Source of the DNA: an uncultured Methanolobus sp.
GTDB lineage: Archaea; Halobacteriota; Methanosarcinia; Methanosarcinales; Methanosarcinaceae
Direction of reading: 5' to 3'
Length of the DNA stretch: 64,000 bases
Assembly (NCBI GenBank): GCA_963675495.1
Contig: OY776215.1
Coordinates: 2,752,001-2,816,000 of the forward strand
Program-made: the position numbers and the translations under genes
Notes under the pieces: model-generated
Database searches by the model: none
What the model saw: only the letters and a program-made list of their open reading frames with translations
Told to the model about the DNA's origin: nothing
Part shown: positions 1 through 64,000 of the stretch, piece by piece
Position numbering within the stretch: the stretch's first letter is position 1
Layout: each line of letters opens with the position of its first letter

Positions 1-1
1 C

Positions 2-1171
2 AGCAAGGAGATGTTCTATGAATCATCTGTTGAGATGGGGGCACTTCTCGGGGCACCATATAACATACTCATTCCTGCACTTGCAGTACTTGGTGGTGTG
101 TTCACATTTGCCTATTCCATCAAACTAATAGACGGTATATTCCTTGGAAAGAGACCCTCAAAAGGCTTGCCAGAGCACATACACGATCCATCCATGATAA
201 TGCTTGCACCTGCGATGTTCCTTGCAGGACTTATAATATTATTCGGACTTGTACCTTCAATACCAGTACATAATTTCATAGATCCAACTGTTTCAGGAAT
301 ACTGCTTGAAGAAACACATCTGCATGTAAAACTGTGGCACGGGTTCACAACATCACTTATGATGACACTTGTTACCTTTGCACTTGGAATACTAACCTAC
401 ACGCAATATGGAAAGATCGCAGAATGGCAGAACAGGTTCAACGCAAGGCATCCATGGATAAGTGTCAATTATTACTATGATGCAGCCGTGGATAATGCAA
501 AGAATGTAACTTCAAAGTTCTCCAACAGGATGCAGCCCGGTCCTATTAAGACTTACGTAATTGCCCTGTTGTTATTGACCATCGCAATGTTTGCGATACC
601 TGCAATATTATTGGCATCAAGCCTGGTACCAGGAAATCTTAATTTCGATATTCCTCTATATGAAGGTATAATTTTCCTTTTTATGATCATAGTAGCACTC
701 GGAGCTGCATTCTTACCAAGATATCTACCTGCGATAATATCCCTTTCCGGCTTAGGCTATCTGGTAGCTCTTTTATTCATATATCTACAGGCTCCGGACC
801 TTGCACTGACACAGGTATTGGTTGAAACACTTTCAACTATAATCTTCCTGCTGGCAATAGCGAAGATCCCACAAAAGTTCAAGGAACATATCTCCGGAAA
901 AACACTTGTTCGGGATCTGCTCATATCCGTGACAGTGGCCTCAATAGTATTCATTATACTGATAAACGCAACTCAGGGAATAGTTCCACCATTTGAATCA
1001 CTTTCGCACTATTTCATTGAGAAGAGTCTTCCGCTTGCAGGCGGACACAATATAGTAAATGTGATTATAGTGGATTTTAGAGGATATGATACTCTTGGAG
1101 AGATATCCGTTCTCTGTCTTGCAGCATTTGGTGTCTATAACCTGATACACAGCAGGGGTGATGATCAGTGA
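2..1171 (+). CDS. mrpA: Mrp Na+/H+ antiporter subunit A, C-terminal part (5' end lies outside the window)
   Basis: Polytopic membrane protein with APDLALTQVLVE and NIVNVIIVDFRGYDTLGE motifs. The frame is open to the window edge and the gene heads an overlapping mrp series. Confidence 0.93.
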   Translation, partial: SKEMFYESSVEMGALLGAPYNILIPALAVLGGVFTFAYSIKLIDGIFLGKRPSKGLPEHIHDPSMIMLAPAMFLAGLIILFGLVPSIPVHNFIDPTVSGILLEETHLHVKLWHGFTTSLMMTLVTFALGILTYTQYGKIAEWQNRFNARHPWISVNYYYDAAVDNAKNVTSKFSNRMQPGPIKTYVIALLLLTIAMFAIPAILLASSLVPGNLNFDIPLYEGIIFLFMIIVALGAAFLPRYLPAIISLSGLGYLVALLFIYLQAPDLALTQVLVETLSTIIFLLAIAKIPQKFKEHISGKTLVRDLLISVTVASIVFIILINATQGIVPPFESLSHYFIEKSLPLAGGHNIVNVIIVDFRGYDTLGEISVLCLAAFGVYNLIHSRGDDQ

Positions 1172-1584
1172 CAACCTTAATAACAAAAACAGTAACAAAG
1201 ATATGTTTGCCTTTGGTCATATTATTTTCAATATCCCTCTTACTTGCAGGACATAACAATCCAGGGGGAGGATTCATAGGCGGTGTTATGTTTGCTTCAG
1301 TGATTGCACTGACATATGTGGCATACGGTCTGGACTACATCAAGTCATTCTTCGATCCTGATTGGGATAACTGGTTTGGATTCGGCTTATTACTGGCTTC
1401 GGTTACAGCATTTGCAGCAATTGCATTCTCACACAACTTCTTCAGAAGTGCTGTAGAATTTATCCACCTGCCATTTTTTGGTGAGGTGGAACTGGTATCT
1501 GCCGGATTGTTCGATATCGGAGTATACTTTGTGGTAATTGGTGGACTGCTTTCCGTTTTCAAAAACGTAGGTGACGATAAATGA
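1168..1584 (+). CDS. mrpB: Mrp antiporter subunit B
   Basis: GHNNPGGGFIGG motif and FDIGVYFVV; overlaps mrpA by 4 nt. Confidence 0.93.
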   Translation: MTTLITKTVTKICLPLVILFSISLLLAGHNNPGGGFIGGVMFASVIALTYVAYGLDYIKSFFDPDWDNWFGFGLLLASVTAFAAIAFSHNFFRSAVEFIHLPFFGEVELVSAGLFDIGVYFVVIGGLLSVFKNVGDDK

Positions 1585-2009
1585 ACAACACACTGCTTTC
1601 TCTCACCATAGCTATACTGTTCGGTATCGGTACATTTCTTATCCTGCGCCGTGACATTGTCAGGGTGATAATTGGACTTGGTGTACTTTCGCATGCTGTA
1701 AACCTCCTGATCGTTTCAACCGGGGTTTTCGCAGGAACAAAAGTACCAATCATTACAGATGACGGTGGGCACGGAGCTGCCGAAGCAACAGGAACTATAT
1801 TTACGGACACATTGTCCCAGGGTATTTTTGCACCTGTACTTGCTGCAGGCAATCATGTGGACTTCGTGGACCCGCTGGTACAGGCACTGGTACTTACAGC
1901 CATTGTCATAAGTCTTGCAACGACTGCATTCATATTGATACTTGCATATCGTATCTACGAGGAATATGGGACAACTGATATCAACGAACTCCGGAGGCTC
2001 TGGGGATGA
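1581..2009 (+). CDS. mrpC: Mrp antiporter subunit C
   Basis: DPLVQALVLTAIVIS motif; three hydrophobic segments. Confidence 0.93.
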   Translation: MNNTLLSLTIAILFGIGTFLILRRDIVRVIIGLGVLSHAVNLLIVSTGVFAGTKVPIITDDGGHGAAEATGTIFTDTLSQGIFAPVLAAGNHVDFVDPLVQALVLTAIVISLATTAFILILAYRIYEEYGTTDINELRRLWG

Positions 2010-3547
2010 TATCACTGGATACTCACTTACCCATCATACTGATAGCCACGCCAATACTGATGGCGTCGCTCATGGTGTTTTTGAGGAAACAATCAGGGAT
2101 CCAGAAGATTCTGAGCGTTTCAGTTTCATTTTTAATGTTCATAGTGAGCATTCTCCTGCTCCTGCAGGTCTGGTCTGGTGGCATACAGGCATATGAAGTA
2201 GGAGAATGGGGAAAATACGGTATCATACTGGTAGCAGACCTGCTCAGCTCCGGTATGGTTGTACTGACATCTTTCGTATCATTCCTGGCACTCGTTTACT
2301 CACTTGATTATATTGAGAAAAAGTCACTAAGTGCATCATATTATCCGCTTTTCAGTTTGCTGGTGGCAGGACTTAATGGTTCTTTCCTTACAGGGGACAT
2401 ATTCAATCTCTTCGTATTCTTTGAGATACTCCTGCTTTCTTCATGCGGACTTGTAATCGCCAATGAGAAAGGTGGAGTTACAAAAAGCTCGGACAAGATG
2501 GAAGCAACCTTCAAGTATCTTGTACTTAACATGGTCAGTTCCATTGTAATGCTCATAGCAGTCGCTTCCCTTTATGCGACAACGGGCACACTGAACATGG
2601 CAGATATCTCTGTGAAGCTCAGTGCAATGAGCGCGGCCGGAACACTTCCTTGGCATGTTTTTGCCATAGCATTGATGTTTGTGGTGGTATTTGGTAACAA
2701 GGCTGCAATATTTCCACTTCACTACTGGCTTCCTGATGTTCACCCCACAGCACCATCACCCATAAGCGCAATGCTTAGTGGTGTATTGATAAAGGTCGGA
2801 GCCTACGGAATGCTCAGGGTCTTTTTCCTTATATTCATCGATACGCTCTACATTTTCAAACCTGTGATGATCTATCTTGCACTTGCTACCATTGTAGTTG
2901 GAGCCATATCAGCCGTTGCACAGACAGATGTCAAGCGCCTGCTGGCATATTCCAGTGTCAGTCAGATAGGTTATGTATTCCTTGGAATTGGTTTTGGTAG
3001 TGTCTACGGGATTACAGCAGCTCTTGTGTATCTTGTGAACCATGCAATTGCAAAGTCAATGTTGTTCCTTACTTCAGGGGGCATAATTCATCATGCAGGC
3101 ACAAGGGACATGAGAAAAATGGGAGGCATGGTCGATAGTGCCCCACTCATGTCAATGATGTTCCTTATAGGTGCAATGTCCATTGCAGGACTTCCTCCAA
3201 TGGGTGGATTCATAGCTAAATTCCAATTGTTTGATGCAGGAATCAGTGAGGGATATTACTTTGAAATTGCAATAGCACTTATATTTGCAGTACTCACTCT
3301 TTTTTACATGTTCAGAGCAATGCTGCTTATGTTCTGGGGTGAAAAGAGGGATGTTAGTGAATATGGGGAATATTCCACACATGGTGCATCTCCATTGATC
3401 GCTCTGCCGATAATCGTTCTTGCACTTGGGGTTGTTGTCTTCGGACTGTACGCAGAACCGCTGATAGCCTTTGCAAGCGCAACAGCAAATCAGATACTTG
3501 ATCCGCAGGCCTATATTGATGCTGTAATGACGAGGGTGGTAAGATGA
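2006..3547 (+). CDS. mrpD: Mrp antiporter subunit D
   Basis: GDIFNLFVFFE, PLHYWLPDVH and KRLLAYSSVSQIGY motifs of the NuoM/N-like antiporter subunit. Confidence 0.94.
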   Translation: MISLDTHLPIILIATPILMASLMVFLRKQSGIQKILSVSVSFLMFIVSILLLLQVWSGGIQAYEVGEWGKYGIILVADLLSSGMVVLTSFVSFLALVYSLDYIEKKSLSASYYPLFSLLVAGLNGSFLTGDIFNLFVFFEILLLSSCGLVIANEKGGVTKSSDKMEATFKYLVLNMVSSIVMLIAVASLYATTGTLNMADISVKLSAMSAAGTLPWHVFAIALMFVVVFGNKAAIFPLHYWLPDVHPTAPSPISAMLSGVLIKVGAYGMLRVFFLIFIDTLYIFKPVMIYLALATIVVGAISAVAQTDVKRLLAYSSVSQIGYVFLGIGFGSVYGITAALVYLVNHAIAKSMLFLTSGGIIHHAGTRDMRKMGGMVDSAPLMSMMFLIGAMSIAGLPPMGGFIAKFQLFDAGISEGYYFEIAIALIFAVLTLFYMFRAMLLMFWGEKRDVSEYGEYSTHGASPLIALPIIVLALGVVVFGLYAEPLIAFASATANQILDPQAYIDAVMTRVVR

Positions 3548-4038
3548 AAAGATACATCGCCTATTCAATTGTACTTGGTCTTGTATGGTGTTTTGTTCAT
3601 GGTACTGTAAGTGTTAATAATTTCGTACTGGGAGTGATAATCGCACCATTCATAATTAGACCATTCAAACCCCTGTTCAATTTTGATACGGATTTTTCCT
3701 TTGGTAAGGCCATACGGAAGATTCCGGCACAGGCTAAATATATGTATGTGCTTATCAAGGAGATACTAAAGGCAAACATCATGGTTGCAAAAATAGTGCT
3801 TCAGCCAAAGATCAACATAAAACCGGGAATTATTGCGGTTCCAATAGATGCTAAGACAGATGTTGGGATAACAGCTATTGCAAACACAATTACTCTTACA
3901 CCAGGTACGTTGACAATTGATGTGTCTGATGACAGGTCCATTCTGTATGTTCACGCAATAGATGCAACAGATCCCGAAGCTGTAGCCCAATCCATACGGG
4001 ATGATCTGGAAAAATACGTATTGGAGGCATTCGAATGA
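3544..4038 (+). CDS. mrpE: Mrp antiporter subunit E
   Basis: ANTITLTPGTLTIDV and LYVHAID motifs. Confidence 0.94.
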   Translation: MKRYIAYSIVLGLVWCFVHGTVSVNNFVLGVIIAPFIIRPFKPLFNFDTDFSFGKAIRKIPAQAKYMYVLIKEILKANIMVAKIVLQPKINIKPGIIAVPIDAKTDVGITAIANTITLTPGTLTIDVSDDRSILYVHAIDATDPEAVAQSIRDDLEKYVLEAFE

Positions 4039-4301
4039 ACTCAATGTTACTTGAATATTCACTGATTTTCATGGTAATTACCATTATACCCTGCATATAC
4101 AGGGTTATCAAAGGACCAACTATTCCTGACAGGGTAGTGGCTCTTGACGCAATGACAACAGTAATTGTGGTGATGCTTGGTATTTACTCGTTTGTAAAAG
4201 GGTCCGCTTTCTTTATGGATGTGGCACTTGTTCTTGCCATCATATCCTTTGTAGGCACAGTTACAGTTGCAAAGTATCTTGATGAAGGGGTGGTATTTTG
4301 A
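4035..4301 (+). CDS. mrpF: Mrp antiporter subunit F
   Basis: GPTIPDRVVALD motif; 88 aa, hydrophobic. Confidence 0.94.
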   Translation: MNSMLLEYSLIFMVITIIPCIYRVIKGPTIPDRVVALDAMTTVIVVMLGIYSFVKGSAFFMDVALVLAIISFVGTVTVAKYLDEGVVF

Positions 4302-4669
4302 GCACAATCTCAATGGTCCTGGAAATACTGAGCAATGTTGTCCTGGTGATCGGTTTATTCTTTGTGTTCTTGGCAATGCTTGGACTTGCACGGCTTCCTG
4401 ATGTATATAACAGGTTGCATGCGACCACAAAGATAGGAACTCTTGGCGCTTTCGGAGTTATGCTTAGTATACTGCTGAAGGTGGGTTTTTCTCCCATAGG
4501 TGTAAAGGCAATTACGGTCGCTCTTTTCATCCTGGTGACCTCACCCATAGCTGCCCACATGATAAGTCGGGCAGCACATCGTCATGGGGTAGGTCTCTGC
4601 AAGGAATCTATAATTGATGAATATGGAAAAGCATGTTCGTCTGCATGTTCGATAAATGAGGATGAGTGA
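4298..4669 (+). CDS. mrpG: Mrp antiporter subunit G
   Basis: RLPDVYNRLHATTK and SPIAAHMISRAA motifs. Confidence 0.94.
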   Translation: MSTISMVLEILSNVVLVIGLFFVFLAMLGLARLPDVYNRLHATTKIGTLGAFGVMLSILLKVGFSPIGVKAITVALFILVTSPIAAHMISRAAHRHGVGLCKESIIDEYGKACSSACSINEDE

Positions 4670-4788
4670 ATACAGTTAACAAGTTCTGGTGTAATGCCAG
4701 AGCAATCCTCTTTTGAGCTGACATTTAGTGCATATGTCCCATATATATATTTTTCCACAAAAACCGAATTCTACTCTCCTGTTATTAA

Positions 4789-4856
4789 GCGTGAGCGGGC
4801 TGGGGAGTGGGGGTTAGTGTGGGAGTGGGGTTAAAAAAACAGACCCGCTCACAGCG
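4789..4856 (-). ncRNA. Candidate small structured RNA (stem closing a C-rich loop on the minus strand; G-tracts on the plus strand)
   Basis: GTGAGCGGG (4791-4799) and CCCGCTCAC (4844-4852) form an inverted repeat enclosing two GGGAGTGGGG repeats. A minus-strand TTATATA lies at ~4876-4882, about 25 nt upstream of the stem. Confidence 0.35.
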
Positions 4857-5101
4857 TGTGTAGATGGAAGTATCCTATATAAGTATTGCTGTCTTATGAG
4901 GACACAGCCTAAGTATATGTCACAATAGGATAAAATACACGATCTGATGTCATAATTGTCATCTTAAATTTATAATGGTTCTGTTATAGTTCAACAAAAA
5001 AACTTATGAGCATTATCGTCCAATATGGCAGCAGTCTATTTAATTGTCTATGGTTAAATCATTTTGAAAACAAAGTCAATTTTTTAATATAATGCCGAAC
5101 T

Positions 5102-6154
5102 ATGAAAAAGAACACAAGAGTATTCCATATAAGTGATAAAACTCATGAGGTCCAAGTGCGTGAGGCAGCCAGTATATTAAGAGCAGGTGGAACTGTTGCT
5201 TTTCCTACTGAAACAGTCTATGGGCTTGGGGCAGATGCACTTAACGAACAGGCTGTAATGCAAATATTTGAAGCAAAAGGCAGACCTGCTGACAACCCTC
5301 TCATAGTTCATGTGGATTCAAAAGAAAGTTGTTTGAAACTTGTCAGAACTGTCCCTGACAAAGCATCAATTCTTATGGAAGTATTCTGGCCTGGTCCCTT
5401 GACTCTTATAATGGAAAGAAAGGAAATAGTTCCTGATGTAACAACAGGAGGTTTGGACACTGTTGCTGTCAGGATTCCTGAAAATAAGATTGCTCTTGAA
5501 CTAATAAAATATGCAGGAATGCCCATAGCTGCACCAAGTGCAAACCTTTCAGGAAAACCAAGTCCCACAACAGCAGAACATGTTTTGTCTGATCTGTCTG
5601 GAAGGATAGATGCACTTATAGATGGGGGAGAAGTTTTCATTGGAGTTGAATCAACCGTCATTGATATGACCTCCGAGATCCCTGCGATACTAAGACCTGG
5701 AAAAATAAGCAAGGAAGAGCTTGAAAAACACATTGGGGAAGTGAAAGTTGCCTATGATGACAAAGTGCATCCGGAAAGTGAAACGGTTCGCTCTCCTGGA
5801 ATGAAATATACACATTATTCTCCGAAGTCAGGTGTTATCCTGGTTGAAGGGAAACATGATGATGTAGTTCCCCGAATAAAAGAACTAATTGATGATTTTA
5901 GTCTGAGGAATGCAAAAACAGGCTTGCTTCTTACAGAAGAATCCAAAAGTGAATTTCCTGCGCATCTGTCATATTCCATGGGTATGAAAGACAAGCCGGA
6001 ACAGGCCGCAAAGCATCTGTTTTTTGGACTCAGGTATCTCGATGAAAGAGACATAGATGTAATAATAGTTGATGGTTCTTTTACCTCCGGTGGAATAGGA
6101 ATGGCTGTTTTTAACAGAGTTCGCAAGGCTGCGGATATGATAATTAAAGTGTAG
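5102..6154 (+). CDS. sua5: Threonylcarbamoyl-AMP synthase Sua5 (YrdC + SUA5 domains)
   Basis: VAFPTETVYGLGA, KGRPADNPLIVH, AAPSANLSGKPSPT and SPGMKYTHYSP motifs. Confidence 0.96.
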   Translation: MKKNTRVFHISDKTHEVQVREAASILRAGGTVAFPTETVYGLGADALNEQAVMQIFEAKGRPADNPLIVHVDSKESCLKLVRTVPDKASILMEVFWPGPLTLIMERKEIVPDVTTGGLDTVAVRIPENKIALELIKYAGMPIAAPSANLSGKPSPTTAEHVLSDLSGRIDALIDGGEVFIGVESTVIDMTSEIPAILRPGKISKEELEKHIGEVKVAYDDKVHPESETVRSPGMKYTHYSPKSGVILVEGKHDDVVPRIKELIDDFSLRNAKTGLLLTEESKSEFPAHLSYSMGMKDKPEQAAKHLFFGLRYLDERDIDVIIVDGSFTSGGIGMAVFNRVRKAADMIIKV

Positions 6155-6161
6155 TGGTTCT

Positions 6162-6389
6162 ATGAATAAGGAAAAGAAGTATAACATGAATAAAAAGCAG
6201 AAGTATATTGGTATAATCCTGCGTAATCGAAAGTTGCTTAAGATCAATGTACTGATCCTCAGTGTCGGTCTTGGATTATCAATTCTTGGACGTGATAATA
6301 TAGGCGAACCAATAATATGGCTGGGCATAATAATATTTGGATACACCACGGTTACCGGCTTTATGGCCAAGAAACAACTGAAACAATGA
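6162..6389 (+). CDS. Small two-TM hypothetical membrane protein
   Basis: 75 aa with a basic N-terminus and two hydrophobic helices; starts 7 nt after sua5. Confidence 0.55.
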   Translation: MNKEKKYNMNKKQKYIGIILRNRKLLKINVLILSVGLGLSILGRDNIGEPIIWLGIIIFGYTTVTGFMAKKQLKQ

Positions 6390-6585
6390 TAACAAATATC
6401 AATTTTCAGTTATGATACATACTAAACAATGTTTCGCACAATAGTTTCTCTAGTGTTTATTTTCTTTAAAGACCAAGTATGGTATGGTGGCAGTACTTTA
6501 TCTCTATTAGTCTAGGATTTTGAGAGATATTTGTTCTTAGTACCACTGCTATCAGGTACCACCAAACAATAAGCAAAGAAGAGAT

Positions 6586-6626
6586 AAGAGACAGGTCTGT
6601 TTTTTCTTACCTGTCTTTTTACTTTT
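6586..6626 (+). terminator. Hairpin plus T-tract, putative terminator
   Basis: AGACAGGT/ACCTGTCT stem followed by TTTTACTTTTT. Confidence 0.4.
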
Positions 6627-7124
6627 TCATATTGATGGTGACTTATGAATTTCTTTATTGTTCAATATTACTGTTTTACTCTTATTTTTAAGATTATATT
6701 TATCCTTGCAGGTTAGATATAAAATAGTTTTCTACATTTTGAGTCTGAAATCTTGCAAAATTAATATTCAGTATAGTATTTACTTACAAGAAAGTTCTAT
6801 AATCAAGATTTTTAATTACTTCTATGATATTGAGCTGAATTTTGATGAAAAAATAATTAGCATTAAAAGCTGTCTAACAAGGACTCATTCTCGTAAAAGT
6901 AACTATAATTAAGAACAATAATACTAAACATTTTTTCCAACGTTAATTCTGTATTTTTGATTCTTATCTTTATATAAGATTCTAATTCATAATATTTTAT
7001 GGGGTTGTCAAAGGGTTATTTTCCCGGACAGCTTAATCCGGTATCATTAGCAGTCCTTGCTTAGACACAGTCTTGTTCGTGGTACCCAACTTAAAAGTAG
7101 TTATATAATAGGAGGATAGGAAAT

Positions 7125-10100
7125 ATGGAGTTAAAAAGCCGGCACAAGCTATTAGTTGTCGCGATTGCCATCCTAATAAGTATGGCAATGGTACAGTCCG
7201 CTTTTGCTGCAGATGTGAATACGATCAGGTTGTATGGTGAAGATAATGTTTCAACACTAAACTTCCCATATACGACGGCTGAAGGACCATTTGATCCACT
7301 AAGTTATGAGGCACCTATTAAGGACTTCATGACATTCAATCCAGCAATTTTGGATGACGGTATTGTGGTCAACCATGCTAACGCTTATGAGAAAGTGTTT
7401 GCAAGGCAATATTTTGTTCCAAACTATAAGGAACCAACAGGCCGTGTGTGGCTTGATGAAGGTGACTTCGTCAGGTACTCAAACGACATTGTTACTGAAT
7501 ACACCTATATGTTTGTTAGCAAAGTAGATCAGCTGCCAATTGAAGGAACCGCAATGGATCCCCAAAACAGTGCATACTGGACCAAGTTCTGGTTCCCAAT
7601 AGCCGATAACGACGATTCACAGATCGGCCTTGACGGTATGGATGCCAATGGAGATGGCATAGATGACATGGTGCATCTGGAAGCAGTCGGGGACTTTGAT
7701 GTTCTGGACAACAATGGCGATGGATATAAGGATGTAAAGATCGCAACGGATTCATTCCAGCTAAGCACATCTGATGCAAGCATGAATACTCTACAGTTCC
7801 TTGACCACATGGTGGTAGTCAAGGATGTAGCAGTCAGTGGCCTTAACGGAAATCCACTTATTACCATAGTTATGGATGTATACTACACAGGTAATGATGA
7901 TCCTGAACTCATACACCAGAACTATCAGGCAAGCATCGTACCAGGTGACTACTTGGTTGCAGGCAGACATGTTGTTGCAGACAGCATGGAACCGGACTTT
8001 GATTATTCATGGTTCTTGAGAGCAGATGCTGCAAGTACTAACTATGTTTACGTAACTGTAGGACGTAGACTCTACCAGGGAGAGACTTTCTTTGTAGATG
8101 GTGCAGAATATGATGTAGCCGCTATCTTTGGAAGTGTCGATGAAGGTGACTGGAGATATGATAATACTGTCAAGTACATAACTATCAGAAACCCAATACC
8201 AGAAGATTATGATGTTGACCTTGGAGATCTTACGGTAGTTAAGGAAAGTGTAAGGGCAAATGAGCTTATTCCAATGCTTCCGCCTTTCAACAAGGACTAC
8301 ACAATGATCGATGATATTGATCTTCCATATCAGTACACAAAACTTGGTCCAGAGGACTACAAGCACACATACACTTGCTATGATGCAGATTTCACATATC
8401 CATTAGTAGGACGCATGCTTGATGCAGAAGCTATGGAGATCTACTTCGTAGATGAAGGATATGAAGAGAGATTTGATACGAACCTGCTGGAAATACTCGA
8501 TGAACATGAAAGATATGAAGATGAAACATATGAAGACTGGCAGTGGCTTGACATTCTGACACTTCCACATCAATACAAGGAATTTGTCTATCCGGAACGT
8601 CCGGATGTTGATGGAAGCTATGCAGACTTCATTTTCACAAGTTCCTTCGAGGCACCATACACAAGGTTCTGTCAGAACCCAAGCTACACCTGCTGGTCAA
8701 TGGAAGGTCTTGACAAGAGACTGATGTTCGAATATGATCAGGAACGTGGTATCGAAGATATCTATGTGAATGAGATCGATGCACAGACCAATGGACTGAG
8801 GCTATATGGTGGATCTGCAGATGTTCCTGACCTGATGGATGCTACATTCCCATATTCAGCAGACAATCCAGAGGGACCATTTGACCCATTGAACGATGAA
8901 GCTCCGCAGATGGACTTCGTAACAATGAACCCTTCACTTCTTACAGGTACCGTTGTCAACAACGCCAATGCCTATGAGAAGGTATTCATCAGACAGTGGT
9001 TCGATCCTGACTACCATGAGCCTGCAGGTGATGTCTGGCTTGATGAGTCATATGATTACGACAGAGTATCTGATGACGTAGTTACTGAGTACACTTACAT
9101 GCTCCTCAGCAAGGATGAATATGGGTACTACATGCCAATTGAAGGTACTGCACTTGACCCACAGGATGCAGATTTCATACTCGATCATGTCGCAACCGGT
9201 GCACACTGGACTAAGTTCTGGTTCCCTGTCGCTGACAATGATGATGCCCAGATAGGTATCGATGGTATGGATGTCAATGGTGATGGCCTTGATGATATGA
9301 CCGTTCTCAAATCAGTTGCTGACTTTAATGATGATGGTCGTGCAGATATAGCAATTTCATCAGAATCATTCCAACTCCAGACCGGAGTACAGAATGCAAA
9401 TGGCAATTCCGACATACAATTCCTTGATCACAGGGTAGTTGTAAAGGACGTTGCTCTTGCCGGTGCAAACTCAAACCCATTGATCTCACTGACAATGGAT
9501 ATCTACTACACTGGTAATGATGAGGATGAGCTTATCGAGCAGAACTATCAGGCAAGCATAGTTCCAGGAGGAGCGGTCTGCGCAGGAAGACACTTCGCAA
9601 TTGTCAACCATCCAGGAATCTTTGATTACCCATGGTTCATTACTGCTGATGCAGCAAGTGATAATTACGTCTACGTAACAGTCGGACGTATACTGCACAC
9701 CGGAGAGACCTTCTTCGTAGATGGAGCAGAATACGATGTTGCTATGATATATGGCAGTACCTTTGAAGATGGAGATGATGGTGGCGTAAACTCCACAGTT
9801 GTCAACACTTTCAAGTACATAACCATCAGAAACCCAATACCTGAAGAGAATGAGGTTGATCTTGGAGACCTGACAATAGTCAAGGAACCAGTACAGCCAA
9901 TGGAAACTATTCCACTGCTTCCACCATTCAATGGTGACTACAGGTTCATTGATGACATAGATGTCGATCTATATGATGCATACGAGACATGTTATTACGA
10001 TGACGATACACCTATCGGAAGTCGTATTTCACCGGTGCATCCAGCACTTGATATCTACTACACAACTGCACCTGAGGTAGAGGACAGATTCCACAGCAAC

Positions 10101-10613
10101 ATCTTTGAGCTACTCTGTGAGGGTACTGTTCTTGCAGCAGCAGATGAGATCGATCAGTATCCTGTTTGGGAATCCTGGAAGTGGCTACACATCCGCACAC
10201 TCCCTGACGAGTACAAGGAATTTGTCTATCCGGATGTATGGGACTACTATGGACTTGGTGACTATCTGGTTACCAGCTCATTCACTGCTCCAAACTCGGA
10301 ACTTTGCTATGAGGACTTCAAGGAGGAATACCGCAGTTCAGATGTCCAGAGACTCATGTTCTACCATGACCCTGCAAACGGTGTTGGTCTGTACATGAAC
10401 CAGGCAGATGGTGTAGTGTTCACAGGTGCTGATGGAACAAAGGGCGATTTCAACGATGATGGAGTCATTGATCTGAAGGACCTCTCAGCCTTTGCACTGG
10501 CCTATAATTCAAGTTCAAGCGATGCAAACTATGATGCATGTGCTGACTTCAATGACGATGGACTGGTTGACCTGAAAGATCTCTCTGCCTTTGCACTTGT
10601 GTACAACAAGTGA
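7125..10613 (+). CDS. Large secreted acidic cell-surface protein with an internal tandem duplication and a C-terminal dockerin domain
   Basis: RBS AGGAGG and a signal peptide (…QSAFA). Two ~520-aa homologous halves. The C-terminus GDFNDDGVIDLKDLSAF…ADFNDDGLVDLKDLSAF is the duplicated Ca-loop/helix pattern of a dockerin. Confidence 0.85.
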   Translation: MELKSRHKLLVVAIAILISMAMVQSAFAADVNTIRLYGEDNVSTLNFPYTTAEGPFDPLSYEAPIKDFMTFNPAILDDGIVVNHANAYEKVFARQYFVPNYKEPTGRVWLDEGDFVRYSNDIVTEYTYMFVSKVDQLPIEGTAMDPQNSAYWTKFWFPIADNDDSQIGLDGMDANGDGIDDMVHLEAVGDFDVLDNNGDGYKDVKIATDSFQLSTSDASMNTLQFLDHMVVVKDVAVSGLNGNPLITIVMDVYYTGNDDPELIHQNYQASIVPGDYLVAGRHVVADSMEPDFDYSWFLRADAASTNYVYVTVGRRLYQGETFFVDGAEYDVAAIFGSVDEGDWRYDNTVKYITIRNPIPEDYDVDLGDLTVVKESVRANELIPMLPPFNKDYTMIDDIDLPYQYTKLGPEDYKHTYTCYDADFTYPLVGRMLDAEAMEIYFVDEGYEERFDTNLLEILDEHERYEDETYEDWQWLDILTLPHQYKEFVYPERPDVDGSYADFIFTSSFEAPYTRFCQNPSYTCWSMEGLDKRLMFEYDQERGIEDIYVNEIDAQTNGLRLYGGSADVPDLMDATFPYSADNPEGPFDPLNDEAPQMDFVTMNPSLLTGTVVNNANAYEKVFIRQWFDPDYHEPAGDVWLDESYDYDRVSDDVVTEYTYMLLSKDEYGYYMPIEGTALDPQDADFILDHVATGAHWTKFWFPVADNDDAQIGIDGMDVNGDGLDDMTVLKSVADFNDDGRADIAISSESFQLQTGVQNANGNSDIQFLDHRVVVKDVALAGANSNPLISLTMDIYYTGNDEDELIEQNYQASIVPGGAVCAGRHFAIVNHPGIFDYPWFITADAASDNYVYVTVGRILHTGETFFVDGAEYDVAMIYGSTFEDGDDGGVNSTVVNTFKYITIRNPIPEENEVDLGDLTIVKEPVQPMETIPLLPPFNGDYRFIDDIDVDLYDAYETCYYDDDTPIGSRISPVHPALDIYYTTAPEVEDRFHSNIFELLCEGTVLAAADEIDQYPVWESWKWLHIRTLPDEYKEFVYPDVWDYYGLGDYLVTSSFTAPNSELCYEDFKEEYRSSDVQRLMFYHDPANGVGLYMNQADGVVFTGADGTKGDFNDDGVIDLKDLSAFALAYNSSSSDANYDACADFNDDGLVDLKDLSAFALVYNK

Positions 10614-10638
10614 AAAGAGGCGCTTAGAAGGTGAAAAC

Positions 10639-12468
10639 ATGAATGAAAATAAACTGAAGGGATTTGCGGAGAAAACCGCATTCCTTTTAATATTTAGTGC
10701 CTGCATCCTGGTGGGAATGGGAGCGGCAGCTGCAACGGCTACCGTAGCAGTTGATGATTCATTTGCACAGGCTCTATCTCCTGGGGATACATTCGACGTG
10801 ATTGTGACCCTTGATTCTGATGGAGTCATCGTGTCAACATTGGGTGTTGAACTCAACTACGATCCAGCTGCACTTCAGGTTAACGATATAACCCAGAACG
10901 GTTTATTCGGTGCCACTGTAAATGCGGATTATTTGTTGGATGCAAACAATGGTGACGATGGCGCAGGAACCATATACTATGCAGTTTCAGGAACAACTGC
11001 AGAAGCAAAGAATGGTGATTTTATCACTGTTGAGTTCGAGGTTCTGCCAGCCATTCCTGATGGGGCTTATCCTCTGGAACTTGGCATGGTGGAATTGCTC
11101 CTCGGCGCAACTGATGTCCCTGCAGATGCCATTGATGGTGTCGCTACAGTCGGAACTGTTGTTGTAGTTAATGGAAATCCTGAAGTATCAGTATTTCCAG
11201 CAACTATCTATGCAAACCCTGGTGACATATTTAACGCAAAAGTTCAACTGGATTCTGACGGTGAAGATGTTTCCACAATGGAAGTAGAACTCACTTACGA
11301 TCCAACAGTTCTTGATGTACTTGGAATTACCCAGAATGGGCTTTTCGGTGCTGTTGAGAACGTGGACTATGTAGTAGTTCCAGGTAATGGTGATGATGGA
11401 GCAGGTACGATAATGTACGGACTTGCTGGCACTGTTGCAGAACCAAAAGATGGAGATTTCATTACTATTGAATTCGAAGTCATAGGAACTGCAGCTGATG
11501 GAAGCTATCCATTGGACCTTATGGATGTAGAACTGCTGAATGGAGCAGATGAGGTCGATGGTGTCGTCGTCAATGACGGGTCTGTTGAAGTCACAAATGT
11601 TCCAAACATTGTTCCGATACCGGATATAACGTCTCACACAGATGGGGAAACAGTTTCACATGTAGAGATTGTTGAAGCTGTTGATAGTTCCACTGAAAAT
11701 GATGTCATGAGCACTACCTTTGAGATCTTTGCAGATCTTGATGCTGATTGCCTGGCTGATGATGTTGGTGAGGAATGGGCCGAGATCGGAACTGATGTTG
11801 ATGGCACAGATGGATGGAAAGCTGTACTTGATACAACAACCGTGCCTGATGGAAAGTATCTCATAAAGGCTACTATGGATGATGGAAGGGACATTGCATT
11901 TGACATTATATGTGTCAATGTGTACAACCCAGAAGGAATCCTGCTGCAGCCTGGATGGAACTTCATATCAGTGCCAGAAACACTGGAGCAGCCACTTGTT
12001 GCCGATGTACTTCGTGACTTTACCATTGCGGAGATCGACTCAGTATTCTACGATGATCTCTCAACCGGTACAAATGTAATGGACATTCCAACAGAATTTG
12101 AACCTCTGAAGGGATACTGGGTACACAGCAGCATGACTGAAGACGTTGTAATTGACGAAAGCTATCTACAGAAGTCAACTACAATGCCAGCAACACCAGC
12201 ATCACTCCAACTCTATCCGGGCTGGAATGCTATTGGACACACAGCACTTGATGAACAGCCAGCAGAGGTTGCCTTGCTGGCAATTGACGGTTGTTATGTC
12301 AAGATACAGGGACCATGGGTTCCTTCTGCCAATGAATATGCATACATTGGCCTTAACACAGAAGATGGATCTGAACTTACCGGTAATCTTGTAACAACCG
12401 GTGATTTCAAACTTGATTCATATGAAGGATTCTATGTCTTTGTTCAGGAGGAGTGCCTGCTAGGTTAA
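10639..12468 (+). CDS. Secreted protein with two cohesin-like domains, an Ig-like domain and C-terminal PGWN repeats
   Basis: Start moved to ATG 10639 (RBS AAGGTGA). Signal peptide; two repeats PGDxFxxxxxLD…ELxYDP…GDFITxEFEV; LQPGWNFISVP and LYPGWNAIG repeats. Confidence 0.8.
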   Translation: MNENKLKGFAEKTAFLLIFSACILVGMGAAAATATVAVDDSFAQALSPGDTFDVIVTLDSDGVIVSTLGVELNYDPAALQVNDITQNGLFGATVNADYLLDANNGDDGAGTIYYAVSGTTAEAKNGDFITVEFEVLPAIPDGAYPLELGMVELLLGATDVPADAIDGVATVGTVVVVNGNPEVSVFPATIYANPGDIFNAKVQLDSDGEDVSTMEVELTYDPTVLDVLGITQNGLFGAVENVDYVVVPGNGDDGAGTIMYGLAGTVAEPKDGDFITIEFEVIGTAADGSYPLDLMDVELLNGADEVDGVVVNDGSVEVTNVPNIVPIPDITSHTDGETVSHVEIVEAVDSSTENDVMSTTFEIFADLDADCLADDVGEEWAEIGTDVDGTDGWKAVLDTTTVPDGKYLIKATMDDGRDIAFDIICVNVYNPEGILLQPGWNFISVPETLEQPLVADVLRDFTIAEIDSVFYDDLSTGTNVMDIPTEFEPLKGYWVHSSMTEDVVIDESYLQKSTTMPATPASLQLYPGWNAIGHTALDEQPAEVALLAIDGCYVKIQGPWVPSANEYAYIGLNTEDGSELTGNLVTTGDFKLDSYEGFYVFVQEECLLG

Positions 12469-12479
12469 GAAAAGAATTG

Positions 12480-12510
12480 AAAGTGAGGTATATGCATATC
12501 TCACTTTTTT
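12480..12510 (+). terminator. Hairpin plus T-tract after the dockerin-cohesin gene pair
   Basis: AAAGTGAG…CTCACTTT stem running into a T-tract, just after the stop at 12468. Confidence 0.55.
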
Positions 12511-12527
12511 ATTTCATAGGTGGTAAC

Positions 12528-13178
12528 ATGAATAAAAATCGAATCTTTGCTTTATCAATTCAAATTCTTATATTTTGTATGTTATTAGTAAATCAGGCTT
12601 CCGCAAATCCTCCCATAGTACTGGAAGGGAGTGTTTTGATCGATGGGGCTCCTGCTCCGGTGGGAACAGAGATCAAAGCCATGTGTGAAGGCAGTGTGGT
12701 TGGTACTACTACTGTTGATAATGAAGGTCTTTACAGTGATACAAGGGATAACAGACTTGGTATTTCTTCTGAGTGTTCGACGGTTACATTGCTTGTTAAT
12801 GGCATAGAGGCCAAAGTTATAAATCTTGATGATATTGACGTTGGAGAAATAATGGTCGTTGATCTTCAGATTTCACCCAGCAGCAGCAGCAGTTCGTCAA
12901 CTGAAAAAACCACTAGTAGTGGCGGTGGTGGGGGTTATGTAGCACCACCAGTTGAAGAAGAGACAACCGATGAAATTGTTGATGATACTGAACAGCCAGT
13001 GGAAGAAATGGCTATGAGTAGCACAGACGATCCTGTTGAGGAACAGGAAACTGAATCTGAACCAGTGGAAGATGAGGAACTGGAGGAAGTACAAAGTGCT
13101 GATTTCCCAACAATGGTCGGTATAGGCTCTATGCTCATGGCATTCTGTGTGCTGATATACAGAAGAGCAAAAGATTGA
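12528..13178 (+). CDS. Secreted, C-terminally membrane-anchored surface protein
   Basis: ATG 12528 with RBS AGGTGG. Signal peptide, a small beta domain (IDGAPAPVGTEI), a Ser/Gly then acidic linker, and a C-terminal TM followed by RRAKD. Confidence 0.75.
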   Translation: MNKNRIFALSIQILIFCMLLVNQASANPPIVLEGSVLIDGAPAPVGTEIKAMCEGSVVGTTTVDNEGLYSDTRDNRLGISSECSTVTLLVNGIEAKVINLDDIDVGEIMVVDLQISPSSSSSSSTEKTTSSGGGGGYVAPPVEEETTDEIVDDTEQPVEEMAMSSTDDPVEEQETESEPVEDEELEEVQSADFPTMVGIGSMLMAFCVLIYRRAKD

Positions 13179-13294
13179 ATAGAATAACTTAAGTTGGCCA
13201 CGATGCCAACTTTTTTTTCAATTTTAGATATTGAAACCTTAAATTCACCTCAAAAACATATAATAAAATGGTAATAATTGGGTAATATTTTGTA

Positions 13295-13534
13295 GTGGAT
13301 GTGGTTATCATAAGACGAAGCAGAACGGCCATAAGTGTGGAAATATTAAGAGCTGCATTAGAAGGGGCAAAAAAAACACACATTGTGTACCGTGCAAATT
13401 TGAACTTTGAAGTTGTGAATAGATACCTGTCCCTGTTAAAAGAAAAGGGCCTGATCGAACAAAAAGGAAATCTTTATGTCACGACCGATAAAGGTAATGA
13501 GTTTCAAGAGGTTGCTAAGGAACTAGGTTTGTGA
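13295..13534 (+). CDS. Small winged-helix DNA-binding protein
   Basis: RRSRTAI…KKTHIVYRANLNF…YLSLL…YVTTDKG is typical of the small archaeal wHTH family. Confidence 0.85.
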   Translation: MDVVIIRRSRTAISVEILRAALEGAKKTHIVYRANLNFEVVNRYLSLLKEKGLIEQKGNLYVTTDKGNEFQEVAKELGL

Positions 13535-13708
13535 ATCGATTGAATTTCTTGTAACCTACTATCTATTTTATATCTTTTGCAGGACGTTGGATTAGCATAT
13601 TATTTTTTGAATTTCAATAGGTTTTTAACCGATAACTCGTATAATAAAGCTGAATTTCATGAGTTTTGAATTTCATGGATTTTGATTACCAAAAAAGGAG
13701 GCCATATT

Positions 13709-14455
13709 GTGCTGGAGATAAATAATCTAACAGTTGAAATAGGTGGCCGAAGGATACTGAAAGGCGTTGACCTTAATGTTGAAGCCGGTTACACTAATGT
13801 TCTTTTTGGACCGAACGGAGCAGGCAAATCCGCACTTCTTATGACGCTGATGGGCTTCAGTGGTTATAATGTCGTAGAAGGAGAGATAATTTTCAAAGGA
13901 GAGGATATTACAAATATGTCTGTCTTTGAAAGGGCTCAGATGGGCATGGGTATCATGACACAAAGGCCTCCTAATATGAGTGGTGTAAAACTCCATGATC
14001 TTCTGAATGTCATTTCAAAAGAACCGATGGATACAGAGAGTCTTGCTGAAACATTGGACATGGTTCGGTTCTTTGAAAGGGACGTAAATGTAGGATTCTC
14101 AGGAGGAGAGATCAAAAGATCAGAGCTTCTCCAGCTTTCTGCACAGAATCCGGATTTTGTCCTTCTTGACGAACCGGAATCAGGCGTGGATCTCGTGAGC
14201 ATTGAGCAGCTTGGTCACACCATAAAAGAACTCTTAAAGAAAGACTGCAAATGTGCTGGTGATAGATGCAAACATGGAAAATCTGCACTGGTGATCACAC
14301 ATACAGGGCAGGTTCTTGATTACATTGAAGCGGACAGAGGATATATCCTATGCAATGGAACGGTCATGTGCTCAGGAAATCCACGTGAAATGCTGACAGA
14401 GATCAAGCAACAGGGATATGAGGAGTGTATCAAATGCAAGCTGATGAAGATATGA
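13709..14455 (+). CDS. sufC: Fe-S cluster assembly ATPase SufC/SmsC
   Basis: Walker A GPNGAGKS, signature GFSGGEIKRSE, Walker B LLDEPESGVD and a C-terminal CIKC. GTG start follows GGAGG. Confidence 0.92.
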   Translation: MLEINNLTVEIGGRRILKGVDLNVEAGYTNVLFGPNGAGKSALLMTLMGFSGYNVVEGEIIFKGEDITNMSVFERAQMGMGIMTQRPPNMSGVKLHDLLNVISKEPMDTESLAETLDMVRFFERDVNVGFSGGEIKRSELLQLSAQNPDFVLLDEPESGVDLVSIEQLGHTIKELLKKDCKCAGDRCKHGKSALVITHTGQVLDYIEADRGYILCNGTVMCSGNPREMLTEIKQQGYEECIKCKLMKI

Positions 14456-15657
14456 GAAGGAAAGCAGAGAACGCACTCAAGAAGAAAGCTGCCTATGGAG
14501 AGGATTTCGATCTTGATGAATATGGGATTGCATCAGAAAATGCTGAAAAGACCGATGATCTCGAAGAACTCAGTGAAGAGGACCAGAGAACACTCCTGAA
14601 TGTGGGATTCACACCTTCTGAAGATAACAGGTCAGGTAGTCTCATTATGCTTGACAATACAGTGACACATACATCCCTACGTAATGAGGATGTTGTAGAA
14701 TTGATGTCCCTTAAGGATGCAATGAAGACTCATGAATGGGTTGAGGATTATGTTTGGAAGCTTGTTAAGCCGGATGCAGACAAATATACTGCAATGAGCT
14801 ATCTTCAGGAAGCAAACGGATATTTCATAAGAGCTCCAGAAGGTAAAAAATCAAAGATGCCAGTCCAGACATGCTTACTTTTGGGCTCAAAGCAGGTTTC
14901 CCAGACAGTTCATAATATAGTCATCGTTGAGGAAGGAGCAGAGCTTGATGTTATTACTGGATGCTCTACAAAACATGGAGTCGACAAAGGTCTTCACCTT
15001 GGAATTTCAGAGATGTATGTTAAAAAGGGAGCAACCCTTAATTTCACTATGATCCACAATTGGGCAGAGCAAATTGGTGTCAGACCAAGGACTGTTGTTC
15101 ATGTGGAAGAAGGCGGTACGTACATCAGTAATTATATCACTCTTAAACCTGTCAGATCCGTACAGGCTTACCCAACAGTAATTCTTGAGGGCAAGGGTGC
15201 ATTTGCAAGATTGAATACAATAGCTGTGGCACATCCGGGTTCCGAGCTTGATCTTGGAAGCAAGGTTATCTTTGAAGCAGAGGATACAAAAGCTGAACTT
15301 ATATCTAGGACGATCACCACAGGAGGCGATGCAATTGCCCGGGGTGAGATGATAGGTAATGCAAACAATGCCAAAGGACATCTTGAATGTCATGGTCTCG
15401 TGCTTGGCGGTGGAATGCAAAGAGCTATTCCTATACTTGAAGCAAATGTTGAAGATATCGAATTGTCTCATGAGGCTGCTGTTGGCAGGATAGCACGAGA
15501 GCAGATAGAGTATCTTATGGCAAGAGGCCTTACAGAGGAAGAATCCGTGGGTATGATAGTAAGGGGCTTCCTTGATGTTGGCATCCAGGGTATTCCAGAT
15601 GAGCTAAAAGCTGATATCGATGCAACAATAGCGAAGATCGGAGAGAATGCAATTTGA
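14434..15657 (+). CDS. sufB: Fe-S cluster scaffold SufB/SmsB
   Basis: GHLECHGL, LSHEAAVGRIA and YLMARGL motifs; overlaps sufC. Confidence 0.92.
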   Translation: MQADEDMRRKAENALKKKAAYGEDFDLDEYGIASENAEKTDDLEELSEEDQRTLLNVGFTPSEDNRSGSLIMLDNTVTHTSLRNEDVVELMSLKDAMKTHEWVEDYVWKLVKPDADKYTAMSYLQEANGYFIRAPEGKKSKMPVQTCLLLGSKQVSQTVHNIVIVEEGAELDVITGCSTKHGVDKGLHLGISEMYVKKGATLNFTMIHNWAEQIGVRPRTVVHVEEGGTYISNYITLKPVRSVQAYPTVILEGKGAFARLNTIAVAHPGSELDLGSKVIFEAEDTKAELISRTITTGGDAIARGEMIGNANNAKGHLECHGLVLGGGMQRAIPILEANVEDIELSHEAAVGRIAREQIEYLMARGLTEEESVGMIVRGFLDVGIQGIPDELKADIDATIAKIGENAI

Positions 15658-15701
15658 TATTTCTCTCATTTTTACATTAATTAATTATCTGAGGAGAATG
15701 A

Positions 15702-16556
15702 ATGAATCAAAAATATGTGGCTATTTTTCTCGCTGCTATAATGGTAATGTCAATATTACCATTTTTTTTCAGCGGCAATTCGAACGATTCCAATGGGAAT
15801 GAAGAAGTTACAGACCTGGAGGATGCACCGGGTTTTGAGATTATTGACGGTACTCATTTTAATGCAGAAATAAACTCGATATCTGATGGGCTTGCAATCA
15901 CTCCAGAAGGTGTGTCAAATGCAGCATATATTGATTACTCAAAAGTATACGGCACTCCGCTTCAGGCCTTTGCTCCCAATATCACAGATCTTTATTCAAT
16001 ATATAATACTCTGATTATCAAAAGGTACTCTGCCTATAACGCCGAGGGGTTTGCATTTGAAGCACATGCACTTTCACCAGAGGTCGTCAATTTCCAGTAT
16101 ATAGGAGCAGGAACTTATAATGGATATCAACTTCTTTCAAGAGGTGGAGAACTTTTTAATGTGATTGGCACTCCTACTCTATTAGGTACTTCCAGTAGTC
16201 TTGAATCTGTTATCAATGTCTCATCAGGCATGTCCGATTCTTCTACAGAATATGATGAAATACTTGGATATGTGGTACCAGGGGCTGAATATCAGATGCT
16301 GAGCTCTGATGATCTCATTGCTGAGCAACATTATCTGGAATTCAGAAACATGGAAGATGGAAATTACACAAAGACGGAGATATTCCTGAATCCATTGGAA
16401 GGCACGATCAATACAATCGCAGGCTTTGAAGCCAACAGTACTGAAAGGGGTCTGGTATATAATACGACTATTGAGGATGACGGAAGGATCTTAACAGTTG
16501 TTGTTATGAGCAATGAATCAAATTTCTTTAATCTTGCAATAGAACAATACTGGTGA
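15702..16556 (+). CDS. Hypothetical N-terminally anchored or secreted protein
   Basis: 284-aa ORF with RBS GAGGAG, an N-terminal hydrophobic helix and an acidic body. Confidence 0.75.
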   Translation: MNQKYVAIFLAAIMVMSILPFFFSGNSNDSNGNEEVTDLEDAPGFEIIDGTHFNAEINSISDGLAITPEGVSNAAYIDYSKVYGTPLQAFAPNITDLYSIYNTLIIKRYSAYNAEGFAFEAHALSPEVVNFQYIGAGTYNGYQLLSRGGELFNVIGTPTLLGTSSSLESVINVSSGMSDSSTEYDEILGYVVPGAEYQMLSSDDLIAEQHYLEFRNMEDGNYTKTEIFLNPLEGTINTIAGFEANSTERGLVYNTTIEDDGRILTVVVMSNESNFFNLAIEQYW

Positions 16557-16831
16557 TATTGTATCGCCATTTTCTCTTTTTTTTTGTTTATTTTTCTGCC
16601 ACAAGCTTTATACCTGAACAAGTTATTAATTGACTCCAATTGCGCATTCAGCAGATTATTATTTGTCCGGATGTAGTAATTCAAAGCCAATATTTGGCAT
16701 TGAACTTTGTGTCAGTTAATTATTGATAATATTATTGCAATCATAATTGGCCAAATTAACCGGGATTACCGGCATACAATGAATAATGAAAAACCATAGT
16801 ATATAATTGTGGTTTCGAAGGAGAATATAAT

Positions 16832-17188
16832 ATGGCAGCTAAATTTGATGTTCCAGAAGAACTTGTAATTAAAGCACTTGAGAGTGTAGAACTGGCGAGA
16901 GACACAGGTAAATTAAAAAAAGGCATAAATGAAGTGACAAAAGCTATCGAGAGAGGCATCACAAAGCTTGCAGTAATTGCAGAAGATGTTGATCCTGCTG
17001 AAGTTATTGCACACATTGCACCACTCTGTGAAGAGAAGAATGCTGCTTATATCTATGTTAAAGAGCAGAAAGAGCTCGGTGCTGCCTGTGGAATAGGTGT
17101 TGCTTGCTCCGCTGTCGCTATTATCGACGCTGGCAAGGGCGGCGAACTTGTTGAAGACATTGCACAGAAAGTAAGTGCGCTTAAATAA
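16832..17188 (+). CDS. rpl7ae: 50S ribosomal protein L7Ae
   Basis: [14 protein letters not shown]…IAEDVDP motif. Confidence 0.98.
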
Positions 17189-17210
17189 TTCTGATACGTG
17201 AGGTATCGCT

Positions 17211-17426
17211 ATGGCAGATGAAGATACAGGCTATGCGGCTGAAGTCATCGATGTTATCGGGAATACCGGTATGCATGGTGAAGCCAGCCAGATCCAGTGC
17301 CGTGTGCTTGAAGGCCGTGATAAGGGCCGTATAATCACCCGAAATTGTGTTGGTCCTGTAAGGATCGGTGACATTATGATGTTAATCGAGACTTCCAGAG
17401 AGGCTAAAAAACTGACTACCAGATGA
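17211..17426 (+). CDS. rps28e: 30S ribosomal protein S28e
   Basis: [17 protein letters not shown]…[11 protein letters not shown]. Confidence 0.97.
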
Positions 17427-17436
17427 GGTGACTACA

Positions 17437-17625
17437 ATGGAACAAAGAAAATGTTCTTTTTGCGGTGAATTTCTTGAACCAGGAACCGGTAAGCTCTTCG
17501 TAAAGAAGGATGGCTCTTCCTATTACTTCTGTTCATCCAAATGCGAAAGCAACTTCGAGCTTGGAAGGTTACCAAGACGTACAGTCTGGACCGAACAGGG
17601 CAGAATTTACTTGAAGAAAGCATAA
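17437..17625 (+). CDS. rpl24e: 50S ribosomal protein L24e
   Basis: CSFCG…PGTG…FCSSKC zinc motif. Confidence 0.97.
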
Positions 17626-17638
17626 TTGGGTGTTCTAA

Positions 17639-18088
17639 ATGGAACAAACATACATTATGATCAAACCTGATGCAGTACAGCGTGGACTGATGGGTGAGAT
17701 CATATCAAGGATAGAGAACCGTGGTCTTAAGATCGCAGCTATGAGACTGGGTGTCATGAGTGAAGAGAGTGCAAAGGAGCACTACAAGGAGCATGCTGAA
17801 AGGCCCTTCTTTGTTTCACTTATAGAATATGTGACATCAGGTCCTTCTGTTTCCATGGTGGTGGAAGGAAAGAATTCCATTGCTATCATGCGTGCAGTGA
17901 ACGGTGCAACAAATCCTGTTGATGCACTCCCAGGTACAATAAGGGGAGACCTTGCAATTGAAACAGGCAGAAATGTAGTACATGCTTCTGATTCGACAGA
18001 ATCCGCACAGCGTGAGATAGCTATTCACTTCAAGGATTCAGAGATAGTTAACTATTCAAAGATCGATGAGGTCTGTCTATACGAGTAA
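17639..18088 (+). CDS. ndk: Nucleoside diphosphate kinase
   Basis: IKPDAVQRGL, PGTIRGD and RNVVHASDS motifs. Confidence 0.98.
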   Translation: MEQTYIMIKPDAVQRGLMGEIISRIENRGLKIAAMRLGVMSEESAKEHYKEHAERPFFVSLIEYVTSGPSVSMVVEGKNSIAIMRAVNGATNPVDALPGTIRGDLAIETGRNVVHASDSTESAQREIAIHFKDSEIVNYSKIDEVCLYE

Positions 18089-18192
18089 GTATGGACAGTC
18101 GGGATGTTTGCAATTATAATGCAAATATCCTGAAGTATCCTTTACTGTAAATTATTTTCCAATCATCCAAATATCTTTGAAGGGGCTTGTTC

Positions 18193-19971
18193 ATGGTTGT
18201 AAATGAAGATCTACGTACACCAATAGTTTCTGTGATGGGACATGTCGATCACGGAAAAACGACTTTGCTTGATATAATCAGGGGAAGTGCCGTTGCCGAA
18301 GGAGAGGCAGGTGCCATTACTCAGCACATAGGTGCAACTGAGGTTCCTATTGATAATATTGTTAACAAATGCGGGGATCCATCACTTAAGGAGAGGTTCA
18401 TCGTCCCGGGGCTTTTGTTCATTGACACGCCCGGGCACCATGCATTCACTTCCCTGAGAAGTAGGGGAGGAGCGCTTGCAGACCTCGCTATTGTGATTGT
18501 CGATATTAATGAGGGATTTATGCCTCAGACGATCGAAAGTCTTCACATACTTAAGAGATTCAAGACTCCTTTTGTAGTTGTTGCAAATAAGATTGACAGG
18601 ATACATGGTTGGGAACCCAATAAGAATACACCTTTCCTTACTACATACAACAAGCAGAGTGAACGTGTAAAGACTGATCTTGACAACAAATTCTATGAAA
18701 TTGTTGGTGAGTTGTACAATCTTGGGTTCAATTCTGAACGATATGACCGGGTAAATGATTTCCAGCGTAACATCGGAGTCATTCCGATAAGTGCAGTAAC
18801 TGGCGAAGGTATTGCTGATGTGCTCATGATCCTTCTCGGACTTGCCCAGAAATTCCTCGAGGGAAGCCTGCATTATAATGCAAAGAGCCCTGGAATTGGA
18901 ACAGTCCTTGAAGTAAAAGAAGAGAAAGGTCTTGGAACAACTATTGATACTATACTTTATGATGGAATCATCAAAAAAGGTGATACTATAGTTGTAGGAA
19001 GCCTTGGCGACCCCATCCAGACAAAGATAAGGGCATTATTGAAACCACGTCCGCTTTCAGAGATCAAAGCTGAGGAAAAATTCAAGCAGGTGGCTGAAGT
19101 CACAGCTGCGGTTGGAGTTAAGATTTCAGCTCCGAACCTTGAAGGCGCACTTGCAGGAGCTCCTGTAAGGGTTGTGAACCTGGAAACCATCGAAGCTGTT
19201 ACCGCAGAAGTAAAAAGCGAAATAGCAGATGTCCAGATTGATACTGACTCTGTTGGTGTCACAATAAAAGCTGATACCATAGGTTCTCTTGAAGCTCTTG
19301 TAAACGAGCTCAAGAAAGAAGAGATCCCTATAAGAAAAGCACATGTAGGTGACGTCAGCAACAGGGATATCGTGGAAGTTTCAGCAATTGAAGATCCATT
19401 CTATTCGGTAATTATCGGATTCAACGTAAAGGTTCTTCCTGATGCAAAAGAGAAGCTCCAGACTACTTCGGAAGTAACACTTTTCAGGAACGATGTGATA
19501 TATCGCTTGATAGATGATTACAAAGACTGGGTCAAGAAGCAAAAGGAACTTGCGGAAAAAGAGATCTCCGATACCATCACCAAACCCGGACGGTTCCAGA
19601 TAATGCCAGATTGTATATTCCGTCAAAGCAAACCCGCTGTGGTTGGTGTTAAGATCGTTAGCGGAACTGTTAAGACGAACGTAGATGTGGTTAACACAAA
19701 CGGTGAAGTCATTGGTAAGGTCAAAGGTCTTCAGCTAAGGGGAGAGAACATTTCCGTGGCTAAGATCGGTATGGAAGTTGCAATGGCTCTTGAAGGACCG
19801 ACGGTTGGAAGACAGATAAAGGAAGAGGATACGCTCTTTGTGAATGTCCCTGAAAGACACGCAAAGAAAATCGAACATGATATTTACGACTCAATGACTG
19901 CAGATGAATTAGAAGCACTGGATGCGTTTCTTGCAATTAAGAGAAGGGATAATCCTTTCTGGGCGAAATAA
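18193..19971 (+). CDS. infB: Translation initiation factor IF-2 (aIF5B)
   Basis: GHVDHGKT, DTPGH and NKID GTPase motifs; KADTIGSLEAL. Confidence 0.97.
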   Translation: MVVNEDLRTPIVSVMGHVDHGKTTLLDIIRGSAVAEGEAGAITQHIGATEVPIDNIVNKCGDPSLKERFIVPGLLFIDTPGHHAFTSLRSRGGALADLAIVIVDINEGFMPQTIESLHILKRFKTPFVVVANKIDRIHGWEPNKNTPFLTTYNKQSERVKTDLDNKFYEIVGELYNLGFNSERYDRVNDFQRNIGVIPISAVTGEGIADVLMILLGLAQKFLEGSLHYNAKSPGIGTVLEVKEEKGLGTTIDTILYDGIIKKGDTIVVGSLGDPIQTKIRALLKPRPLSEIKAEEKFKQVAEVTAAVGVKISAPNLEGALAGAPVRVVNLETIEAVTAEVKSEIADVQIDTDSVGVTIKADTIGSLEALVNELKKEEIPIRKAHVGDVSNRDIVEVSAIEDPFYSVIIGFNVKVLPDAKEKLQTTSEVTLFRNDVIYRLIDDYKDWVKKQKELAEKEISDTITKPGRFQIMPDCIFRQSKPAVVGVKIVSGTVKTNVDVVNTNGEVIGKVKGLQLRGENISVAKIGMEVAMALEGPTVGRQIKEEDTLFVNVPERHAKKIEHDIYDSMTADELEALDAFLAIKRRDNPFWAK

Positions 19972-20038
19972 TTCGAATGCATATTCATAAAGACAGATCA
20001 TAACAACAGGAACAATAAACTAATAAGGAGGAAAAAAT

Positions 20039-20458
20039 ATGGCAGATTTCAAAGTAGTGGTAGCAGATCCTAAGACAAAGTCATACCAATTCGATGTCAC
20101 AGGCGCTGAAGCTAATAAATTAGTTGGTAAATCTATTGGAGAGACCGTTGATGGAGCAATCACTGGTTTACCCGGATACACACTTAAGATTACCGGAGGA
20201 AGCGACAAGAGCGGAATGGTCATGAGACCGGACCTTCCTGGACCAAGTAGAAGGAAAGTACTCGTTGCAGAAGGAACTGGTTATTCACCAGTCGCAAAAG
20301 GTGTACGCCGCAGAAAGATGATGCGTGGAAAGGAAATTGCACCTGACATCATTCAGATCAACACAGTTGTTGTCGAATATGGTGACAAGACCATAGAGAA
20401 GATCCTTGGTGGCGACGAAGAGCCAGCTGAAGAAGTTGAAGCAGCAGCAGAAGAGTGA
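20039..20458 (+). CDS. rps6e: 30S ribosomal protein S6e
   Basis: [15 protein letters not shown] and RRRKMMRG motifs. Confidence 0.97.
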
Positions 20459-20485
20459 GTTTCTCACTCTCTGATGCATTTTTAC
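20452..20485. terminator. Hairpin between convergent rps6e and the ESCRT-like operon
   Basis: AGAGTGAG/CTCACTCT inverted repeat at 20452-20470, followed by T-tracts. Confidence 0.45.
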
Positions 20486-21799
20486 TTATTTTTTAATTCC
20501 AGTGTAACTGGATGATCCAAATCCCAGATCAATGATCTTATTTCTGGAAATCATTATTGAAATGACGTTTTTAGCTCCGTTGATGCTCAATCCTGTCCTT
20601 TCAGCTAGATCTTCAGCATCAAATGAATCCTTTTGCTCGATAAGGGATGAAATTTCATTTTCAAGAGTTACGTAGGTGTCTAAATTGTGCCATACTTTAA
20701 GCTGGTCTGCATGTTCCACGTTTTTATTAAATAGTACTTCGCCTGTTTCAAGATCATAGAGATAGAGAATCAGTCGAGGGTGAATATAATTTTGTGACCA
20801 GACTTTAATGTCATTTTTCCACTCTGAATTCAAAAGACAAATACTTTTATGTTGACCTTTTGGAACTACGTCTGCTTCTCTTTGCACGAACTGCATCATA
20901 GTTCTTACATCCTCAAATGGATGCCAGCAAGTCTCAAACGTGAGGAGGGGTTTCAAAACAGTATCCATTATGCTTCCGGAAATGAATTTCTCGGATTTGT
21001 TTATTTTCCATTTTCTATCTCCGATGTAGTCCCCATTTAGTGATATTTCGGGCTGGCATGCAGAATATTTGTGTTCCAGTACGTTCATGTAATTATAAAG
21101 TCTCGAAAGTACTTCCGTATCGATGCTTTCCTCTGAAGTTCTCTCGATTTGACCTGAAACAAATCTTTCCGAACTCATTGAAGGTGCCAATATATTTTTT
21201 GAGAGTTTTGAAGATCCAGATGATTTTCCTATGGTATCTACCAGGGATGGTGCTGAAGTCTCATCATCAGTTTCAATTGGAATCTGTTTCTTGCCGGAAA
21301 TCAAACGTTCTGAGCTGTTTAATTCCATTTGTTTTAGTTTGAATTCTTTAAGAAGATTCTTGTCTACAATAATGCGCTGCTCAATATCTTTTTTGAAGTT
21401 GTCAAGAAGATCTTCCAACAGAAAAATGTCAATCGTTCCTGTTGAACTGACCAGTGAAGAGAAAATTTCTTTCAATTTGGCAGAGTCCTCCAACAAGTTG
21501 TCTTCTTTCCTGTAAAAATCCTCCAGTGTACCCTCTCTGCCAGAAAACCCATCAAGCTCTTTGTTTTTTATATCTGAAAGAAGCTGGGATACATTTGTCC
21601 TGATATTGCGAAGCTGAAAATTGATCTCTGTAGCTTTTTGTGCATAAGTTCGCTGAATAAGTTTTTCAACAGAGCTATAAACATCGTTCAGGTTCTTGAT
21701 TACAATTTGCCGATTATTCTGTTCCAGAGCTTCGGGGTCTTTTAACACTTCCATCTTAATCTTTTCCTGATTATTTAGACCATAGTCAACTTTGTTCAC
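20486..21799 (-). CDS. Hypothetical protein: helical N-terminus, Ser-rich linker, alpha/beta domain, C-terminal winged-helix-like domain
   Basis: 437-aa ORF. The C-terminus FDAEDLAERTGLSINGAKNVISIMISRNKI fits an HTH/wH pattern. Last gene of the minus-strand ESCRT-like run. Confidence 0.75.
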   Translation of the reverse strand: MNKVDYGLNNQEKIKMEVLKDPEALEQNNRQIVIKNLNDVYSSVEKLIQRTYAQKATEINFQLRNIRTNVSQLLSDIKNKELDGFSGREGTLEDFYRKEDNLLEDSAKLKEIFSSLVSSTGTIDIFLLEDLLDNFKKDIEQRIIVDKNLLKEFKLKQMELNSSERLISGKKQIPIETDDETSAPSLVDTIGKSSGSSKLSKNILAPSMSSERFVSGQIERTSEESIDTEVLSRLYNYMNVLEHKYSACQPEISLNGDYIGDRKWKINKSEKFISGSIMDTVLKPLLTFETCWHPFEDVRTMMQFVQREADVVPKGQHKSICLLNSEWKNDIKVWSQNYIHPRLILYLYDLETGEVLFNKNVEHADQLKVWHNLDTYVTLENEISSLIEQKDSFDAEDLAERTGLSINGAKNVISIMISRNKIIDLGFGSSSYTGIKK

Positions 21800-21865
21800 A
21801 TATAAATTTTTATAACTGTCAATTGGATGTTCTATATTTAATAATTGGGAGGTTAATATACATAT

Positions 21866-23131
21866 TCATACTACCTCGTGTGTTCCAAGGTCAATGGGCT
21901 CTTGCTGGCAAAGAATCTCATTCACCTCAAAGGAGAAATTGAGATTGCCAAGATCTATCTTTCCAGCACTAATCGGTTTTATTGCAAGGGATGTATATGC
22001 CGATGCATGTGGCTGTATTTCAGGTATGCAAGTGCCAGTATTATGACATTCTATAAAGGAAGAGAAGCAGCTATTGAAGCAAACATTGCTGACAATCTCA
22101 TCAGATATGTTCTCTACATAAATACTCAATGTGTTACCAACTTCACAGTATAGTGTTTCGGGGACATTGACCTTTACTTTTACATCAGGGATTCCTATGT
22201 GTTGCTCTCCAAAAGCCACCGGTCCTATCTTGCAATTGTTGCCACCCAAGGTAAATAGAATTTCAAAATATCCAATGTCCAATGTACCTGGAATTGTTGG
22301 CATGACCTGATATGTAACACTATAAGATGAACCAGGAGTCATATTTTTTGTATCTGAAAACGCCGTATCATATTTTAGTCCTTCTGGGAAAGAAGACATT
22401 ATATGCAGATTCGTCAGGTCAACATTTAATGTATTTTTCATTTTAACAGAGATTGTAGAACTATGCCCTAATCGAAGCTCTTCCAGAATCTCAATGTTCA
22501 ATCCAAAGTATGAGTGAACAATGTCAATATTTCCGAAAAATATTGGAGATTTTTGGTGTTTGTTATTGTTAATCTCAAGGTAAAGGTCACAATAGCCTGT
22601 GGATACGTTTCCTGCTAGTAGAGGTATAAAAGAGAAAGACGACGGTACTGAAGACATTGGTTCAAGGTCACCAAGATTCAAAATAGGTTTATCACATCGA
22701 ATAGTTCCCGGGAATACTGCTCTTATCCATATATTCTCTATCCTTTTTTCAGTGGGGTTATTTACCCTGAAGAAAAGCATATTATTAAATCCCAGCTCAG
22801 CAGGTTCTGTAAATTTATATTCCAGGTTTACAGAATCTACAACCTGTAATTCTTTAACTCTTCTTCTTTCAATGCCGACCTTCTTTTCGTATGTCCAGAA
22901 AATGTAGATTATGGTATAAAGAAGAAAAATGTATATCGGTGCACTGGCAACATATACCAGGTCAAGTTTATTGTTAATAGATAGTATGAGACTAACAATA
23001 AGGTATGTGGAAAGCACGATCCATAAGAACGCATATGCCTGGAAAAAAAGTCCAGTCCTGCCCCCTGCTTTGTTCTGAAGCGCATGGGAGAGTGATTTAA
23101 ATATATCCTCCAGAGGTCCAAACTTCATCAA
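21866..23131 (-). CDS. Membrane protein with two N-terminal TMs and three tandem Ig-like beta-sandwich repeats
   Basis: Two hydrophobic helices, then three ~110-aa repeats (xVxN…NI/L…F…P…G…IG…F.I) ending in xPIxxG. Confidence 0.75.
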   Translation of the reverse strand: MMKFGPLEDIFKSLSHALQNKAGGRTGLFFQAYAFLWIVLSTYLIVSLILSINNKLDLVYVASAPIYIFLLYTIIYIFWTYEKKVGIERRRVKELQVVDSVNLEYKFTEPAELGFNNMLFFRVNNPTEKRIENIWIRAVFPGTIRCDKPILNLGDLEPMSSVPSSFSFIPLLAGNVSTGYCDLYLEINNNKHQKSPIFFGNIDIVHSYFGLNIEILEELRLGHSSTISVKMKNTLNVDLTNLHIMSSFPEGLKYDTAFSDTKNMTPGSSYSVTYQVMPTIPGTLDIGYFEILFTLGGNNCKIGPVAFGEQHIGIPDVKVKVNVPETLYCEVGNTLSIYVENISDEIVSNVCFNSCFSSFIECHNTGTCIPEIQPHASAYTSLAIKPISAGKIDLGNLNFSFEVNEILCQQEPIDLGTHEVV

Positions 23132-23193
23132 AATCGCCTATCTATGAGTGAATAGTTAGTTTATGGAAGTTTAATTATAAATATATTATTGAA

Positions 23194-24936
23194 TTAATTG
23201 TCTTGTATGGTCTTTGTGCCACATTCACTGCAAAAGTTTGCACCTTGAACTATTTTTGAACCGCATGAAGGACAATAATTAGCCATAAACTCTGATTTTT
23301 GTATCACACTATCCTCCACAACAACATCATCCGTACAATTTCCATTAAGGCCACATGAGTTTAACAGGTTGCTGCGCTGGATTATGGAATCCTTTATGGT
23401 TACATTTACAACCTGCTTAACATTGCTTTTTCCATTCGAATTAGATTTCATCTCCCTGCAAAGTTCGCGACCGAATTCTGCAAGCATGCCTACAAGTGAC
23501 TCTGCGGTTCGTGTTGCACCAAAAAGTTCGATACTCCCAGTCTCTTCAGAAATTGTGATCTTCAGGATAATATCATGATCATTAACCTTTGTCTTGCCAT
23601 AATACCAGGTTTCATAATGATTCCCATCTTTGTTTCTCAAAGTCCTAACATGCCTCACATCATGACGCTGAACCATCTCGCGACATATGTTCATAAGGGT
23701 TGCAGTGTCAAAGTCTGATCTCATTTGGTATACTTTACTATCCCTGAAAGGTAGCGCAGACAAAAGTTCTTTAAGAATTCCTATATTGATATCAGAACCT
23801 GTTTTCATGATCGGGCATGTCACTGCAATTCTTTTTGGTTTCATCTCTGTGTTCAGTAGTTTCCCTTTCGCATCCTTGTAGAATATTCTGCATTTTATCT
23901 CAGAGGACTTCGAACAGATGAGAGGATCAAAATAAATCATAACTGATTTTGAATTGTTGCCTTCTATGCTTCCCAGTAGTAATCTGTCATTTTTTACTGA
24001 GTACATTGGTTCAAATCTGTCTATCCTGAAAAGGTGTTCATCAAAATCAAAATCCAATGCCACATCATTGACCACAAGTGTAGAGATATTGTTGACAGCC
24101 ATTTTTAAGCGGACAAAACCCTGGTAGAACTCGGTTTCCCTGAATACCTGCAGTTGAGTTGTAAATTCTGGAGCATCGCTATTCGCTGCAGGTATATTCT
24201 TTGATACTTCACAAATTCCTATATTAAGAGGTTCCTTATTGTAATAATCTCCATTGATAAGGTATGAAATATAAATTTTACCGAGATCTATATTGTCTGC
24301 GAGCCTTGGATACAGAAAAATAGCAGTATAGCCGGAAGAACCTGCATTTACAACGTCAATACTTACAACGTTTTCTTCACAGCGAACGAGGCGTGAGCAC
24401 TCCGCCCTTATTGAGATGTTGGTTATTGGTATGTCTGAAGGGTTTATTATGGTTATCTTTACTGGGTTTTCTGTTTCTGCTTTCAAAGGTTGTTGTATGT
24501 CTACAACAACATTGACTGCTTCACTTATCCGTTTTTCATGATTGAGTTTATTGGCCCTTTTGATTTCATTTTCAGCATTAGTTTCTTTTATGGTTTTTCG
24601 GATTCTGGAACCTGATCTAAGTGCAACAAGAGGGCAGACAAAAATTGCGATTAAAGGAGCGGGTTCGAATGAAGAGAACACCAAAGCACCGAATATTGCT
24701 ATTATGGCTCCTGCAAAAACTGCATGGGAGAGAATGTTATCTTCATTTTTTCTATTCGTAGAATTTCCGTTAATGGCTTTTGGAATAACATATGCAGTGG
24801 TAGCTGCAAGTACAACCCCTATCATTCCGCCTGCTATAACATGTGGGAATCCTCCTCCGAGGCCAAAGAAGAGGCCTATGTAAATACCTATACGCAGGTT
24901 GTCACGGGGGTCTAAATATGACCATTTAAAAGTCAT
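23194..24936 (-). CDS. Multi-TM protein with Ig-like domains, an adaptin-appendage-like region and a C-terminal zinc ribbon
   Basis: About four N-terminal TMs, beta-sandwich repeats, an alpha/beta platform-like segment, TIKDSIIQRSN and CPSCG…FCSECG. Confidence 0.75.
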   Translation of the reverse strand: MTFKWSYLDPRDNLRIGIYIGLFFGLGGGFPHVIAGGMIGVVLAATTAYVIPKAINGNSTNRKNEDNILSHAVFAGAIIAIFGALVFSSFEPAPLIAIFVCPLVALRSGSRIRKTIKETNAENEIKRANKLNHEKRISEAVNVVVDIQQPLKAETENPVKITIINPSDIPITNISIRAECSRLVRCEENVVSIDVVNAGSSGYTAIFLYPRLADNIDLGKIYISYLINGDYYNKEPLNIGICEVSKNIPAANSDAPEFTTQLQVFRETEFYQGFVRLKMAVNNISTLVVNDVALDFDFDEHLFRIDRFEPMYSVKNDRLLLGSIEGNNSKSVMIYFDPLICSKSSEIKCRIFYKDAKGKLLNTEMKPKRIAVTCPIMKTGSDINIGILKELLSALPFRDSKVYQMRSDFDTATLMNICREMVQRHDVRHVRTLRNKDGNHYETWYYGKTKVNDHDIILKITISEETGSIELFGATRTAESLVGMLAEFGRELCREMKSNSNGKSNVKQVVNVTIKDSIIQRSNLLNSCGLNGNCTDDVVVEDSVIQKSEFMANYCPSCGSKIVQGANFCSECGTKTIQDN

Positions 24937-24940
24937 AGAA

Positions 24941-26104
24941 TCACTTTTTCAGCAGTTCGGAAAAAACATCTTCTTCACCGGTCTTCTGGATTGAAGTTCT
25001 GGCTTCTATATACCAGCTGACGATGGAAGGCTTTCTTTTCTGTAATACGGTTTCGAAGTCCCGTAGTTTTATCTTTCTTGGTTCGCCGCCTCTTAAAGCC
25101 TCTCCAAGGGGGATGTCTGCAGCTTCCTTACATATGGCTGCCAGATCTGCACCGGAATAAGAATTTGTGATCGTAGCCAGGTACTTTATATCGAGATCAT
25201 CATCAATGGGCCGCTTTTTCAAATGTATATTTAGAATCGCTATCCTTGCATCCATATCTGGTTCAGGAACAAAGACAAGTTTGCTGAAACGCCCCGGGCG
25301 TCTCAGGGCAGGATCGATGGCCCATGGTTCATTTGTGGCTGCAAGCACCAGAAGATCATCGGAATCAGTATCCACGCCATCCATTTGTGCTAACAGTTCG
25401 TTTACAACTCTCTTTGCATAGTCTTCACTTTCGCTGCGTCTTCCGGCAATGGAATCAATTTCATCAAAAAAGATAATAGACCTGTTTCCCTGACGGGCAA
25501 TGTCAAAGACCTGTTTGACATTCTTTTCCGAAGCACCCACCCATTTACTTACAATACTGCTGGTCTTGACGCTGATGAACTCCGCCCCGCATTCTTTTGC
25601 AGCCGCTTTTGCCATCATGGTCTTGCCACAACCCGGGGGACCATAGAGTAAAATTCCCTCTCCGGCCTTTTGACCGTACATATTGTAGAGTTCCTTATGT
25701 GTGAAAGGGTAGATTATAGCTTTCCGTATTTCCTCTTTTACCTGTTCAAGCCCGCCGATGTCTGGAAAACCAATATCAGGCATTTCTTTGAGAAACACAT
25801 CATCTTTTGAAAGAGAAGACTCATCGTTGCTTCCGGAATTCTTCCTGGTCTGGTTATTCCCGTCAGAAGACAAAACAGCGGAACCTTTTTTTAGTGCCTG
25901 GGCTCTGGCAAACAGATGTTCTGCAAGGTCGCGCTGGGTATTGCGGTCAATAGAATCGCCAGGTATGGTGGAAGCATCATTATAGAGCTTGGCAGCTTTG
26001 AGGTATAATTCACGTGCCCTTTCAGATTCTCCTCTGTCTTCCAGGTCTTTTGCAGCTTTTGCATATCCTCGGGCCTGGGCAGCAAATGTTATGGCTGAGT
26101 TCAA
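24941..26104 (-). CDS. Vps4/CdvC-like AAA+ ATPase with an N-terminal MIT-like domain
   Basis: Three-helix N-terminus (AKAAKDLEDRGESERARELYLKAAKLY) and a single AAA module: GPPGCGKT, pore loop SKWVGASEK, FFDEID, ATNEPWAIDPALRRPGRF. Directly downstream of the Snf7-like gene. Confidence 0.82.
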   Translation of the reverse strand: MNSAITFAAQARGYAKAAKDLEDRGESERARELYLKAAKLYNDASTIPGDSIDRNTQRDLAEHLFARAQALKKGSAVLSSDGNNQTRKNSGSNDESSLSKDDVFLKEMPDIGFPDIGGLEQVKEEIRKAIIYPFTHKELYNMYGQKAGEGILLYGPPGCGKTMMAKAAAKECGAEFISVKTSSIVSKWVGASEKNVKQVFDIARQGNRSIIFFDEIDSIAGRRSESEDYAKRVVNELLAQMDGVDTDSDDLLVLAATNEPWAIDPALRRPGRFSKLVFVPEPDMDARIAILNIHLKKRPIDDDLDIKYLATITNSYSGADLAAICKEAADIPLGEALRGGEPRKIKLRDFETVLQKRKPSIVSWYIEARTSIQKTGEEDVFSELLKK

Positions 26105-26155
26105 ATACGCACCCCTGATACGAACTTAATACAGTTCAGAAAATAAGATACAGGA

Positions 26156-26725
26156 TTATTCAGTATCTGCCATCTCTGATTCTATCTTCCTGGAAAGTTC
26201 ATCCTTTTCAGGTTCTTCACTTGATAGTTCTGCAAGTAGCTCCGATCTGAGTGAATCCTGCATTTCAGAGAGTTCATTCCCACCACTCATTGCTGCATCC
26301 ATGGAGGATGTCATCATATTTGTTGCCGTGTTCACCTTTTCCATAGAGGTTCTTATGTTTGTTACAGCACCTTCGAGTTTATTGGTATCAAAGCCAAGCT
26401 GTTTCTGCCATTTTCCCAGATCTTCGCCAATTTCAACAACTTCCTTAAGACCGGTTTGCATCTCAATTACATCGGTCATGGATTGTGCCATCTCTACCAT
26501 ACTACTAATGGTGTTGACCTGTCCTTCAACAAGGGAATGTCTTCTCGATGCTACCCTGAACTCTCTGTCGTTTCCATTTGCAAGAGCTTCTTTTGCCTGT
26601 TCCCTGGATTTCTGTTGCTTTTTTATGAGTTCCTTTTCACGGCTTGTGAGTCTTTGCTCTGAAATGCTAAGTTTTGTTTTCAGCTCTTCGGGCGATACCT
26701 TCTTAAATGGATTCTTTAATGCCAT
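26156..26725 (-). CDS. ESCRT-III (Snf7/CdvB-like) helical protein
   Basis: 189 aa from ATG 26725. Amphipathic MALKNPFKK start, basic helical hairpin (…REQAKEALANGNDREFRVASRR…), acidic C-half and a terminal MIM1-like helix EKDELSRKIESEM. Confidence 0.75.
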   Translation of the reverse strand: MALKNPFKKVSPEELKTKLSISEQRLTSREKELIKKQQKSREQAKEALANGNDREFRVASRRHSLVEGQVNTISSMVEMAQSMTDVIEMQTGLKEVVEIGEDLGKWQKQLGFDTNKLEGAVTNIRTSMEKVNTATNMMTSSMDAAMSGGNELSEMQDSLRSELLAELSSEEPEKDELSRKIESEMADTE

Positions 26726-26880
26726 TACAATTCCTCTTCCATTCTTTTCTGCTTTGCATATCGTATACACAGTTTCATAGCTTCAGATTTATTGATAGCT
26801 ATTCCCATTTCTACTAATGTATCCAGATATAGTTTACTGTCTTCTGAGATTCTTGCACTCACCGGGTAAGAATTAGCCAT
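26725..26880 (-). CDS. Ribbon-helix-helix (CopG/Arc/MetJ) transcription regulator, 51 aa, absent from the ORF track
   Basis: Translated by hand: MANSYPVSARISEDSKLYLDTLVEMGIAINKSEAMKLCIRYAKQKRMEEEL*. Its stop overlaps the Snf7-like ATG (TAATG). Confidence 0.8.
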   Translation of the reverse strand: MANSYPVSARISEDSKLYLDTLVEMGIAINKSEAMKLCIRYAKQKRMEEEL

Positions 26881-27003
26881 TGTTATTCCAACTTTACGTT
26901 GATTTGTATGCTTATGTATACAATGGAAAACAATATATATAATACTTCCTCAATACCTAAATAGAAGTAAAAATCAAACATTGATAAAAAAGGTGTTAAG
27001 ATT
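26881..27003. promoter_or_regulatory. Divergent promoter region of the ESCRT-like locus
   Basis: 123-bp AT-rich gap with an ATATATATAAT TATA-like run at ~26933-26943 between head-to-head genes. Confidence 0.5.
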
Positions 27004-28296
27004 ATGGCATTCAAATGGAAAAGAGAATCAGATGATATTGCCAGGGTGGTTCCTAAAAAAGAGGTTGGGGGTTTTTTCAGTAAAGCAGTGATCCTCTCTC
27101 CGAATGAAAAGGCAGCCATGGTAAAGAATGGAGTTGTTGATAAAATAGTGGATAGCGGCAAATTGCATGTCGGCGGTCTTTTAAAACCAGGTAATGTTGG
27201 AAAAGATGTGGATGTTGCCCTGATGGATACGTCTCCCAAGGATCTGCAATGGACGCAATCCGAACTATGGACCAGGGATAATCAAAAAGTAGCCTGTAGT
27301 GGACTGCTTCGATTCAGGATACAGGAACCAAAACGTTTCTTCCAGATGCTCTACGCCTATACAACACCTGATAAAAAGGGAGTCAGGGCACTTTCCATAC
27401 AGGATGTATATTCTCGTCTTGAAAGTGAAGTGCTCACCCTTGTCCTTGAACCTGAGGTCAGGCAGGAAGACATAGAAAATCTCTATGGTAACAGGGACCT
27501 TCGCCTTAATATAGAGAATGAACTTGAAATGAGGGTCAGGTCCACATTATCTATGTGGGGGTTGGAAATGCTGAAATATACAGCCCAGTGGGAGCTTGGT
27601 TCTTATGGAAAGGTTATGCAGGCGACCAATGATTTCCAGACCAAGGAAGAACTTGCTGAGCTTGATACTCTTGCAACAGAAGGGTATTCTGAACGCAGGG
27701 GAAGGGAAGAAGTTGCAGAAATGCGCGCCGGTCATGCAGCAATTTCAACAGAAAAGGATTTTCAGCGTAATCAAAAACTGGGGGATGTTAAATCTGAGCT
27801 TGAGATCGAAAGGTTGCAACATGAAGCAGACATGCGGGAAGCAAGGGAAGCAATCGGCCTTAAAGAAGAATTAAAACTTGCAAAGGCACGGGGCATGCGA
27901 GTGGAGCTTGAAGTCGAACAGGACATGAAAGACCGTGATCATGGTCGTGATATGGAATACCTGAAACATATTACAGAAGCTGGCGGAACTGATGTTGCAA
28001 AGACTGTGAGTGAGGGTCGCGAATACGGACGTATGTCGCCGGAGCAACTGGAAGCCCTTGCAAAGGTCAAACAGAGTGAAGCTGTTGCAAAGGAAGATAA
28101 GGTTAATTTTATGATGGAAGTTGAGGACAGGGAACGCGCCGATTCATATCGAAGGCAGGAGCTTGATGCTTCTATGATGGGTGCAGCAAAGGGCAAGACT
28201 TCACCCACCGTGAGAAAATGTCCGGGCTGCGGTTCAACAATTCCTTTAGAATCAAGTTTTTGTAGTCAGTGTGGGAAGAAACTTACTGATATTTGA
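27004..28296 (+). CDS. SPFH (band 7/flotillin-like) domain protein with coiled coil and C-terminal zinc ribbon
   Basis: LSPNEKAAMVKNG…TRDNQKVACSGLLRFRI…WGLEM fits the SPFH pattern. Long E/R/A-rich coiled coil; CPGCG…FCSQCG. Confidence 0.82.
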   Translation: MAFKWKRESDDIARVVPKKEVGGFFSKAVILSPNEKAAMVKNGVVDKIVDSGKLHVGGLLKPGNVGKDVDVALMDTSPKDLQWTQSELWTRDNQKVACSGLLRFRIQEPKRFFQMLYAYTTPDKKGVRALSIQDVYSRLESEVLTLVLEPEVRQEDIENLYGNRDLRLNIENELEMRVRSTLSMWGLEMLKYTAQWELGSYGKVMQATNDFQTKEELAELDTLATEGYSERRGREEVAEMRAGHAAISTEKDFQRNQKLGDVKSELEIERLQHEADMREAREAIGLKEELKLAKARGMRVELEVEQDMKDRDHGRDMEYLKHITEAGGTDVAKTVSEGREYGRMSPEQLEALAKVKQSEAVAKEDKVNFMMEVEDRERADSYRRQELDASMMGAAKGKTSPTVRKCPGCGSTIPLESSFCSQCGKKLTDI

Positions 28297-28304
28297 TACG
28301 AATT

Positions 28305-28333
28305 GTATGAACTTAGTTCATACTTCCTTTTTT
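28305..28333 (+). terminator. Hairpin plus T-tract after the SPFH gene
   Basis: GTATGAAC/GTTCATAC stem followed by TTCCTTTTTT. Confidence 0.5.
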
Positions 28334-28401
28334 AAGCGAAGACTAAATATCACTATGGCTAAAACAGTAAAACGGTAATATGGAAAGATAAAGGTGAAAT
28401 A

Positions 28402-29919
28402 TTGGTACAAAAGTCTTCCAAATCTCTGATCGTAATGCTTCTTGCATGCAGCATCTTTTGTCTGACTTCCGGGTTCGCATTTGCGAATGACTATGAAATT
28501 ACGCTTTCTGAAGGTGAGGTAGTAGAGATTCAGGATGGTTACTACCTGACTGTAATGGATATTGATACATATGATGAAACGGTAAGATTTGTAGTATCAT
28601 ATTATGACACCATGGTATGGGACAATTATTACCCACGAGGAGAGTATTTTTCTTATCAGGACGATTATTTGGTTCTCCAATTCAAAATTGATGATGTTTA
28701 TTATGATTCTTTTTATGGTTACGATTACTTAGTTCTCTCAGATATCTACATCTATCCTGATTATACTGTTACTTACGATGAAAATGAACATGACTGGCAA
28801 CCTGAGTACTCAACGGACTATTCAGACCACTCCGATACTTCTGCGGAAGATGAGCTATATGATATGCTTGGAATCCTTGCCATAGTTATTGTGGCAGTTT
28901 TTCTGATGCGTAAAATATCAAAGAAAAGCAAAGATAAAAAAGCTCTCAAAAAAGATAAAAAGGAGGCTACCTTTTCTCCTTCATCTGGAAAAGAAAATAC
29001 TTCAAAAACAGCTGGCAATGTCGAAGCTGGAATTGTGAAAACAGCAGCTTCAAAACGTGATCCTGTACTAGTCAAATCAGCTATCCAGTACAAAGGCGCA
29101 AATATTCTTTACAAAATAAAAGTTGAAAACGCGTCTGAAGAGCCCATGGGCGATATAACCATAAGTCTCTTTGTTCCCGAGGTCTTCCATATCAAGGATA
29201 ATCAGAAGACTATGTCTATGCTGCAGTCTGGAGAAGGAAAAACTGTAACTTTCCTGATCAGGCCAACTGGTGAGTGTGGAAATTGTATATTAGCAGGAAA
29301 CATTCGTTATTACGATTACAGCCAGAAAAAGCATGTTCAGTTCGATCTTAGTAATAAAATGGTGGATATAGTCTGTCCTGTACTTAAGATAAAAGAAGTC
29401 GATGAGGCCGAGTGGAGGCTGAAAGTCAGTTCTATGATAATTGCAGAAGAGGATACTAAGGATGTTGAAATTCCGGCTGAGAATCTTTTTGATATGGCCA
29501 CACGCATACTGAAAGATATGAACATGTTTATGATCGCACCTGAGGTAACATCCACACAGCAACTGTTCACCGGTGTGGCAAGGTTCTATGCACATGGTGT
29601 GGCTGGCCTGAAGTATGCTGCATATGTTGAAGTGGTGGGTAAACGTAAATCGAGGCTGATTGTAAAAGCCTGGGCTGAAAAGGAAGAAGCACTTACAGGT
29701 TTCTATCATAAGATCCTTGAAGAGATCGAAAAGAGAACTGATATCAAACTCTTTGTTGATGATTCCGTAACCCAGTACAATATAAGCAACACCACTATAC
29801 AGGATAGTGTGATCCAGCGCTCGAATATTGGCAGCGGTAAAAGAAAGTGTCCTCAATGCGGAAGGGAAGTTGAAGGTAGCGAAAAATTCTGTATCAATTG
29901 TGGCCGGAAGCTTGACTGA
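28402..29919 (+). CDS. Single-pass membrane protein: S-layer-like ectodomain, cytoplasmic adaptin-appendage-like region and zinc ribbon
   Basis: Signal peptide, Tyr/Asp-rich ectodomain (ITLSEGEVVEIQDGYYLTVMDID), TM plus lysine cluster. The cytoplasmic part is homologous to 23194..24936 and ends in CPQCG…FCINCG. Confidence 0.78.
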   Translation: MVQKSSKSLIVMLLACSIFCLTSGFAFANDYEITLSEGEVVEIQDGYYLTVMDIDTYDETVRFVVSYYDTMVWDNYYPRGEYFSYQDDYLVLQFKIDDVYYDSFYGYDYLVLSDIYIYPDYTVTYDENEHDWQPEYSTDYSDHSDTSAEDELYDMLGILAIVIVAVFLMRKISKKSKDKKALKKDKKEATFSPSSGKENTSKTAGNVEAGIVKTAASKRDPVLVKSAIQYKGANILYKIKVENASEEPMGDITISLFVPEVFHIKDNQKTMSMLQSGEGKTVTFLIRPTGECGNCILAGNIRYYDYSQKKHVQFDLSNKMVDIVCPVLKIKEVDEAEWRLKVSSMIIAEEDTKDVEIPAENLFDMATRILKDMNMFMIAPEVTSTQQLFTGVARFYAHGVAGLKYAAYVEVVGKRKSRLIVKAWAEKEEALTGFYHKILEEIEKRTDIKLFVDDSVTQYNISNTTIQDSVIQRSNIGSGKRKCPQCGREVEGSEKFCINCGRKLD

Positions 29920-30104
29920 GGTAGTTAAAGGTAGTGTTTCCTGTTTATATATGGTGGGAATCCTGTATCTCTGTCATTCATTTTTATTTTTGTAATTTTA
30001 ACAGTCAACCATTAACTCTAAATAATATAATACGGAAATAACATTCCTTGCATGCTGATTTAAAGAAAGCATATAATTTTTCGAATCACAATAGGAGGTA
30101 TCGG

Positions 30105-30545
30105 ATGAGACTGGAATTTATGGAGAAAAAATCAAGATTTGATGAATTTGAACAGGAATATCGTCACTCAAAGGCATACCTTCGCAGAGCAAGACAGTTC
30201 CAGAAAGAAGGGCAGAATCACAGTGTTGTATTCAACGTGTCCTCACTTGCGCTTGAACGTTATCTAGTTGCTTTGTGCTACTTGTATGACACGGAACCCT
30301 TTAATCACAATTACGCCAGTCTGATGGATACTGTGGAAAAGATTGTTGAAGTTCCTGTAGAATTGAACAAAGAGATTAGGTCTCTGGATGAGATATTCGG
30401 TATTTGTTCTATTGACGATTATTATCATGGTGAACCTGAGCTATCCGATACTGATAGGATTCTGTCAATGTGCGATTCAGTTGAGGGATTGTTCGATCAG
30501 GAAAAGATATCCTCAATTAGAGATTCTTTAGAGGAATGTGAATGA
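30105..30545 (+). CDS. HEPN-like domain protein
   Basis: ATG 30105 after AGGAGG. The helical LALERYLVALC…PFNHNYASL segment resembles the HEPN ExxLKA…HxL pattern. Confidence 0.6.
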   Translation: MRLEFMEKKSRFDEFEQEYRHSKAYLRRARQFQKEGQNHSVVFNVSSLALERYLVALCYLYDTEPFNHNYASLMDTVEKIVEVPVELNKEIRSLDEIFGICSIDDYYHGEPELSDTDRILSMCDSVEGLFDQEKISSIRDSLEECE

Positions 30546-30842
30546 ACATTTCCTGATATCTCTTTTTTAAGACGCGTTATCTTTTTTGAATAGTACTTAT
30601 TTAGAAATCTATCTTTTTGGCTGCTCTTTAACTTAACAGAATCCTCTGATGGATACTTATTATATAAGGCGTATCAAGGAAGCTTCGTTATGTTTTGTCG
30701 GACATAACACTCCAAACATTGCTACTTCGGATGATGTTGTGCTCGAAAGGGCATAACATGCATTCTGCTTTTACTCAAAGCATCTGCTACACATATTATC
30801 TAAAACGATGTAAAAAAAGAAAAAAGAAGTTTGAAGATACAA

Positions 30843-31247
30843 TTAAATTAACTTCTTTCCTGCGTCAGATCCGCTTTTACATTCAAAGACATCTGTTATC
30901 TTCATTTTCATGAGTAATTTTGCAGGGTAGTCACCTTTTGCTTTTACTATCTTGCGCATCTCATCATATTCCTCACCACTGTCTATGGCTTCAATGTCAC
31001 CTTTTACCTGGAAGCATCCGTTGATTCCCGGTCCCCAAACATAGATGGCACCTTTAGGATTTGCCTTGAGGTTTTCCTTTGTCTTGAGGAAGAAATTGTC
31101 AACGATCCATATGGTCTCTGCATCTTCCTGAAGCATGCACATACCAATAGGGATTACGTTTGGTACGCCGTCCTTTGAAGCTGTTGCGAATGGGAATATC
31201 TTCATCTTTGCGAATTCTTCTTTCATCTCATCAGTTAGTTTTACCAT
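30843..31247 (-). CDS. Pyridoxamine 5'-phosphate oxidase-like FMN-binding protein
   Basis: ATASKDGVPNV…DNFFLKTKENLKANP…FQVKG. Confidence 0.88.
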   Translation of the reverse strand: MVKLTDEMKEEFAKMKIFPFATASKDGVPNVIPIGMCMLQEDAETIWIVDNFFLKTKENLKANPKGAIYVWGPGINGCFQVKGDIEAIDSGEEYDEMRKIVKAKGDYPAKLLMKMKITDVFECKSGSDAGKKLI

Positions 31248-31390
31248 TTATGTCACCTCTGCATATCAAAATGAATATACGGATAATCTACACATTAATG
31301 AAGCTTAAGCTTTTTCATCATTGCTGTTTCAGCATGATAAAAAGGCTATATGTCAAAGAAAAACTAAAAATGTGAAGTGATAAAAGAAAA

Positions 31391-31984
31391 TCAAAACAAC
31401 TTATCTAAAAAATATTGGTGAACCCTTGTATCATGTGTAAGTTCAGGATGGAAAGCCAGTGCTAAAATATTACTCTGTTCGGCAGTCACTATCATATCGT
31501 CTATTTTGGCAAGGACTGTGACATTATTCCCTGCTTCCACAATTCCTGGTGCTCTGATAAATACTGCATTGTAAGGCTCGTCAAGGAATGGAAGCTCAAG
31601 TTCTATCTCAAAAGAATCACGCTGTCTTCCAAAAGCATTCCTGTTGACCTTTGTATCCATAAGCCCGAGAAGATGCTGGTGCGTTTTTGCTACCTGCTCA
31701 TCGCCTGCTGTTGCAAGCAAGATGAGACCTGCACATGTGCCCATTATTGGTTTGCCAGCTACATTCATGTCGCGTATCTCATCTGCAATACCTTCACGTA
31801 TCAGCAGTTTTCCAAGTGTCGTGCTTTCGCCACCCGGAAGTATGAGTGCATCACATTCAGGGACAATGCCTTTATGTTTGATAGTGACAATCTCGGCTTC
31901 TTCATCACGCTGAGCTAGCGCTCTTTCAAGAGCTTCAACGTGTTCAGAAACATCTCCCTGAATAGCAATAACACCAATTAGCAT
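31391..31984 (-). CDS. pdxT: Pyridoxal 5'-phosphate synthase glutaminase subunit
   Basis: PGGESTT, GTCAG, RNAFGRQ, FIRAP and FHPEL motifs. Confidence 0.97.
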   Translation of the reverse strand: MLIGVIAIQGDVSEHVEALERALAQRDEEAEIVTIKHKGIVPECDALILPGGESTTLGKLLIREGIADEIRDMNVAGKPIMGTCAGLILLATAGDEQVAKTHQHLLGLMDTKVNRNAFGRQRDSFEIELELPFLDEPYNAVFIRAPGIVEAGNNVTVLAKIDDMIVTAEQSNILALAFHPELTHDTRVHQYFLDKLF

Positions 31985-32026
31985 AAAGATCCCGTTTAAA
32001 ATAGCAAAAAAGAATTACGGATGGGG

Positions 32027-32923
32027 TTACCATCCACGGTTCTGTAAAATATCTTCATCAGCAATGGAATCAACACTAATACCTTTCATACCAGTGCCGA
32101 TACCTTTTGATACCTTTGCAAGCACTTCAGGATTGTCGTAGTTGTTAACAGCCTCAACAATAGCCTTTGCCATTAGTTCAGGATTCTCTGACTTAAAGAT
32201 TCCAGATCCTACAAACACACCATCTGCACCCATGCGCATCATAAGAGCTGCATCTGCTGGTGTTGCAACACCGCCTGCTGCAAAGTTAACAACAGGAATA
32301 CGCTGCATCTCTGCAGTTTCTATCACAAGTTCAATTGGAGCTTCAATATCACGAGCAACAGCAATGAGCTCTTCCTTGGTCATGCCTTTTAACATGCGAA
32401 TCTCACCAAGTATCTGCTTCATGTGCTTAACAGCCTCACTGACATCACCAGTTCCAGCTTCACCTTTTGTGCGTATCATTGCAGCGCCTTCGTTAATTCT
32501 GCGAAGTGCCTCACCAAGGTTTCTTGCACCACAAACAAATGGTACGGTGAACTGTGTCTTATCAATGTGATAACTATTGTCAGCAGGTGTGAGTACTTCG
32601 GACTCATCAACCATGTCAACACCAAGAGCTTCTAAGATCTCAGCTTCTACAAAGTGGCCAATACGTGCTTTTCCCATAACAGGAATAGTTACAGTAGAAA
32701 TTATATCTGCAACAATCTGAGGATCTGCCATTCTGGCAACTCCGCCTTCCTTTCTGATGTCTGCAGGCACAGTCTGAAGTGCCATGACAGCAACAGCTCC
32801 AGCCTCTTCTGCTATCTTTGCCTGCTCAGGGTTTGTGACATCCATGATCACACCGCCTTTCTGCATCTTTGCAAAGCCGCGTTTAATAAGCTCTGTACCG
32901 TGTCTTAATTTTTCAAGTTCCAT
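32027..32923 (-). CDS. pdxS: Pyridoxal 5'-phosphate synthase lyase subunit
   Basis: [28 protein letters not shown] and [12 protein letters not shown] motifs. Confidence 0.98.
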
Positions 32924-33008
32924 AATATCATCCTGAATTAGTTATATGAATTTTTATGCCTAGCTACTCAGATTACTAGATAAAGTTAATGCTTAAAAGC
33001 ATTTACAT

Positions 33009-35519
33009 CTAGTTTTCTTCAGCTTTTAATCTCGCTACACCAACCACTTTGTCGCTGGATCGAACATTCATGATCTTAACTCCCTGTGTGTTCCTTCCCT
33101 GGACGCGAACATCCTTCACTGGAATGCGAATGATGATGCCTTCGGAACTTGTCAGGATTATATCGTCATCTTCGTGGACTGCTTTGACATTGATGACCGG
33201 TCCGTTGCGCAGACTTGTAACAATGGTTATAACACCACGTCCGCCCCTGTGCATTGACCTGTATTCCCCAAATTCCGTTCTCTTACCAAAACCATTCTCG
33301 GTTACTGTGAGAAGTGAGGCGCTTTCATCAACAATATCAAGGCTAACTACCATATCACCGGCTTCCAGGTTCATACCCCGGACACCTCTGGCACTGCGAC
33401 CCATCACACGTACTTCATCCTCGGCGAAGCGTATTGCTTTTCCGTGTCTTGAAACCATGACCATATCCCTTAAACCATCTGTGAGGGCCACATTTACAAG
33501 TTCATCTTCTTCAAGAAGACTAATGGCAATTATGCCCTTTTTGCGTGGGTTGCTGAAATCGGATAATTGACTCTTCTTGACCGTACCCATGCGTGTAGCC
33601 ATAAAGAGATATTCATCTTCTTTGAACTCACTCACAGGTATCATGGCTGTTACCAGTTCACCGTCACCAAGTTCGAGCAAATTAACAATGGCCTTACCAC
33701 GGGCCTGTCTGCTGCCCTCTGGTATTTCATAGACCTTACGCCAGTGTACACGTCCCTGATTTGTGAAGAACATTATGTAATCATGTGTTGAGGCAACAAA
33801 GATGTCAACCACGAAATCCTCATCTTTGGTGTCCATACCTATTACGCCTTTTCCACCTCTGTGCTGTTGGGAATATGTGTCCACAGGAAGTCTCTTGATG
33901 TATCCACTGTTGGTGATAGTAACTACCATATCCTCTACAGGGATCAGGTCCTCATTTTCCAGTTCCTCTTCAGAGGCTTTGATGGCGGTCCTGCGTACGT
34001 CGCCGAAACGTTCCTTCAGATCAGTCAGCTCATCCCTGATAATAGCATATTTTCTTTCATCGCTTGCGATGATATCTTTATGTTCAGCGATCTGTTTGAG
34101 AAGCTCATCGTACTCGTCATCGATCTTTTGTCTTTCAAGACCTGTGAGTTTCTGAAGGCGCATGTCAAGGATAGCTTTTGCCTGTATCTCATCAAGACCA
34201 AACTTGCTGATGAGTCCTTCCCTTGCTTCTTCCACATTTTTGGAACCACGTATGAGTGAAATGACCTGGTCCAGATTGTCAAGGGCGATCTTCAGGCCTT
34301 TGAGTATGTGAGCTCTGTCCTCAGCCTTTTTAAGAAGGAATTGTGTACGTTTCAGTATAACATCGACACGATGTTGCAGATAGATGCTCAATATCTGCTT
34401 TAGGTCAAGTTCCTGTGGTACATTATCCACAAGTGCAAGATTGATTATGCCAAAGGTTGTCTGCATCTGTGTGTGTTTGTAGAGCTGGTTCAGTACAACA
34501 TTTGCATTGGTACCGCGGGTCAGTTCAACGACAACACGTATCCCGTCACGATCGGATTCATCACGCAGATCTGAAACTCCGATTACCTTCTTTTCCCTTA
34601 CAAGGCTTGCTATATCTTCAATGAGTTTTGCCTTGTTGACCTGGTACGGAAGTTCAGATACAACTATGCGGTACTTGTCCTTTTTTATTTCATCAATTTC
34701 AGCAACAGCCCTTATTTTTACCCTTCCACGGCCAGTCTCATAGGCTGATTTAAATCCCTGGGTACCAAGTATGACTCCACCGGTTGGGAAGTCAGGTCCT
34801 TTGATAGCTGTCATTAATTGTGGAATTGTAGTTTCCGAATTATCAATGAGCATTAAAGTTGCGTTGATGACCTCGGTAAGATTATGAGGTGCCATGTTTG
34901 TGGCCATACCCACAGCAATACCTGTTGAACCATTTATAAGCAGGTTTGGCAGCTTTGCAGGAAGCACAACTGGTTCTTCAAGTGAACCATCGTAATTAGG
35001 ACGTGTTGAAACCGTATTCTTGTCGATATCCAGAAGCATCTCATCGCATATCTTGTCCATGCGTACCTCAGTGTAACGCATGGCAGCAGCAGAGTCACCA
35101 TCGATTGAACCAAAATTTCCCTGTCCATCTATGAATGGATATCTCAATGAGAATTCCTGAACCATCCTGACAAGGGAATCGTAAACTGCAGTATCACCAT
35201 GTGGGTGGTACTTACCAAGAACGTCTCCCACTACACGGGCGGACTTCTTGTAAGCCTTGTCATAGGTGATACCTGCCTCTTTCATGGCGTAGAGTATCCT
35301 TCGGTGAACGGGTTTGAGGCCGTCCTTTGCATCAGGTAATGCACGGCTTACAATTACACTCATTGCATAGTCCATGAATGAGTTCTTCATTTCATCTTCA
35401 ATGAGTATCGGTATTATCTTTTCACCTGTATCCGTAGGCTGGATATCAAAAGGAACTTCGTCTTCGGTATTTGATGGATCATTGTCCTGAACATTTTCAT
35501 TATCAATATTATCTGCCAT
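33009..35519 (-). CDS. gyrA: DNA gyrase subunit A
   Basis: [16 protein letters not shown] active site, GyrA box QHRGGKG and C-terminal pinwheel repeats. Confidence 0.98.
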
Positions 35520-35528
35520 TTTTTCACC

Positions 35529-37433
<1,905 letters not shown>

Positions 37434-37792
37434 TTAAATACAGCTCCGTGAAAAATTCATAATTACCACATATAAATAAAGTCTAATCAACTATGTCTAA
37501 AACGTATACTTAGTCATCCCTCAAAAATACAGTTTAAGAAATATTTATTTTGAATCTCTCGGTTCTTATTTTGATCTAAAACATCTGGCTCCTCATTACG
37601 CATTCATGCTTATTAAATGTTTATATAATTTTGTTATAAAAAAGCTGGGAATATAAGTGAAAGTTGTCATTTTCTTTGTTTAAAGTAGGACATATTCCCT
37701 TGACCACCTAATATATTAGACATCAAGTAATTGATATATTCCGTGGGTGAATCTCTAGGCATTTAGTTGATACAATTATATGATGATAATAA

Positions 37793-40345
37793 ATGACAAA
37801 ACTTGATGTAAATTCGGAAATTGCAAAAGTAATCAATGACAGCCCTGTAACAATTTTTATTTGGAAACCAGAAGAAGGCTGGCCAGTAGAATTTGTCTCA
37901 GGGAATGTAAGTCAGTTTGGATATTCATCCGAAGATTTTCTTTCGGGTAAATTAAAGTATGAAGATATTATCCATCCTGATGACATTGAACATGTAAACA
38001 GAGAGGTTAAAGAATACTCTAAAACGCACGTTGATAATTTTATTCAGGAATACAGGATACTGACAGCATCAGGTGAGACCCGGTGTATAGATGATAGAAC
38101 CATTATCCGAAGGGATGAGGCTGGCAATATTAAGTATTATGAAGGGATCATTCTGGATATAAGTCAGCGAAAGCTCTCAGAAACAATTATTGATTGCCGC
38201 AATCAAGTTCTTGAATCCCTGGCATCTGGTGCAACTCTGGATGAAGTTCTTTTGCACCTGGTGACATCTACAGAAAAAATTGTGCCTGGAACAATAAGTT
38301 TTGTTATGTTACTGGATAAGGAAAAGAAACATCTGGTTCATGCTATTTCTCCCCATCTTCCGCATTTCTACAAAAAAGCTATCGAAGGGCTACCCATAGG
38401 CGAAGGCATTGGCTCCTGCTCAACAGCTGTCCACACAGGGAAAAGGGTTATTGTAGAGGACATAATGGGGCATCCGTACTGGAAAGATCTTAAGGAAATT
38501 GCAGCCAAAGCAGACATCAGGGCAAGTTGTTGTGAACCTATAATAAGTTCGAATAATGAGGTCTTTGGAACCTTCGGAATGTACTTCCGCAAGCCACACA
38601 AACCTGCAAAGGAAGAGCTCGATATCCTTAAAGCAAACGCCAATCTCGCAGCTATCGCAATAAACAACAAAAGGGTATTAGACAGCGCTCTTGAATCTGA
38701 ACAAAAACTCAAGATCATTCTCAACAATGTAAACGACCAGATATATATCAGCGAACTCGATGGGAAAGCGATCGCTGTGAACCAGGCTGTAGTAGATACA
38801 TTGGGTTACAGCAAGGATGAGATGTTAAGAGCATATCCTTCTGATATTGTTCCATCAAAAGATGTGCACCGCGTATCAAAACTCATGAAGGAGATTGAAA
38901 CGGATGGAAGAGCGATATATGAGACCGAGGCGATACATAAGGACGGCAGGAAGATACCTCTGGAAGTCAGTGCACGGTTCATAATCTATGACGGGAAAAA
39001 AACCATTTTGTCAGTCGCCAGAGACATCAGTGAGCGCAAAAGGGCCGAAAGGAAACGTCGGCTTGAAGAAGAAAGGCTTGAAGCGCTTGTTAAACTTAAC
39101 AGTATGACCGGTGCCTCTTTAAAAGAGATCACGGATTTTGCAAGGGAAGAAGCTGTAAGACTTACTGAAAGTACACTTGGATACCTCGCGTTTATGAATG
39201 CTGATGAAACTGCGCTCATAATGCATTCCTGGTCGGAAAGTGCCATGAAGGAATGTGGTGTCAAAAACAAACAATTCATATATCCGATCAAAACTACTGG
39301 CTTATGGGGTGAAGCAGTAAGGCAGCGAAGACCGATAATAACAAATGATTACTCTCTTCCAAGTACAATGAAAAAAGGATACCCAAAGGATCATGTGGAA
39401 CTTACAAGGCATATGAATATCCCAATTATCGATGGTGATCATATCGTTGCCGTTGCAGGTGTTGGCAATAAAGAAGAAGACTACGATGAATCAGATCTAC
39501 GCCAACTTACTTTATTGATGCAGGGTATGTGGAGCCTCGTTCAAAGAAAACAAATAGAAGATGCCTTAAAGCAATATTCTGACGAACTAAAGATGGCAAA
39601 TGAGGAACTAAGGTCTATCGGCAGGATGAAAACAGAATTCATTGCAGAAAGGATGGAACTTATATATGGTCCTGAGCACTCAGAATTCAGTATCCTTGAT
39701 GATGAGACTATCAGGGTGATCGATGACCAGCAGGCAAAGGCTATCAATTCCGTATTGCTCAACTCTGAAAGGTTAAAACGTCTGGTAAATTCGCTTTTGT
39801 ATATGAGCCAGGAGCAGGCAGGAAAGATAGAATATACATTTTCCTGGACACAAATGAACAAACTCATATCAGAAGCTCTGATGAATCTGATATTGCTGAT
39901 AGATGAGAAAGGAATTACTTTAGAGGTGAATGTACCCAACGAACTGCCGGCAATAAGATCAGATAAGGATAAATTGACAGAAACATTGATAATTCTTATA
40001 GATAATGCAATCAAGTTCACTCCTGAAGGTGGAAGGATAAACATAGATGCAAGTGAAGAAAGTAACCATCTGCACTTGAGAATAAGTGATACGGGACCAG
40101 GTATACAGAAAGACCTTATACCGCATATCTTCCAGAAATTCTACCAGGTTGAGGACTCAATGAGTCGAATGTATCAGGGACTTGAATCCGGTCTTTACAT
40201 TTGTAAGGACATCATCCTTGCGCATAAAGGTGAGATATGGCTCGAAAGTGAAAAGGGTAAAGGGACTACGTTCCACATAATGCTTCCAACAGGTGTTGTG
40301 GATGATGATTCCTCCAGTTTATCAAAAAGAGAGATGATAAAATGA
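37793..40345 (+). CDS. PAS-GAF-PAS-GAF sensor kinase with HATPase domain, RdmS/MsmS-like
   Basis: Two PAS and two GAF domains; N box LIDNAIKFT and G boxes. No canonical H-box. Adjacent to an Msr regulator and an mts-like gene. Confidence 0.85.
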   Translation: MTKLDVNSEIAKVINDSPVTIFIWKPEEGWPVEFVSGNVSQFGYSSEDFLSGKLKYEDIIHPDDIEHVNREVKEYSKTHVDNFIQEYRILTASGETRCIDDRTIIRRDEAGNIKYYEGIILDISQRKLSETIIDCRNQVLESLASGATLDEVLLHLVTSTEKIVPGTISFVMLLDKEKKHLVHAISPHLPHFYKKAIEGLPIGEGIGSCSTAVHTGKRVIVEDIMGHPYWKDLKEIAAKADIRASCCEPIISSNNEVFGTFGMYFRKPHKPAKEELDILKANANLAAIAINNKRVLDSALESEQKLKIILNNVNDQIYISELDGKAIAVNQAVVDTLGYSKDEMLRAYPSDIVPSKDVHRVSKLMKEIETDGRAIYETEAIHKDGRKIPLEVSARFIIYDGKKTILSVARDISERKRAERKRRLEEERLEALVKLNSMTGASLKEITDFAREEAVRLTESTLGYLAFMNADETALIMHSWSESAMKECGVKNKQFIYPIKTTGLWGEAVRQRRPIITNDYSLPSTMKKGYPKDHVELTRHMNIPIIDGDHIVAVAGVGNKEEDYDESDLRQLTLLMQGMWSLVQRKQIEDALKQYSDELKMANEELRSIGRMKTEFIAERMELIYGPEHSEFSILDDETIRVIDDQQAKAINSVLLNSERLKRLVNSLLYMSQEQAGKIEYTFSWTQMNKLISEALMNLILLIDEKGITLEVNVPNELPAIRSDKDKLTETLIILIDNAIKFTPEGGRINIDASEESNHLHLRISDTGPGIQKDLIPHIFQKFYQVEDSMSRMYQGLESGLYICKDIILAHKGEIWLESEKGKGTTFHIMLPTGVVDDDSSSLSKREMIK

Positions 40346-41127
40346 AATTGGCTCTGTTAGGCACTCTTTTTCTATCCGACAAAAGAAAAGATCTCCTCAT
40401 CCTGCTGATAGAACAGCCTATGAACATCGATGAGATCAAAAATACACTCAATGTCACTTCCAGTGCTATGATGACACAGATCAAGATACTCATCGATCAG
40501 GGCATAATACTTTACGAGGATGATCATTACAGGCTCTCGAGCTTTGGAGAGGTAATCGTAAAAAAAATGATTCCTCTTTTAAACACTCTAATGGTCTTCG
40601 AAGATAATAAACAATACTGGGAGAATCATAAAGTTGAAGGTATTCCGGCACATCTTCTTGAAAGAATAGAAGAACTTGGTTCCTGTGAAGTTGTTGAGCC
40701 GGAACTTAATCGTATGTATGAATTACCGAAAAAGTTCACTGACAATCTCGTACAGTCAAAATACATCATGGAAATTTCTTCTTCATTCAGTCCGGCTTAT
40801 CCCTCTAAGTACATTGAACTTGCCAGAAAAGGTGTTCGAATATCACTTATAATAACGGAGCCTGTATTTGAAAGATTCGAAACGGAGTATTTCGAACAAT
40901 TGCAGGATTATCTGGCGATAGAAAATACAGAACTTTTTGTGTGCAAAGACGATATAGGTTTTGCGTCCAGTGTGGTAACAGACAGATTCCTTTCATTGAC
41001 CCTGTTCTATAAGAACGGTATGTTCCACAATCATGCTATGATGAGTTTTGAAATGAATTCATTGGAGTGGGGAGAGGACATATATCAGTTTTTCAGAAAA
41101 ATATCACAAGAAGTGACAGGTATCTGA
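40342..41127 (+). CDS. Msr-family transcriptional regulator (wHTH + DUF1724-like), MsrF/MsrG-like
   Basis: LFLSDKRKDLLILL… N-terminal wHTH, YWENH…IPAHLLERIEELG and a C-terminal WGEDIY. Confidence 0.88.
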   Translation: MKLALLGTLFLSDKRKDLLILLIEQPMNIDEIKNTLNVTSSAMMTQIKILIDQGIILYEDDHYRLSSFGEVIVKKMIPLLNTLMVFEDNKQYWENHKVEGIPAHLLERIEELGSCEVVEPELNRMYELPKKFTDNLVQSKYIMEISSSFSPAYPSKYIELARKGVRISLIITEPVFERFETEYFEQLQDYLAIENTELFVCKDDIGFASSVVTDRFLSLTLFYKNGMFHNHAMMSFEMNSLEWGEDIYQFFRKISQEVTGI

Positions 41128-41228
41128 GATCCGGCAATCATACAGGAGATATTTACTCCAGATATAATTCTACTTGTTTTGACTTTGAAATATATTGCTT
41201 GAATGCGTTTTACTTTTGCGTTCATCAG

Positions 41229-41371
41229 ATCAAAGCCATTGATCTGATTAAAGCCATTAATCTTATTTGAGTTCTGTTCCTTTGTTAACGGTGTTAATTG
41301 TGAGGCGTTCATTCATAGGATTACGACCCCACTCATAATCATGTGTGGTTTCTGATGTTAACGCCGTTAAT
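41229..41371 (+). promoter_or_regulatory. Four copies of the inverted repeat RTYAA-N5-TTRAT upstream of the mts-like promoter
   Basis: Sites at 41229-41243, 41247-41261, 41284-41298 and 41357-41371; TATA-like TTATGATATATA at 41385-41396. Confidence 0.65.
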
Positions 41372-41478
41372 AAATAACCAGAGGTTATGATATATACCTA
41401 GACTAAAATACTGTTCTTTGTTAACAGTGAGAAATTAAAGATCACTGTAAAAACCAATCTAAGTTTTGGAGGAAAATT

Positions 41479-43383
41479 ATGAAAGCAGCAATCTTGAACC
41501 AATTAGCGGAAGCTGTAGTCGACGGTGACGACGACCTGGCAGAAGAACTCGCACAAAAAGCCCTTGAAGACGGAGTGGATCCTTACGAGGCAATTGTGGA
41601 CGGACTTGCAAAAGGAATGATCATTGTAAGTGACAAATATGAAAAGGGTGAAGCCTTTGTGCCACACCTGCTCATCGCATCCGGTGCCATGTATGCAGGT
41701 ATGGACATACTGACCCCACATATGAAAGTAGAGGCTGGAACACAACGTTCAGTAGGTGTTATAGGAACCATCGAGGGAGATGTCCACGATATCGGAAAGA
41801 ACCTTGTTAAGACAATGATGTCTGCATCAGGTTTTGATATGGTCGATCTGGGTCACGATGTACCAGTCGAGAAATTCATTGAAGTGGCGAAGGAGAAAAA
41901 AGCAGACCTGGTTTCCATGAGTGCTTTGATGACCACTACCATGACCAACATGGAAAGGGTAATTGAGATGCTGCAGGAGGAAGGTATCAGAGATTCCCTC
42001 ATAGTCATGATAGGAGGAGCGCCTGTTTCCCCCGAATTCGCAGAAAAGATCGGTGCAGACTCTACACATCCTGATTCCCTTGCAGCTACGGAATGGGCAA
42101 AGGATGCAGTAAGCAAACTTGCTCCTGCTGAACAGAGATGGAGTGAGGAGAAAATATCACTTGGCAAGGTCAAATACAGAGAGATCCTGTCTAAAAAGAC
42201 GGTAAAAGGAAAGACAGATGTAGGCTTGGAAACTGCAAAGCAGATCATTGCAGACTTTGAGAGTGTAGCTGTCAAGACGAAAGAAGAAATGACCCATATG
42301 GACAGGACACTGGCTGCAATGGGCGATAAAAAGGTCGACAGATTACCGGTATATCCTCTGGCTTGCGGAGTTTTGAGGAAATTTGCCGATGTTAATTACA
42401 AACAGTATGCTACTGACATCAATGCGTTCGTTGAGAGCGCTTACCTTGGATCCAAATATCTGGATACGGACATGTTCGTGGGACTCATTGATCTTTCTGC
42501 AACATCAGCTGACTTTGGATGTAAGATCAAGTACCCAGAAGATGATACACCTTCATCCGAAGGACACCTTGAGGCATATGAAAGTATAGAAGTTCCTGAG
42601 GTCAAGGAAGGTACTCGTGCTTATGAGCTTGTAATGGCTTCCAAGGCGGCTACTGAGAAACTTAACAAGGAGCTCGATACCCCATTTGTCGGATTCCATG
42701 AAGGTCCCCTGCTTACCCTTACCCAACTCATGGGTGCAGACCGTGTCCTGATGGACATGAAGACAAATCCTGATGTGGTGCTTGAAGCTGTCCAGAAATG
42801 TACAGATTACATCTGCCAGGTATCTGAACTGTTCTTTGAAGAAAGTGCCTGTAATGCACTGTGTATCGACAACCTCTGGTCCAACAATGTGATCATGAGC
42901 GAGGAAGACTACTGGAAGTTCGACGGTAAGTTCGTATACGATCAGCACCTGCCGATCTTCAAGCAATACGACCAGCCATACATAATACACAACTGTGCAG
43001 ATGCGGTACACTTTGAAACACAGATCAAGAAATTCGGAACTCAGCTGTACAGCTACGCATACTATCCGAAACTAAGGGGCAAGGGTTCACAGAACTATGC
43101 AGACCTGATTCCAAAGTATGGTGATATGTGTTGTATGATGGGAGAGGTCAATCCGGTAGAGTTCATGGATAATACCCCAGAAGGTGTCCAGAAGGTAACT
43201 GATGACACAAAGGATCTGCTTGAAGGTGTGCTTCCTGTGCTCAAGGAGAACGGACTGCAATCCAAGTATGTCATGTCATCTGGTTGTGAAATCCCACCAG
43301 GAGGACCGCTTACGACCGTGAAGGCAATGGTGGATACAGTAAAGGAACTGGGTCCAGACCTTCAGAAACAGATATTCGGATAA
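41479..43383 (+). CDS. Methyl-sulfide methyltransferase, corrinoid protein-MT2 fusion (MtsD/F/H family)
   Basis: N-terminal B12 cap and GDVHDIG corrinoid motif (SALMTTT, MIGGAP) fused to a URO-D/MtaA fold with HNC…SGCEIP zinc ligands. Confidence 0.9.
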   Translation: MKAAILNQLAEAVVDGDDDLAEELAQKALEDGVDPYEAIVDGLAKGMIIVSDKYEKGEAFVPHLLIASGAMYAGMDILTPHMKVEAGTQRSVGVIGTIEGDVHDIGKNLVKTMMSASGFDMVDLGHDVPVEKFIEVAKEKKADLVSMSALMTTTMTNMERVIEMLQEEGIRDSLIVMIGGAPVSPEFAEKIGADSTHPDSLAATEWAKDAVSKLAPAEQRWSEEKISLGKVKYREILSKKTVKGKTDVGLETAKQIIADFESVAVKTKEEMTHMDRTLAAMGDKKVDRLPVYPLACGVLRKFADVNYKQYATDINAFVESAYLGSKYLDTDMFVGLIDLSATSADFGCKIKYPEDDTPSSEGHLEAYESIEVPEVKEGTRAYELVMASKAATEKLNKELDTPFVGFHEGPLLTLTQLMGADRVLMDMKTNPDVVLEAVQKCTDYICQVSELFFEESACNALCIDNLWSNNVIMSEEDYWKFDGKFVYDQHLPIFKQYDQPYIIHNCADAVHFETQIKKFGTQLYSYAYYPKLRGKGSQNYADLIPKYGDMCCMMGEVNPVEFMDNTPEGVQKVTDDTKDLLEGVLPVLKENGLQSKYVMSSGCEIPPGGPLTTVKAMVDTVKELGPDLQKQIFG

Positions 43384-43546
43384 GCAGAAACTATCACTTC
43401 CCCTGCTTTTCCTTTTTTACTCATGCGTGATTGGAAAATCACTTTATGAGGTCTATATCCATTGGGTGGCAAACCCCCTATCTCCACAAAGGAGGGGGTA
43501 AACCACTCCACCTCCACATAAACTCTCCACATAAAAGGTGATAACA

Positions 43547-45481
43547 ATGAATCTCGGGCTTGGCATAGACACTGGCGGCACATATACAGATGCCGTGATC
43601 ATGGATCTTGAAGATGGATCAATAATAGATTCAAACAAATCGCTTACTACTTACCCTGACCTGATCAAGGGCATAATAAATTCAATTGATGGCCTTAAAG
43701 CCAAGTATCTTGCTAATGTGAGATTCACTTCAGTATCCACCACACTTGCTACTAACACCACACTGGAGGGTAAAGGATACCCTGCAGGTCTCATACTTAT
43801 TGGCTATAATATCTCCCGAAAAATTCCGACAGACCATATTATTTCCATAGAAGGTGGTCATGATGCCGATGGCAATGAAGTAGAACCACTGGGCAATCTG
43901 GAGAAATTGAAAGAATTTGTAAAAACGAATCAAAACAAAGTCTCTTCCTTTGCCGTATCATCGTATTTCGGAGTACGTAATCCGGAACATGAACTGATAA
44001 TCAAAGAGATGATACAGGATATGACAGACCTCCCCGTTGTTTGCGGACATGAACTTTCCATGGAACTTGGAGCTTACGAAAGGGCATTGACAGCACTTCT
44101 TAATGCCCAGCTGATTCCGGTAATAGACCAGTTCATAAGGTCTGTAAGGTCAGTGATGCAGGATAAGAACATCAATTCAGTCTTAATGATGATGAGATGT
44201 GACGGATCACTTGTCAGGATCGAAGAGGCACTTAAAAAACCAGTGGAATCCATTTTTTCCGGACCTGCTGCGAGCCTGCTGGGCGCTGCACATCTAACAG
44301 GTCTCAAAGAGTGCCTGACCATAGATGTAGGAGGTACGAGTACGGACATCTCTATGATCCTCGATGGCATGCCCGCTATCAGCAGTTCCGGTGCTGTTGT
44401 CGGAGACTGGGATACAATGGTCAAGGCTATCAAAATGAACACCTCTGCTATTGGAGGTGACAGTCATGTATGGATGCGGGAAAAAGCGTATATCGGACCT
44501 AACAGGGTCATACCATTATGCCTTTGCGCTGCCGAATTCCCTTCCATAATAAGTAAACTGCAGAACGCTGAAAATATATCAAGTCGTATAATGAACGATA
44601 TCATCCAGCCAACAACATTCTTCATGTCCAATGGAGCAAAATCCCATTCCCTGCACACTTCTGGACTGGAGGTGGAAGAGATGCAGATATTTGATGCCAT
44701 CACAGACGAACCTTCATCGATATCAGATATTGCCTCAAGGACAAGTAAGCATCCTCTGATTTTCGAAGGCATCTTGAGAAAGCTCATACAGAAAAGATAT
44801 GTAAGACAGGTGGGTTTCACCCCGACAGATGTCCTTCATGTGACCGGTGACTATACCAGATGGGATCCCGATGCATCAATTTTAGCAGCTTCGATCCTTT
44901 CAGAATATACTTCCATCGATTCCTTGGATTTCTGTACCAAACTCAAAGAAGACGTATCTAAAAGTATTGTACTCAATCTCATTGCACACTGTGCAGATAA
45001 CGTAAATAAAACCGATCTGGAAAAACTATTGGATGGCACAGAATTAATGAAATTCACGATAAAGACCCCTGTGGTAATGGTGGGTGCCCCTGTAGCTGCA
45101 TACATGAAAGATATGAAATATTTCATTGATGCAGATATAAGGATTCCGCAGTACCATGAAGTGGGTAATGCTGTAGGTGCCCTTGTCGGTAATGTGGTGT
45201 ACAGGGAAGAAGTGCTGATAAGACCAGCAGGCTCGGGTAGTTCACAGTATCTGGTCTTCTCTGAAAAAGGAAGACAAATGTTCGATGATTATCAGGATGC
45301 TCTTGACATGGCCAATGCCCTTGTCAACAGCACAGTTTCAGAGTATATGTCCGGCTATGGATTAAGTATGGACAATGTAAAGTTCGATCTTGAATATAAC
45401 GACATCGGGAGTATTGGAACGGTGCCCCTTGAGACAAAAATAGTAGGGGTGGCCGTTGGTTCCCCCAGGAGAGTAATATGA
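43547..45481 (+). CDS. Hydantoinase/oxoprolinase A-family ATP-binding protein
   Basis: GIDTGGTYTDA, STTLATN, SGPAAS, DVGGTSTDI and VGNAVGA motifs. Confidence 0.88.
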   Translation: MNLGLGIDTGGTYTDAVIMDLEDGSIIDSNKSLTTYPDLIKGIINSIDGLKAKYLANVRFTSVSTTLATNTTLEGKGYPAGLILIGYNISRKIPTDHIISIEGGHDADGNEVEPLGNLEKLKEFVKTNQNKVSSFAVSSYFGVRNPEHELIIKEMIQDMTDLPVVCGHELSMELGAYERALTALLNAQLIPVIDQFIRSVRSVMQDKNINSVLMMMRCDGSLVRIEEALKKPVESIFSGPAASLLGAAHLTGLKECLTIDVGGTSTDISMILDGMPAISSSGAVVGDWDTMVKAIKMNTSAIGGDSHVWMREKAYIGPNRVIPLCLCAAEFPSIISKLQNAENISSRIMNDIIQPTTFFMSNGAKSHSLHTSGLEVEEMQIFDAITDEPSSISDIASRTSKHPLIFEGILRKLIQKRYVRQVGFTPTDVLHVTGDYTRWDPDASILAASILSEYTSIDSLDFCTKLKEDVSKSIVLNLIAHCADNVNKTDLEKLLDGTELMKFTIKTPVVMVGAPVAAYMKDMKYFIDADIRIPQYHEVGNAVGALVGNVVYREEVLIRPAGSGSSQYLVFSEKGRQMFDDYQDALDMANALVNSTVSEYMSGYGLSMDNVKFDLEYNDIGSIGTVPLETKIVGVAVGSPRRVI

Positions 45482-47103
45482 GCACTTCACTGGAACATGT
45501 GGGAAATATGAATGCGGGAAATATGAATGCACTTGATAACATGGATGCATTGCGTCAAAGTGTGCGTAATCGTATTGGGATCAAGGATGATGCTGAAGAA
45601 GATGGTCTGATATATGAGATGCTTCATGCTTCCAGAGACATCAAGGACCTCCTTGTATCCTCTTTTGGGCCACGCGGATCGAGCAAGATAATAATCAGCC
45701 CAACAGATGATGTTTATTTGACAAGTGACGGCAAGACCATAATCGAACAGATCGATGTGTTGCATCCCGTGGTCACGTCCCTCAAAGAACTTTCCATGTC
45801 CATGGACAGGGTATGTGGTGATGGTACAAAGACCGCAGTGATCATCGCTGCTTCTCTAATCGAGAATGCTGCAAAACTCGTAGATTATGGTCTGCATCCA
45901 ACAACCATCATAAAAGGATACCAGCTTGCTCTGAACAAAGTGTACGATATCCTCAACTATGAGAGTATTCGGATAAGTTCTGATAGCGACCTTCATTCTG
46001 TCATAGAGAATGCCAGCCTGAGTAAAGGGGCTGAACCCCATCAGGCCCGGATAATAGCTGATATTGTTCTGAAGACACTTACAAATATCAGGGATAAGTA
46101 TGGTGATGGTCACATAGATCTAAACGATTATGTCAAAATTATAAAAAAGGTAGGCTCCCCATCTATAGAATCTATTTCAGGAATGGTTCTGGATGAAAGA
46201 CCTGCAAGATCAGACATGCCTTATCATCTGGAAAATGCAAGCGTCCTTATGATCAATGGCAATGTGAAATTTGAGAGTAATATCATAAATTCCCAGCGCA
46301 ATCTAAGAATAGATGATCTCGCCGATTCAAAGCTTATCTTCCATGGCCAGGAACGAAATTTGAAAGCCATGTCACAGAAGATAATTGATTCCGGAGCTAA
46401 CGTTGTCTTTTGTGAAGGAGATGTGGATGAATCTGTTGAGGGTTCACTTGCAAAACATGATATTCTGCTTTTCCAAAAGCTGAAGATCAGGGATATGGAG
46501 ATGGTCTCAAAGGCAACAGGCGCAAGTATTCTTTCCATCAGGGATGATATACTTCCTCATAACCTGGGTTTTGCCGATGAGGCGAAGGTCGAAAAAAGAA
46601 ACGATGAGCATTTCCTTTTTCTTTCTGTCAGTGATCAGCTGATATCCACGATCATGATATGGGAGCCTTTTAGATATGGTCTTGAAAAGATCGAGGAAGC
46701 AGTAGATGATGCAGTCAATAATGCTGCATTCATACTCAAGAACCCACTTGCCGTCAGAGGAGGAGGGGATATCGAATTTGTGCTCTCACAGATGCTCAGA
46801 CAGTATTCTTCCACGATTGTTGGGAAAGAGCAACTCGCAGTTATCGAATATGCAAACGCCCTTGAAGAGATTCCCAGAACACTCGCACGAAACGTGGGTC
46901 TCAATGAAGTGGATGCGATAACGAAAATGCTCCATTCCTATAACAAGGGAATCGACAGCAGAATTGATCTTACACGAGATATCGTTGCCAACAACCCTCC
47001 AGTATATGATTCTTTCAGTATTAAGCAAATGGCTATTATCGCGGCAACCGAGGCTGTAAGCAATATGTTGAGAATTGACAAGATCGTATTAAAAAAGTCT
47101 TGA
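45478..47103 (+). CDS. Divergent group II chaperonin (thermosome-like)
   Basis: SSFGPRG, TSDGKTI, GDGTKT, GGG, IPRTLARN and MLRIDKIV motifs; lacks a Gly/Met tail. Confidence 0.88.
   Translation: MSTSLEHVGNMNAGNMNALDNMDALRQSVRNRIGIKDDAEEDGLIYEMLHASRDIKDLLVSSFGPRGSSKIIISPTDDVYLTSDGKTIIEQIDVLHPVVTSLKELSMSMDRVCGDGTKTAVIIAASLIENAAKLVDYGLHPTTIIKGYQLALNKVYDILNYESIRISSDSDLHSVIENASLSKGAEPHQARIIADIVLKTLTNIRDKYGDGHIDLNDYVKIIKKVGSPSIESISGMVLDERPARSDMPYHLENASVLMINGNVKFESNIINSQRNLRIDDLADSKLIFHGQERNLKAMSQKIIDSGANVVFCEGDVDESVEGSLAKHDILLFQKLKIRDMEMVSKATGASILSIRDDILPHNLGFADEAKVEKRNDEHFLFLSVSDQLISTIMIWEPFRYGLEKIEEAVDDAVNNAAFILKNPLAVRGGGDIEFVLSQMLRQYSSTIVGKEQLAVIEYANALEEIPRTLARNVGLNEVDAITKMLHSYNKGIDSRIDLTRDIVANNPPVYDSFSIKQMAIIAATEAVSNMLRIDKIVLKKS
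45501..45530 (+). repeat. Perfect 15-bp tandem duplication in the chaperonin 5' end
   Basis: GGGAAATATGAATGC twice, encoding GNMNA-GNMNA. Confidence 0.9.
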
Positions 47104-47115
47104 TGGAGGAGTTAA

Positions 47116-48240
47116 ATGCCTGATGAAATGACTTCAAAGGAACGTTTTATCCATGCTCTTGAATTAAAAGAAGTGGACAGGGTACCACTGGGATATTTGT
47201 GGTTCGGAGCTGGTAATGCGGTACTTGACCGAATGAATACAAGCATGGAGGATGTGTATTATTCCGCGAAAGGCATTGCCAGAGCGCAGATATTAGCAAG
47301 GGAAATGTATCACCATGACAATGTAATGTCACCGTGGGGATGTTTGCTAGTGGAAGCGGAAGCCCTTGGGGCAAAAATAAACATCAAGAGAGATGCTTAT
47401 CCTACAATAGCAGAATTTCCTTTAATATCTGCAAAAGAATATGAGAATATTGATCCGGTTGCCATAGAACGCTCAGAAAGAGTACAGACAATTGTAGAGT
47501 CCATATACTTGCTCAAAAAAGAGCTTGGAGATAATGTTTTCATAAGCGGTGCACTACTTACTCCTCTCATGCTTGCTTCCCAGTTAATGGAAGGGAGCAG
47601 GATGTTCATTGAAATGATGAGGGATCCGGATAATTTTCATGCACTGCTTGATGTTCTCACTGATAGTTGCATAACCTTTGCAGATATGATGCTTGATGCA
47701 GGTGCAGACGGTGCATTTATTGAGAACGGCAACAGCACTTCGGATCTTTTCAGTCTGGAAATGGCAAAGGAATTTGGTTTTCAGTATTCTAAGAAATTAT
47801 ATTCACACATACAGGATAGAGGAGCTTATGTAATATCGCATAACTGTGCAAACCATACATTCCATGAACTGGAACTGGCTCTTGAACCTGATGCTTTGAA
47901 TTTTTTCTTTGGAAATGTGGAAGCACTCGGGGAAAATTATGGGATAGATTGCCTGAAACTCCACAACCATAAGCACATTGGTTGCAGGGAGAGATACTGT
48001 TTCAGGGATTTCAAAGACTTCAATGATTCAGGCATATGTCTGATGGGAAATATCAATCCCTATACATTCGGTTCAGGAAGGTTTGACAATATCGCTTTTG
48101 AAGTGAAGAGTTGTATGGCTGCAGCTCCGGATAAGGGATTCATACTATCCACCGGGTGTGAGATACCACTGGATACACCTCATGAAGAGATGGATATTCT
48201 CTGGGAATCAATGAGACCTTATTTTAAGCAGGGGGAATAA
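47116..48240 (+). CDS. MtaA/URO-D family methylcobamide methyltransferase (MT2-like)
   Basis: MTSKERF…VDRVP, VEAEALGA, SHNC and LSTGCEIP motifs. Confidence 0.85.
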   Translation: MPDEMTSKERFIHALELKEVDRVPLGYLWFGAGNAVLDRMNTSMEDVYYSAKGIARAQILAREMYHHDNVMSPWGCLLVEAEALGAKINIKRDAYPTIAEFPLISAKEYENIDPVAIERSERVQTIVESIYLLKKELGDNVFISGALLTPLMLASQLMEGSRMFIEMMRDPDNFHALLDVLTDSCITFADMMLDAGADGAFIENGNSTSDLFSLEMAKEFGFQYSKKLYSHIQDRGAYVISHNCANHTFHELELALEPDALNFFFGNVEALGENYGIDCLKLHNHKHIGCRERYCFRDFKDFNDSGICLMGNINPYTFGSGRFDNIAFEVKSCMAAAPDKGFILSTGCEIPLDTPHEEMDILWESMRPYFKQGE

Positions 48241-48241
48241 A

Positions 48242-49888
48242 ATGTACGGAATAGCATTAGATGTGGGAACCAGCGGCTTTAGGGCGCAATTGATAGACAT
48301 GGAAACAAAGGAAATTGTTAAGACTTCAATGACAATGAAGCATCCGTTGCCAGGTGGGAACGTGACGGATCATCTCGACTTTGCCATATCTATTGGAGAG
48401 GATGTGGCACACAGTATCATCATAGATGCTGTCGAGAAAATGATCGAAAGATTCGATGTTGATACATCGCAGATATCAAAGATGGCTGTCTGCGGTAACC
48501 CGATACAGCTCTCCCTTTTCCAGAATTCGGAAATACGTGATCTGGCCTATGCGGGGAGAAACATGCGAAAAAGACTGGGTATAGGTGACGTACAACGTGA
48601 TGCCCGGATATTCCCGGCTATGGATATATTCCACGGAACCTTAAACCTTGGGAATTGTGAGATTATCATTCCACCTGCAATCGAGCATGAGATCGGTGCC
48701 GATGCGCTTGCCATGATGGTTGAAACGGATTTTCTCGAACAGGAAGAACCAACTCTTGTAACGGATTATGGAACGAACGCTGAGATGGCCATAAAGGTAG
48801 GCAACAGGATAGTCACAGCAAGTGCTGCGGCCGGACCTGCTATAGAAGGACAGGGCATAAGTTGCGGTATGCTCGCAGCCCCGGGAGCGATTACCGATGT
48901 TAATCTGGAGAATGGCTTCTGGAGAATATCTGTACTGGATGAGAACATGGAAGCTGCAAAAGGCCACCTTATAGACCCGGTAAGCGGAACGATACTTGAA
49001 GGGTCGGATATAGTACCGGCTGGTATCACGGGAACCGGCCTAATTTCAATATTATCTCTTGCGATCGAGACAGGGATTATAATAAGTCCGCCTAAACTAA
49101 AGTACGGGAAGATCGAACTTGGTGGTGGTATAGAGGTATCAGAAACTGATATAAAAGAGGCTGGTAAGGCCATAGGTGCCATAAGGGCTTCTCAGCTGAC
49201 CCTGATACATGAATCCGGTATCGCCTATGAAGAACTTGAAACTATGTATATGAGCGGTGCTTCAGGAACCTATGTTGATCCTTTCAAAGCAAGAAAAATA
49301 GGGTCATGTCCGGATTTTACAAAGAAAACAGTGCAATTCGGGAATACTTCCCTGAACCTTGCAAGAGACATAGTTCTTGAAAAAGTAAAACTTGATACAT
49401 TGATCGAATTGGCGGGGCATATAAAGGCTGATCATCTTATGATGGCAACCAGTGAAACTTTCAAAATGTTCTACGCTTGCGAGTTGGGATACTGGACAGA
49501 GGGTATGTCCATGGATATATATCGGAAACTTTTGAAGGTATATAAATTGCCACAACTACCAGCTCCCATGGAAGATCCGGTCATTGAAAAAAGGGTCCAC
49601 AAAGATATCAGTGAGACAGGTACAGGTCGGGTAGAAGTGATAGATGACATAGGTGTCACTCTTGAAGAAATGGCAATTGGATGCATAATGTGCCACAGAT
49701 GTGAAAAAGAATGTCCTGAACAAGCAATATTCATTAATGCAGCTGATGATCTCTTTGCAGAGTACAATACTCTGAAATGTCTGGGAACGGCGTGTAAAAG
49801 ATGTGTAAATGCGTGTCCGGTACATGCAATTGACTACAAGGAAATAAAGATCATGAACGAAAGACCACTTTCAGGTCTTTCGGCATAA
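48242..49888 (+). CDS. Ram-family ATP-dependent corrinoid reductive activase (RamA/RamS-like)
   Basis: YGIALDVGTSGFRAQ, HPLPGGNV, EIGADALAM and DYGTNAE, plus two C-terminal [4Fe-4S] motifs. Confidence 0.92.
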   Translation: MYGIALDVGTSGFRAQLIDMETKEIVKTSMTMKHPLPGGNVTDHLDFAISIGEDVAHSIIIDAVEKMIERFDVDTSQISKMAVCGNPIQLSLFQNSEIRDLAYAGRNMRKRLGIGDVQRDARIFPAMDIFHGTLNLGNCEIIIPPAIEHEIGADALAMMVETDFLEQEEPTLVTDYGTNAEMAIKVGNRIVTASAAAGPAIEGQGISCGMLAAPGAITDVNLENGFWRISVLDENMEAAKGHLIDPVSGTILEGSDIVPAGITGTGLISILSLAIETGIIISPPKLKYGKIELGGGIEVSETDIKEAGKAIGAIRASQLTLIHESGIAYEELETMYMSGASGTYVDPFKARKIGSCPDFTKKTVQFGNTSLNLARDIVLEKVKLDTLIELAGHIKADHLMMATSETFKMFYACELGYWTEGMSMDIYRKLLKVYKLPQLPAPMEDPVIEKRVHKDISETGTGRVEVIDDIGVTLEEMAIGCIMCHRCEKECPEQAIFINAADDLFAEYNTLKCLGTACKRCVNACPVHAIDYKEIKIMNERPLSGLSA

Positions 49889-49903
49889 ACCAGGAGAATC
49901 TCA

Positions 49904-50218
49904 ATGACAGAAGTAAAAGTCAATTCCAATATATGTGGGTTCACCCATATTATCAGGGGAAGAAAGGATGGTCAAAAGATAATTGTGGACATTGATAGTC
50001 CATGTGAGAAGATTAAAAAGACGTCTCACCTGGAAGTCGATATGATGGATCTTTTTGATATAAAAGATAATCATATAATGGAAAAGGCCAAAGAGGCCAG
50101 ATGTTCTTCTACCTGCCTTGTACCCTGTGCAGTGATGAATGTATGTTGCATCGAAGCAAGTTTCATGTCGGGCAATCTTGCCAGGAATACAGGAAGTGTC
50201 AGTATCGAATTTATGTGA
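49904..50218 (+). CDS. Small Cys-rich protein following the Ram activase gene
   Basis: 104 aa with RBS AGGAG; ICGFTH…SPC…CSSTCLVPC. Confidence 0.75.
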   Translation: MTEVKVNSNICGFTHIIRGRKDGQKIIVDIDSPCEKIKKTSHLEVDMMDLFDIKDNHIMEKAKEARCSSTCLVPCAVMNVCCIEASFMSGNLARNTGSVSIEFM

Positions 50219-50327
50219 GCATATTTTTTATTAAAGTGAAGAACATAAGAATATCATTTAGAATTACAAGACAGATGCCATAAATACATGTAATTTAAAA
50301 GGATGGTATTATATTAGCGAAGCAACA

Positions 50328-51371
50328 TTGAATATCTCAAAAAAATTCCAGGATATACTGGATGGAAAAAAGGTGGATATTCCTCTTGCAGGTACTGTCA
50401 CTACAGCAGGAATACTTGACCTGATGGACATTTCCGGAGCTTGCAGACCTGAAGCCGACAGTAATCCGGAAAAAATGGCAAAACTGGCAGCTTCCTTACA
50501 CACGGACGCAAAGCTTGAGGTCATACGTATTCCATTTGATGTGACGGTGATTGGCGAGGCACTTGGCTGTCAGATCGATTCTGGTACAAAGGCAAGAACT
50601 CCATCAGTGATCACTAATCCATTTGAGGACGGGCCTGAAGATCTTGGGATACCCAGCGATTTACTGGAACGGGGAAGAATACCTGTTGTAATGGAAGCGA
50701 TCTCCCTTCTCAAGAACGATGCGGGATTAAACGTGCCTTTAGTTGCAGGTATTGAAGGGCCTGCTGATCTTTCTTCTTATCTTTGCGGGATTAGATCGTT
50801 CTTGAAGTGGACTGTAAAGAAACCTGAAACTGCAAAGAATATCATCGAAAAATGTATTGATGCCTGCATTACTTGTGCTAATGCCTATCTTCTTTCAGGT
50901 GCAGATGCAGTCGTGATCGCAGATGCTCTGTCTTCTCCGGAGATGATGGGTCCTGATGCATTCAGGCAAATTGTAAAGCCTGCACTGATAAGGTTCAATA
51001 AAAGCATAAGAGGCCATAGCATACTTCACATATGCGGGGAAACGGATAGTATTATGCCAGACATGCTTGAATGTGGTTTTAGTGCTATAAGCATCGAAGA
51101 GAATGTGAAGGGCCTGAAATATATGGTCGATAGTGCACACAGGAACAATACAGCAATAATCGGGAATATTTCTACCTCAGACACCCTGTATAGAAAGACA
51201 CCGGAAGATGTCAGAAAAGAGGCTTTCCAATGCCTTGATGCAAATATCGATATACTTGCTCCTGGTTGTGGTATGGCTCCTGAGACACCTTTAAAGAACA
51301 TTCTGGCCATGGTCAAGGCAAGGGATGAGTTCTTTGAACAAAATATTCTGATTATAAAAGGCCCTAACTAA
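50328..51371 (+). CDS. Methylcobamide:CoM methyltransferase (MtaA/MtsA family)
   Basis: IPFDVTVIGEALGC, LHICGE and LAPGCG zinc motifs. Confidence 0.9.
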   Translation: MNISKKFQDILDGKKVDIPLAGTVTTAGILDLMDISGACRPEADSNPEKMAKLAASLHTDAKLEVIRIPFDVTVIGEALGCQIDSGTKARTPSVITNPFEDGPEDLGIPSDLLERGRIPVVMEAISLLKNDAGLNVPLVAGIEGPADLSSYLCGIRSFLKWTVKKPETAKNIIEKCIDACITCANAYLLSGADAVVIADALSSPEMMGPDAFRQIVKPALIRFNKSIRGHSILHICGETDSIMPDMLECGFSAISIEENVKGLKYMVDSAHRNNTAIIGNISTSDTLYRKTPEDVRKEAFQCLDANIDILAPGCGMAPETPLKNILAMVKARDEFFEQNILIIKGPN

Positions 51372-51822
51372 ACAGATTGTGGTATTTTTTCATGAAGATA
51401 TACTTTGTGATTTTCTCCATAAAATAATCCTTTACAAAACTAGATTTAATGTAAAAATTAATACCCTTTTTCAATATGCCTTTTCAAATCAGTTGGCTAA
51501 TAGCTAGGTTCAGTACTTCTCTTATTTCCCCTCTTTTTTCTTACCACTACCTATTTAGTTCAAAAACTGCACTGCCAATTGAATCCTTAATTTCATTCTA
51601 ATCCATTGCTCAGCAAACAGTACAAATATATCAAACCTGAACTTGCTATCATCAATTATCTCAGGAACTTGCTTTAAGATCGTAAAATGCTTTTTCTGAA
51701 TGCATAGCCATGTATTTGTAAGAAGGAACGATAGTAATGCAAAGAAGTACTGAAATTGACTTTAATTCCTGATTTGAAAATAGCAGTTGCATTAAAAATT
51801 TAAAGGACAGTTGCGTCCTTTA

Positions 51823-52920
51823 TTATTTTTTCACTGCAAAATATATATTACCAAAGGGTATGCAAGTGGCAGCTATGTAAACAAGTGCTCCTATGATAGG
51901 TATCTCACTTACCAGAAGCAGGACAAACATTCCCAGTGCCAGCTCGATCCATGGTTTTGATTCCTTGTCCATTTTCGTGAGCAAATACTTTCCAACCCAT
52001 ATGCCAGTGAATATCCTTGCAATGTAAAGGCCTGCAAATATCAATGCCATGAGTATCAATCCAAGAGGTATGCCTATCACTGTGATGAATAGCATGAATG
52101 TAAGTATCATGGCTGCTATGAATATTGCAAGACCGACCAGGAATGTTTTTCCCGGTACTTCAGGAGTCTTTGAAACTATATTCTTAATCTGCTCCGGCCA
52201 GATCGCTATTCCCAGAAGGCCTATAAGCACAAGTGAAAGATATCCTATGAACCACGAAAGAATGGAAAATTTGCCATGGTCCTCTTCCTCATATTCCTCT
52301 TGAAGGAAAGCAGTCTCTTTTCCTACTGTTCCCGCAGGAACATTTCCACTTTCAGGACTTCGGTATTTAAGGTCGCCAGTGATGTATGCATCTGGCAGTA
52401 CTACAAGTTGTCCTGTATTCAGGTCAACATTTCCTCCAACTGCACCACCGAGTGTAACTTCACCACCTGACCCTGTGACATTTCCACCCACATCTCCAAG
52501 GAGGCTTAACTGACCTGTTGCAGATGTAAGGTCACCACCAATGGAGCCGGTATTGGATATTTTTGTGTCACCTGAAAGCGATATAAGGTCATCCTGAACG
52601 GTTCCAGTGATCGTCAATGTTCCGGCTGCAACTCTGACATCATCACCAACATTACCTGATATCGTAACGTCCCCTGCAGCAACTATCAGGTCCTGTGTGA
52701 TATTTCCCTGGACATCCACCTGGCCACCGGCAGCTACAACGTCTCCGATAACTGTTCCTCTGATAATGATATTATTGCCAGCGACAACCACATCGTCTTC
52801 TATAACATCGTCTATGATTATTGTATCCACACCTTCAATGGTCGTGAAAGCTGATGCAGGATAGCTAAGCACAAAGATAATAATAAGCAATTTTAACAAA
52901 AGTTCAAACTGTGATTTCAT
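51823..52920 (-). CDS. Membrane protein with N-terminal beta-helix (bactofilin/polymer-forming-like) repeats
   Basis: Signal peptide, GxVxxD(V/L)xAAGGxVxI repeats and several C-terminal TMs. Confidence 0.8.
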   Translation of the reverse strand: MKSQFELLLKLLIIIFVLSYPASAFTTIEGVDTIIIDDVIEDDVVVAGNNIIIRGTVIGDVVAAGGQVDVQGNITQDLIVAAGDVTISGNVGDDVRVAAGTLTITGTVQDDLISLSGDTKISNTGSIGGDLTSATGQLSLLGDVGGNVTGSGGEVTLGGAVGGNVDLNTGQLVVLPDAYITGDLKYRSPESGNVPAGTVGKETAFLQEEYEEEDHGKFSILSWFIGYLSLVLIGLLGIAIWPEQIKNIVSKTPEVPGKTFLVGLAIFIAAMILTFMLFITVIGIPLGLILMALIFAGLYIARIFTGIWVGKYLLTKMDKESKPWIELALGMFVLLLVSEIPIIGALVYIAATCIPFGNIYFAVKK

Positions 52921-53098
52921 ACTATACTCCCCTTTTATGAATTAATCCCAATAAAGAATTATGTTTTATGGATTAAATGTTTTGTTGGGTCATTGAACTC
53001 TTTGGTAAAAAAGAAAACACAAATAGTCTGATTGTGTTTGTTTCAGATTGGAAATATGGATAAATCAGGGCACAAGTATTGAAATCAAGTAAAAGAGC

Positions 53099-53872
53099 TT
53101 AAGAATCCCTTTTCAAACCCGGATGATTCGGACTGATATCCATCACTGGTCCATTCAATTCCCGTGCCACCCTTTCCAGTATGTCATCGATCTCTTCTGC
53201 TTCTTCTTCACCGATCATGGCAGGATAGATGTCCCTGACGGTCATAAGGCTGGCAGCCGCCAGAGCCAGAGAAATGGATAGCACGTCAATCGTTACTTCT
53301 TCACGGTAATCGAAATCACCCATTGCTCTTTTTATGCCGGGGTGGGCCGCATTGGAGATAAGTATATAAAAGTCATCAAGTTGTTCTTTCTTGCCTCCTG
53401 AGTACAGGATCTCACGTATCCTGGAAGGCCTGAGCCAATGATGCCTGTTCTTCATCTCTCTTTCCTCGTCTTCGGTAAGAGTGCCCAGCTGCTGTTTATA
53501 GAAAATGTATGCCTCCCTGTCGCTCAGGTGAAGTAGATACATCTGTGTTATCCCTTCAAAAACGGTTCTCAGGTTCAGATAAGCAGGATTGTTCAGGCCG
53601 ATGCATGCTAATTTGTAGGCTGCGATCAGATTGTGGTTATTTCGCTCGAACAGCACAGGTACAATGGACCTGGGACCTTCAGGACGTTTACCTGTTCTTT
53701 TGAACTCATCAAGAAATCCGGCATTCAGGATCGTTGTAAGGTAGAACAACAATTCGATCGAATCCTGGAATATGTCTAGTTTGGCAGCATGATCCCTGAT
53801 GATAATGTTTTTTCTGTAGAGAAAGGTTGATTCAATATCGTTGTAGTCACGCCTTTTCTTTCCGGGATTCAT
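53099..53872 (-). CDS. Hypothetical helical protein, possibly HEPN-like (DUF5677-like)
   Basis: AYLNLRTVFE and FYILISNAAHP motifs; stand-alone gene. Confidence 0.6.
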   Translation of the reverse strand: MNPGKKRRDYNDIESTFLYRKNIIIRDHAAKLDIFQDSIELLFYLTTILNAGFLDEFKRTGKRPEGPRSIVPVLFERNNHNLIAAYKLACIGLNNPAYLNLRTVFEGITQMYLLHLSDREAYIFYKQQLGTLTEDEEREMKNRHHWLRPSRIREILYSGGKKEQLDDFYILISNAAHPGIKRAMGDFDYREEVTIDVLSISLALAAASLMTVRDIYPAMIGEEEAEEIDDILERVARELNGPVMDISPNHPGLKRDS

Positions 53873-54101
53873 TTTGATTGTCCTTTTTTGTTGTTTTTTA
53901 TGCGGGTATGGCAGGGATTATGTATAGTTCCTTTTAGAAATTGTTAGGTATGACATTGATAGACATGCATATAAAGGTTATATTTGTTACTCATATGGGG
54001 GGTTCTGTATAACGTTAAATTAGGATTGATTTTATTCTCGTTCCGTTCCCTACATTGAAAAAACACTTATGTACTTTCACCGAGGATCTAGCTCTAAGAA
54101 C

Positions 54102-54596
54102 ATGGACAGATCAGAACTCCTAAGCGCTCTTAAAAAAGAAGCCTGCTATATCTCCAATGAAGATCTGAGCCTTGCCAGAGCCGCTATTATGGAGGCTGTA
54201 GAACACGTCCCTGAACCTTACAAGACGATCTATTCATCCGACTACTTCACTTTCCTTTACGAGAACTTCCTCAGGTTGAAAATACATGACCAGATTCAGA
54301 CTGAAGAAGAGATTGATTCAGAGGATTATGGTTCACTTCTTGATAGCATAAAGGAGAAAAATGACTATGAAGATCGAAAAAGAGAAGCTCTGAGTAGGTT
54401 TACCAGTCTTGTACTTGCATATCTGGTCTTCATAGTGAAAGAGCCACTACATCCTGTCGGGATGGTCTTTCCGGGTGGTCAGAGGATCACTCAGAAAGAG
54501 ATGCATTATTATTGTCCTGTCAAGGACAAGCAAGCAGAGACCAATATCTCATTCTGTGAGTTCTGTATCTGTGAGGACAGTGGTGAATTGGGATAA
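54102..54596 (+). CDS. UPF0305/DUF2115 family methanogen protein
   Basis: EPLHPVGMVFPGG…YYCPVKDKQ…CEFCIC motif. Confidence 0.88.
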   Translation: MDRSELLSALKKEACYISNEDLSLARAAIMEAVEHVPEPYKTIYSSDYFTFLYENFLRLKIHDQIQTEEEIDSEDYGSLLDSIKEKNDYEDRKREALSRFTSLVLAYLVFIVKEPLHPVGMVFPGGQRITQKEMHYYCPVKDKQAETNISFCEFCICEDSGELG

Positions 54597-54716
54597 GTGG
54601 ACAGAATGATTATCTGGAAAAACGGTTGCAGGTTGTCAATTTTATGAGGAACATCACGGCTTTTAATTATCGGTATGAAGGAAAAAAGTTTAGAACCTTA
54701 TTCTTTTTATCTTTTC

Positions 54717-54876
54717 GGACCGTGCCGGCTTCGCCGGAGCCCTCCGGGATGTTCTTAGCTATTCCTGACTTCTGATCAATAAAGTTTGTTGTTCCCTTGT
54801 CTTGTGTTTCTGATAGTTCTACAAAAGGTCATTAACAAAAAAACAGTGCAACCATCCGCCACATGCGGCACGTTCC
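54717..54876. repeat. 160-bp segment with GC-rich terminal inverted repeats (MITE/REP-like candidate)
   Basis: GGACCGTGCCG at 54717 versus CGGCACGTTCC at 54866 (10/11 inverted match). Internal hairpins CCGGC-TTC-GCCGG and CCGC-CACAT-GCGG. Confidence 0.35.
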
Positions 54877-55008
54877 TTCGCTGCCATTCTGAGGACTATT
54901 TTAATAGTTCAGTTATTGAAAAATGCTGAGTTCAAAGTTTCAATTAGAAGGATTCTACAGGGCTGTTTGCTAAAAATGAAAATAGAAAATAGTGCCTGAA
55001 ACTTAAGT

Positions 55009-55632
55009 TCAGGCTTCAAATGAAAGTGCTTTTGTGGGACATGCAGTTATGCATCTTCCGCACTTGATACAGTCCGGCTTCTTGCTGTTGTTATGGACTT
55101 CAAGCTGCATAGGACAACTCTTATCACACTTTTTACAGCTGATACACTTTGATTCATCTAGTTGCAACTGGTACTTGTGACCCCCGATGAAGTTCTGTAC
55201 TGTTCCCATTGGGCAGAATGTACACCAGGTACGTGGACTGACAGTGGTGCCAGCAACTAGTGCAATGGTTGTTGTAACAAGACACATGATTACGAAAACC
55301 ATGCCTATCTGGTTGATAAGACCCTGTGTGCTGAGCAGTCTGTAACCCATGAACCCCATCATCATAAGGAACAATGGGACCCTGATCCAGAAACTTCTGA
55401 GAATTTTTGGTATCTTCTTGTTGCGTGTTATTTTGCCGACCAGGAAATCGTTAAAACTTCCTCTGGGACAGAGATTTCCACAGAACCATCTTCCTCTGAA
55501 GTAGCTTGTTATCAGTAGTGTAGCAAACACAAGCATCAGGAAGTATCCCAGTAGCGGGAACCACAGTCCTCCAATGGAGACGATAATGACTAGTATTCCA
55601 AGATATGGAGTAATTTTTAGCACTTTTTTCAC
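55009..55632 (-). CDS. Membrane-bound 4Fe-4S binding protein (NapH/YccM-like)
   Basis: GRWFCGNLCPRG and RTWCTFCPMG, two C-terminal CxxCxxCxxxCP motifs, and several TMs. Confidence 0.88.
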   Translation of the reverse strand: MKKVLKITPYLGILVIIVSIGGLWFPLLGYFLMLVFATLLITSYFRGRWFCGNLCPRGSFNDFLVGKITRNKKIPKILRSFWIRVPLFLMMMGFMGYRLLSTQGLINQIGMVFVIMCLVTTTIALVAGTTVSPRTWCTFCPMGTVQNFIGGHKYQLQLDESKCISCKKCDKSCPMQLEVHNNSKKPDCIKCGRCITACPTKALSFEA

Positions 55633-55698
55633 CCTTTGTTGATGACGTTTTTAAGTTGATTAATTGAAATCGTTATTAATATGTGAAATTCAATTGAT

Positions 55699-56061
55699 TC
55701 ACTGGTTTTCATCTGCCCATGACTGGAGTGCACTGTCAACTCTTTTGACCCAGCTGTTCACGATCTCCATGATAAGTTCATGAATCTCTTTCTTGCTGCG
55801 TATCTTGTATACAAAGAAGTATCCACCGCCGTCCATGTTGTTCTGGGAGCGAATGAGTATCTTTCTTTCATAGAGTTTCTTTACACTTCGCTGGACAGTT
55901 GACAGATTAAGTTCAAGTTCTTCAGCTATGCTCTCTGTTGTAAGCCAGTTCTGGCCGTATTGCAGGAAATATTTCAATATCTGAATTTCGGCTTTTGTAA
56001 GGTTCAGACCACATTTGATTACAGCTTCAATTTCAAACTCTTTACAGGCAAAGTCAACCAT
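55699..56061 (-). CDS. Archaeal HTH transcriptional regulator (TrmB/MarR-like, with N-terminal Cys residues)
   Basis: IKCGLNLT…TESIAEELELNLSTVQRSVKKL…GGGYFFVY. Confidence 0.85.
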   Translation of the reverse strand: MVDFACKEFEIEAVIKCGLNLTKAEIQILKYFLQYGQNWLTTESIAEELELNLSTVQRSVKKLYERKILIRSQNNMDGGGYFFVYKIRSKKEIHELIMEIVNSWVKRVDSALQSWADENQ

Positions 56062-56179
56062 ATAATACCTCTGTTATTCGACAGTACTGTACTAAAGCAT
56101 CAGCTGTATATAAAGGGTTTTGAGTACTGCTCATAACTGCAAAAAAACAGAAGTACTAAAAAAAGAGTTGAAACGAAAA

Positions 56180-58973
<2,794 letters not shown>

Positions 58974-59229
58974 TCATGCACAATTTTGTTGTGATATTAC
59001 CTAATGGTCATCGTTTTATATATAATTTTGCATAAATTTTATGAAAAATATAACCTATAGTTATTAATATGGGCATTTTGTAGTTTAGATTTGTTTTTTT
59101 AGTATTCCGGGTAAAAGAGAAACCCACTTTCATAAACTGAATAAAGAAAAAGGACTAAAAAGAAAAAAAGCCAGAATCTATGAACTAAAATAATGATGCG
59201 ATACTATTTTCTTTTCCTATGCAAAGGAA

Positions 59230-59814
59230 CTAAGTTAGCAGCATTTCCATAAATGTGTCTTCCCTGACTTTTGGGCTTTTAAGTATCTTTGCAGTTGAAT
59301 TCAGCTCTTGTACAAGTTTATTCACACCAGCCATATGTTCCTTTGTGTCAATCTCTATCTTGTTGATGCATACTATTTCTGCACCTTGTACCTGTTTTTT
59401 TGAATACTCGATAAGCTGATCCACTTGTATTTCAAATCCAGTTGAATTGATAAGCACTATACTTGGAAGCAGCTCAGTATTTGGAAGTGCCATTCTTTCA
59501 AGGTCTGCTTTTAGTTTATGCGGAAGCACAGTTTCTTCAGTTTCAATGAAAACCGTATCAGGACTGAATTCCTCCTGTAGTATCAGTAAGTTACTTCTGA
59601 TGTCCGTATCAAGAGAGCAAGGGATACAAACACTGTTGACTTCCTTTGTCTTAATTCCCAGTCTATCAAGCGTTTTTTCATCATAGTCCACTTCCCCGGT
59701 TTCCTGTACAATAACTCCTATTTTCTCTCCCTTCGAATTCAGGTATTTTGCGAGATCAAGGACCATTGTTGTCTTTCCACTGTCTGTTGCTCCGCCTATG
59801 ATGCTTACTTTCAT
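59230..59814 (-). CDS. CobW/HypB/UreG-like P-loop protein
   Basis: GGATDSGKTT, ETGEVDYD, CIPC and INKIE motifs. Confidence 0.78.
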   Translation of the reverse strand: MKVSIIGGATDSGKTTMVLDLAKYLNSKGEKIGVIVQETGEVDYDEKTLDRLGIKTKEVNSVCIPCSLDTDIRSNLLILQEEFSPDTVFIETEETVLPHKLKADLERMALPNTELLPSIVLINSTGFEIQVDQLIEYSKKQVQGAEIVCINKIEIDTKEHMAGVNKLVQELNSTAKILKSPKVREDTFMEMLLT

Positions 59815-59868
59815 ATTGTTAACTCCTTTTACAATTAGAAAACATCAAAACCGTCAATTGATACTCTC

Positions 59869-62523
59869 TTACTGTTGTTGTATATTGGTAGTTCTTTCCC
59901 TGGGATAAACAGGGATTCGAAAAGTGAATTTGCTGCCATTTCCCGGTTCGCCTTCCACCCATATATTTCCACTTTGCATTTTCAGGTATTCTTTTACAAG
60001 TACGAGTCCAAGACCGGCTCCTCCGTATTTTTTGGTGTTGGAGCTATCCACCTGTATAAAGGGATTGAAGATCCGTTCTCTATCTTCTTCTGCAATTCCA
60101 ATTCCGGTGTCTTCTACGGATACTTCAATTTCTTCATTTTCCACCTTTACATTTACGATAACGTTTCCTTTTTCAGGTGTGAACTTCAAAGCATTCTCTA
60201 CCAGATTATGAAGTATTTCTTTAAACTTATCAACGTCTGCAGTTATTTCAGTGGTACTTTCGTCAATGTTGACAGTGATATTTATCTTTTTTTTTGTGGC
60301 CAGTATTTTTGTACTTCTAATTACTTCCTTGACATACTTAACCGGGTCAAAGGCTGAAAACTTGAGTCCCATCCCCTCAGCTTCTATTTGCGCCAGGTCC
60401 AGCACATTGTTAATGAGGTCCAGTAGTTTGTATCCGGCATCGTTGATGCTTTGCAGGTATCTTTTCTGTTTATCATCAAGTCCTTTGATGTCTTGGTCTA
60501 TAAGGACATCTGAATATCCTATCACAGAATTAAGAGGAGTTCTTAACTCGTGATTCATGTTAGTCAGAAGACCATTTTTACAGAGGTTTGCCTCTTCAGC
60601 AGCTATCCTTGCCAGTAGCATCTGCTCCTCAGTCTTCTTCCTTTCAGTAATATCAACAAGAGTACCGATGACTCTATTGGTTCCACTTTTTCCATTGAAT
60701 GTGGCTCCTTTGGCCAGTACCCATCTCCATTTCCCTGAGCCTGAAAGCATACGTATCTCAAAAGTGAAATTTTGACCATCGTTCACAGATTTTATGATCT
60801 TTGGAATGATATTCTTCTGATCATCCGGGTGCATTAATTCACTCCATTTTTCCGGACTCATCGATGAGTCTTTGTAGCCTAACATTGCATATAATCCTGG
60901 ACTGAAAAAAAACTCATCATGGTTCAGGTCCCATTCCCAAAAACCATGTTCTGAAACCATCATTGCAAGTTTAAGTCTTTCCTCACTTTCTTTGAGTGCC
61001 TCTTCTGCGACAATTCTCCCGGTAATATCCCTTGTGGTTCCGTTGATCGCAATAGGGGCTCCATCATCTCCACGAACGATTTTCCCAAGAATCTCAACAG
61101 GTATCTTCTCCTCATTTTTTTTCAACATTTCGACCTGAAAGACAATTCCGGGAGCATTGGGAGCACCTTCAAATCCTTTTTTCATGTAATTCATCATGAT
61201 TGTGAAATTCTCTTCATCACAATGGTCACTTAATTTTGAGCCGATCCATTCTTCTGGTAAATAACCGAACATGGATTGAATCGAGGGGTTAACATATGTA
61301 AAAACCAGGTTCATATCCATTAACCATATGCAATCCAGGGTGTTTTCAGCAAGAAGCCTGTACTTTTTTTCGCTTTCTATTAGTGCTTCTTCAGCTCTCT
61401 TTTTCTCGCTAACATCTATAATAGAACCCATGTATGCAACCGGTTTGCCTGCAAGGTCTTTAATGATGGTCGTAGATACCCATGCAGGAAATACAGTACC
61501 ATCTTTTCTAAGGGCCCGACGCTCACTCTTAAATCCCGGATGTTTTATTATTTCCAATATTTCAGTTCTATCGTACTGAGTATCAAAGAATTCCTCTACT
61601 TTTTTTCCAATTACTTCTTCCTTGCTCCCATATCCCCACATTTTTAAAGTAGCGTTGTTTACATAACTGATTCTGCCATCAAGTTTCAGAAGTGCCATAC
61701 CATCTATATTAGCTTCTATTGCCTGATCTTTTATTCTAAGTCCTTCTTCAGCTTTTACTCTTTTAGTAATGTCAAGCATGTACCCGACTATTCCTGTAAA
61801 CTGACCGCTTTTATCTTTAATTAACCAGAGGAATAACGAGCCAATGAACAATTCTCCATTTTTACGCTTTAAACGGACCTGTGTTTGGTGATGCCCTTTT
61901 GAAAGAATATGCTTTTTCATGTTCTTTCCCAGAACTTCAAGGTCTACATCGTGATAAACCAAAAGAGATATATGCTTACCCAAAACTTCTTCTGAAGTAT
62001 ATCCAAAGATTATTTCTGAACCTTTGTTCCAGCTTGTTATGATCCATTCCATATCAGTCGAAATAATTGAATAGGGAGATTGCTCAATTATCTTCGACAT
62101 AAATTCCAGAGATTCAGTTGCATGTTTATTTTCAAGGAGCACATTTTTTTTCTTTATGGCTTCTTTTATTGCAATGGGCAGTCTGTTGATGCGCTCTTTT
62201 AGTACGTAATCAGTTGCTCCTGCTTTTATGCTATCCACGGCAATCTCTTCATTTATGAATCCCGTTAGAATTATGAATGGAACAGTGTTATCATATGTGA
62301 GCGAGTATTCAAGTGCCCTCATCCCATCAAATTCAGGAAGTAAATAATCAGAGATTATAATATCCGGTTTGAATTCATATAAACCTTGTAAGAATTCAGC
62401 TTCGTTCTGTGCTAAGTACGGTTCAAATCGGATTCCATTATCTTTTATTTTCCTCTTAGCTAATTCCAGATCTTCAGGTATGTCTTCAACAAACAATATT
62501 TTAATAACCTGATCATCTTTCAT
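59869..62523 (-). CDS. Hybrid sensor histidine kinase (REC, four PAS domains, HisKA, HATPase)
   Basis: ILFVED…ISDYLLP…DYVLK receiver, PAS repeats, H-box NHELRTPL and GGAGLGL. Confidence 0.92.
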   Translation of the reverse strand: MKDDQVIKILFVEDIPEDLELAKRKIKDNGIRFEPYLAQNEAEFLQGLYEFKPDIIISDYLLPEFDGMRALEYSLTYDNTVPFIILTGFINEEIAVDSIKAGATDYVLKERINRLPIAIKEAIKKKNVLLENKHATESLEFMSKIIEQSPYSIISTDMEWIITSWNKGSEIIFGYTSEEVLGKHISLLVYHDVDLEVLGKNMKKHILSKGHHQTQVRLKRKNGELFIGSLFLWLIKDKSGQFTGIVGYMLDITKRVKAEEGLRIKDQAIEANIDGMALLKLDGRISYVNNATLKMWGYGSKEEVIGKKVEEFFDTQYDRTEILEIIKHPGFKSERRALRKDGTVFPAWVSTTIIKDLAGKPVAYMGSIIDVSEKKRAEEALIESEKKYRLLAENTLDCIWLMDMNLVFTYVNPSIQSMFGYLPEEWIGSKLSDHCDEENFTIMMNYMKKGFEGAPNAPGIVFQVEMLKKNEEKIPVEILGKIVRGDDGAPIAINGTTRDITGRIVAEEALKESEERLKLAMMVSEHGFWEWDLNHDEFFFSPGLYAMLGYKDSSMSPEKWSELMHPDDQKNIIPKIIKSVNDGQNFTFEIRMLSGSGKWRWVLAKGATFNGKSGTNRVIGTLVDITERKKTEEQMLLARIAAEEANLCKNGLLTNMNHELRTPLNSVIGYSDVLIDQDIKGLDDKQKRYLQSINDAGYKLLDLINNVLDLAQIEAEGMGLKFSAFDPVKYVKEVIRSTKILATKKKINITVNIDESTTEITADVDKFKEILHNLVENALKFTPEKGNVIVNVKVENEEIEVSVEDTGIGIAEEDRERIFNPFIQVDSSNTKKYGGAGLGLVLVKEYLKMQSGNIWVEGEPGNGSKFTFRIPVYPRERTTNIQQQ

Positions 62524-62817
62524 TTGATTCCCCACTTCCAAGCAAATTTTGACAAACTATGAAGTCAAAACCCTTAAAACCACCACTTTTAATTTGCAGT
62601 TTGACAGTAATCTCAAATTGCTAAATTATTGTCTAATTTATTCCGTAATTGTTACTCAAAACATTATTTGGCTTAATAACTAATAAATCTAGGTGTCAAT
62701 AGCTATAAATTCAACATAAAAAAGTAAAATTTGTGCGGCCATATCAAGATAAGTTTTTTGGATGGGGGGTCAATTTGCACTATGACCCTCCTTCATTTCA
62801 ACGCAAAATGCACAGCA

Positions 62818-63999
62818 TCATGCATCACTTTCCTGTTGTTGGAGTTTCTTCATTTCCTTGATCTCTTTTATTCTCCTTAATATAACTTCTCCAAGGAAAA
62901 TAATAAGAGCTGCCAGCAGGAAGTATATCTTCTGGCTTACATTGTCACGTACCAGTTTTTCAGAGTTACCCTGTGCTTCTTCGAGCAGGTTAGCTCTTGC
63001 CTCGTTTGGAGAAAAGGTGTTTCCTCCATATGCTTTGATAAGTGCGGGGAGGTCTTCGTTCAGTCCTACATCACGGTATTCAAGTGCATAGTTCACTGCC
63101 ACAGGATATCCGGAAAGGTCATGGAGACCAATTGGGCTTGGGTCGATAACGGCTTCATATACATTATTCCCTGTAAGTGAGAGGTCAAGTGCATCACCGT
63201 CCAGCTTCAGGGTGGGAATACCTTCATCATACATTGTCAGCTCGATGGTCACCGGCGTACCGTACCATGTGTCCGGTGCATCTACAACAGCTCCGGTCTC
63301 TTCCCTTGGATTACCGATTGCCCAGTTAACAGTTGAGGACATAAGCTTTGAATTGTTATCCGAGTACAACTGTGTGGCCCACATATTGTCCCCTCCCTGT
63401 CCGTTGTCGGTTGACAGGGCAGCAACTCTTCCAAGCCCGTATCTCCATGTGGTCAGCACCGGCTTTCCGGTACTTGTAATAATAAGCCTGTCAGCTCCGG
63501 CTTTTGGAGTGACATCATTGTACCCTGTGATACTGCCATTTACTTCGATATCTCTGGTAATGAAATGTTTGGTGTTAAGCTCAATAAGGGGATATGTTCC
63601 AATATCAGCCGTTTCTTCATCCTGAGTTTCCTGAAGGTCTTCAAATTCTATATTTGCCCTTTCTCCTTCATTGATGTGGAAATAAACTCCTCCCACTTCA
63701 CTCATCAAAGTTTCTGCAAATATATTGCCGTAGGCATCTCTCTGGGAAGGTGCGCTTGATCTGATATGCACATAATAAAGATTCACACCATTATCAACTA
63801 TATCTTCTGCGATTACCAGACTCTCATCGTATGTCTGCTCAATACCACCATCTGAAATGATTATGATCTCAAGTTCTCCAACTTCGTTTTCCAGCCATTG
63901 CTGAGCAATTGCAAGTCCTTCGTTAAGTGATGTTTCACTTGTACTTCCTGGTGTAAGTGTTTTCATCTCGGATTCCAGAAATTCCAGGTTCGAAGCTGT
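62818..63999 (-). CDS. vWA-domain membrane-anchored protein, C-terminal part (5' end lies outside the window)
   Basis: IIIISDGG vWA segment, PVLTTWRYGLGRVAALSTD, and a C-terminal TM followed by EVILRR. The frame is open to the window edge. Confidence 0.8.
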   Translation of the reverse strand, partial: TASNLEFLESEMKTLTPGSTSETSLNEGLAIAQQWLENEVGELEIIIISDGGIEQTYDESLVIAEDIVDNGVNLYYVHIRSSAPSQRDAYGNIFAETLMSEVGGVYFHINEGERANIEFEDLQETQDEETADIGTYPLIELNTKHFITRDIEVNGSITGYNDVTPKAGADRLIITSTGKPVLTTWRYGLGRVAALSTDNGQGGDNMWATQLYSDNNSKLMSSTVNWAIGNPREETGAVVDAPDTWYGTPVTIELTMYDEGIPTLKLDGDALDLSLTGNNVYEAVIDPSPIGLHDLSGYPVAVNYALEYRDVGLNEDLPALIKAYGGNTFSPNEARANLLEEAQGNSEKLVRDNVSQKIYFLLAALIIFLGEVILRRIKEIKEMKKLQQQESDA

Positions 64000-64000
64000 T

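Follow-up and report, generated by a model that had tools for sequence, protein, structure and literature searches.

A Methanolobus locus encoding ESCRT-III-like and Vps4-like proteins together with SPFH and Ig-like membrane partners

INTRODUCTION

What might an ESCRT-III-like protein and a Vps4-like ATPase do in a methanogen whose genome holds three genes of the tubulin/FtsZ family? We addressed this question for a gene cluster of an uncultured Methanolobus sp., located in a window of 64,000 nucleotides of contig OY776215.1, which is the whole stretch of DNA analyzed here. A preliminary description had interpreted the cluster as a membrane-remodeling locus that does not serve cell division and had suggested that its class might already be catalogued. 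A genomic survey has indeed predicted a "Meth_adaptin" class of ESCRT systems (Makarova et al., 2024, mBio, PMC10936438); in its main text, the same set of components is described, the ATPase is placed in a Vps4 tree, and the authors infer a role in cargo or protein sorting. Here, the locus was compared with other genomes and with protein families and structures, and the possible functions were weighed.

RESULTS

Organization of the locus

All eight genes of the preliminary description were recovered as open reading frames at their positions and on their strands. The ESCRT operon runs on the minus strand. It begins with the gene for an RHH-like protein of 51 amino acids (26725..26880), the TAA stop of which overlaps by 1 nt with the ATG of the next gene, encoding a Snf7-like (ESCRT-III-like) protein of 189 amino acids from this ATG (26156..26725). 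This is followed by the gene for the MIT-AAA (Vps4-like) ATPase (24941..26104; 387 amino acids, TTG start), a membrane protein with Ig-like domains and a Zn ribbon (23194..24936; 580 amino acids), a protein with two transmembrane (TM) segments and three Ig-like repeats (21866..23131; 421 amino acids), and a wH-ended protein (20486..21799; 437 amino acids), for which an internal Met near position 21754 may be the true start. On the plus strand, an SPFH/Band-7 protein with a C-terminal Zn ribbon (27004..28296; 430 amino acids) precedes a type I membrane protein (28402..29919; 505 amino acids). The two operons are separated by a divergent promoter region (26881..27003, no strand assigned).

The locus is flanked on one side by the genes for NDK, aIF5B, and rpS6e, and on the other by those for HEPN, PNPOx, PdxT, PdxS, and GyrA, in agreement with the described placement between rps6e and the pdx/gyr housekeeping genes. 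Since conserved homologues of each of the eight ORFs are carried by the syntenic loci of other genomes, these are not chance ORFs. Judged by these comparisons, the locus is a genuine two-operon cluster in Methanolobus, with a predicted ESCRT-III-like filament protein, a Vps4-like ATPase, and membrane partners.

The Snf7-like protein is a predicted ESCRT-III homologue

The window proteins' own Snf7-like, MIT, wH, and RHH matches were all below the curated cut-offs; homology was assigned from family profiles. The Snf7-like protein itself matched Pfam Snf7 with an E-value of 0.0041 (17.2 bits; cut-off, 27.3), and 26 of the 32 members of its family matched this model (E ≤ 0.1). The broad profile of this family (A6) was searched against the PDB, where it matched yeast SNF7 (5.8e-7), Heimdall ESCRT-IIIB (1e-6), CHMP1B (2.7e-5), CdvB (2.4e-4), and CHMP3 (5.6e-4). 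The matches to SNF7, Asgard ESCRT-IIIB, CHMP1A/B, CdvB, and CHMP3 were colinear, and no PspA/Vipp1 chain was among the best 60 of the 96 PDB matches. This transitive profile search, which reaches yeast Snf7, indicates that 26156..26725 encodes an ESCRT-III homologue of the Snf7 superfamily, as had been proposed. The charge asymmetry of the protein, with a basic N-terminus (+6 over residues 1–60) and an acidic C-terminus (−10 over residues 121–189), is compatible with ESCRT-III. With 53–95% identity across loci, it is the best conserved of the locus proteins.

The ATPase combines a MIT-like domain with an AAA core that is not clearly of Vps4 type

The ATPase matched Pfam AAA (5.4e-45) and AAA_lid_3 (2e-10). 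Its residues 10–73 matched Pfam MIT at an E-value of 0.013, which is under the curated cut-off; this model was matched by 22 of 27 family members (E ≤ 0.1; best 1.2e-5), and the top PDB match of the N-terminal profile was the MIT domain of calpain-7 (E-value, 0.013). These family matches indicate that a MIT-like N-terminal domain is present in the window ATPase.

Residues 2–367 aligned to the NCBIfam CdvC model with 240.5 bits, far from its equivalog cut-off of 650 bits, whereas the CDC48 and PAN models scored 266.6 and 249.5 bits. The catalytic motifs are intact in the window ATPase, and GPPGCGKT, DE, SKWVG (pore loop), and RRPGR were invariant across its family. The pore-loop segment scored nearly the same against Vps4 (39.1 bits) and p97 D2 (38.8 bits), and the D2 domain of archaeal VAT has the same SKWVGESEK sequence; therefore, Vps4 is no more than a candidate origin of this motor. 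The AAA core does not appear clearly Vps4-type, with Cdc48-D2 and PAN at least as close as CdvC. Of the earlier designation as a Vps4-like MIT-AAA ATPase, the MIT-like head is supported, and the Vps4-like assignment of the core is tentative. The ATPase of Methanosalsum zhilinae, presumably the species that provided the example accessions in the survey of Makarova and colleagues, is 67% identical to that of the window. A fused DAC (diadenylate-cyclase) domain was found in 11 of 120 listed ATPase relatives.

The wH-ended and RHH-like proteins

In the family alignment (A4), the 437-residue protein consists of a helical N-terminus, a variable linker, a conserved middle part, and a C-terminal winged-helix-like domain. 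The window protein had no match in Pfam. Among 20 family members, three matched HTH_24, two MarR, and two EAP30/Vps36 (best 6.4e-4), and against the PDB, wHTH matches were no better than E 0.18–1.1. All its named homologues are annotated as "hypothetical protein." The RHH-like protein matched NCBIfam AbmR (C-terminal part; 1.6e-6). Of its 18 family members, six matched Pfam RHH_1 (best 0.0018) and seven RelB; a PDB search with this protein gave no significant match. The wH and RHH assignments of the preliminary description are therefore backed by some family members through weak matches.

SPFH and membrane proteins

The SPFH protein matched Pfam Band_7 above the cut-off (5.5e-7; 30.2 bits against 23.6) and, at its C-terminus, Zn_Ribbon_1 (2.2e-5). 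It contains a charged helical region at approximately residues 200–400, and no hydrophobic or TM segment was predicted in its 430 residues. The 505-residue protein consists of a signal peptide, an ecto-domain, a TM segment (residues 151–169), a cytoplasmic part, and a Zn ribbon. In the family alignment (A5), the ecto-domain is variable and the cytoplasmic Ig/appendage-like module is far better conserved. Alpha_adaptinC2 was matched by 8 of 20 family members (best 0.0052), GAE_BBS1 by 4, and the Zn ribbon by all 20.

The 580-residue protein has three N-terminal hydrophobic segments, Ig-like domains, and a C-terminal Zn ribbon (Zn_Ribbon_1, 3.5e-7). Alpha_adaptinC2 was matched by 4 of the 11 members of its family (best 0.0039); all adaptin matches of the locus protein families were under the curated cut-offs. 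One family member contains a beta-propeller domain. One Ig unit of the 580-residue protein shares homology with the tandem repeats of the 421-residue protein. The latter matched Transglut_C above the cut-off (7.7e-8) and TRAPPC13_C slightly below it (7.5e-6).

The motif DS[IVL][IVL]Q[RK][ST] occurs three times in the 13,858 frames of the genome, compared with 0.25 expected occurrences. All three copies lie within this locus, beside Zn ribbons: two in the 580-residue protein and one (DSVIQRS) in the 505-residue protein. In other loci, it is carried by heterogeneous proteins, including HEAT-repeat and TPR proteins.

A conserved palindrome in the shared promoter

Within 26881..27003, a conserved TATA-like element is followed just downstream by a conserved, operator-like palindrome (about 26904..26945). 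When 13 loci were aligned, the invariant or near-invariant columns, except for the start-codon complement at the left end, were confined to one block of ~45 bp, TATTATATATA...TGTTTTCCATTGTATACATA(A/G)GCATACAA. The palindrome occurs only once in the 2.87-Mb genome, whether searched as a 27-mer (up to 4 mismatches) or as a 20-mer (up to 2 mismatches). This candidate operator is probably bound by the RHH-like protein, itself a probable autoregulator.

Co-occurrence and loss

The locus was compared across 38 named loci, all from Methanosarcinales, Methanoperedenaceae, or unclassified MAGs. RHH and SPFH were each present in 37 of these, the AAA ATPase and the 437-residue protein each in 33, and the 505-residue protein in 32; five of the six loci missing the last are truncated by contig ends. 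The ATPase gene directly follows the Snf7 gene in 30 of the 33 loci that carry it, and the two are not adjacent in Methanoperedens-type loci. A homologue of the 580-residue protein (at least 43% identity) is limited to 12 of the 38 loci. The locus adjoins rpS6e in 18 of them, at a single conserved chromosomal site, and does not lie in a mobile island. HEPN was found in 11 loci, only in those of Methanolobus type.

Among 41 related genomes, 14 carry the Snf7-like protein, the MIT head, and the full-length 505-residue protein together, and all 25 that lack the Snf7-like protein also lack the other two. The genes were thus found together, and lost together, in other genomes as well, as anticipated. 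No Snf7-like match was present in 11 of 24 sampled congeners. Of four congeners inspected at the site, three retain just the 421-residue gene and one shows a clear deletion scar. These comparisons indicate that the ESCRT core has been deleted in several Methanolobus species. The core comprises the type I protein, SPFH, RHH, ESCRT-III, MIT-AAA, and the 437-residue wH protein. Both membrane proteins rich in Ig domains are present as described, but they are accessory rather than core: one is found in a minority of loci, and the other survives alone.

DISCUSSION

Proposed function

We favor, with some reserve, a self-contained membrane-remodeling machine, working on the cell membrane from its cytoplasmic side and dispensable for division. 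An RHH dimer would bind the palindrome, which overlaps the expected transcription start, and repress the ESCRT operon, perhaps both operons, until a signal arrives. The type I protein, joined by the accessory Ig/Zn-ribbon proteins in loci that have them, would tether the soluble SPFH protein and mark a membrane patch. There, SPFH, the wH protein in an ESCRT-II-like manner, or both would recruit and nucleate the ESCRT-III polymer, which would constrict this patch in the outward direction, either sealing it or releasing it as a vesicle. The MIT-AAA hexamer would grip ESCRT-III by its acidic C-terminal helix and recycle its subunits, and the DS[IVL][IVL]Q[RK][ST] tag beside the Zn ribbons could be a handle for variable adaptor or cargo proteins.

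As for the purpose of this machine, our best guess is that it maintains the membrane in response to envelope or osmotic stress, through budding outward, and we give repair or shedding as its main role slightly less than an even chance. The DAC-fused ATPase relatives and the ProX reported in the main text of PMC10936438 for Meth_adaptin loci both point to osmotic physiology.

Selective export of vesicles or cargo ranks closely behind membrane maintenance, although taken by itself we consider cargo-selective vesicle formation a doubtful reading. It corresponds to the sorting function inferred by the authors of PMC10936438 in its main text: the Ig modules and the type I ecto-domain would select cargo, and ESCRT-III/Vps4 would bud extracellular vesicles as a routine activity rather than as a stress response. 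The recurrent, though weak, matches to adaptin C2 and GAE in the 505-residue family, and those to adaptin C2 in the 580-residue family, speak for it, as do the tag on HEAT-repeat and TPR proteins and the single beta-propeller, which resemble the logic of adaptors and coats. However, these adaptin matches are all below threshold, no cargo is known, many congeners dispense with the locus, and the repressor-type candidate operator suggests conditional expression.

The remaining explanations are less probable. HflK/C–FtsH is an SPFH cage that works with an AAA unfoldase, and by analogy an SPFH cage and a Cdc48-D2-like unfoldase could serve quality control of membrane proteins instead of scission, extracting or unfolding proteins that bear the tag and a Zn ribbon, with the Snf7-like protein merely an adaptor or regulator. 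The AAA core is no further from Cdc48-D2, PAN, and FtsH than from CdvC, the SPFH partner is nearly universal in the loci (37/38), and the locus membrane proteins carry the tag. We nevertheless find this improbable: the MIT-like head and the close pairing with ESCRT-III, whose gene is usually adjacent, are a hallmark of Vps4-type recycling, and of the locus proteins, ESCRT-III shows the highest conservation and none has a protease domain in Pfam. Least probable of all is an accessory role in division, as a Cdv-like back-up, or in relation to viruses, as a module for defence or for virus egress. In the literature we consulted, ESCRT-III/Vps4 is described as dividing the cells of TACK archaea and of some Thermoplasmata, but in this genome the three tubulin/FtsZ-family genes, together with the loss of the locus in congeners, fit the non-division role put forward earlier. 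The Pfam search of the locus proteins likewise upheld the observation that no CdvA-like gene is present. The adjoining HEPN gene and the patchy distribution, like that of a defence island, would suit the antiviral version; against it, PADLOC yielded only generic AAA similarity (IetA, 147 bits, and TRIP13), HEPN is restricted to Methanolobus-type loci, and the locus keeps its site beside rpS6e in 18 of the 38 loci.

Comparison with known systems

The locus very probably is an ESCRT-III/Vps4-like system of the Meth_adaptin type; as it fits this euryarchaeal class, its kind has already been catalogued computationally, as the preliminary description suspected. According to the main text of PMC10936438, this class shares with the present locus a Vps4-like MIT-AAA ATPase, ESCRT-III, an SPFH protein with a Zn ribbon and a charged helical region (there described as a coiled coil), an adaptin-appendage-like protein with an additional N-terminal portion as well as a Zn ribbon, and a second such protein with a TM segment that links to an ecto-domain. 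In contrast to the loci of that text, no ProX gene was found in or near this locus, the three OpuAC genes of the genome being 0.9–1.1 Mb away, and an additional membrane protein with three Ig repeats is present. The clade is labeled Methanobacteriales there, whereas the 38 loci compared here are from the lineages given above. In the main text of PMC10936438, whose figures and supplements may hold them, we found no RHH gene or operator, 437-residue wH protein, DS..Q[RK]S tag, or DAC-fused ATPases; the division into core and accessory Ig proteins, the core deletions in Methanolobus, and the absence of ProX here were not found in that text either.

As in the CdvB/CdvC cell-division system of Sulfolobus and other TACK archaea, a single operon here encodes both an ESCRT-III homologue and a MIT-AAA ATPase. 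The whole ATPase is spanned by the NCBIfam CdvC model, and CdvB is among the PDB matches of profile A6. The locus differs in having no CdvA-like protein and no wH domain fused to ESCRT-III, in a genome with FtsZ-family genes and in a genus where the locus is dispensable. The PDB entries that profile A6 matched best, yeast Snf7 and Heimdallarchaeial ESCRT-IIIB, belong to the eukaryotic and Asgard ESCRT systems, and the part of ESCRT-II could here fall to the separate wH-ended protein, of which 2 of 20 relatives touch EAP30/Vps36. However, the architecture of its helical and middle domains is unrelated, there is one ESCRT-III paralogue, no ubiquitin link or ESCRT-I was seen in this locus, and the AAA core is not clearly Vps4-type.

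The PspA–YdjGHI (SamGHI) envelope-stress module of Bacillus subtilis offers a further parallel. [quoted passage not shown] Both systems thus encode a protein of the ESCRT-III superfamily with an anchor-less zinc-finger SPFH protein, and in the module of PMC8581546, membrane proteins from the same operon are needed for both PspA and SPFH at the membrane. Compared with the module described there, the Methanolobus locus has a filament protein of Snf7 type, a dedicated MIT-AAA ATPase, and unrelated membrane partners that are Ig/appendage-like.

Organization of the locus

Two divergent operons occupy 20486..29919 of the window. The minus-strand operon opens with an ORF for a 51-aa RHH-like protein (26725..26880), whose TAA stop codon overlaps by 1 base the ATG of the gene for a 189-aa Snf7-like protein (26156..26725). 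Downstream lie the genes of a 387-aa AAA ATPase (24941..26104), a 580-aa membrane protein (23194..24936, beginning 4 nt past the ATPase gene), a 421-aa membrane protein (21866..23131) and a 437-aa soluble protein (20486..21799). The plus-strand operon encodes a 430-aa SPFH protein (27004..28296) and a 505-aa type I membrane protein (28402..29919). The G+C content is 0.36-0.38 in the three distal minus-strand genes, compared with 0.43-0.46 in the ATPase and SPFH genes. NDK, aIF5B and rpS6e flank the locus on one side, and HEPN, PNPOx, PdxT, PdxS and GyrA on the other. Judged by its named homologs, the genome belongs to Methanolobus. All eight ORFs and both flanks were found as laid out in the preliminary description, and a chance cluster of ORFs was ruled out by the conservation of the genes.

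The HEPN-domain gene that adjoins the locus (30048..30545, plus strand; Pfam E 8.4e-5) is kept at this place in Methanolobus-type loci only. It is probably an unrelated gene of toxin-antitoxin type.

Family profiles identify the 189-aa protein as an ESCRT-III homolog

Taken alone, the 189-aa protein (26156..26725) matched the Pfam Snf7 model (PF03357) weakly (E 0.0041, 17.2 bits) and did not reach the gathering cut-off of 27.3. When the same model was run on well-known genomes as a control, none of them, including Sulfolobus acidocaldarius, gave a match above the cut-off, so the threshold is set too high for the archaeal part of the family. The single sequence had no significant match in the PDB, and the narrow family profile (A1) likewise retrieved nothing significant there, only IST1 at E 0.2-0.8. 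The relatives were more informative: 26 of 32 close ones matched Pfam Snf7 at E≤0.1, and a family profile search over 1.84 billion representatives returned 79 proteins at E≤0.001. A broad profile (A6) was assembled from the window protein and 44 full-length relatives from the representative search; 11 of these 45 sequences matched Pfam Snf7 at E≤0.01.

Positions 3-162 of this broad profile aligned colinearly with residues 4-172 of yeast SNF7 in the PDB (E 5.8e-7). Colinear matches were also obtained with Heimdallarchaeial ESCRT-IIIB (1e-6), Vps20/32/60-like ESCRT-III (1.2e-6), CHMP1B (2.7e-5), CdvB (2.4e-4) and CHMP3 (5.6e-4). Among the best 60 of the 96 PDB matches, the significant ones were of the Snf7, CHMP, CdvB and Asgard ESCRT-III type, and no PspA or Vipp1 chain was present. 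Membership of the PspA/Vipp1 branch was rejected on the basis of these best 60 of 96 matches. The net charge of the protein is +6 at residues 1-60 and -10 at residues 121-189, and such a basic N-terminus and acidic C-terminus are typical of ESCRT-III. In its C-terminal amphipathic helix, L159, E162, L163 and E166 are invariant across the family. Homology of the 189-aa protein to ESCRT-III is established at the level of transitive family profiles, where the match to the Snf7 core helices alpha1-alpha4 is colinear, as the earlier assignment of this ORF to ESCRT-III had anticipated.

In feature space, the neighbors of one Snf7-like homolog (P0004) include clusters that carry Snf7, which we treat as a lead only. 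Bacterial clusters annotated as "hypothetical protein" (Planctomycetota, Bacillota and Chloroflexota) lie near the same homolog with scores of 0.95-0.96.

The ATPase combines a MIT-like head with a single AAA cassette

The 387-aa ATPase (24941..26104) contains a single AAA cassette (PF00004, E 5.4e-45). Walker A and B, the pore loop and the arginine fingers are intact: none of the 27 family sequences compared deviates in GPPGCGKT, D214-E215, K187-W188-V189-G190 or R268-R269-P270-G271-R272, and by these motifs the cassette looks canonical and catalytically intact. The N-terminal 75 residues are MIT-like, matching Pfam MIT over the whole 66-position model at E 0.013. The same model was matched at E≤0.1 by 22 of the 27 family members (best 1.2e-5), and the best PDB match of the N-terminal profile was the MIT domain of calpain-7 (E 0.013). 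Because every MIT match lies below the curated cut-offs, the domain is recognized at the family level only.

The affiliation of the AAA core is less clear-cut. The NCBIfam CdvC model covers residues 2-367, but the window ATPase scores 240.5 bits with it, compared with 266.6 for CDC48 and 249.5 for PAN, and its PDB list is headed by p97/Cdc48. A comparison of the pore-loop segment ended in a tie. The KW pore loop was discarded as a Vps4-specific marker, because archaeal VAT D2 has the same loop (SKWVGESEK). No CdvC family member was detected when 201 genomes from the phylum were searched, but the threshold of E≤1e-75 was stricter than the score of the window ATPase itself, so that this negative carries little weight. 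Judged by these scores, the core is not clearly of the Vps4 type. Placement of the ATPase in the Vps4 family rests on the MIT head, the gene context and the tree of Makarova et al. 2024 (PMC10936438), in whose main text the Meth_adaptin clade, an ESCRT class, sits in the Vps4 tree. The MIT domain expected of a Vps4-like ATPase is thus supported at the family level, by the window protein and 22 of 27 family members.

Among the matches listed, 11 of 120 ATPase relatives (P0153, P0155, P0157, P0159, P0163, P0169, P0170, P0173, P0174, P0176 and P0179) carry a C-terminal PF02457 domain. These fused proteins are ~560 aa long and ~56% identical, one is from Ca. Methanoperedens, and their PF02457 part contains the motifs LDGAF and GTRHS. 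We take PF02457 to be the DisA_N diadenylate cyclase (DAC) family, and the fusions suggest a link between the ESCRT-like system and c-di-AMP or osmotic signaling.

SPFH, membrane, winged-helix and RHH partners

The 430-aa SPFH protein (27004..28296) matched its Pfam family above the cut-off. It has no hydrophobic segment; its SPFH domain is followed by a long charged region and a terminal Zn ribbon. In the 505-aa protein (28402..29919), a signal peptide precedes an ecto-domain of ~120 aa, which a single TM segment connects to the cytoplasmic part. In the family alignment, this cytoplasmic part is far more conserved than the ecto part. Weak matches to Alpha_adaptinC2 (8/20 relatives) and to the GAE domain (4/20) were found in this family. 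Three N-terminal hydrophobic segments, Ig-like units and a Zn ribbon make up the 580-aa protein (23194..24936). These Ig-like units share homology with the repeats, three in number, of the 421-aa protein (21866..23131). The 580-aa family matched Alpha_adaptinC2 weakly in 4/11 relatives.

The 437-aa protein (20486..21799) had no match in Pfam. In the alignment of its family, a variable linker separates the helical N-domain from a conserved middle domain, and the C-terminal domain is wH-like; among 20 relatives, some gave weak wH matches, with EAP30/Vps36 in 2 of them. Every named relative is annotated as "hypothetical protein". An in-frame stop that made the homolog in another locus (L024) seem broken was an artifact of the assumed start codon. 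In feature space, the nearest neighbor of a 437-aa homolog was a Planctomycetota cluster at 0.86, with none higher. The RHH assignment of the 51-aa protein (26725..26880) is plausible but weak. PDB searches with profiles of the SPFH, 505-aa, 437-aa and RHH families gave Zn-ribbon or weak matches only.

Weak matches to NCBIfam "seleno" models were noted in the 437-aa, 580-aa and 505-aa proteins: TsoA (0.001), zinc-ribbon (seleno)protein DG (0.0051) and an Asgard selenocysteine-system protein (0.0023). Modules held in common, of the wH and Zn-ribbon kind, may be enough to explain them, or they may point to a related gene neighborhood elsewhere.

The core genes are linked and are lost together

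When each species was represented by one genome, 38 loci were found: 12 labeled Methanolobus in the record, 3 from Methanococcoides, 3 from Methanomethylovorans, 8 from Methanosarcinaceae MAGs, 6 from Methanosarcinales MAGs, 3 from Methanoperedens or Methanoperedenaceae, and 1 each from Halobacteriota, Methanobacteriota and Thermoplasmata MAGs. The RHH and SPFH genes were each present in 37/38 loci, the ATPase and 437-aa genes each in 33/38, and the 505-aa gene in 32/38, with contig ends accounting for five of its six absences. The ATPase gene stood immediately past Snf7 in 30 loci; in one Methanoperedens locus it lay apart from Snf7. The 437-aa gene directly follows the ATPase gene in Methanococcoides and Methanomethylovorans. 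Counterparts of the 580-aa protein (at least 43% identity) and of the 421-aa protein (at least 38% identity) were each found in 12/38 loci. The rpS6e gene neighbors the locus in 18/38.

Genes of the locus also appear and disappear together. Of 41 related genomes, 16 had the Snf7-like protein, 15 the full-length 505-aa protein, 14 the MIT head and 14 all three. Snf7 occurred without a MIT head in two genomes, both cut by contig ends, and all 25 genomes without Snf7 also lacked the MIT head and the 505-aa protein. Within Methanolobus, the core was absent from the rpS6e site in the four species examined for its loss (L059, L060, L061 and L062), three of which kept the 421-aa 3×Ig gene alone at the site. 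At the fourth site (L061, G016:C22:15800-30800), a deletion has left its scar: remnants of the 437-aa, 580-aa and 505-aa genes surround a gap.

These patterns of linkage and loss define a core of RHH, ESCRT-III, MIT-AAA, 437-aa, SPFH and 505-aa proteins, make the 580-aa and 421-aa Ig proteins accessory, and indicate that the system is dispensable. Co-occurrence of the genes is supported both by the linkage in the 38 loci and by the joint presence and absence in the 41 genomes. The two Ig-rich membrane proteins, put forward at the outset as partners, are present here, but at 12/38 loci each they do not belong to the core.

A conserved promoter block and a recurrent peptide motif

The divergent promoter is 123 bp long and contains one conserved block of ~45 bp, traceable from Methanolobus to Methanococcoides (13 loci). 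Within this block, a TATA-like element precedes a palindrome (26904..26930). The palindrome is unique in the genome and probably serves as the RHH operator, which would cover the transcription start.

The peptide motif DS[IVL][IVL]Q[RK][ST] occurs three times in the genome, compared with 0.25 occurrences expected (13,858 frames of at least 60 aa). The 580-aa protein contains two of these copies (23300..23400) and the 505-aa protein the third (29790..29830). The motif usually lies 10-15 residues ahead of a Zn ribbon. In homologous loci elsewhere, relaxed forms were found on proteins that are not otherwise related: a HEAT-repeat protein encoded between the Snf7 and ATPase genes, a TPR protein, a protein with an FGE-like end (judged by eye) and extra Zn-ribbon paralogs. 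Examples outside the window are in loci of other genomes at L050:1444-2256, L055:1952-4141 and L049:13417-15450. We read this motif as a candidate docking tag.

Proposed function and alternative explanations

The homologies, gene linkage and sequence features observed here uphold the overall reading of the locus as an ESCRT-III/Vps4-like system. In the model that we infer, which extends to assembly order, operator, tag reader and physiology of the locus, an RHH-controlled, SPFH-anchored machine of ESCRT-III and Vps4-like ATPase would work from the cytoplasmic face on patches of membrane, which it would seal or shed outward. Maintenance under envelope or osmotic stress is the most likely main role, held with a little less than even confidence. 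Cargo-selective vesicle formation is the close second and less probable; in the main text of Makarova et al. 2024, protein sorting or vesicle formation is suggested for the Meth_adaptin systems. AAA-driven quality control is a minor alternative.

A role in cell division or as a defense island, also a minor alternative, was rejected. The Cdv division system has a CdvA partner and no FtsZ, whereas no CdvA family was found among the Pfam matches of the locus proteins, in agreement with the initial impression that the locus has no CdvA-like gene, and the genome encodes three proteins of the tubulin/FtsZ family. In the available part of a 2021 preprint, euryarchaeal Cdv-like genes were likewise judged unlikely to be division systems. 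As for a defense island, PADLOC found no defense family in the locus besides generic AAA similarity.

A further reading, which we consider improbable, is a peptide-signal sorting machine. The tag would dock interchangeable Ig/appendage-like, HEAT and TPR adaptors or cargo onto an SPFH/ESCRT-III/MIT-AAA core under an RHH switch, with some versions wired to DAC. If so, a methanogen would possess the signal, adaptor and scission logic of eukaryotic coat and ESCRT sorting, and the ATPase-fused DAC domain would tie some lineages to c-di-AMP (osmotic) signaling.

ESCRT machinery beyond the TACK and Asgard archaea is known from genome comparisons only, and our literature search found no experimental paper on such machinery in methanogens. 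The locus is a compact and complete example, and it comes from a genus that can be cultivated and in which loss variants occur naturally; several questions therefore become testable. These are the role of a non-division archaeal ESCRT, the recruitment of ESCRT-III without ESCRT-I/II, for which the SPFH and wH proteins are candidates, and the antiquity of the link from SPFH to ESCRT-III that Bacillus shows in PspA-YdjI. Concrete starting points for experiments are the probable operator, the candidate tag and the DAC-fused ATPases.

Comparison with known systems

The suspicion that the class had already been cataloged computationally was correct, as the locus matches Meth_adaptin of Makarova et al. 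2024. According to the main text of that paper, Meth_adaptin neighborhoods comprise ESCRT-III, two adaptin-appendage-like (IG plus TBP) proteins, SPFH and ProX. Of the two appendage-like proteins, one carries a Zn ribbon and the other a GOLD ecto-domain attached through a TM linker; a coiled coil and a Zn ribbon characterize the SPFH protein. The window locus likewise joins Vps4-like, ESCRT-III and SPFH genes, the last with a charged region and a Zn ribbon. The architectures of the 505-aa and 580-aa proteins fit those of the appendage proteins; their Alpha_adaptinC2 matches are weak. Unlike Meth_adaptin, the window locus has no ProX (OpuAC); the three OpuAC genes of the genome are at 1.68 and 1.84 Mb and the locus is at 2.77-2.78 Mb. 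Apart from ProX, the locus fits the class, and its kind is already predicted in print. Neither the probable operator nor the tag nor the DAC-fused ATPases were found in the main text of Makarova et al. 2024, and a 2025 review that cites this work gives, in its available part, no experiments on such systems. The same paper calls the Meth_adaptin clade "Methanobacteriales" in its main text, and the named loci here are from Methanosarcinales, Methanoperedenaceae and unclassified MAGs; the label may be a slip.

The best-studied functional analog, going by the available excerpts of PMC8581546, is PspA-YdjGHI of B. subtilis. [quoted passage not shown]

Follow-up and report, generated by a model that had tools for sequence, protein, structure and literature searches.

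We asked whether two adjacent genes in a 64,000-nucleotide stretch of Methanolobus DNA (the window) encode an ESCRT-III-like protein and a Vps4-like ATPase that acts on it, and by which element one might recognise the other. The available portions of two papers give no established cellular role for euryarchaeal ESCRT-III/Vps4 homologues (PMC5840170, PMC8970359), and one domain survey, as far as its available text goes, found no interaction motifs in them (PMC8970359). Taken as a whole, mechanism and role included, we read the locus as an ESCRT-like module for membrane remodelling, of a kind found in euryarchaea and here in its Methanolobus version, and we put the probability of this reading at roughly 0.6.

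Organisation and distribution of the locus

The first-pass annotation had paired an ESCRT-III-like protein with a MIT-bearing ATPase. Both open reading frames proved real, and they lie next to each other in the same direction on the minus strand. The features of the locus are as follows.

20486..21799, minus strand: 437-aa protein, last gene of the co-directional cluster
21866..23131, minus strand: 421-aa membrane protein with Ig-like repeats (Transglut_C, 7.7e-8; TRAPPC13_C, 7.5e-6; BatD, 0.006)
23194..24936, minus strand: 580-aa membrane protein with a C-terminal zinc ribbon (Zn_Ribbon_1, 3.5e-7)
24941..26104, minus strand: 387-aa MIT-AAA ATPase of Vps4/CdvC-like architecture with a Cdc48-D2-like AAA cassette
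25286..25303, minus strand: RRPGRF, ATPase residues 268-273, arginine-finger region of classic-clade type (invariant in 24 ATPases)
25523..25549, minus strand: pore loop 1, SKWVGASEK, ATPase residues 186-194 (alignment of 24 ATPases)
25874..26095, minus strand: predicted MIT-like three-helix domain, ATPase residues 4-77 (AF2 and Foldseek)
26156..26725, minus strand: 189-aa ESCRT-III-like (Snf7-like) protein (ORF, ATG at 26725)
26159..26209, minus strand: C-terminal tail EKDELSRKIESEMADTE, residues 173-189 of the 189-aa protein, candidate MIT-interacting element (alignments and motif counts)
26222..26260, minus strand: alpha5-like helix QDSLRSELLAELS, residues 156-168 of the 189-aa protein (conserved in alignments)
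26725..26880, minus strand: 51-aa ribbon-helix-helix-like protein (NCBIfam AbmR, C-terminal part, 1.6e-6; weakly Pfam RelB, 0.061)
27004..28296, plus strand: 430-aa SPFH/Band-7 protein (Band_7, 5.5e-7; Zn_Ribbon_1, 2.2e-5)
28402..29919, plus strand: 505-aa membrane protein with a zinc ribbon (Zn_Ribbon_1, 1.5e-6)

The 51-aa ribbon-helix-helix (RHH)-like gene and the ESCRT-III-like gene overlap in TAATG, the stop codon of the first and the ATG of the second. The SPFH gene, which is divergent from the ESCRT-III-like gene, encodes a protein whose coiled-coil region is charged and whose C-terminal part carries a zinc ribbon. Each of these two neighbours recurs in 37 of 38 related loci; the ATPase lies inside the locus in 33, and the 437-aa and 505-aa genes are each found in 32. 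The 437-aa gene adjoins the 3′ side of the ATPase gene where the two variable genes are missing; its product matched no Pfam family at E 0.001, and the best score in the protein atlas (0.87) brought no family. The variable components are the 580-aa protein, with a near full-length match in part of the loci, and the 421-aa Ig-like protein, also present in part of them. The 505-aa protein is conserved over its C-terminal two-thirds and variable in its N-terminal part, where its relatives carry PEGA, PQQ or CARDB domains and, in one case, Alpha_adaptinC2 (PF02883).

The ESCRT-III-like family is patchy and single-copy, and its members came from the Methanosarcinaceae, the relatives of Methanoperedens and one Thermoplasmata assembly. 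In a sample of 301 genomes of the class, the ESCRT-III-like gene is present in 46. The MIT-ATPase is present in 42, all of them within those 46; it was not found in the remaining four, whose assemblies are 91-96% complete. The first-pass annotation had counted a single ESCRT-III paralogue in the window, which is correct and extends to the whole 2.87-Mb genome, where the 189-aa protein has no other paralogue.

The MIT domain and the C-terminal tail

A three-helix, MIT-like N-terminus of the ATPase had been claimed from the letters of the sequence, and structure prediction bears it out. The AF2 model has helices at residues 4-24, 27-46 and 54-77 (mean pLDDT 83), and its best Foldseek matches are MIT domains. 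The first is that of a Vps4-like protein of S. solfataricus (2v6y; TM 0.71/0.84, E 0.039; r.m.s.d. 2.3 Å over 73 columns), followed by further MIT domains of Vps4, MITD1 and katanin, with that of CdvC (2w2u) at rank 4. A family profile of the domain, searched against the PDB, matched the calpain-7 MIT domain best (8uc6, E 0.0043). The Pfam MIT model aligns to the ATPase over positions 3-66 of 66 at E 0.013, with 16.1 bits against a cut-off of 30; precomputed Pfam annotation lists MIT on none of 64 relatives. When 151 genomes from the phylum of L049 were scanned with the Pfam MIT model, two partial matches appeared, in frames of 615-675 aa.

The partner of this domain might be sought at the C-terminus of the 189-aa protein, which terminates in EKDELSRKIESEMADTE. 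The consensus of the eukaryotic MIM1 motif is (D/E)xxLxxRLxxL(K/R), and the tail had been annotated as close to it. The first half of that likeness stands, with L177, K180 at +3 and I181 at +4; the second half fails, with E184 at position +7 and no further hydrophobic residue until M185, at +8. The pattern [DE]xxLxx[RK]hxxh occurs within the last 30 residues of none of 49 family representatives because the third leucine is missing, and the shorter Lxx[RK]hxxh occurs in one of the 49 and in none of 28 closer relatives; some relatives in the 49-sequence alignment end six residues past the first leucine. The short motif that is left, L177-x-x-K180-I181, follows a variable acidic linker across the 49 sequences and is commoner than chance: h-x-x-[KR]-h was found within the last 20 residues of 23 of the 49 representatives, as compared with a mean of 3.9 and a maximum of 12 in 1000 tail shuffles. 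AF2 predicts the tail as helical, with low confidence for residues 171-189 (pLDDT 54-60). The terminal motif is a candidate for a helical MIM and no canonical MIM1.

We modelled the complex of the MIT domain with the last 42 residues of the 189-aa protein. The prediction scored 0.32, 0.32 and 0.34, the best control scored 0.00, the runs had at least 88% of their contacts in common, and the pLDDT of the partner was at least 57. Of 80 solved complexes, 58 reach the mark for this score, as do 2 of 110 mismatched pairs; scores of 0.60 or less came from only 7 of the 80 solved complexes and from both of the mismatched pairs that passed. The values obtained here are rated as weak support. The prediction returned no interface or contacts, and does not distinguish MIM1 from other modes; the segment held both the alpha5-like helix and the terminal motif, and therefore the result does not separate helix 156-168 from the motif. 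Binding of the tail to the MIT domain is plausible.

It is possible that the MIT domain binds the ESCRT-III-like protein in another way than through the terminal L-x-x-K-I in MIM1 fashion, by using the invariant helix QDSLRSELLAEL or a helical type 3, 4 or 7 mode in another groove, and that the motif serves, for example, docking to the SPFH or zinc-ribbon neighbours. The available text of PMC9477494 counts seven or more modes of binding between MIT domains and MIMs. Helix 156-168 is better conserved than the terminal motif: among 28 sequences, four residues of the helix (L159, E162, L163 and E166) and none of the tail are invariant, and the pattern of the helix is kept in 48 distant representatives. 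However, a conserved alpha5 is expected in ESCRT-III, where it packs against the hairpin (PMC7619361, from the part available), and thus its conservation requires no MIT domain. Genomes in which no MIT-ATPase was found keep the tail motif where the sequence was read (for example LDEKIKEEM in L047), which would suit a different partner; these genomes, though, are incomplete assemblies. The SPFH gene is linked more often than the ATPase gene (37 versus 33 of 38 loci), and PspA of B. subtilis depends on an SPFH protein, YdjI, for its localisation to the membrane, as cited in the available part of PMC10936438. With the helix and the motif together in the modelled segment, the complex prediction gives this alternative no separation from MIM1-like binding. 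We consider the alternative unlikely, though less so than the others weighed below. We also considered whether genomes lacking the ATPase have lost the basic residue at +3 of the tail, and dropped the idea, as L044 has LGDQI with an ATPase in the genome and L047 has LDEKI with none found.

Affinities of the ATPase and of the 189-aa protein

In the ATPase, Pfam recognises AAA (5.4e-45) and AAA_lid_3 (2e-10). The protein consists of a MIT domain and one AAA cassette. It is collinear with the NCBIfam CdvC model, which aligns almost end to end (residues 2-367 on positions 2-359 of 370); the score, 240.5 bits, does not reach the equivalog cut-off of 650. The NCBIfam CDC48 model gives 266.6 bits over residues 105-360. 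The best solved match of the cassette is the D2 domain of Cdc48 (6chs, 223.8 bits), and the best 60 solved matches listed for the ATPase are all Cdc48/p97, VAT, AFG2, NVL or Rix7. Vps4_C is not among the best 25 of 33 Pfam families (down to E 0.03). A scan of 301 genomes of the phylum with the CdvC model at E 1e-75, which is too strict, returned one irrelevant match.

The pore loop had been annotated as of Vps4 type. SKWVGASEK is indeed present at residues 186-194, and in 24 ATPases eight of its positions are invariant, with A191 kept in at least 90%; the label is not diagnostic, as the loop is shared with VAT/Cdc48 D2. SKWVGASEK is not Vps4-specific because the D2 loop of VAT (5vc7) reads SKWVGESEK, and a 51-aa stretch around the loop matches Cdc48 at E 1.7e-18, as against 6.8e-11 for Vps4 (6bmf, rank 60). 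The further claim, that the ATPase, with its RRPGRF, belongs to a clade distinct from eukaryotic Vps4, is supported. At the position of RRPGRF, the aligned Cdc48 cassettes of 6chs read RRfGRF in D1 and cRPGRl in D2. Judged by sequence, then, the cassette is nearer to Cdc48 D2 than to Vps4; the published Vps4 tree, in the part of PMC10936438 available, includes the Meth_adaptin clade. Walker A, Walker B, the pore loop and RRPGRF are invariant in the 24 sequences, which we counted toward an active ATPase.

These affinities could also mean that the protein is a Cdc48-type unfoldase with a MIT-like helical N-domain, whose substrates are other proteins of the locus, such as the zinc-ribbon membrane proteins, and not an ESCRT-III-like polymer. 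Besides the score to Cdc48 D2, RRPGRF and the VAT-like pore loop, this would fit the C-terminal zinc ribbon common to four neighbours, a possible shared handle, and the related Halo_adaptin ATPase, which has a VAT N-domain in place of MIT (PMC10936438, available text). However, the ATPase gene lies directly 3′ of the ESCRT-III-like gene in most loci and is never found without it in the 301 genomes, the model of its N-domain best matches the MIT domains of Vps4 and CdvC, and the score of the MIT-tail complex is weakly positive. We regard a substrate elsewhere in the locus as improbable, clearly more so than a different mode of MIT binding.

The 189-aa protein matches Pfam Snf7 at E 0.0039 over model positions 4-158 of 171, with 17.3 bits against a cut-off of 27.3, and Snf7 is the Pfam family matched by most of its relatives (23 of 28 at E 0.1 or better, near full model length; best E 3.1e-5). 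AF2 predicts helices at residues 12-49, 53-110, 115-146 and 152-188 (mean pLDDT 77), and the top five Foldseek matches of the model are all CdvB or Asgard ESCRT-IIIB (E 0.03-0.06), with CdvB 9s9k best (E 0.029), then Asgard ESCRT-IIIB 9ftl. A wide structural search gave SNX1 (Z 11.0), bMERB (10.4), Snf7 (9.7) and IST1/CHMP1B (9.4), a tie of ESCRT-III with BAR and bMERB in which Z values of 9-11 among helical proteins may reflect a common arrangement only. Searches of the PDB with the single sequence and with a profile returned nothing significant (IST1, E 0.22-0.94), the profile search placing MakA-type toxins (E 0.032) before IST1 (E 0.22). The basic N-terminal and acidic C-terminal halves described by the first-pass annotation are real (net charge +5 over residues 1-94, -13 over residues 95-189). 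Clusters named Snf7 are among the neighbours of the protein in the atlas, and database names of its relatives include 'Snf7 family protein'.

It is very improbable that we are dealing with an unrelated coiled-coil or BAR-like protein that resembles ESCRT-III through helical composition: the sequence matches of the 189-aa protein all fall under curated cut-offs, BAR and bMERB equal ESCRT-III in the wide search and MakA-type toxins outrank IST1, but Snf7 alone recurs, and over almost the entire length, the size, charge asymmetry, N-terminal motif and layout of the C-terminal tail suit ESCRT-III, the gene is linked to that of a MIT-AAA ATPase, and both the atlas clusters and the annotation of relatives carry the Snf7 name.

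Proposed function and comparison with known systems

The preferred reading, an ESCRT-like membrane-remodelling module, implies the following mechanism. The basic N-terminal hairpin, and the short hydrophobic-basic N-terminal motif before it, would bring the ESCRT-III-like subunit to the cytoplasmic side of the membrane, and there the subunit may polymerise as a homopolymer. Its acidic C-terminal part would present the conserved alpha5-like helix, the variable acidic linker and the short terminal amphipathic motif (L-x-x-K-I), the tail being the likeliest handle for the MIT domain. The ATPase probably recycles the ESCRT-III-like protein, and would do so by drawing subunits through its KWVG pore, leading to turnover of the polymer. 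The conserved partners would be the SPFH-coiled-coil-zinc-ribbon scaffold, the Ig/adaptin-like zinc-ribbon membrane proteins, the 437-aa protein and the small RHH protein. The module is likely to serve in forming vesicles, sorting proteins or repairing membranes. It is unlikely to act in cell division because the genome carries two FtsZ genes; that only 17 of the 31 further species in the genus have the family was also counted against such a role.

A bolder proposal, which we hold to be doubtful, is that helical MIT-MIM recognition is no invention of Asgard archaea or eukaryotes, and that a one-subunit euryarchaeal ESCRT-III recruits a Cdc48-like 'proto-Vps4' through a minimal, two-position helical motif, L-x-x-K-I, at its very C-terminus. 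If true, canonical MIM1 would be an elaboration of this motif, and cultivable methanogens would possess a natural minimal ESCRT-III/Vps4 machine with one subunit; should the helical mode hold, it would bear on whether recognition of the MIM1 type is older than the Asgard-eukaryote lineage (PMC7240154). The system has a single subunit and occurs in a methanogen genus that is cultured; its conserved tail motif offers a simple handle on tail-MIT binding, on whether a single subunit is enough to make a polymer and on what the SPFH and zinc-ribbon partners contribute.

We compared the locus with five known systems. As in Sulfolobus, where CdvB and CdvC interact through MIM2 and MIT (2w2u), an ESCRT-III homologue adjoins a MIT-AAA ATPase; the MIT model superposes on 2w2u (TM 0.71/0.84), and, as noted, the ATPase and the CdvC model are collinear. 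In contrast to CdvB, the tail lacks a proline-rich MIM2, P172 being its sole proline, and in contrast to the Cdv system there is no winged helix and no CdvA, FtsZ is present and the CdvC cut-off is not reached. With the MIM1 (type 1) motifs of eukaryotic and Asgard Vps2/CHMP1-Vps4 systems the family shares a C-terminal, probably helical amphipathic motif after an acidic linker, in which a basic residue precedes the second hydrophobic position, whereas the third hydrophobic position is absent (0 of 49). To D2 of Cdc48/VAT the ATPase is linked by its best cassette match, the SKWVGxSEK pore loop (VAT D2) and the RPGRF-type arginine-finger region, but it has one cassette in 387 aa, and a MIT N-domain instead of a double-psi barrel.

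In Bacillus subtilis, YdjG contains zinc ribbons, as do several neighbours here. The PspA-YdjGHI operon also resembles the locus in that a gene of the ESCRT-III superfamily is accompanied by one for an SPFH protein (for the link to YdjI, see the available part of PMC10936438, which cites it); unlike the locus, the operon has no AAA ATPase, and the protein here is Snf7-like, not PspA-like. A separate PspA is encoded elsewhere in the Methanolobus genome.

The closest system is the archaeal ESCRT system Meth_adaptin, described by Makarova et al. 2024, mBio (PMC10936438), of which the following comparison draws on the part of the text available. The locus matches the component list of Meth_adaptin as the text describes its components, and the gene pair is therefore not new. 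Common to both are an ESCRT-III gene followed just downstream by that of a MIT-bearing Vps4-like ATPase, and a SPFH protein with a coiled coil and a zinc ribbon. Meth_adaptin further has two Ig/adaptin-appendage-like proteins, of which one carries a zinc ribbon and an additional, variable domain at its N-terminus; the candidate counterparts here are the 421-aa protein, with its Ig-like matches, and the 505-aa protein, with its zinc ribbon and with relatives that have swapped N-domains and in one case Alpha_adaptinC2. Unlike the locus described there, with a ProX-like binding protein and a GOLD domain, the window has neither recognised, both being absent from the Pfam matches of its ORFs of at least 120 aa at E 0.1, 0.001 or 1e-5. 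The text glosses the clade as Methanobacteriales, whereas the family here was found in the hosts named above; in its available part the text mentions no MIM for Meth_adaptin. Cluster look-up of three relatives and the homologue list of the 505-aa protein gave no accession link to the locus of the 2024 paper. By its components, the locus as it stands is a further instance of a published ESCRT system.

Gene order and neighbours

We compared the ESCRT-III-like (Snf7-like) gene, the ATPase gene and their neighbours with 38 related loci from species-representative genomes. The features concerned are as follows (positions in the window; counts refer to the 38 loci).

20486-21799, minus strand: 437-aa protein without a Pfam family; 32 of 38
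26104 to 24941, minus strand: ATPase ORF, 387 aa; 33 of 38
26725 (ATG) to 26156, minus strand: ESCRT-III-like ORF, 189 aa
26725-26880, minus strand: 51-aa ribbon-helix-helix-like protein; 37 of 38, 69-96% identity
27004-28296, divergent: SPFH-zinc-ribbon protein; 37 of 38
28402-29919: 505-aa zinc-ribbon protein; 32 of 38

Gene order and translational coupling link these genes: the ATPase ORF starts 51 bases 3' of the co-directional ESCRT-III-like ORF, whose ATG is overlapped by the stop of the 51-aa gene (TAATG). A GTG at 26770 would give a longer ESCRT-III-like product; the 189-aa form is the likely one, because most relatives are 185-191 aa long with the identical start methionine. The 51-aa gene occupies the place said to hold a winged-helix gene upstream of ESCRT-III in other archaeal ESCRT loci. 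The 580-aa (23194-24936) and 421-aa membrane proteins vary among the loci, and wherever the variable genes are absent the 437-aa gene lies directly 3' of the ATPase gene. By eye, the 437-aa protein appears coiled-coil-like in its N-terminal third and helix-turn-helix- or winged-helix-like in its last ~40 residues.

Relatives of the 505-aa protein keep the C-terminal two-thirds constant and exchange the N-terminal part (PEGA, PQQ, CARDB, carboxypeptidase-regulatory-like and others), the pattern expected of a swappable, putatively outward-facing part; in one relative the adaptin C2 family is present. A C-terminal zinc ribbon (CPxCG...FCxxCG) is common to three otherwise different neighbours (23194-24936, 27004-28296 and 28402-29919), which may all dock through it. 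Housekeeping genes (S6e, IF-2, PdxS/T, gyrase) flank the locus. A HEPN-domain protein (30048-30545, plus strand; E 8.4e-5) adjoins it, as in 7 of the 38 loci, and at 7125-12468 (plus strand) a 1162-aa ORF without a Pfam family at E 1e-5 precedes a protein of 625 aa that contains two cohesin domains.

Family membership of the two proteins

We place the 189-aa protein in the ESCRT-III superfamily, as a divergent member, on several convergent weak signals and gene context, with no single strong one. The Pfam Snf7 model scored 17.3 bits on it (E 0.0039; cut-off 27.3), with positions 4-158 of its 171 aligned. When 28 relatives were each scanned singly, Snf7 appeared at E 0.1 or better in 23 (best 3.1e-5), the runner-up, Flagellin_C, in nine. 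AlphaFold2, given a 28-row alignment, predicted helices at 12-49, 53-110, 115-146 and 152-188 (mean pLDDT 77). The first five Foldseek rows against the PDB for this model were S. islandicus CdvB and the Asgard ESCRT-IIIB filament (E 0.029-0.19), with nothing reaching E 0.001; sequence searches of the PDB gave no significant match. A structure search independent of Foldseek found, on the ESCRT-III side, Snf7 8wb7 (Z 9.7, rmsd 2.5 Å, 102 aligned), IST1 (9.4) and 9ftl (8.9), and, on the other side, SNX1 (BAR; Z 11.0) and bMERB (10.4), a tie that for a model of long helices does not discriminate. The basic N-half and acidic C-half described in the first-pass annotation are borne out by net charges of +5 (residues 1-94) and -13 (95-189). 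An alignment of relatives gives the N-terminal consensus M-x-L-F-K-K-K-V-S-P, which we take to resemble the short membrane motifs at the N-terminus of ESCRT-III proteins in eukaryotes.

A family profile run over 1.84 billion representatives found 79 clusters only at E 0.001; the family is therefore small and separate, and its sequences stay apart from canonical Snf7. Among look-alike clusters in a protein atlas, one has Snf7 on 13% of its members and one is called SNF7. Bacteria (Bacillota, Planctomycetota, Chloroflexota) are represented among the clusters nearest to the 189-aa protein in language-model features (scores 0.96), and the family, or its look-alikes, may extend beyond archaea.

The ATPase matched Pfam AAA (5.4e-45) and AAA_lid_3 (2e-10); the MIT family reached only E 0.013 (16.1 bits, cut-off 30), yet was covered at model positions 3-66 of 66. 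Its first 90 residues (23-row alignment) were predicted to fold into helices 4-24, 27-46 and 54-77 (mean pLDDT 83), and Foldseek ranked first the Vps4-like MIT domain of S. solfataricus, 2v6y (TM 0.71/0.84, rmsd 2.3 Å, E 0.039), in agreement with the MIT-like three-helix N-terminus that had been proposed. Next came 2w2u, then Vps4, MITD1, katanin, spastin and calpain-7 MIT, interspersed with helical parts of some hydrolases; the top match of an N-domain profile among PDB sequences was calpain-7 MIT 8uc6 (E 0.0043).

NCBIfam gave CDC48 266.6 bits (residues 105-360), PAN 249.5 and CdvC 240.5, the last aligning residues 2-367 with model positions 2-359 of 370 (cut-off 650). Among the solved structures listed, the best matches are all of Cdc48/p97 type, D2 of 6chs scoring 223.8 bits. 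The catalytic motifs are conserved: across 24 sequences, Walker A, Walker B, SKWVGxSEK and RRPGRF show little or no variation. The pore loop had been called Vps4-type, which does not hold as a diagnostic, as VAT D2 (5vc7) has SKWVGESEK and the 51-residue stretch containing the loop is closer to Cdc48 (1.7e-18) than to Vps4 (6.8e-11; 6bmf, rank 60). RRPGRF itself, also pointed out earlier, is kept throughout the 24 sequences; the arginine-finger site of eukaryotic Vps4 is RRF. A different MIT-AAA gene in a related genome (G292, locus L057) likewise has RRPGRF, so that this form may be common among euryarchaeal MIT-ATPases. That gene belongs to a second, different pair (L057:943-3284, minus strand), in which a 199-aa helical protein without a Pfam match precedes a 578-aa protein that joins a helical N-domain to the AAA cassette with RRPGRF and, at E 2.1e-17, a domain of the diadenylate-cyclase (DAC) type.

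The C-terminal tail as a candidate MIM

[quoted passage not shown] The layout of this tail is conserved: a helix, QDSLRSELLAEL, is followed, beyond a variable acidic linker, by a short motif. L159, E162, L163 and E166 of the helix are invariant in 28 sequences, and the helix is still recognisable in 48 more distant representatives. The short motif is hydrophobic-x-x-K/R-hydrophobic (here L177-S-R-K180-I181); it lies within the last 20 residues in 23 of 49 representatives, against a mean of 3.9 and a maximum of 12 in 1000 shuffles of the tails, and in 23 of 28 closer relatives. The closeness to the MIM1 consensus claimed in the first-pass annotation was only partly upheld. The pattern [DE]xxLxx[RK]hxxh occurs in none of the 49 representatives, Lxx[RK]hxxh in one of them and in none of the 28 closer relatives; E184 occupies the third hydrophobic position (+7), and some relatives terminate six residues past the first leucine (for example, LEKKLKG).

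Complex prediction with MIT residues 1-95 and tail residues 148-189, with alignments for both, gave 0.32, 0.32 and 0.34 and 0.00 in three controls, rated as weak support: the mark is reached by 58 of 80 solved complexes and 2 of 110 mismatches, and scores of 0.60 or less include only seven of the solved complexes and both mismatches past the mark. At least 88% of contacts were common between runs and the partner's pLDDT did not fall below 57; the output held no interface. From this prediction it is plausible that the tail region binds the MIT domain. The proposed MIT-MIM1 pair is cognate in the genomic sense, with a tail that is not a canonical MIM1 and a pore loop not specific to Vps4; the earlier observation was largely right, its interpretation half right.

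Distribution, possible role and published systems

In a sample of 301 genomes of the class, the ESCRT-III-like gene is present in 46, each time as a single copy; it occurs in 17 of the 31 other species of its genus and in none of 40 from another large genus of the family. The ATPase, as detected with an MIT profile at E 4e-29 or better, is present in 42 genomes, strictly nested within the 46; in the other four (91-96% complete) no MIT-ATPase was found, the best AAA matches beginning at query residue 92 or later. Five loci lack an adjacent ATPase gene, and in three of these it lies elsewhere in the genome. In a further 18 genomes of one genus the profile gives only a weaker match, on a ~255-aa frame. 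Frames of ~255 aa with an MIT-like N-terminal match (E 1e-6 to 8e-13) are seen in 19 of 29 genomes of genus g17 (e.g. G169:C90:11785-12012) and are too short for an AAA cassette. The window (G000:C1:2752001-2816000) is part of a single-contig genome of 2.87 Mb, and the names of its closest homologues in public sources indicate Methanolobus (Methanosarcinaceae). A search of this genome for a second paralogue of the 189-aa family found none, extending genome-wide the single paralog noted earlier for the window. The genome has a bacterial-type PspA outside the window, 410 kb away (G000:C1:2366871-2367563; 93.5 bits, above cut-off), and therefore two ESCRT-III-superfamily proteins of different lineages.

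We propose that the 189-aa subunit forms a polymer by itself on the membrane, and that the MIT domain docks onto its C-terminal tail, whereupon the ATPase hexamer would pull subunits through its pore and so drive polymer turnover, at a site or on a cargo that the SPFH cage and the Ig/zinc-ribbon membrane proteins would define. The patchy distribution and the two FtsZ genes of the genome favour an accessory role, in vesicles, sorting or repair, over division.

CdvB/CdvC homologues of Euryarchaeota have been known since Makarova 2010, with function unknown, according to PMC5840170 and PMC8281802. In PMC8970359 the Cdv proteins of Euryarchaeota showed no interaction domains, and MIM1 was seen in Asgard alone; in PMC7240154 CdvB is described as lacking MIM1, which is treated as common to Asgard archaea and eukaryotes. 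MIT-MIM binding has at least seven modes, as noted in PMC9477494. A full-text literature search for 'Meth_adaptin' returned PMC10936438 alone, where Makarova et al. (2024) define this clade of the Vps4 tree, glossed in the text as Methanobacteriales. Its loci are described there as holding ESCRT-III, an SPFH-coiled-coil-zinc-ribbon protein, ProX and two adaptin-appendage-like proteins, of which the first has a zinc ribbon plus an additional N-terminal domain and the second has GOLD; a parallel with PspA-YdjI is pointed out. The MIM-related text of that paper mentions no MIM for the clade, and its Tables S2, S3 and Fig. S6 may bear on this and on the match with the present locus. As far as that description goes, the component list fits the present locus, minus ProX and GOLD. 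The present system matches one already published, so it is not new as a system; a small novelty may be that this euryarchaeal ESCRT-III family conserves, at its very C-terminal end, a two-position helical motif that is a MIM candidate.
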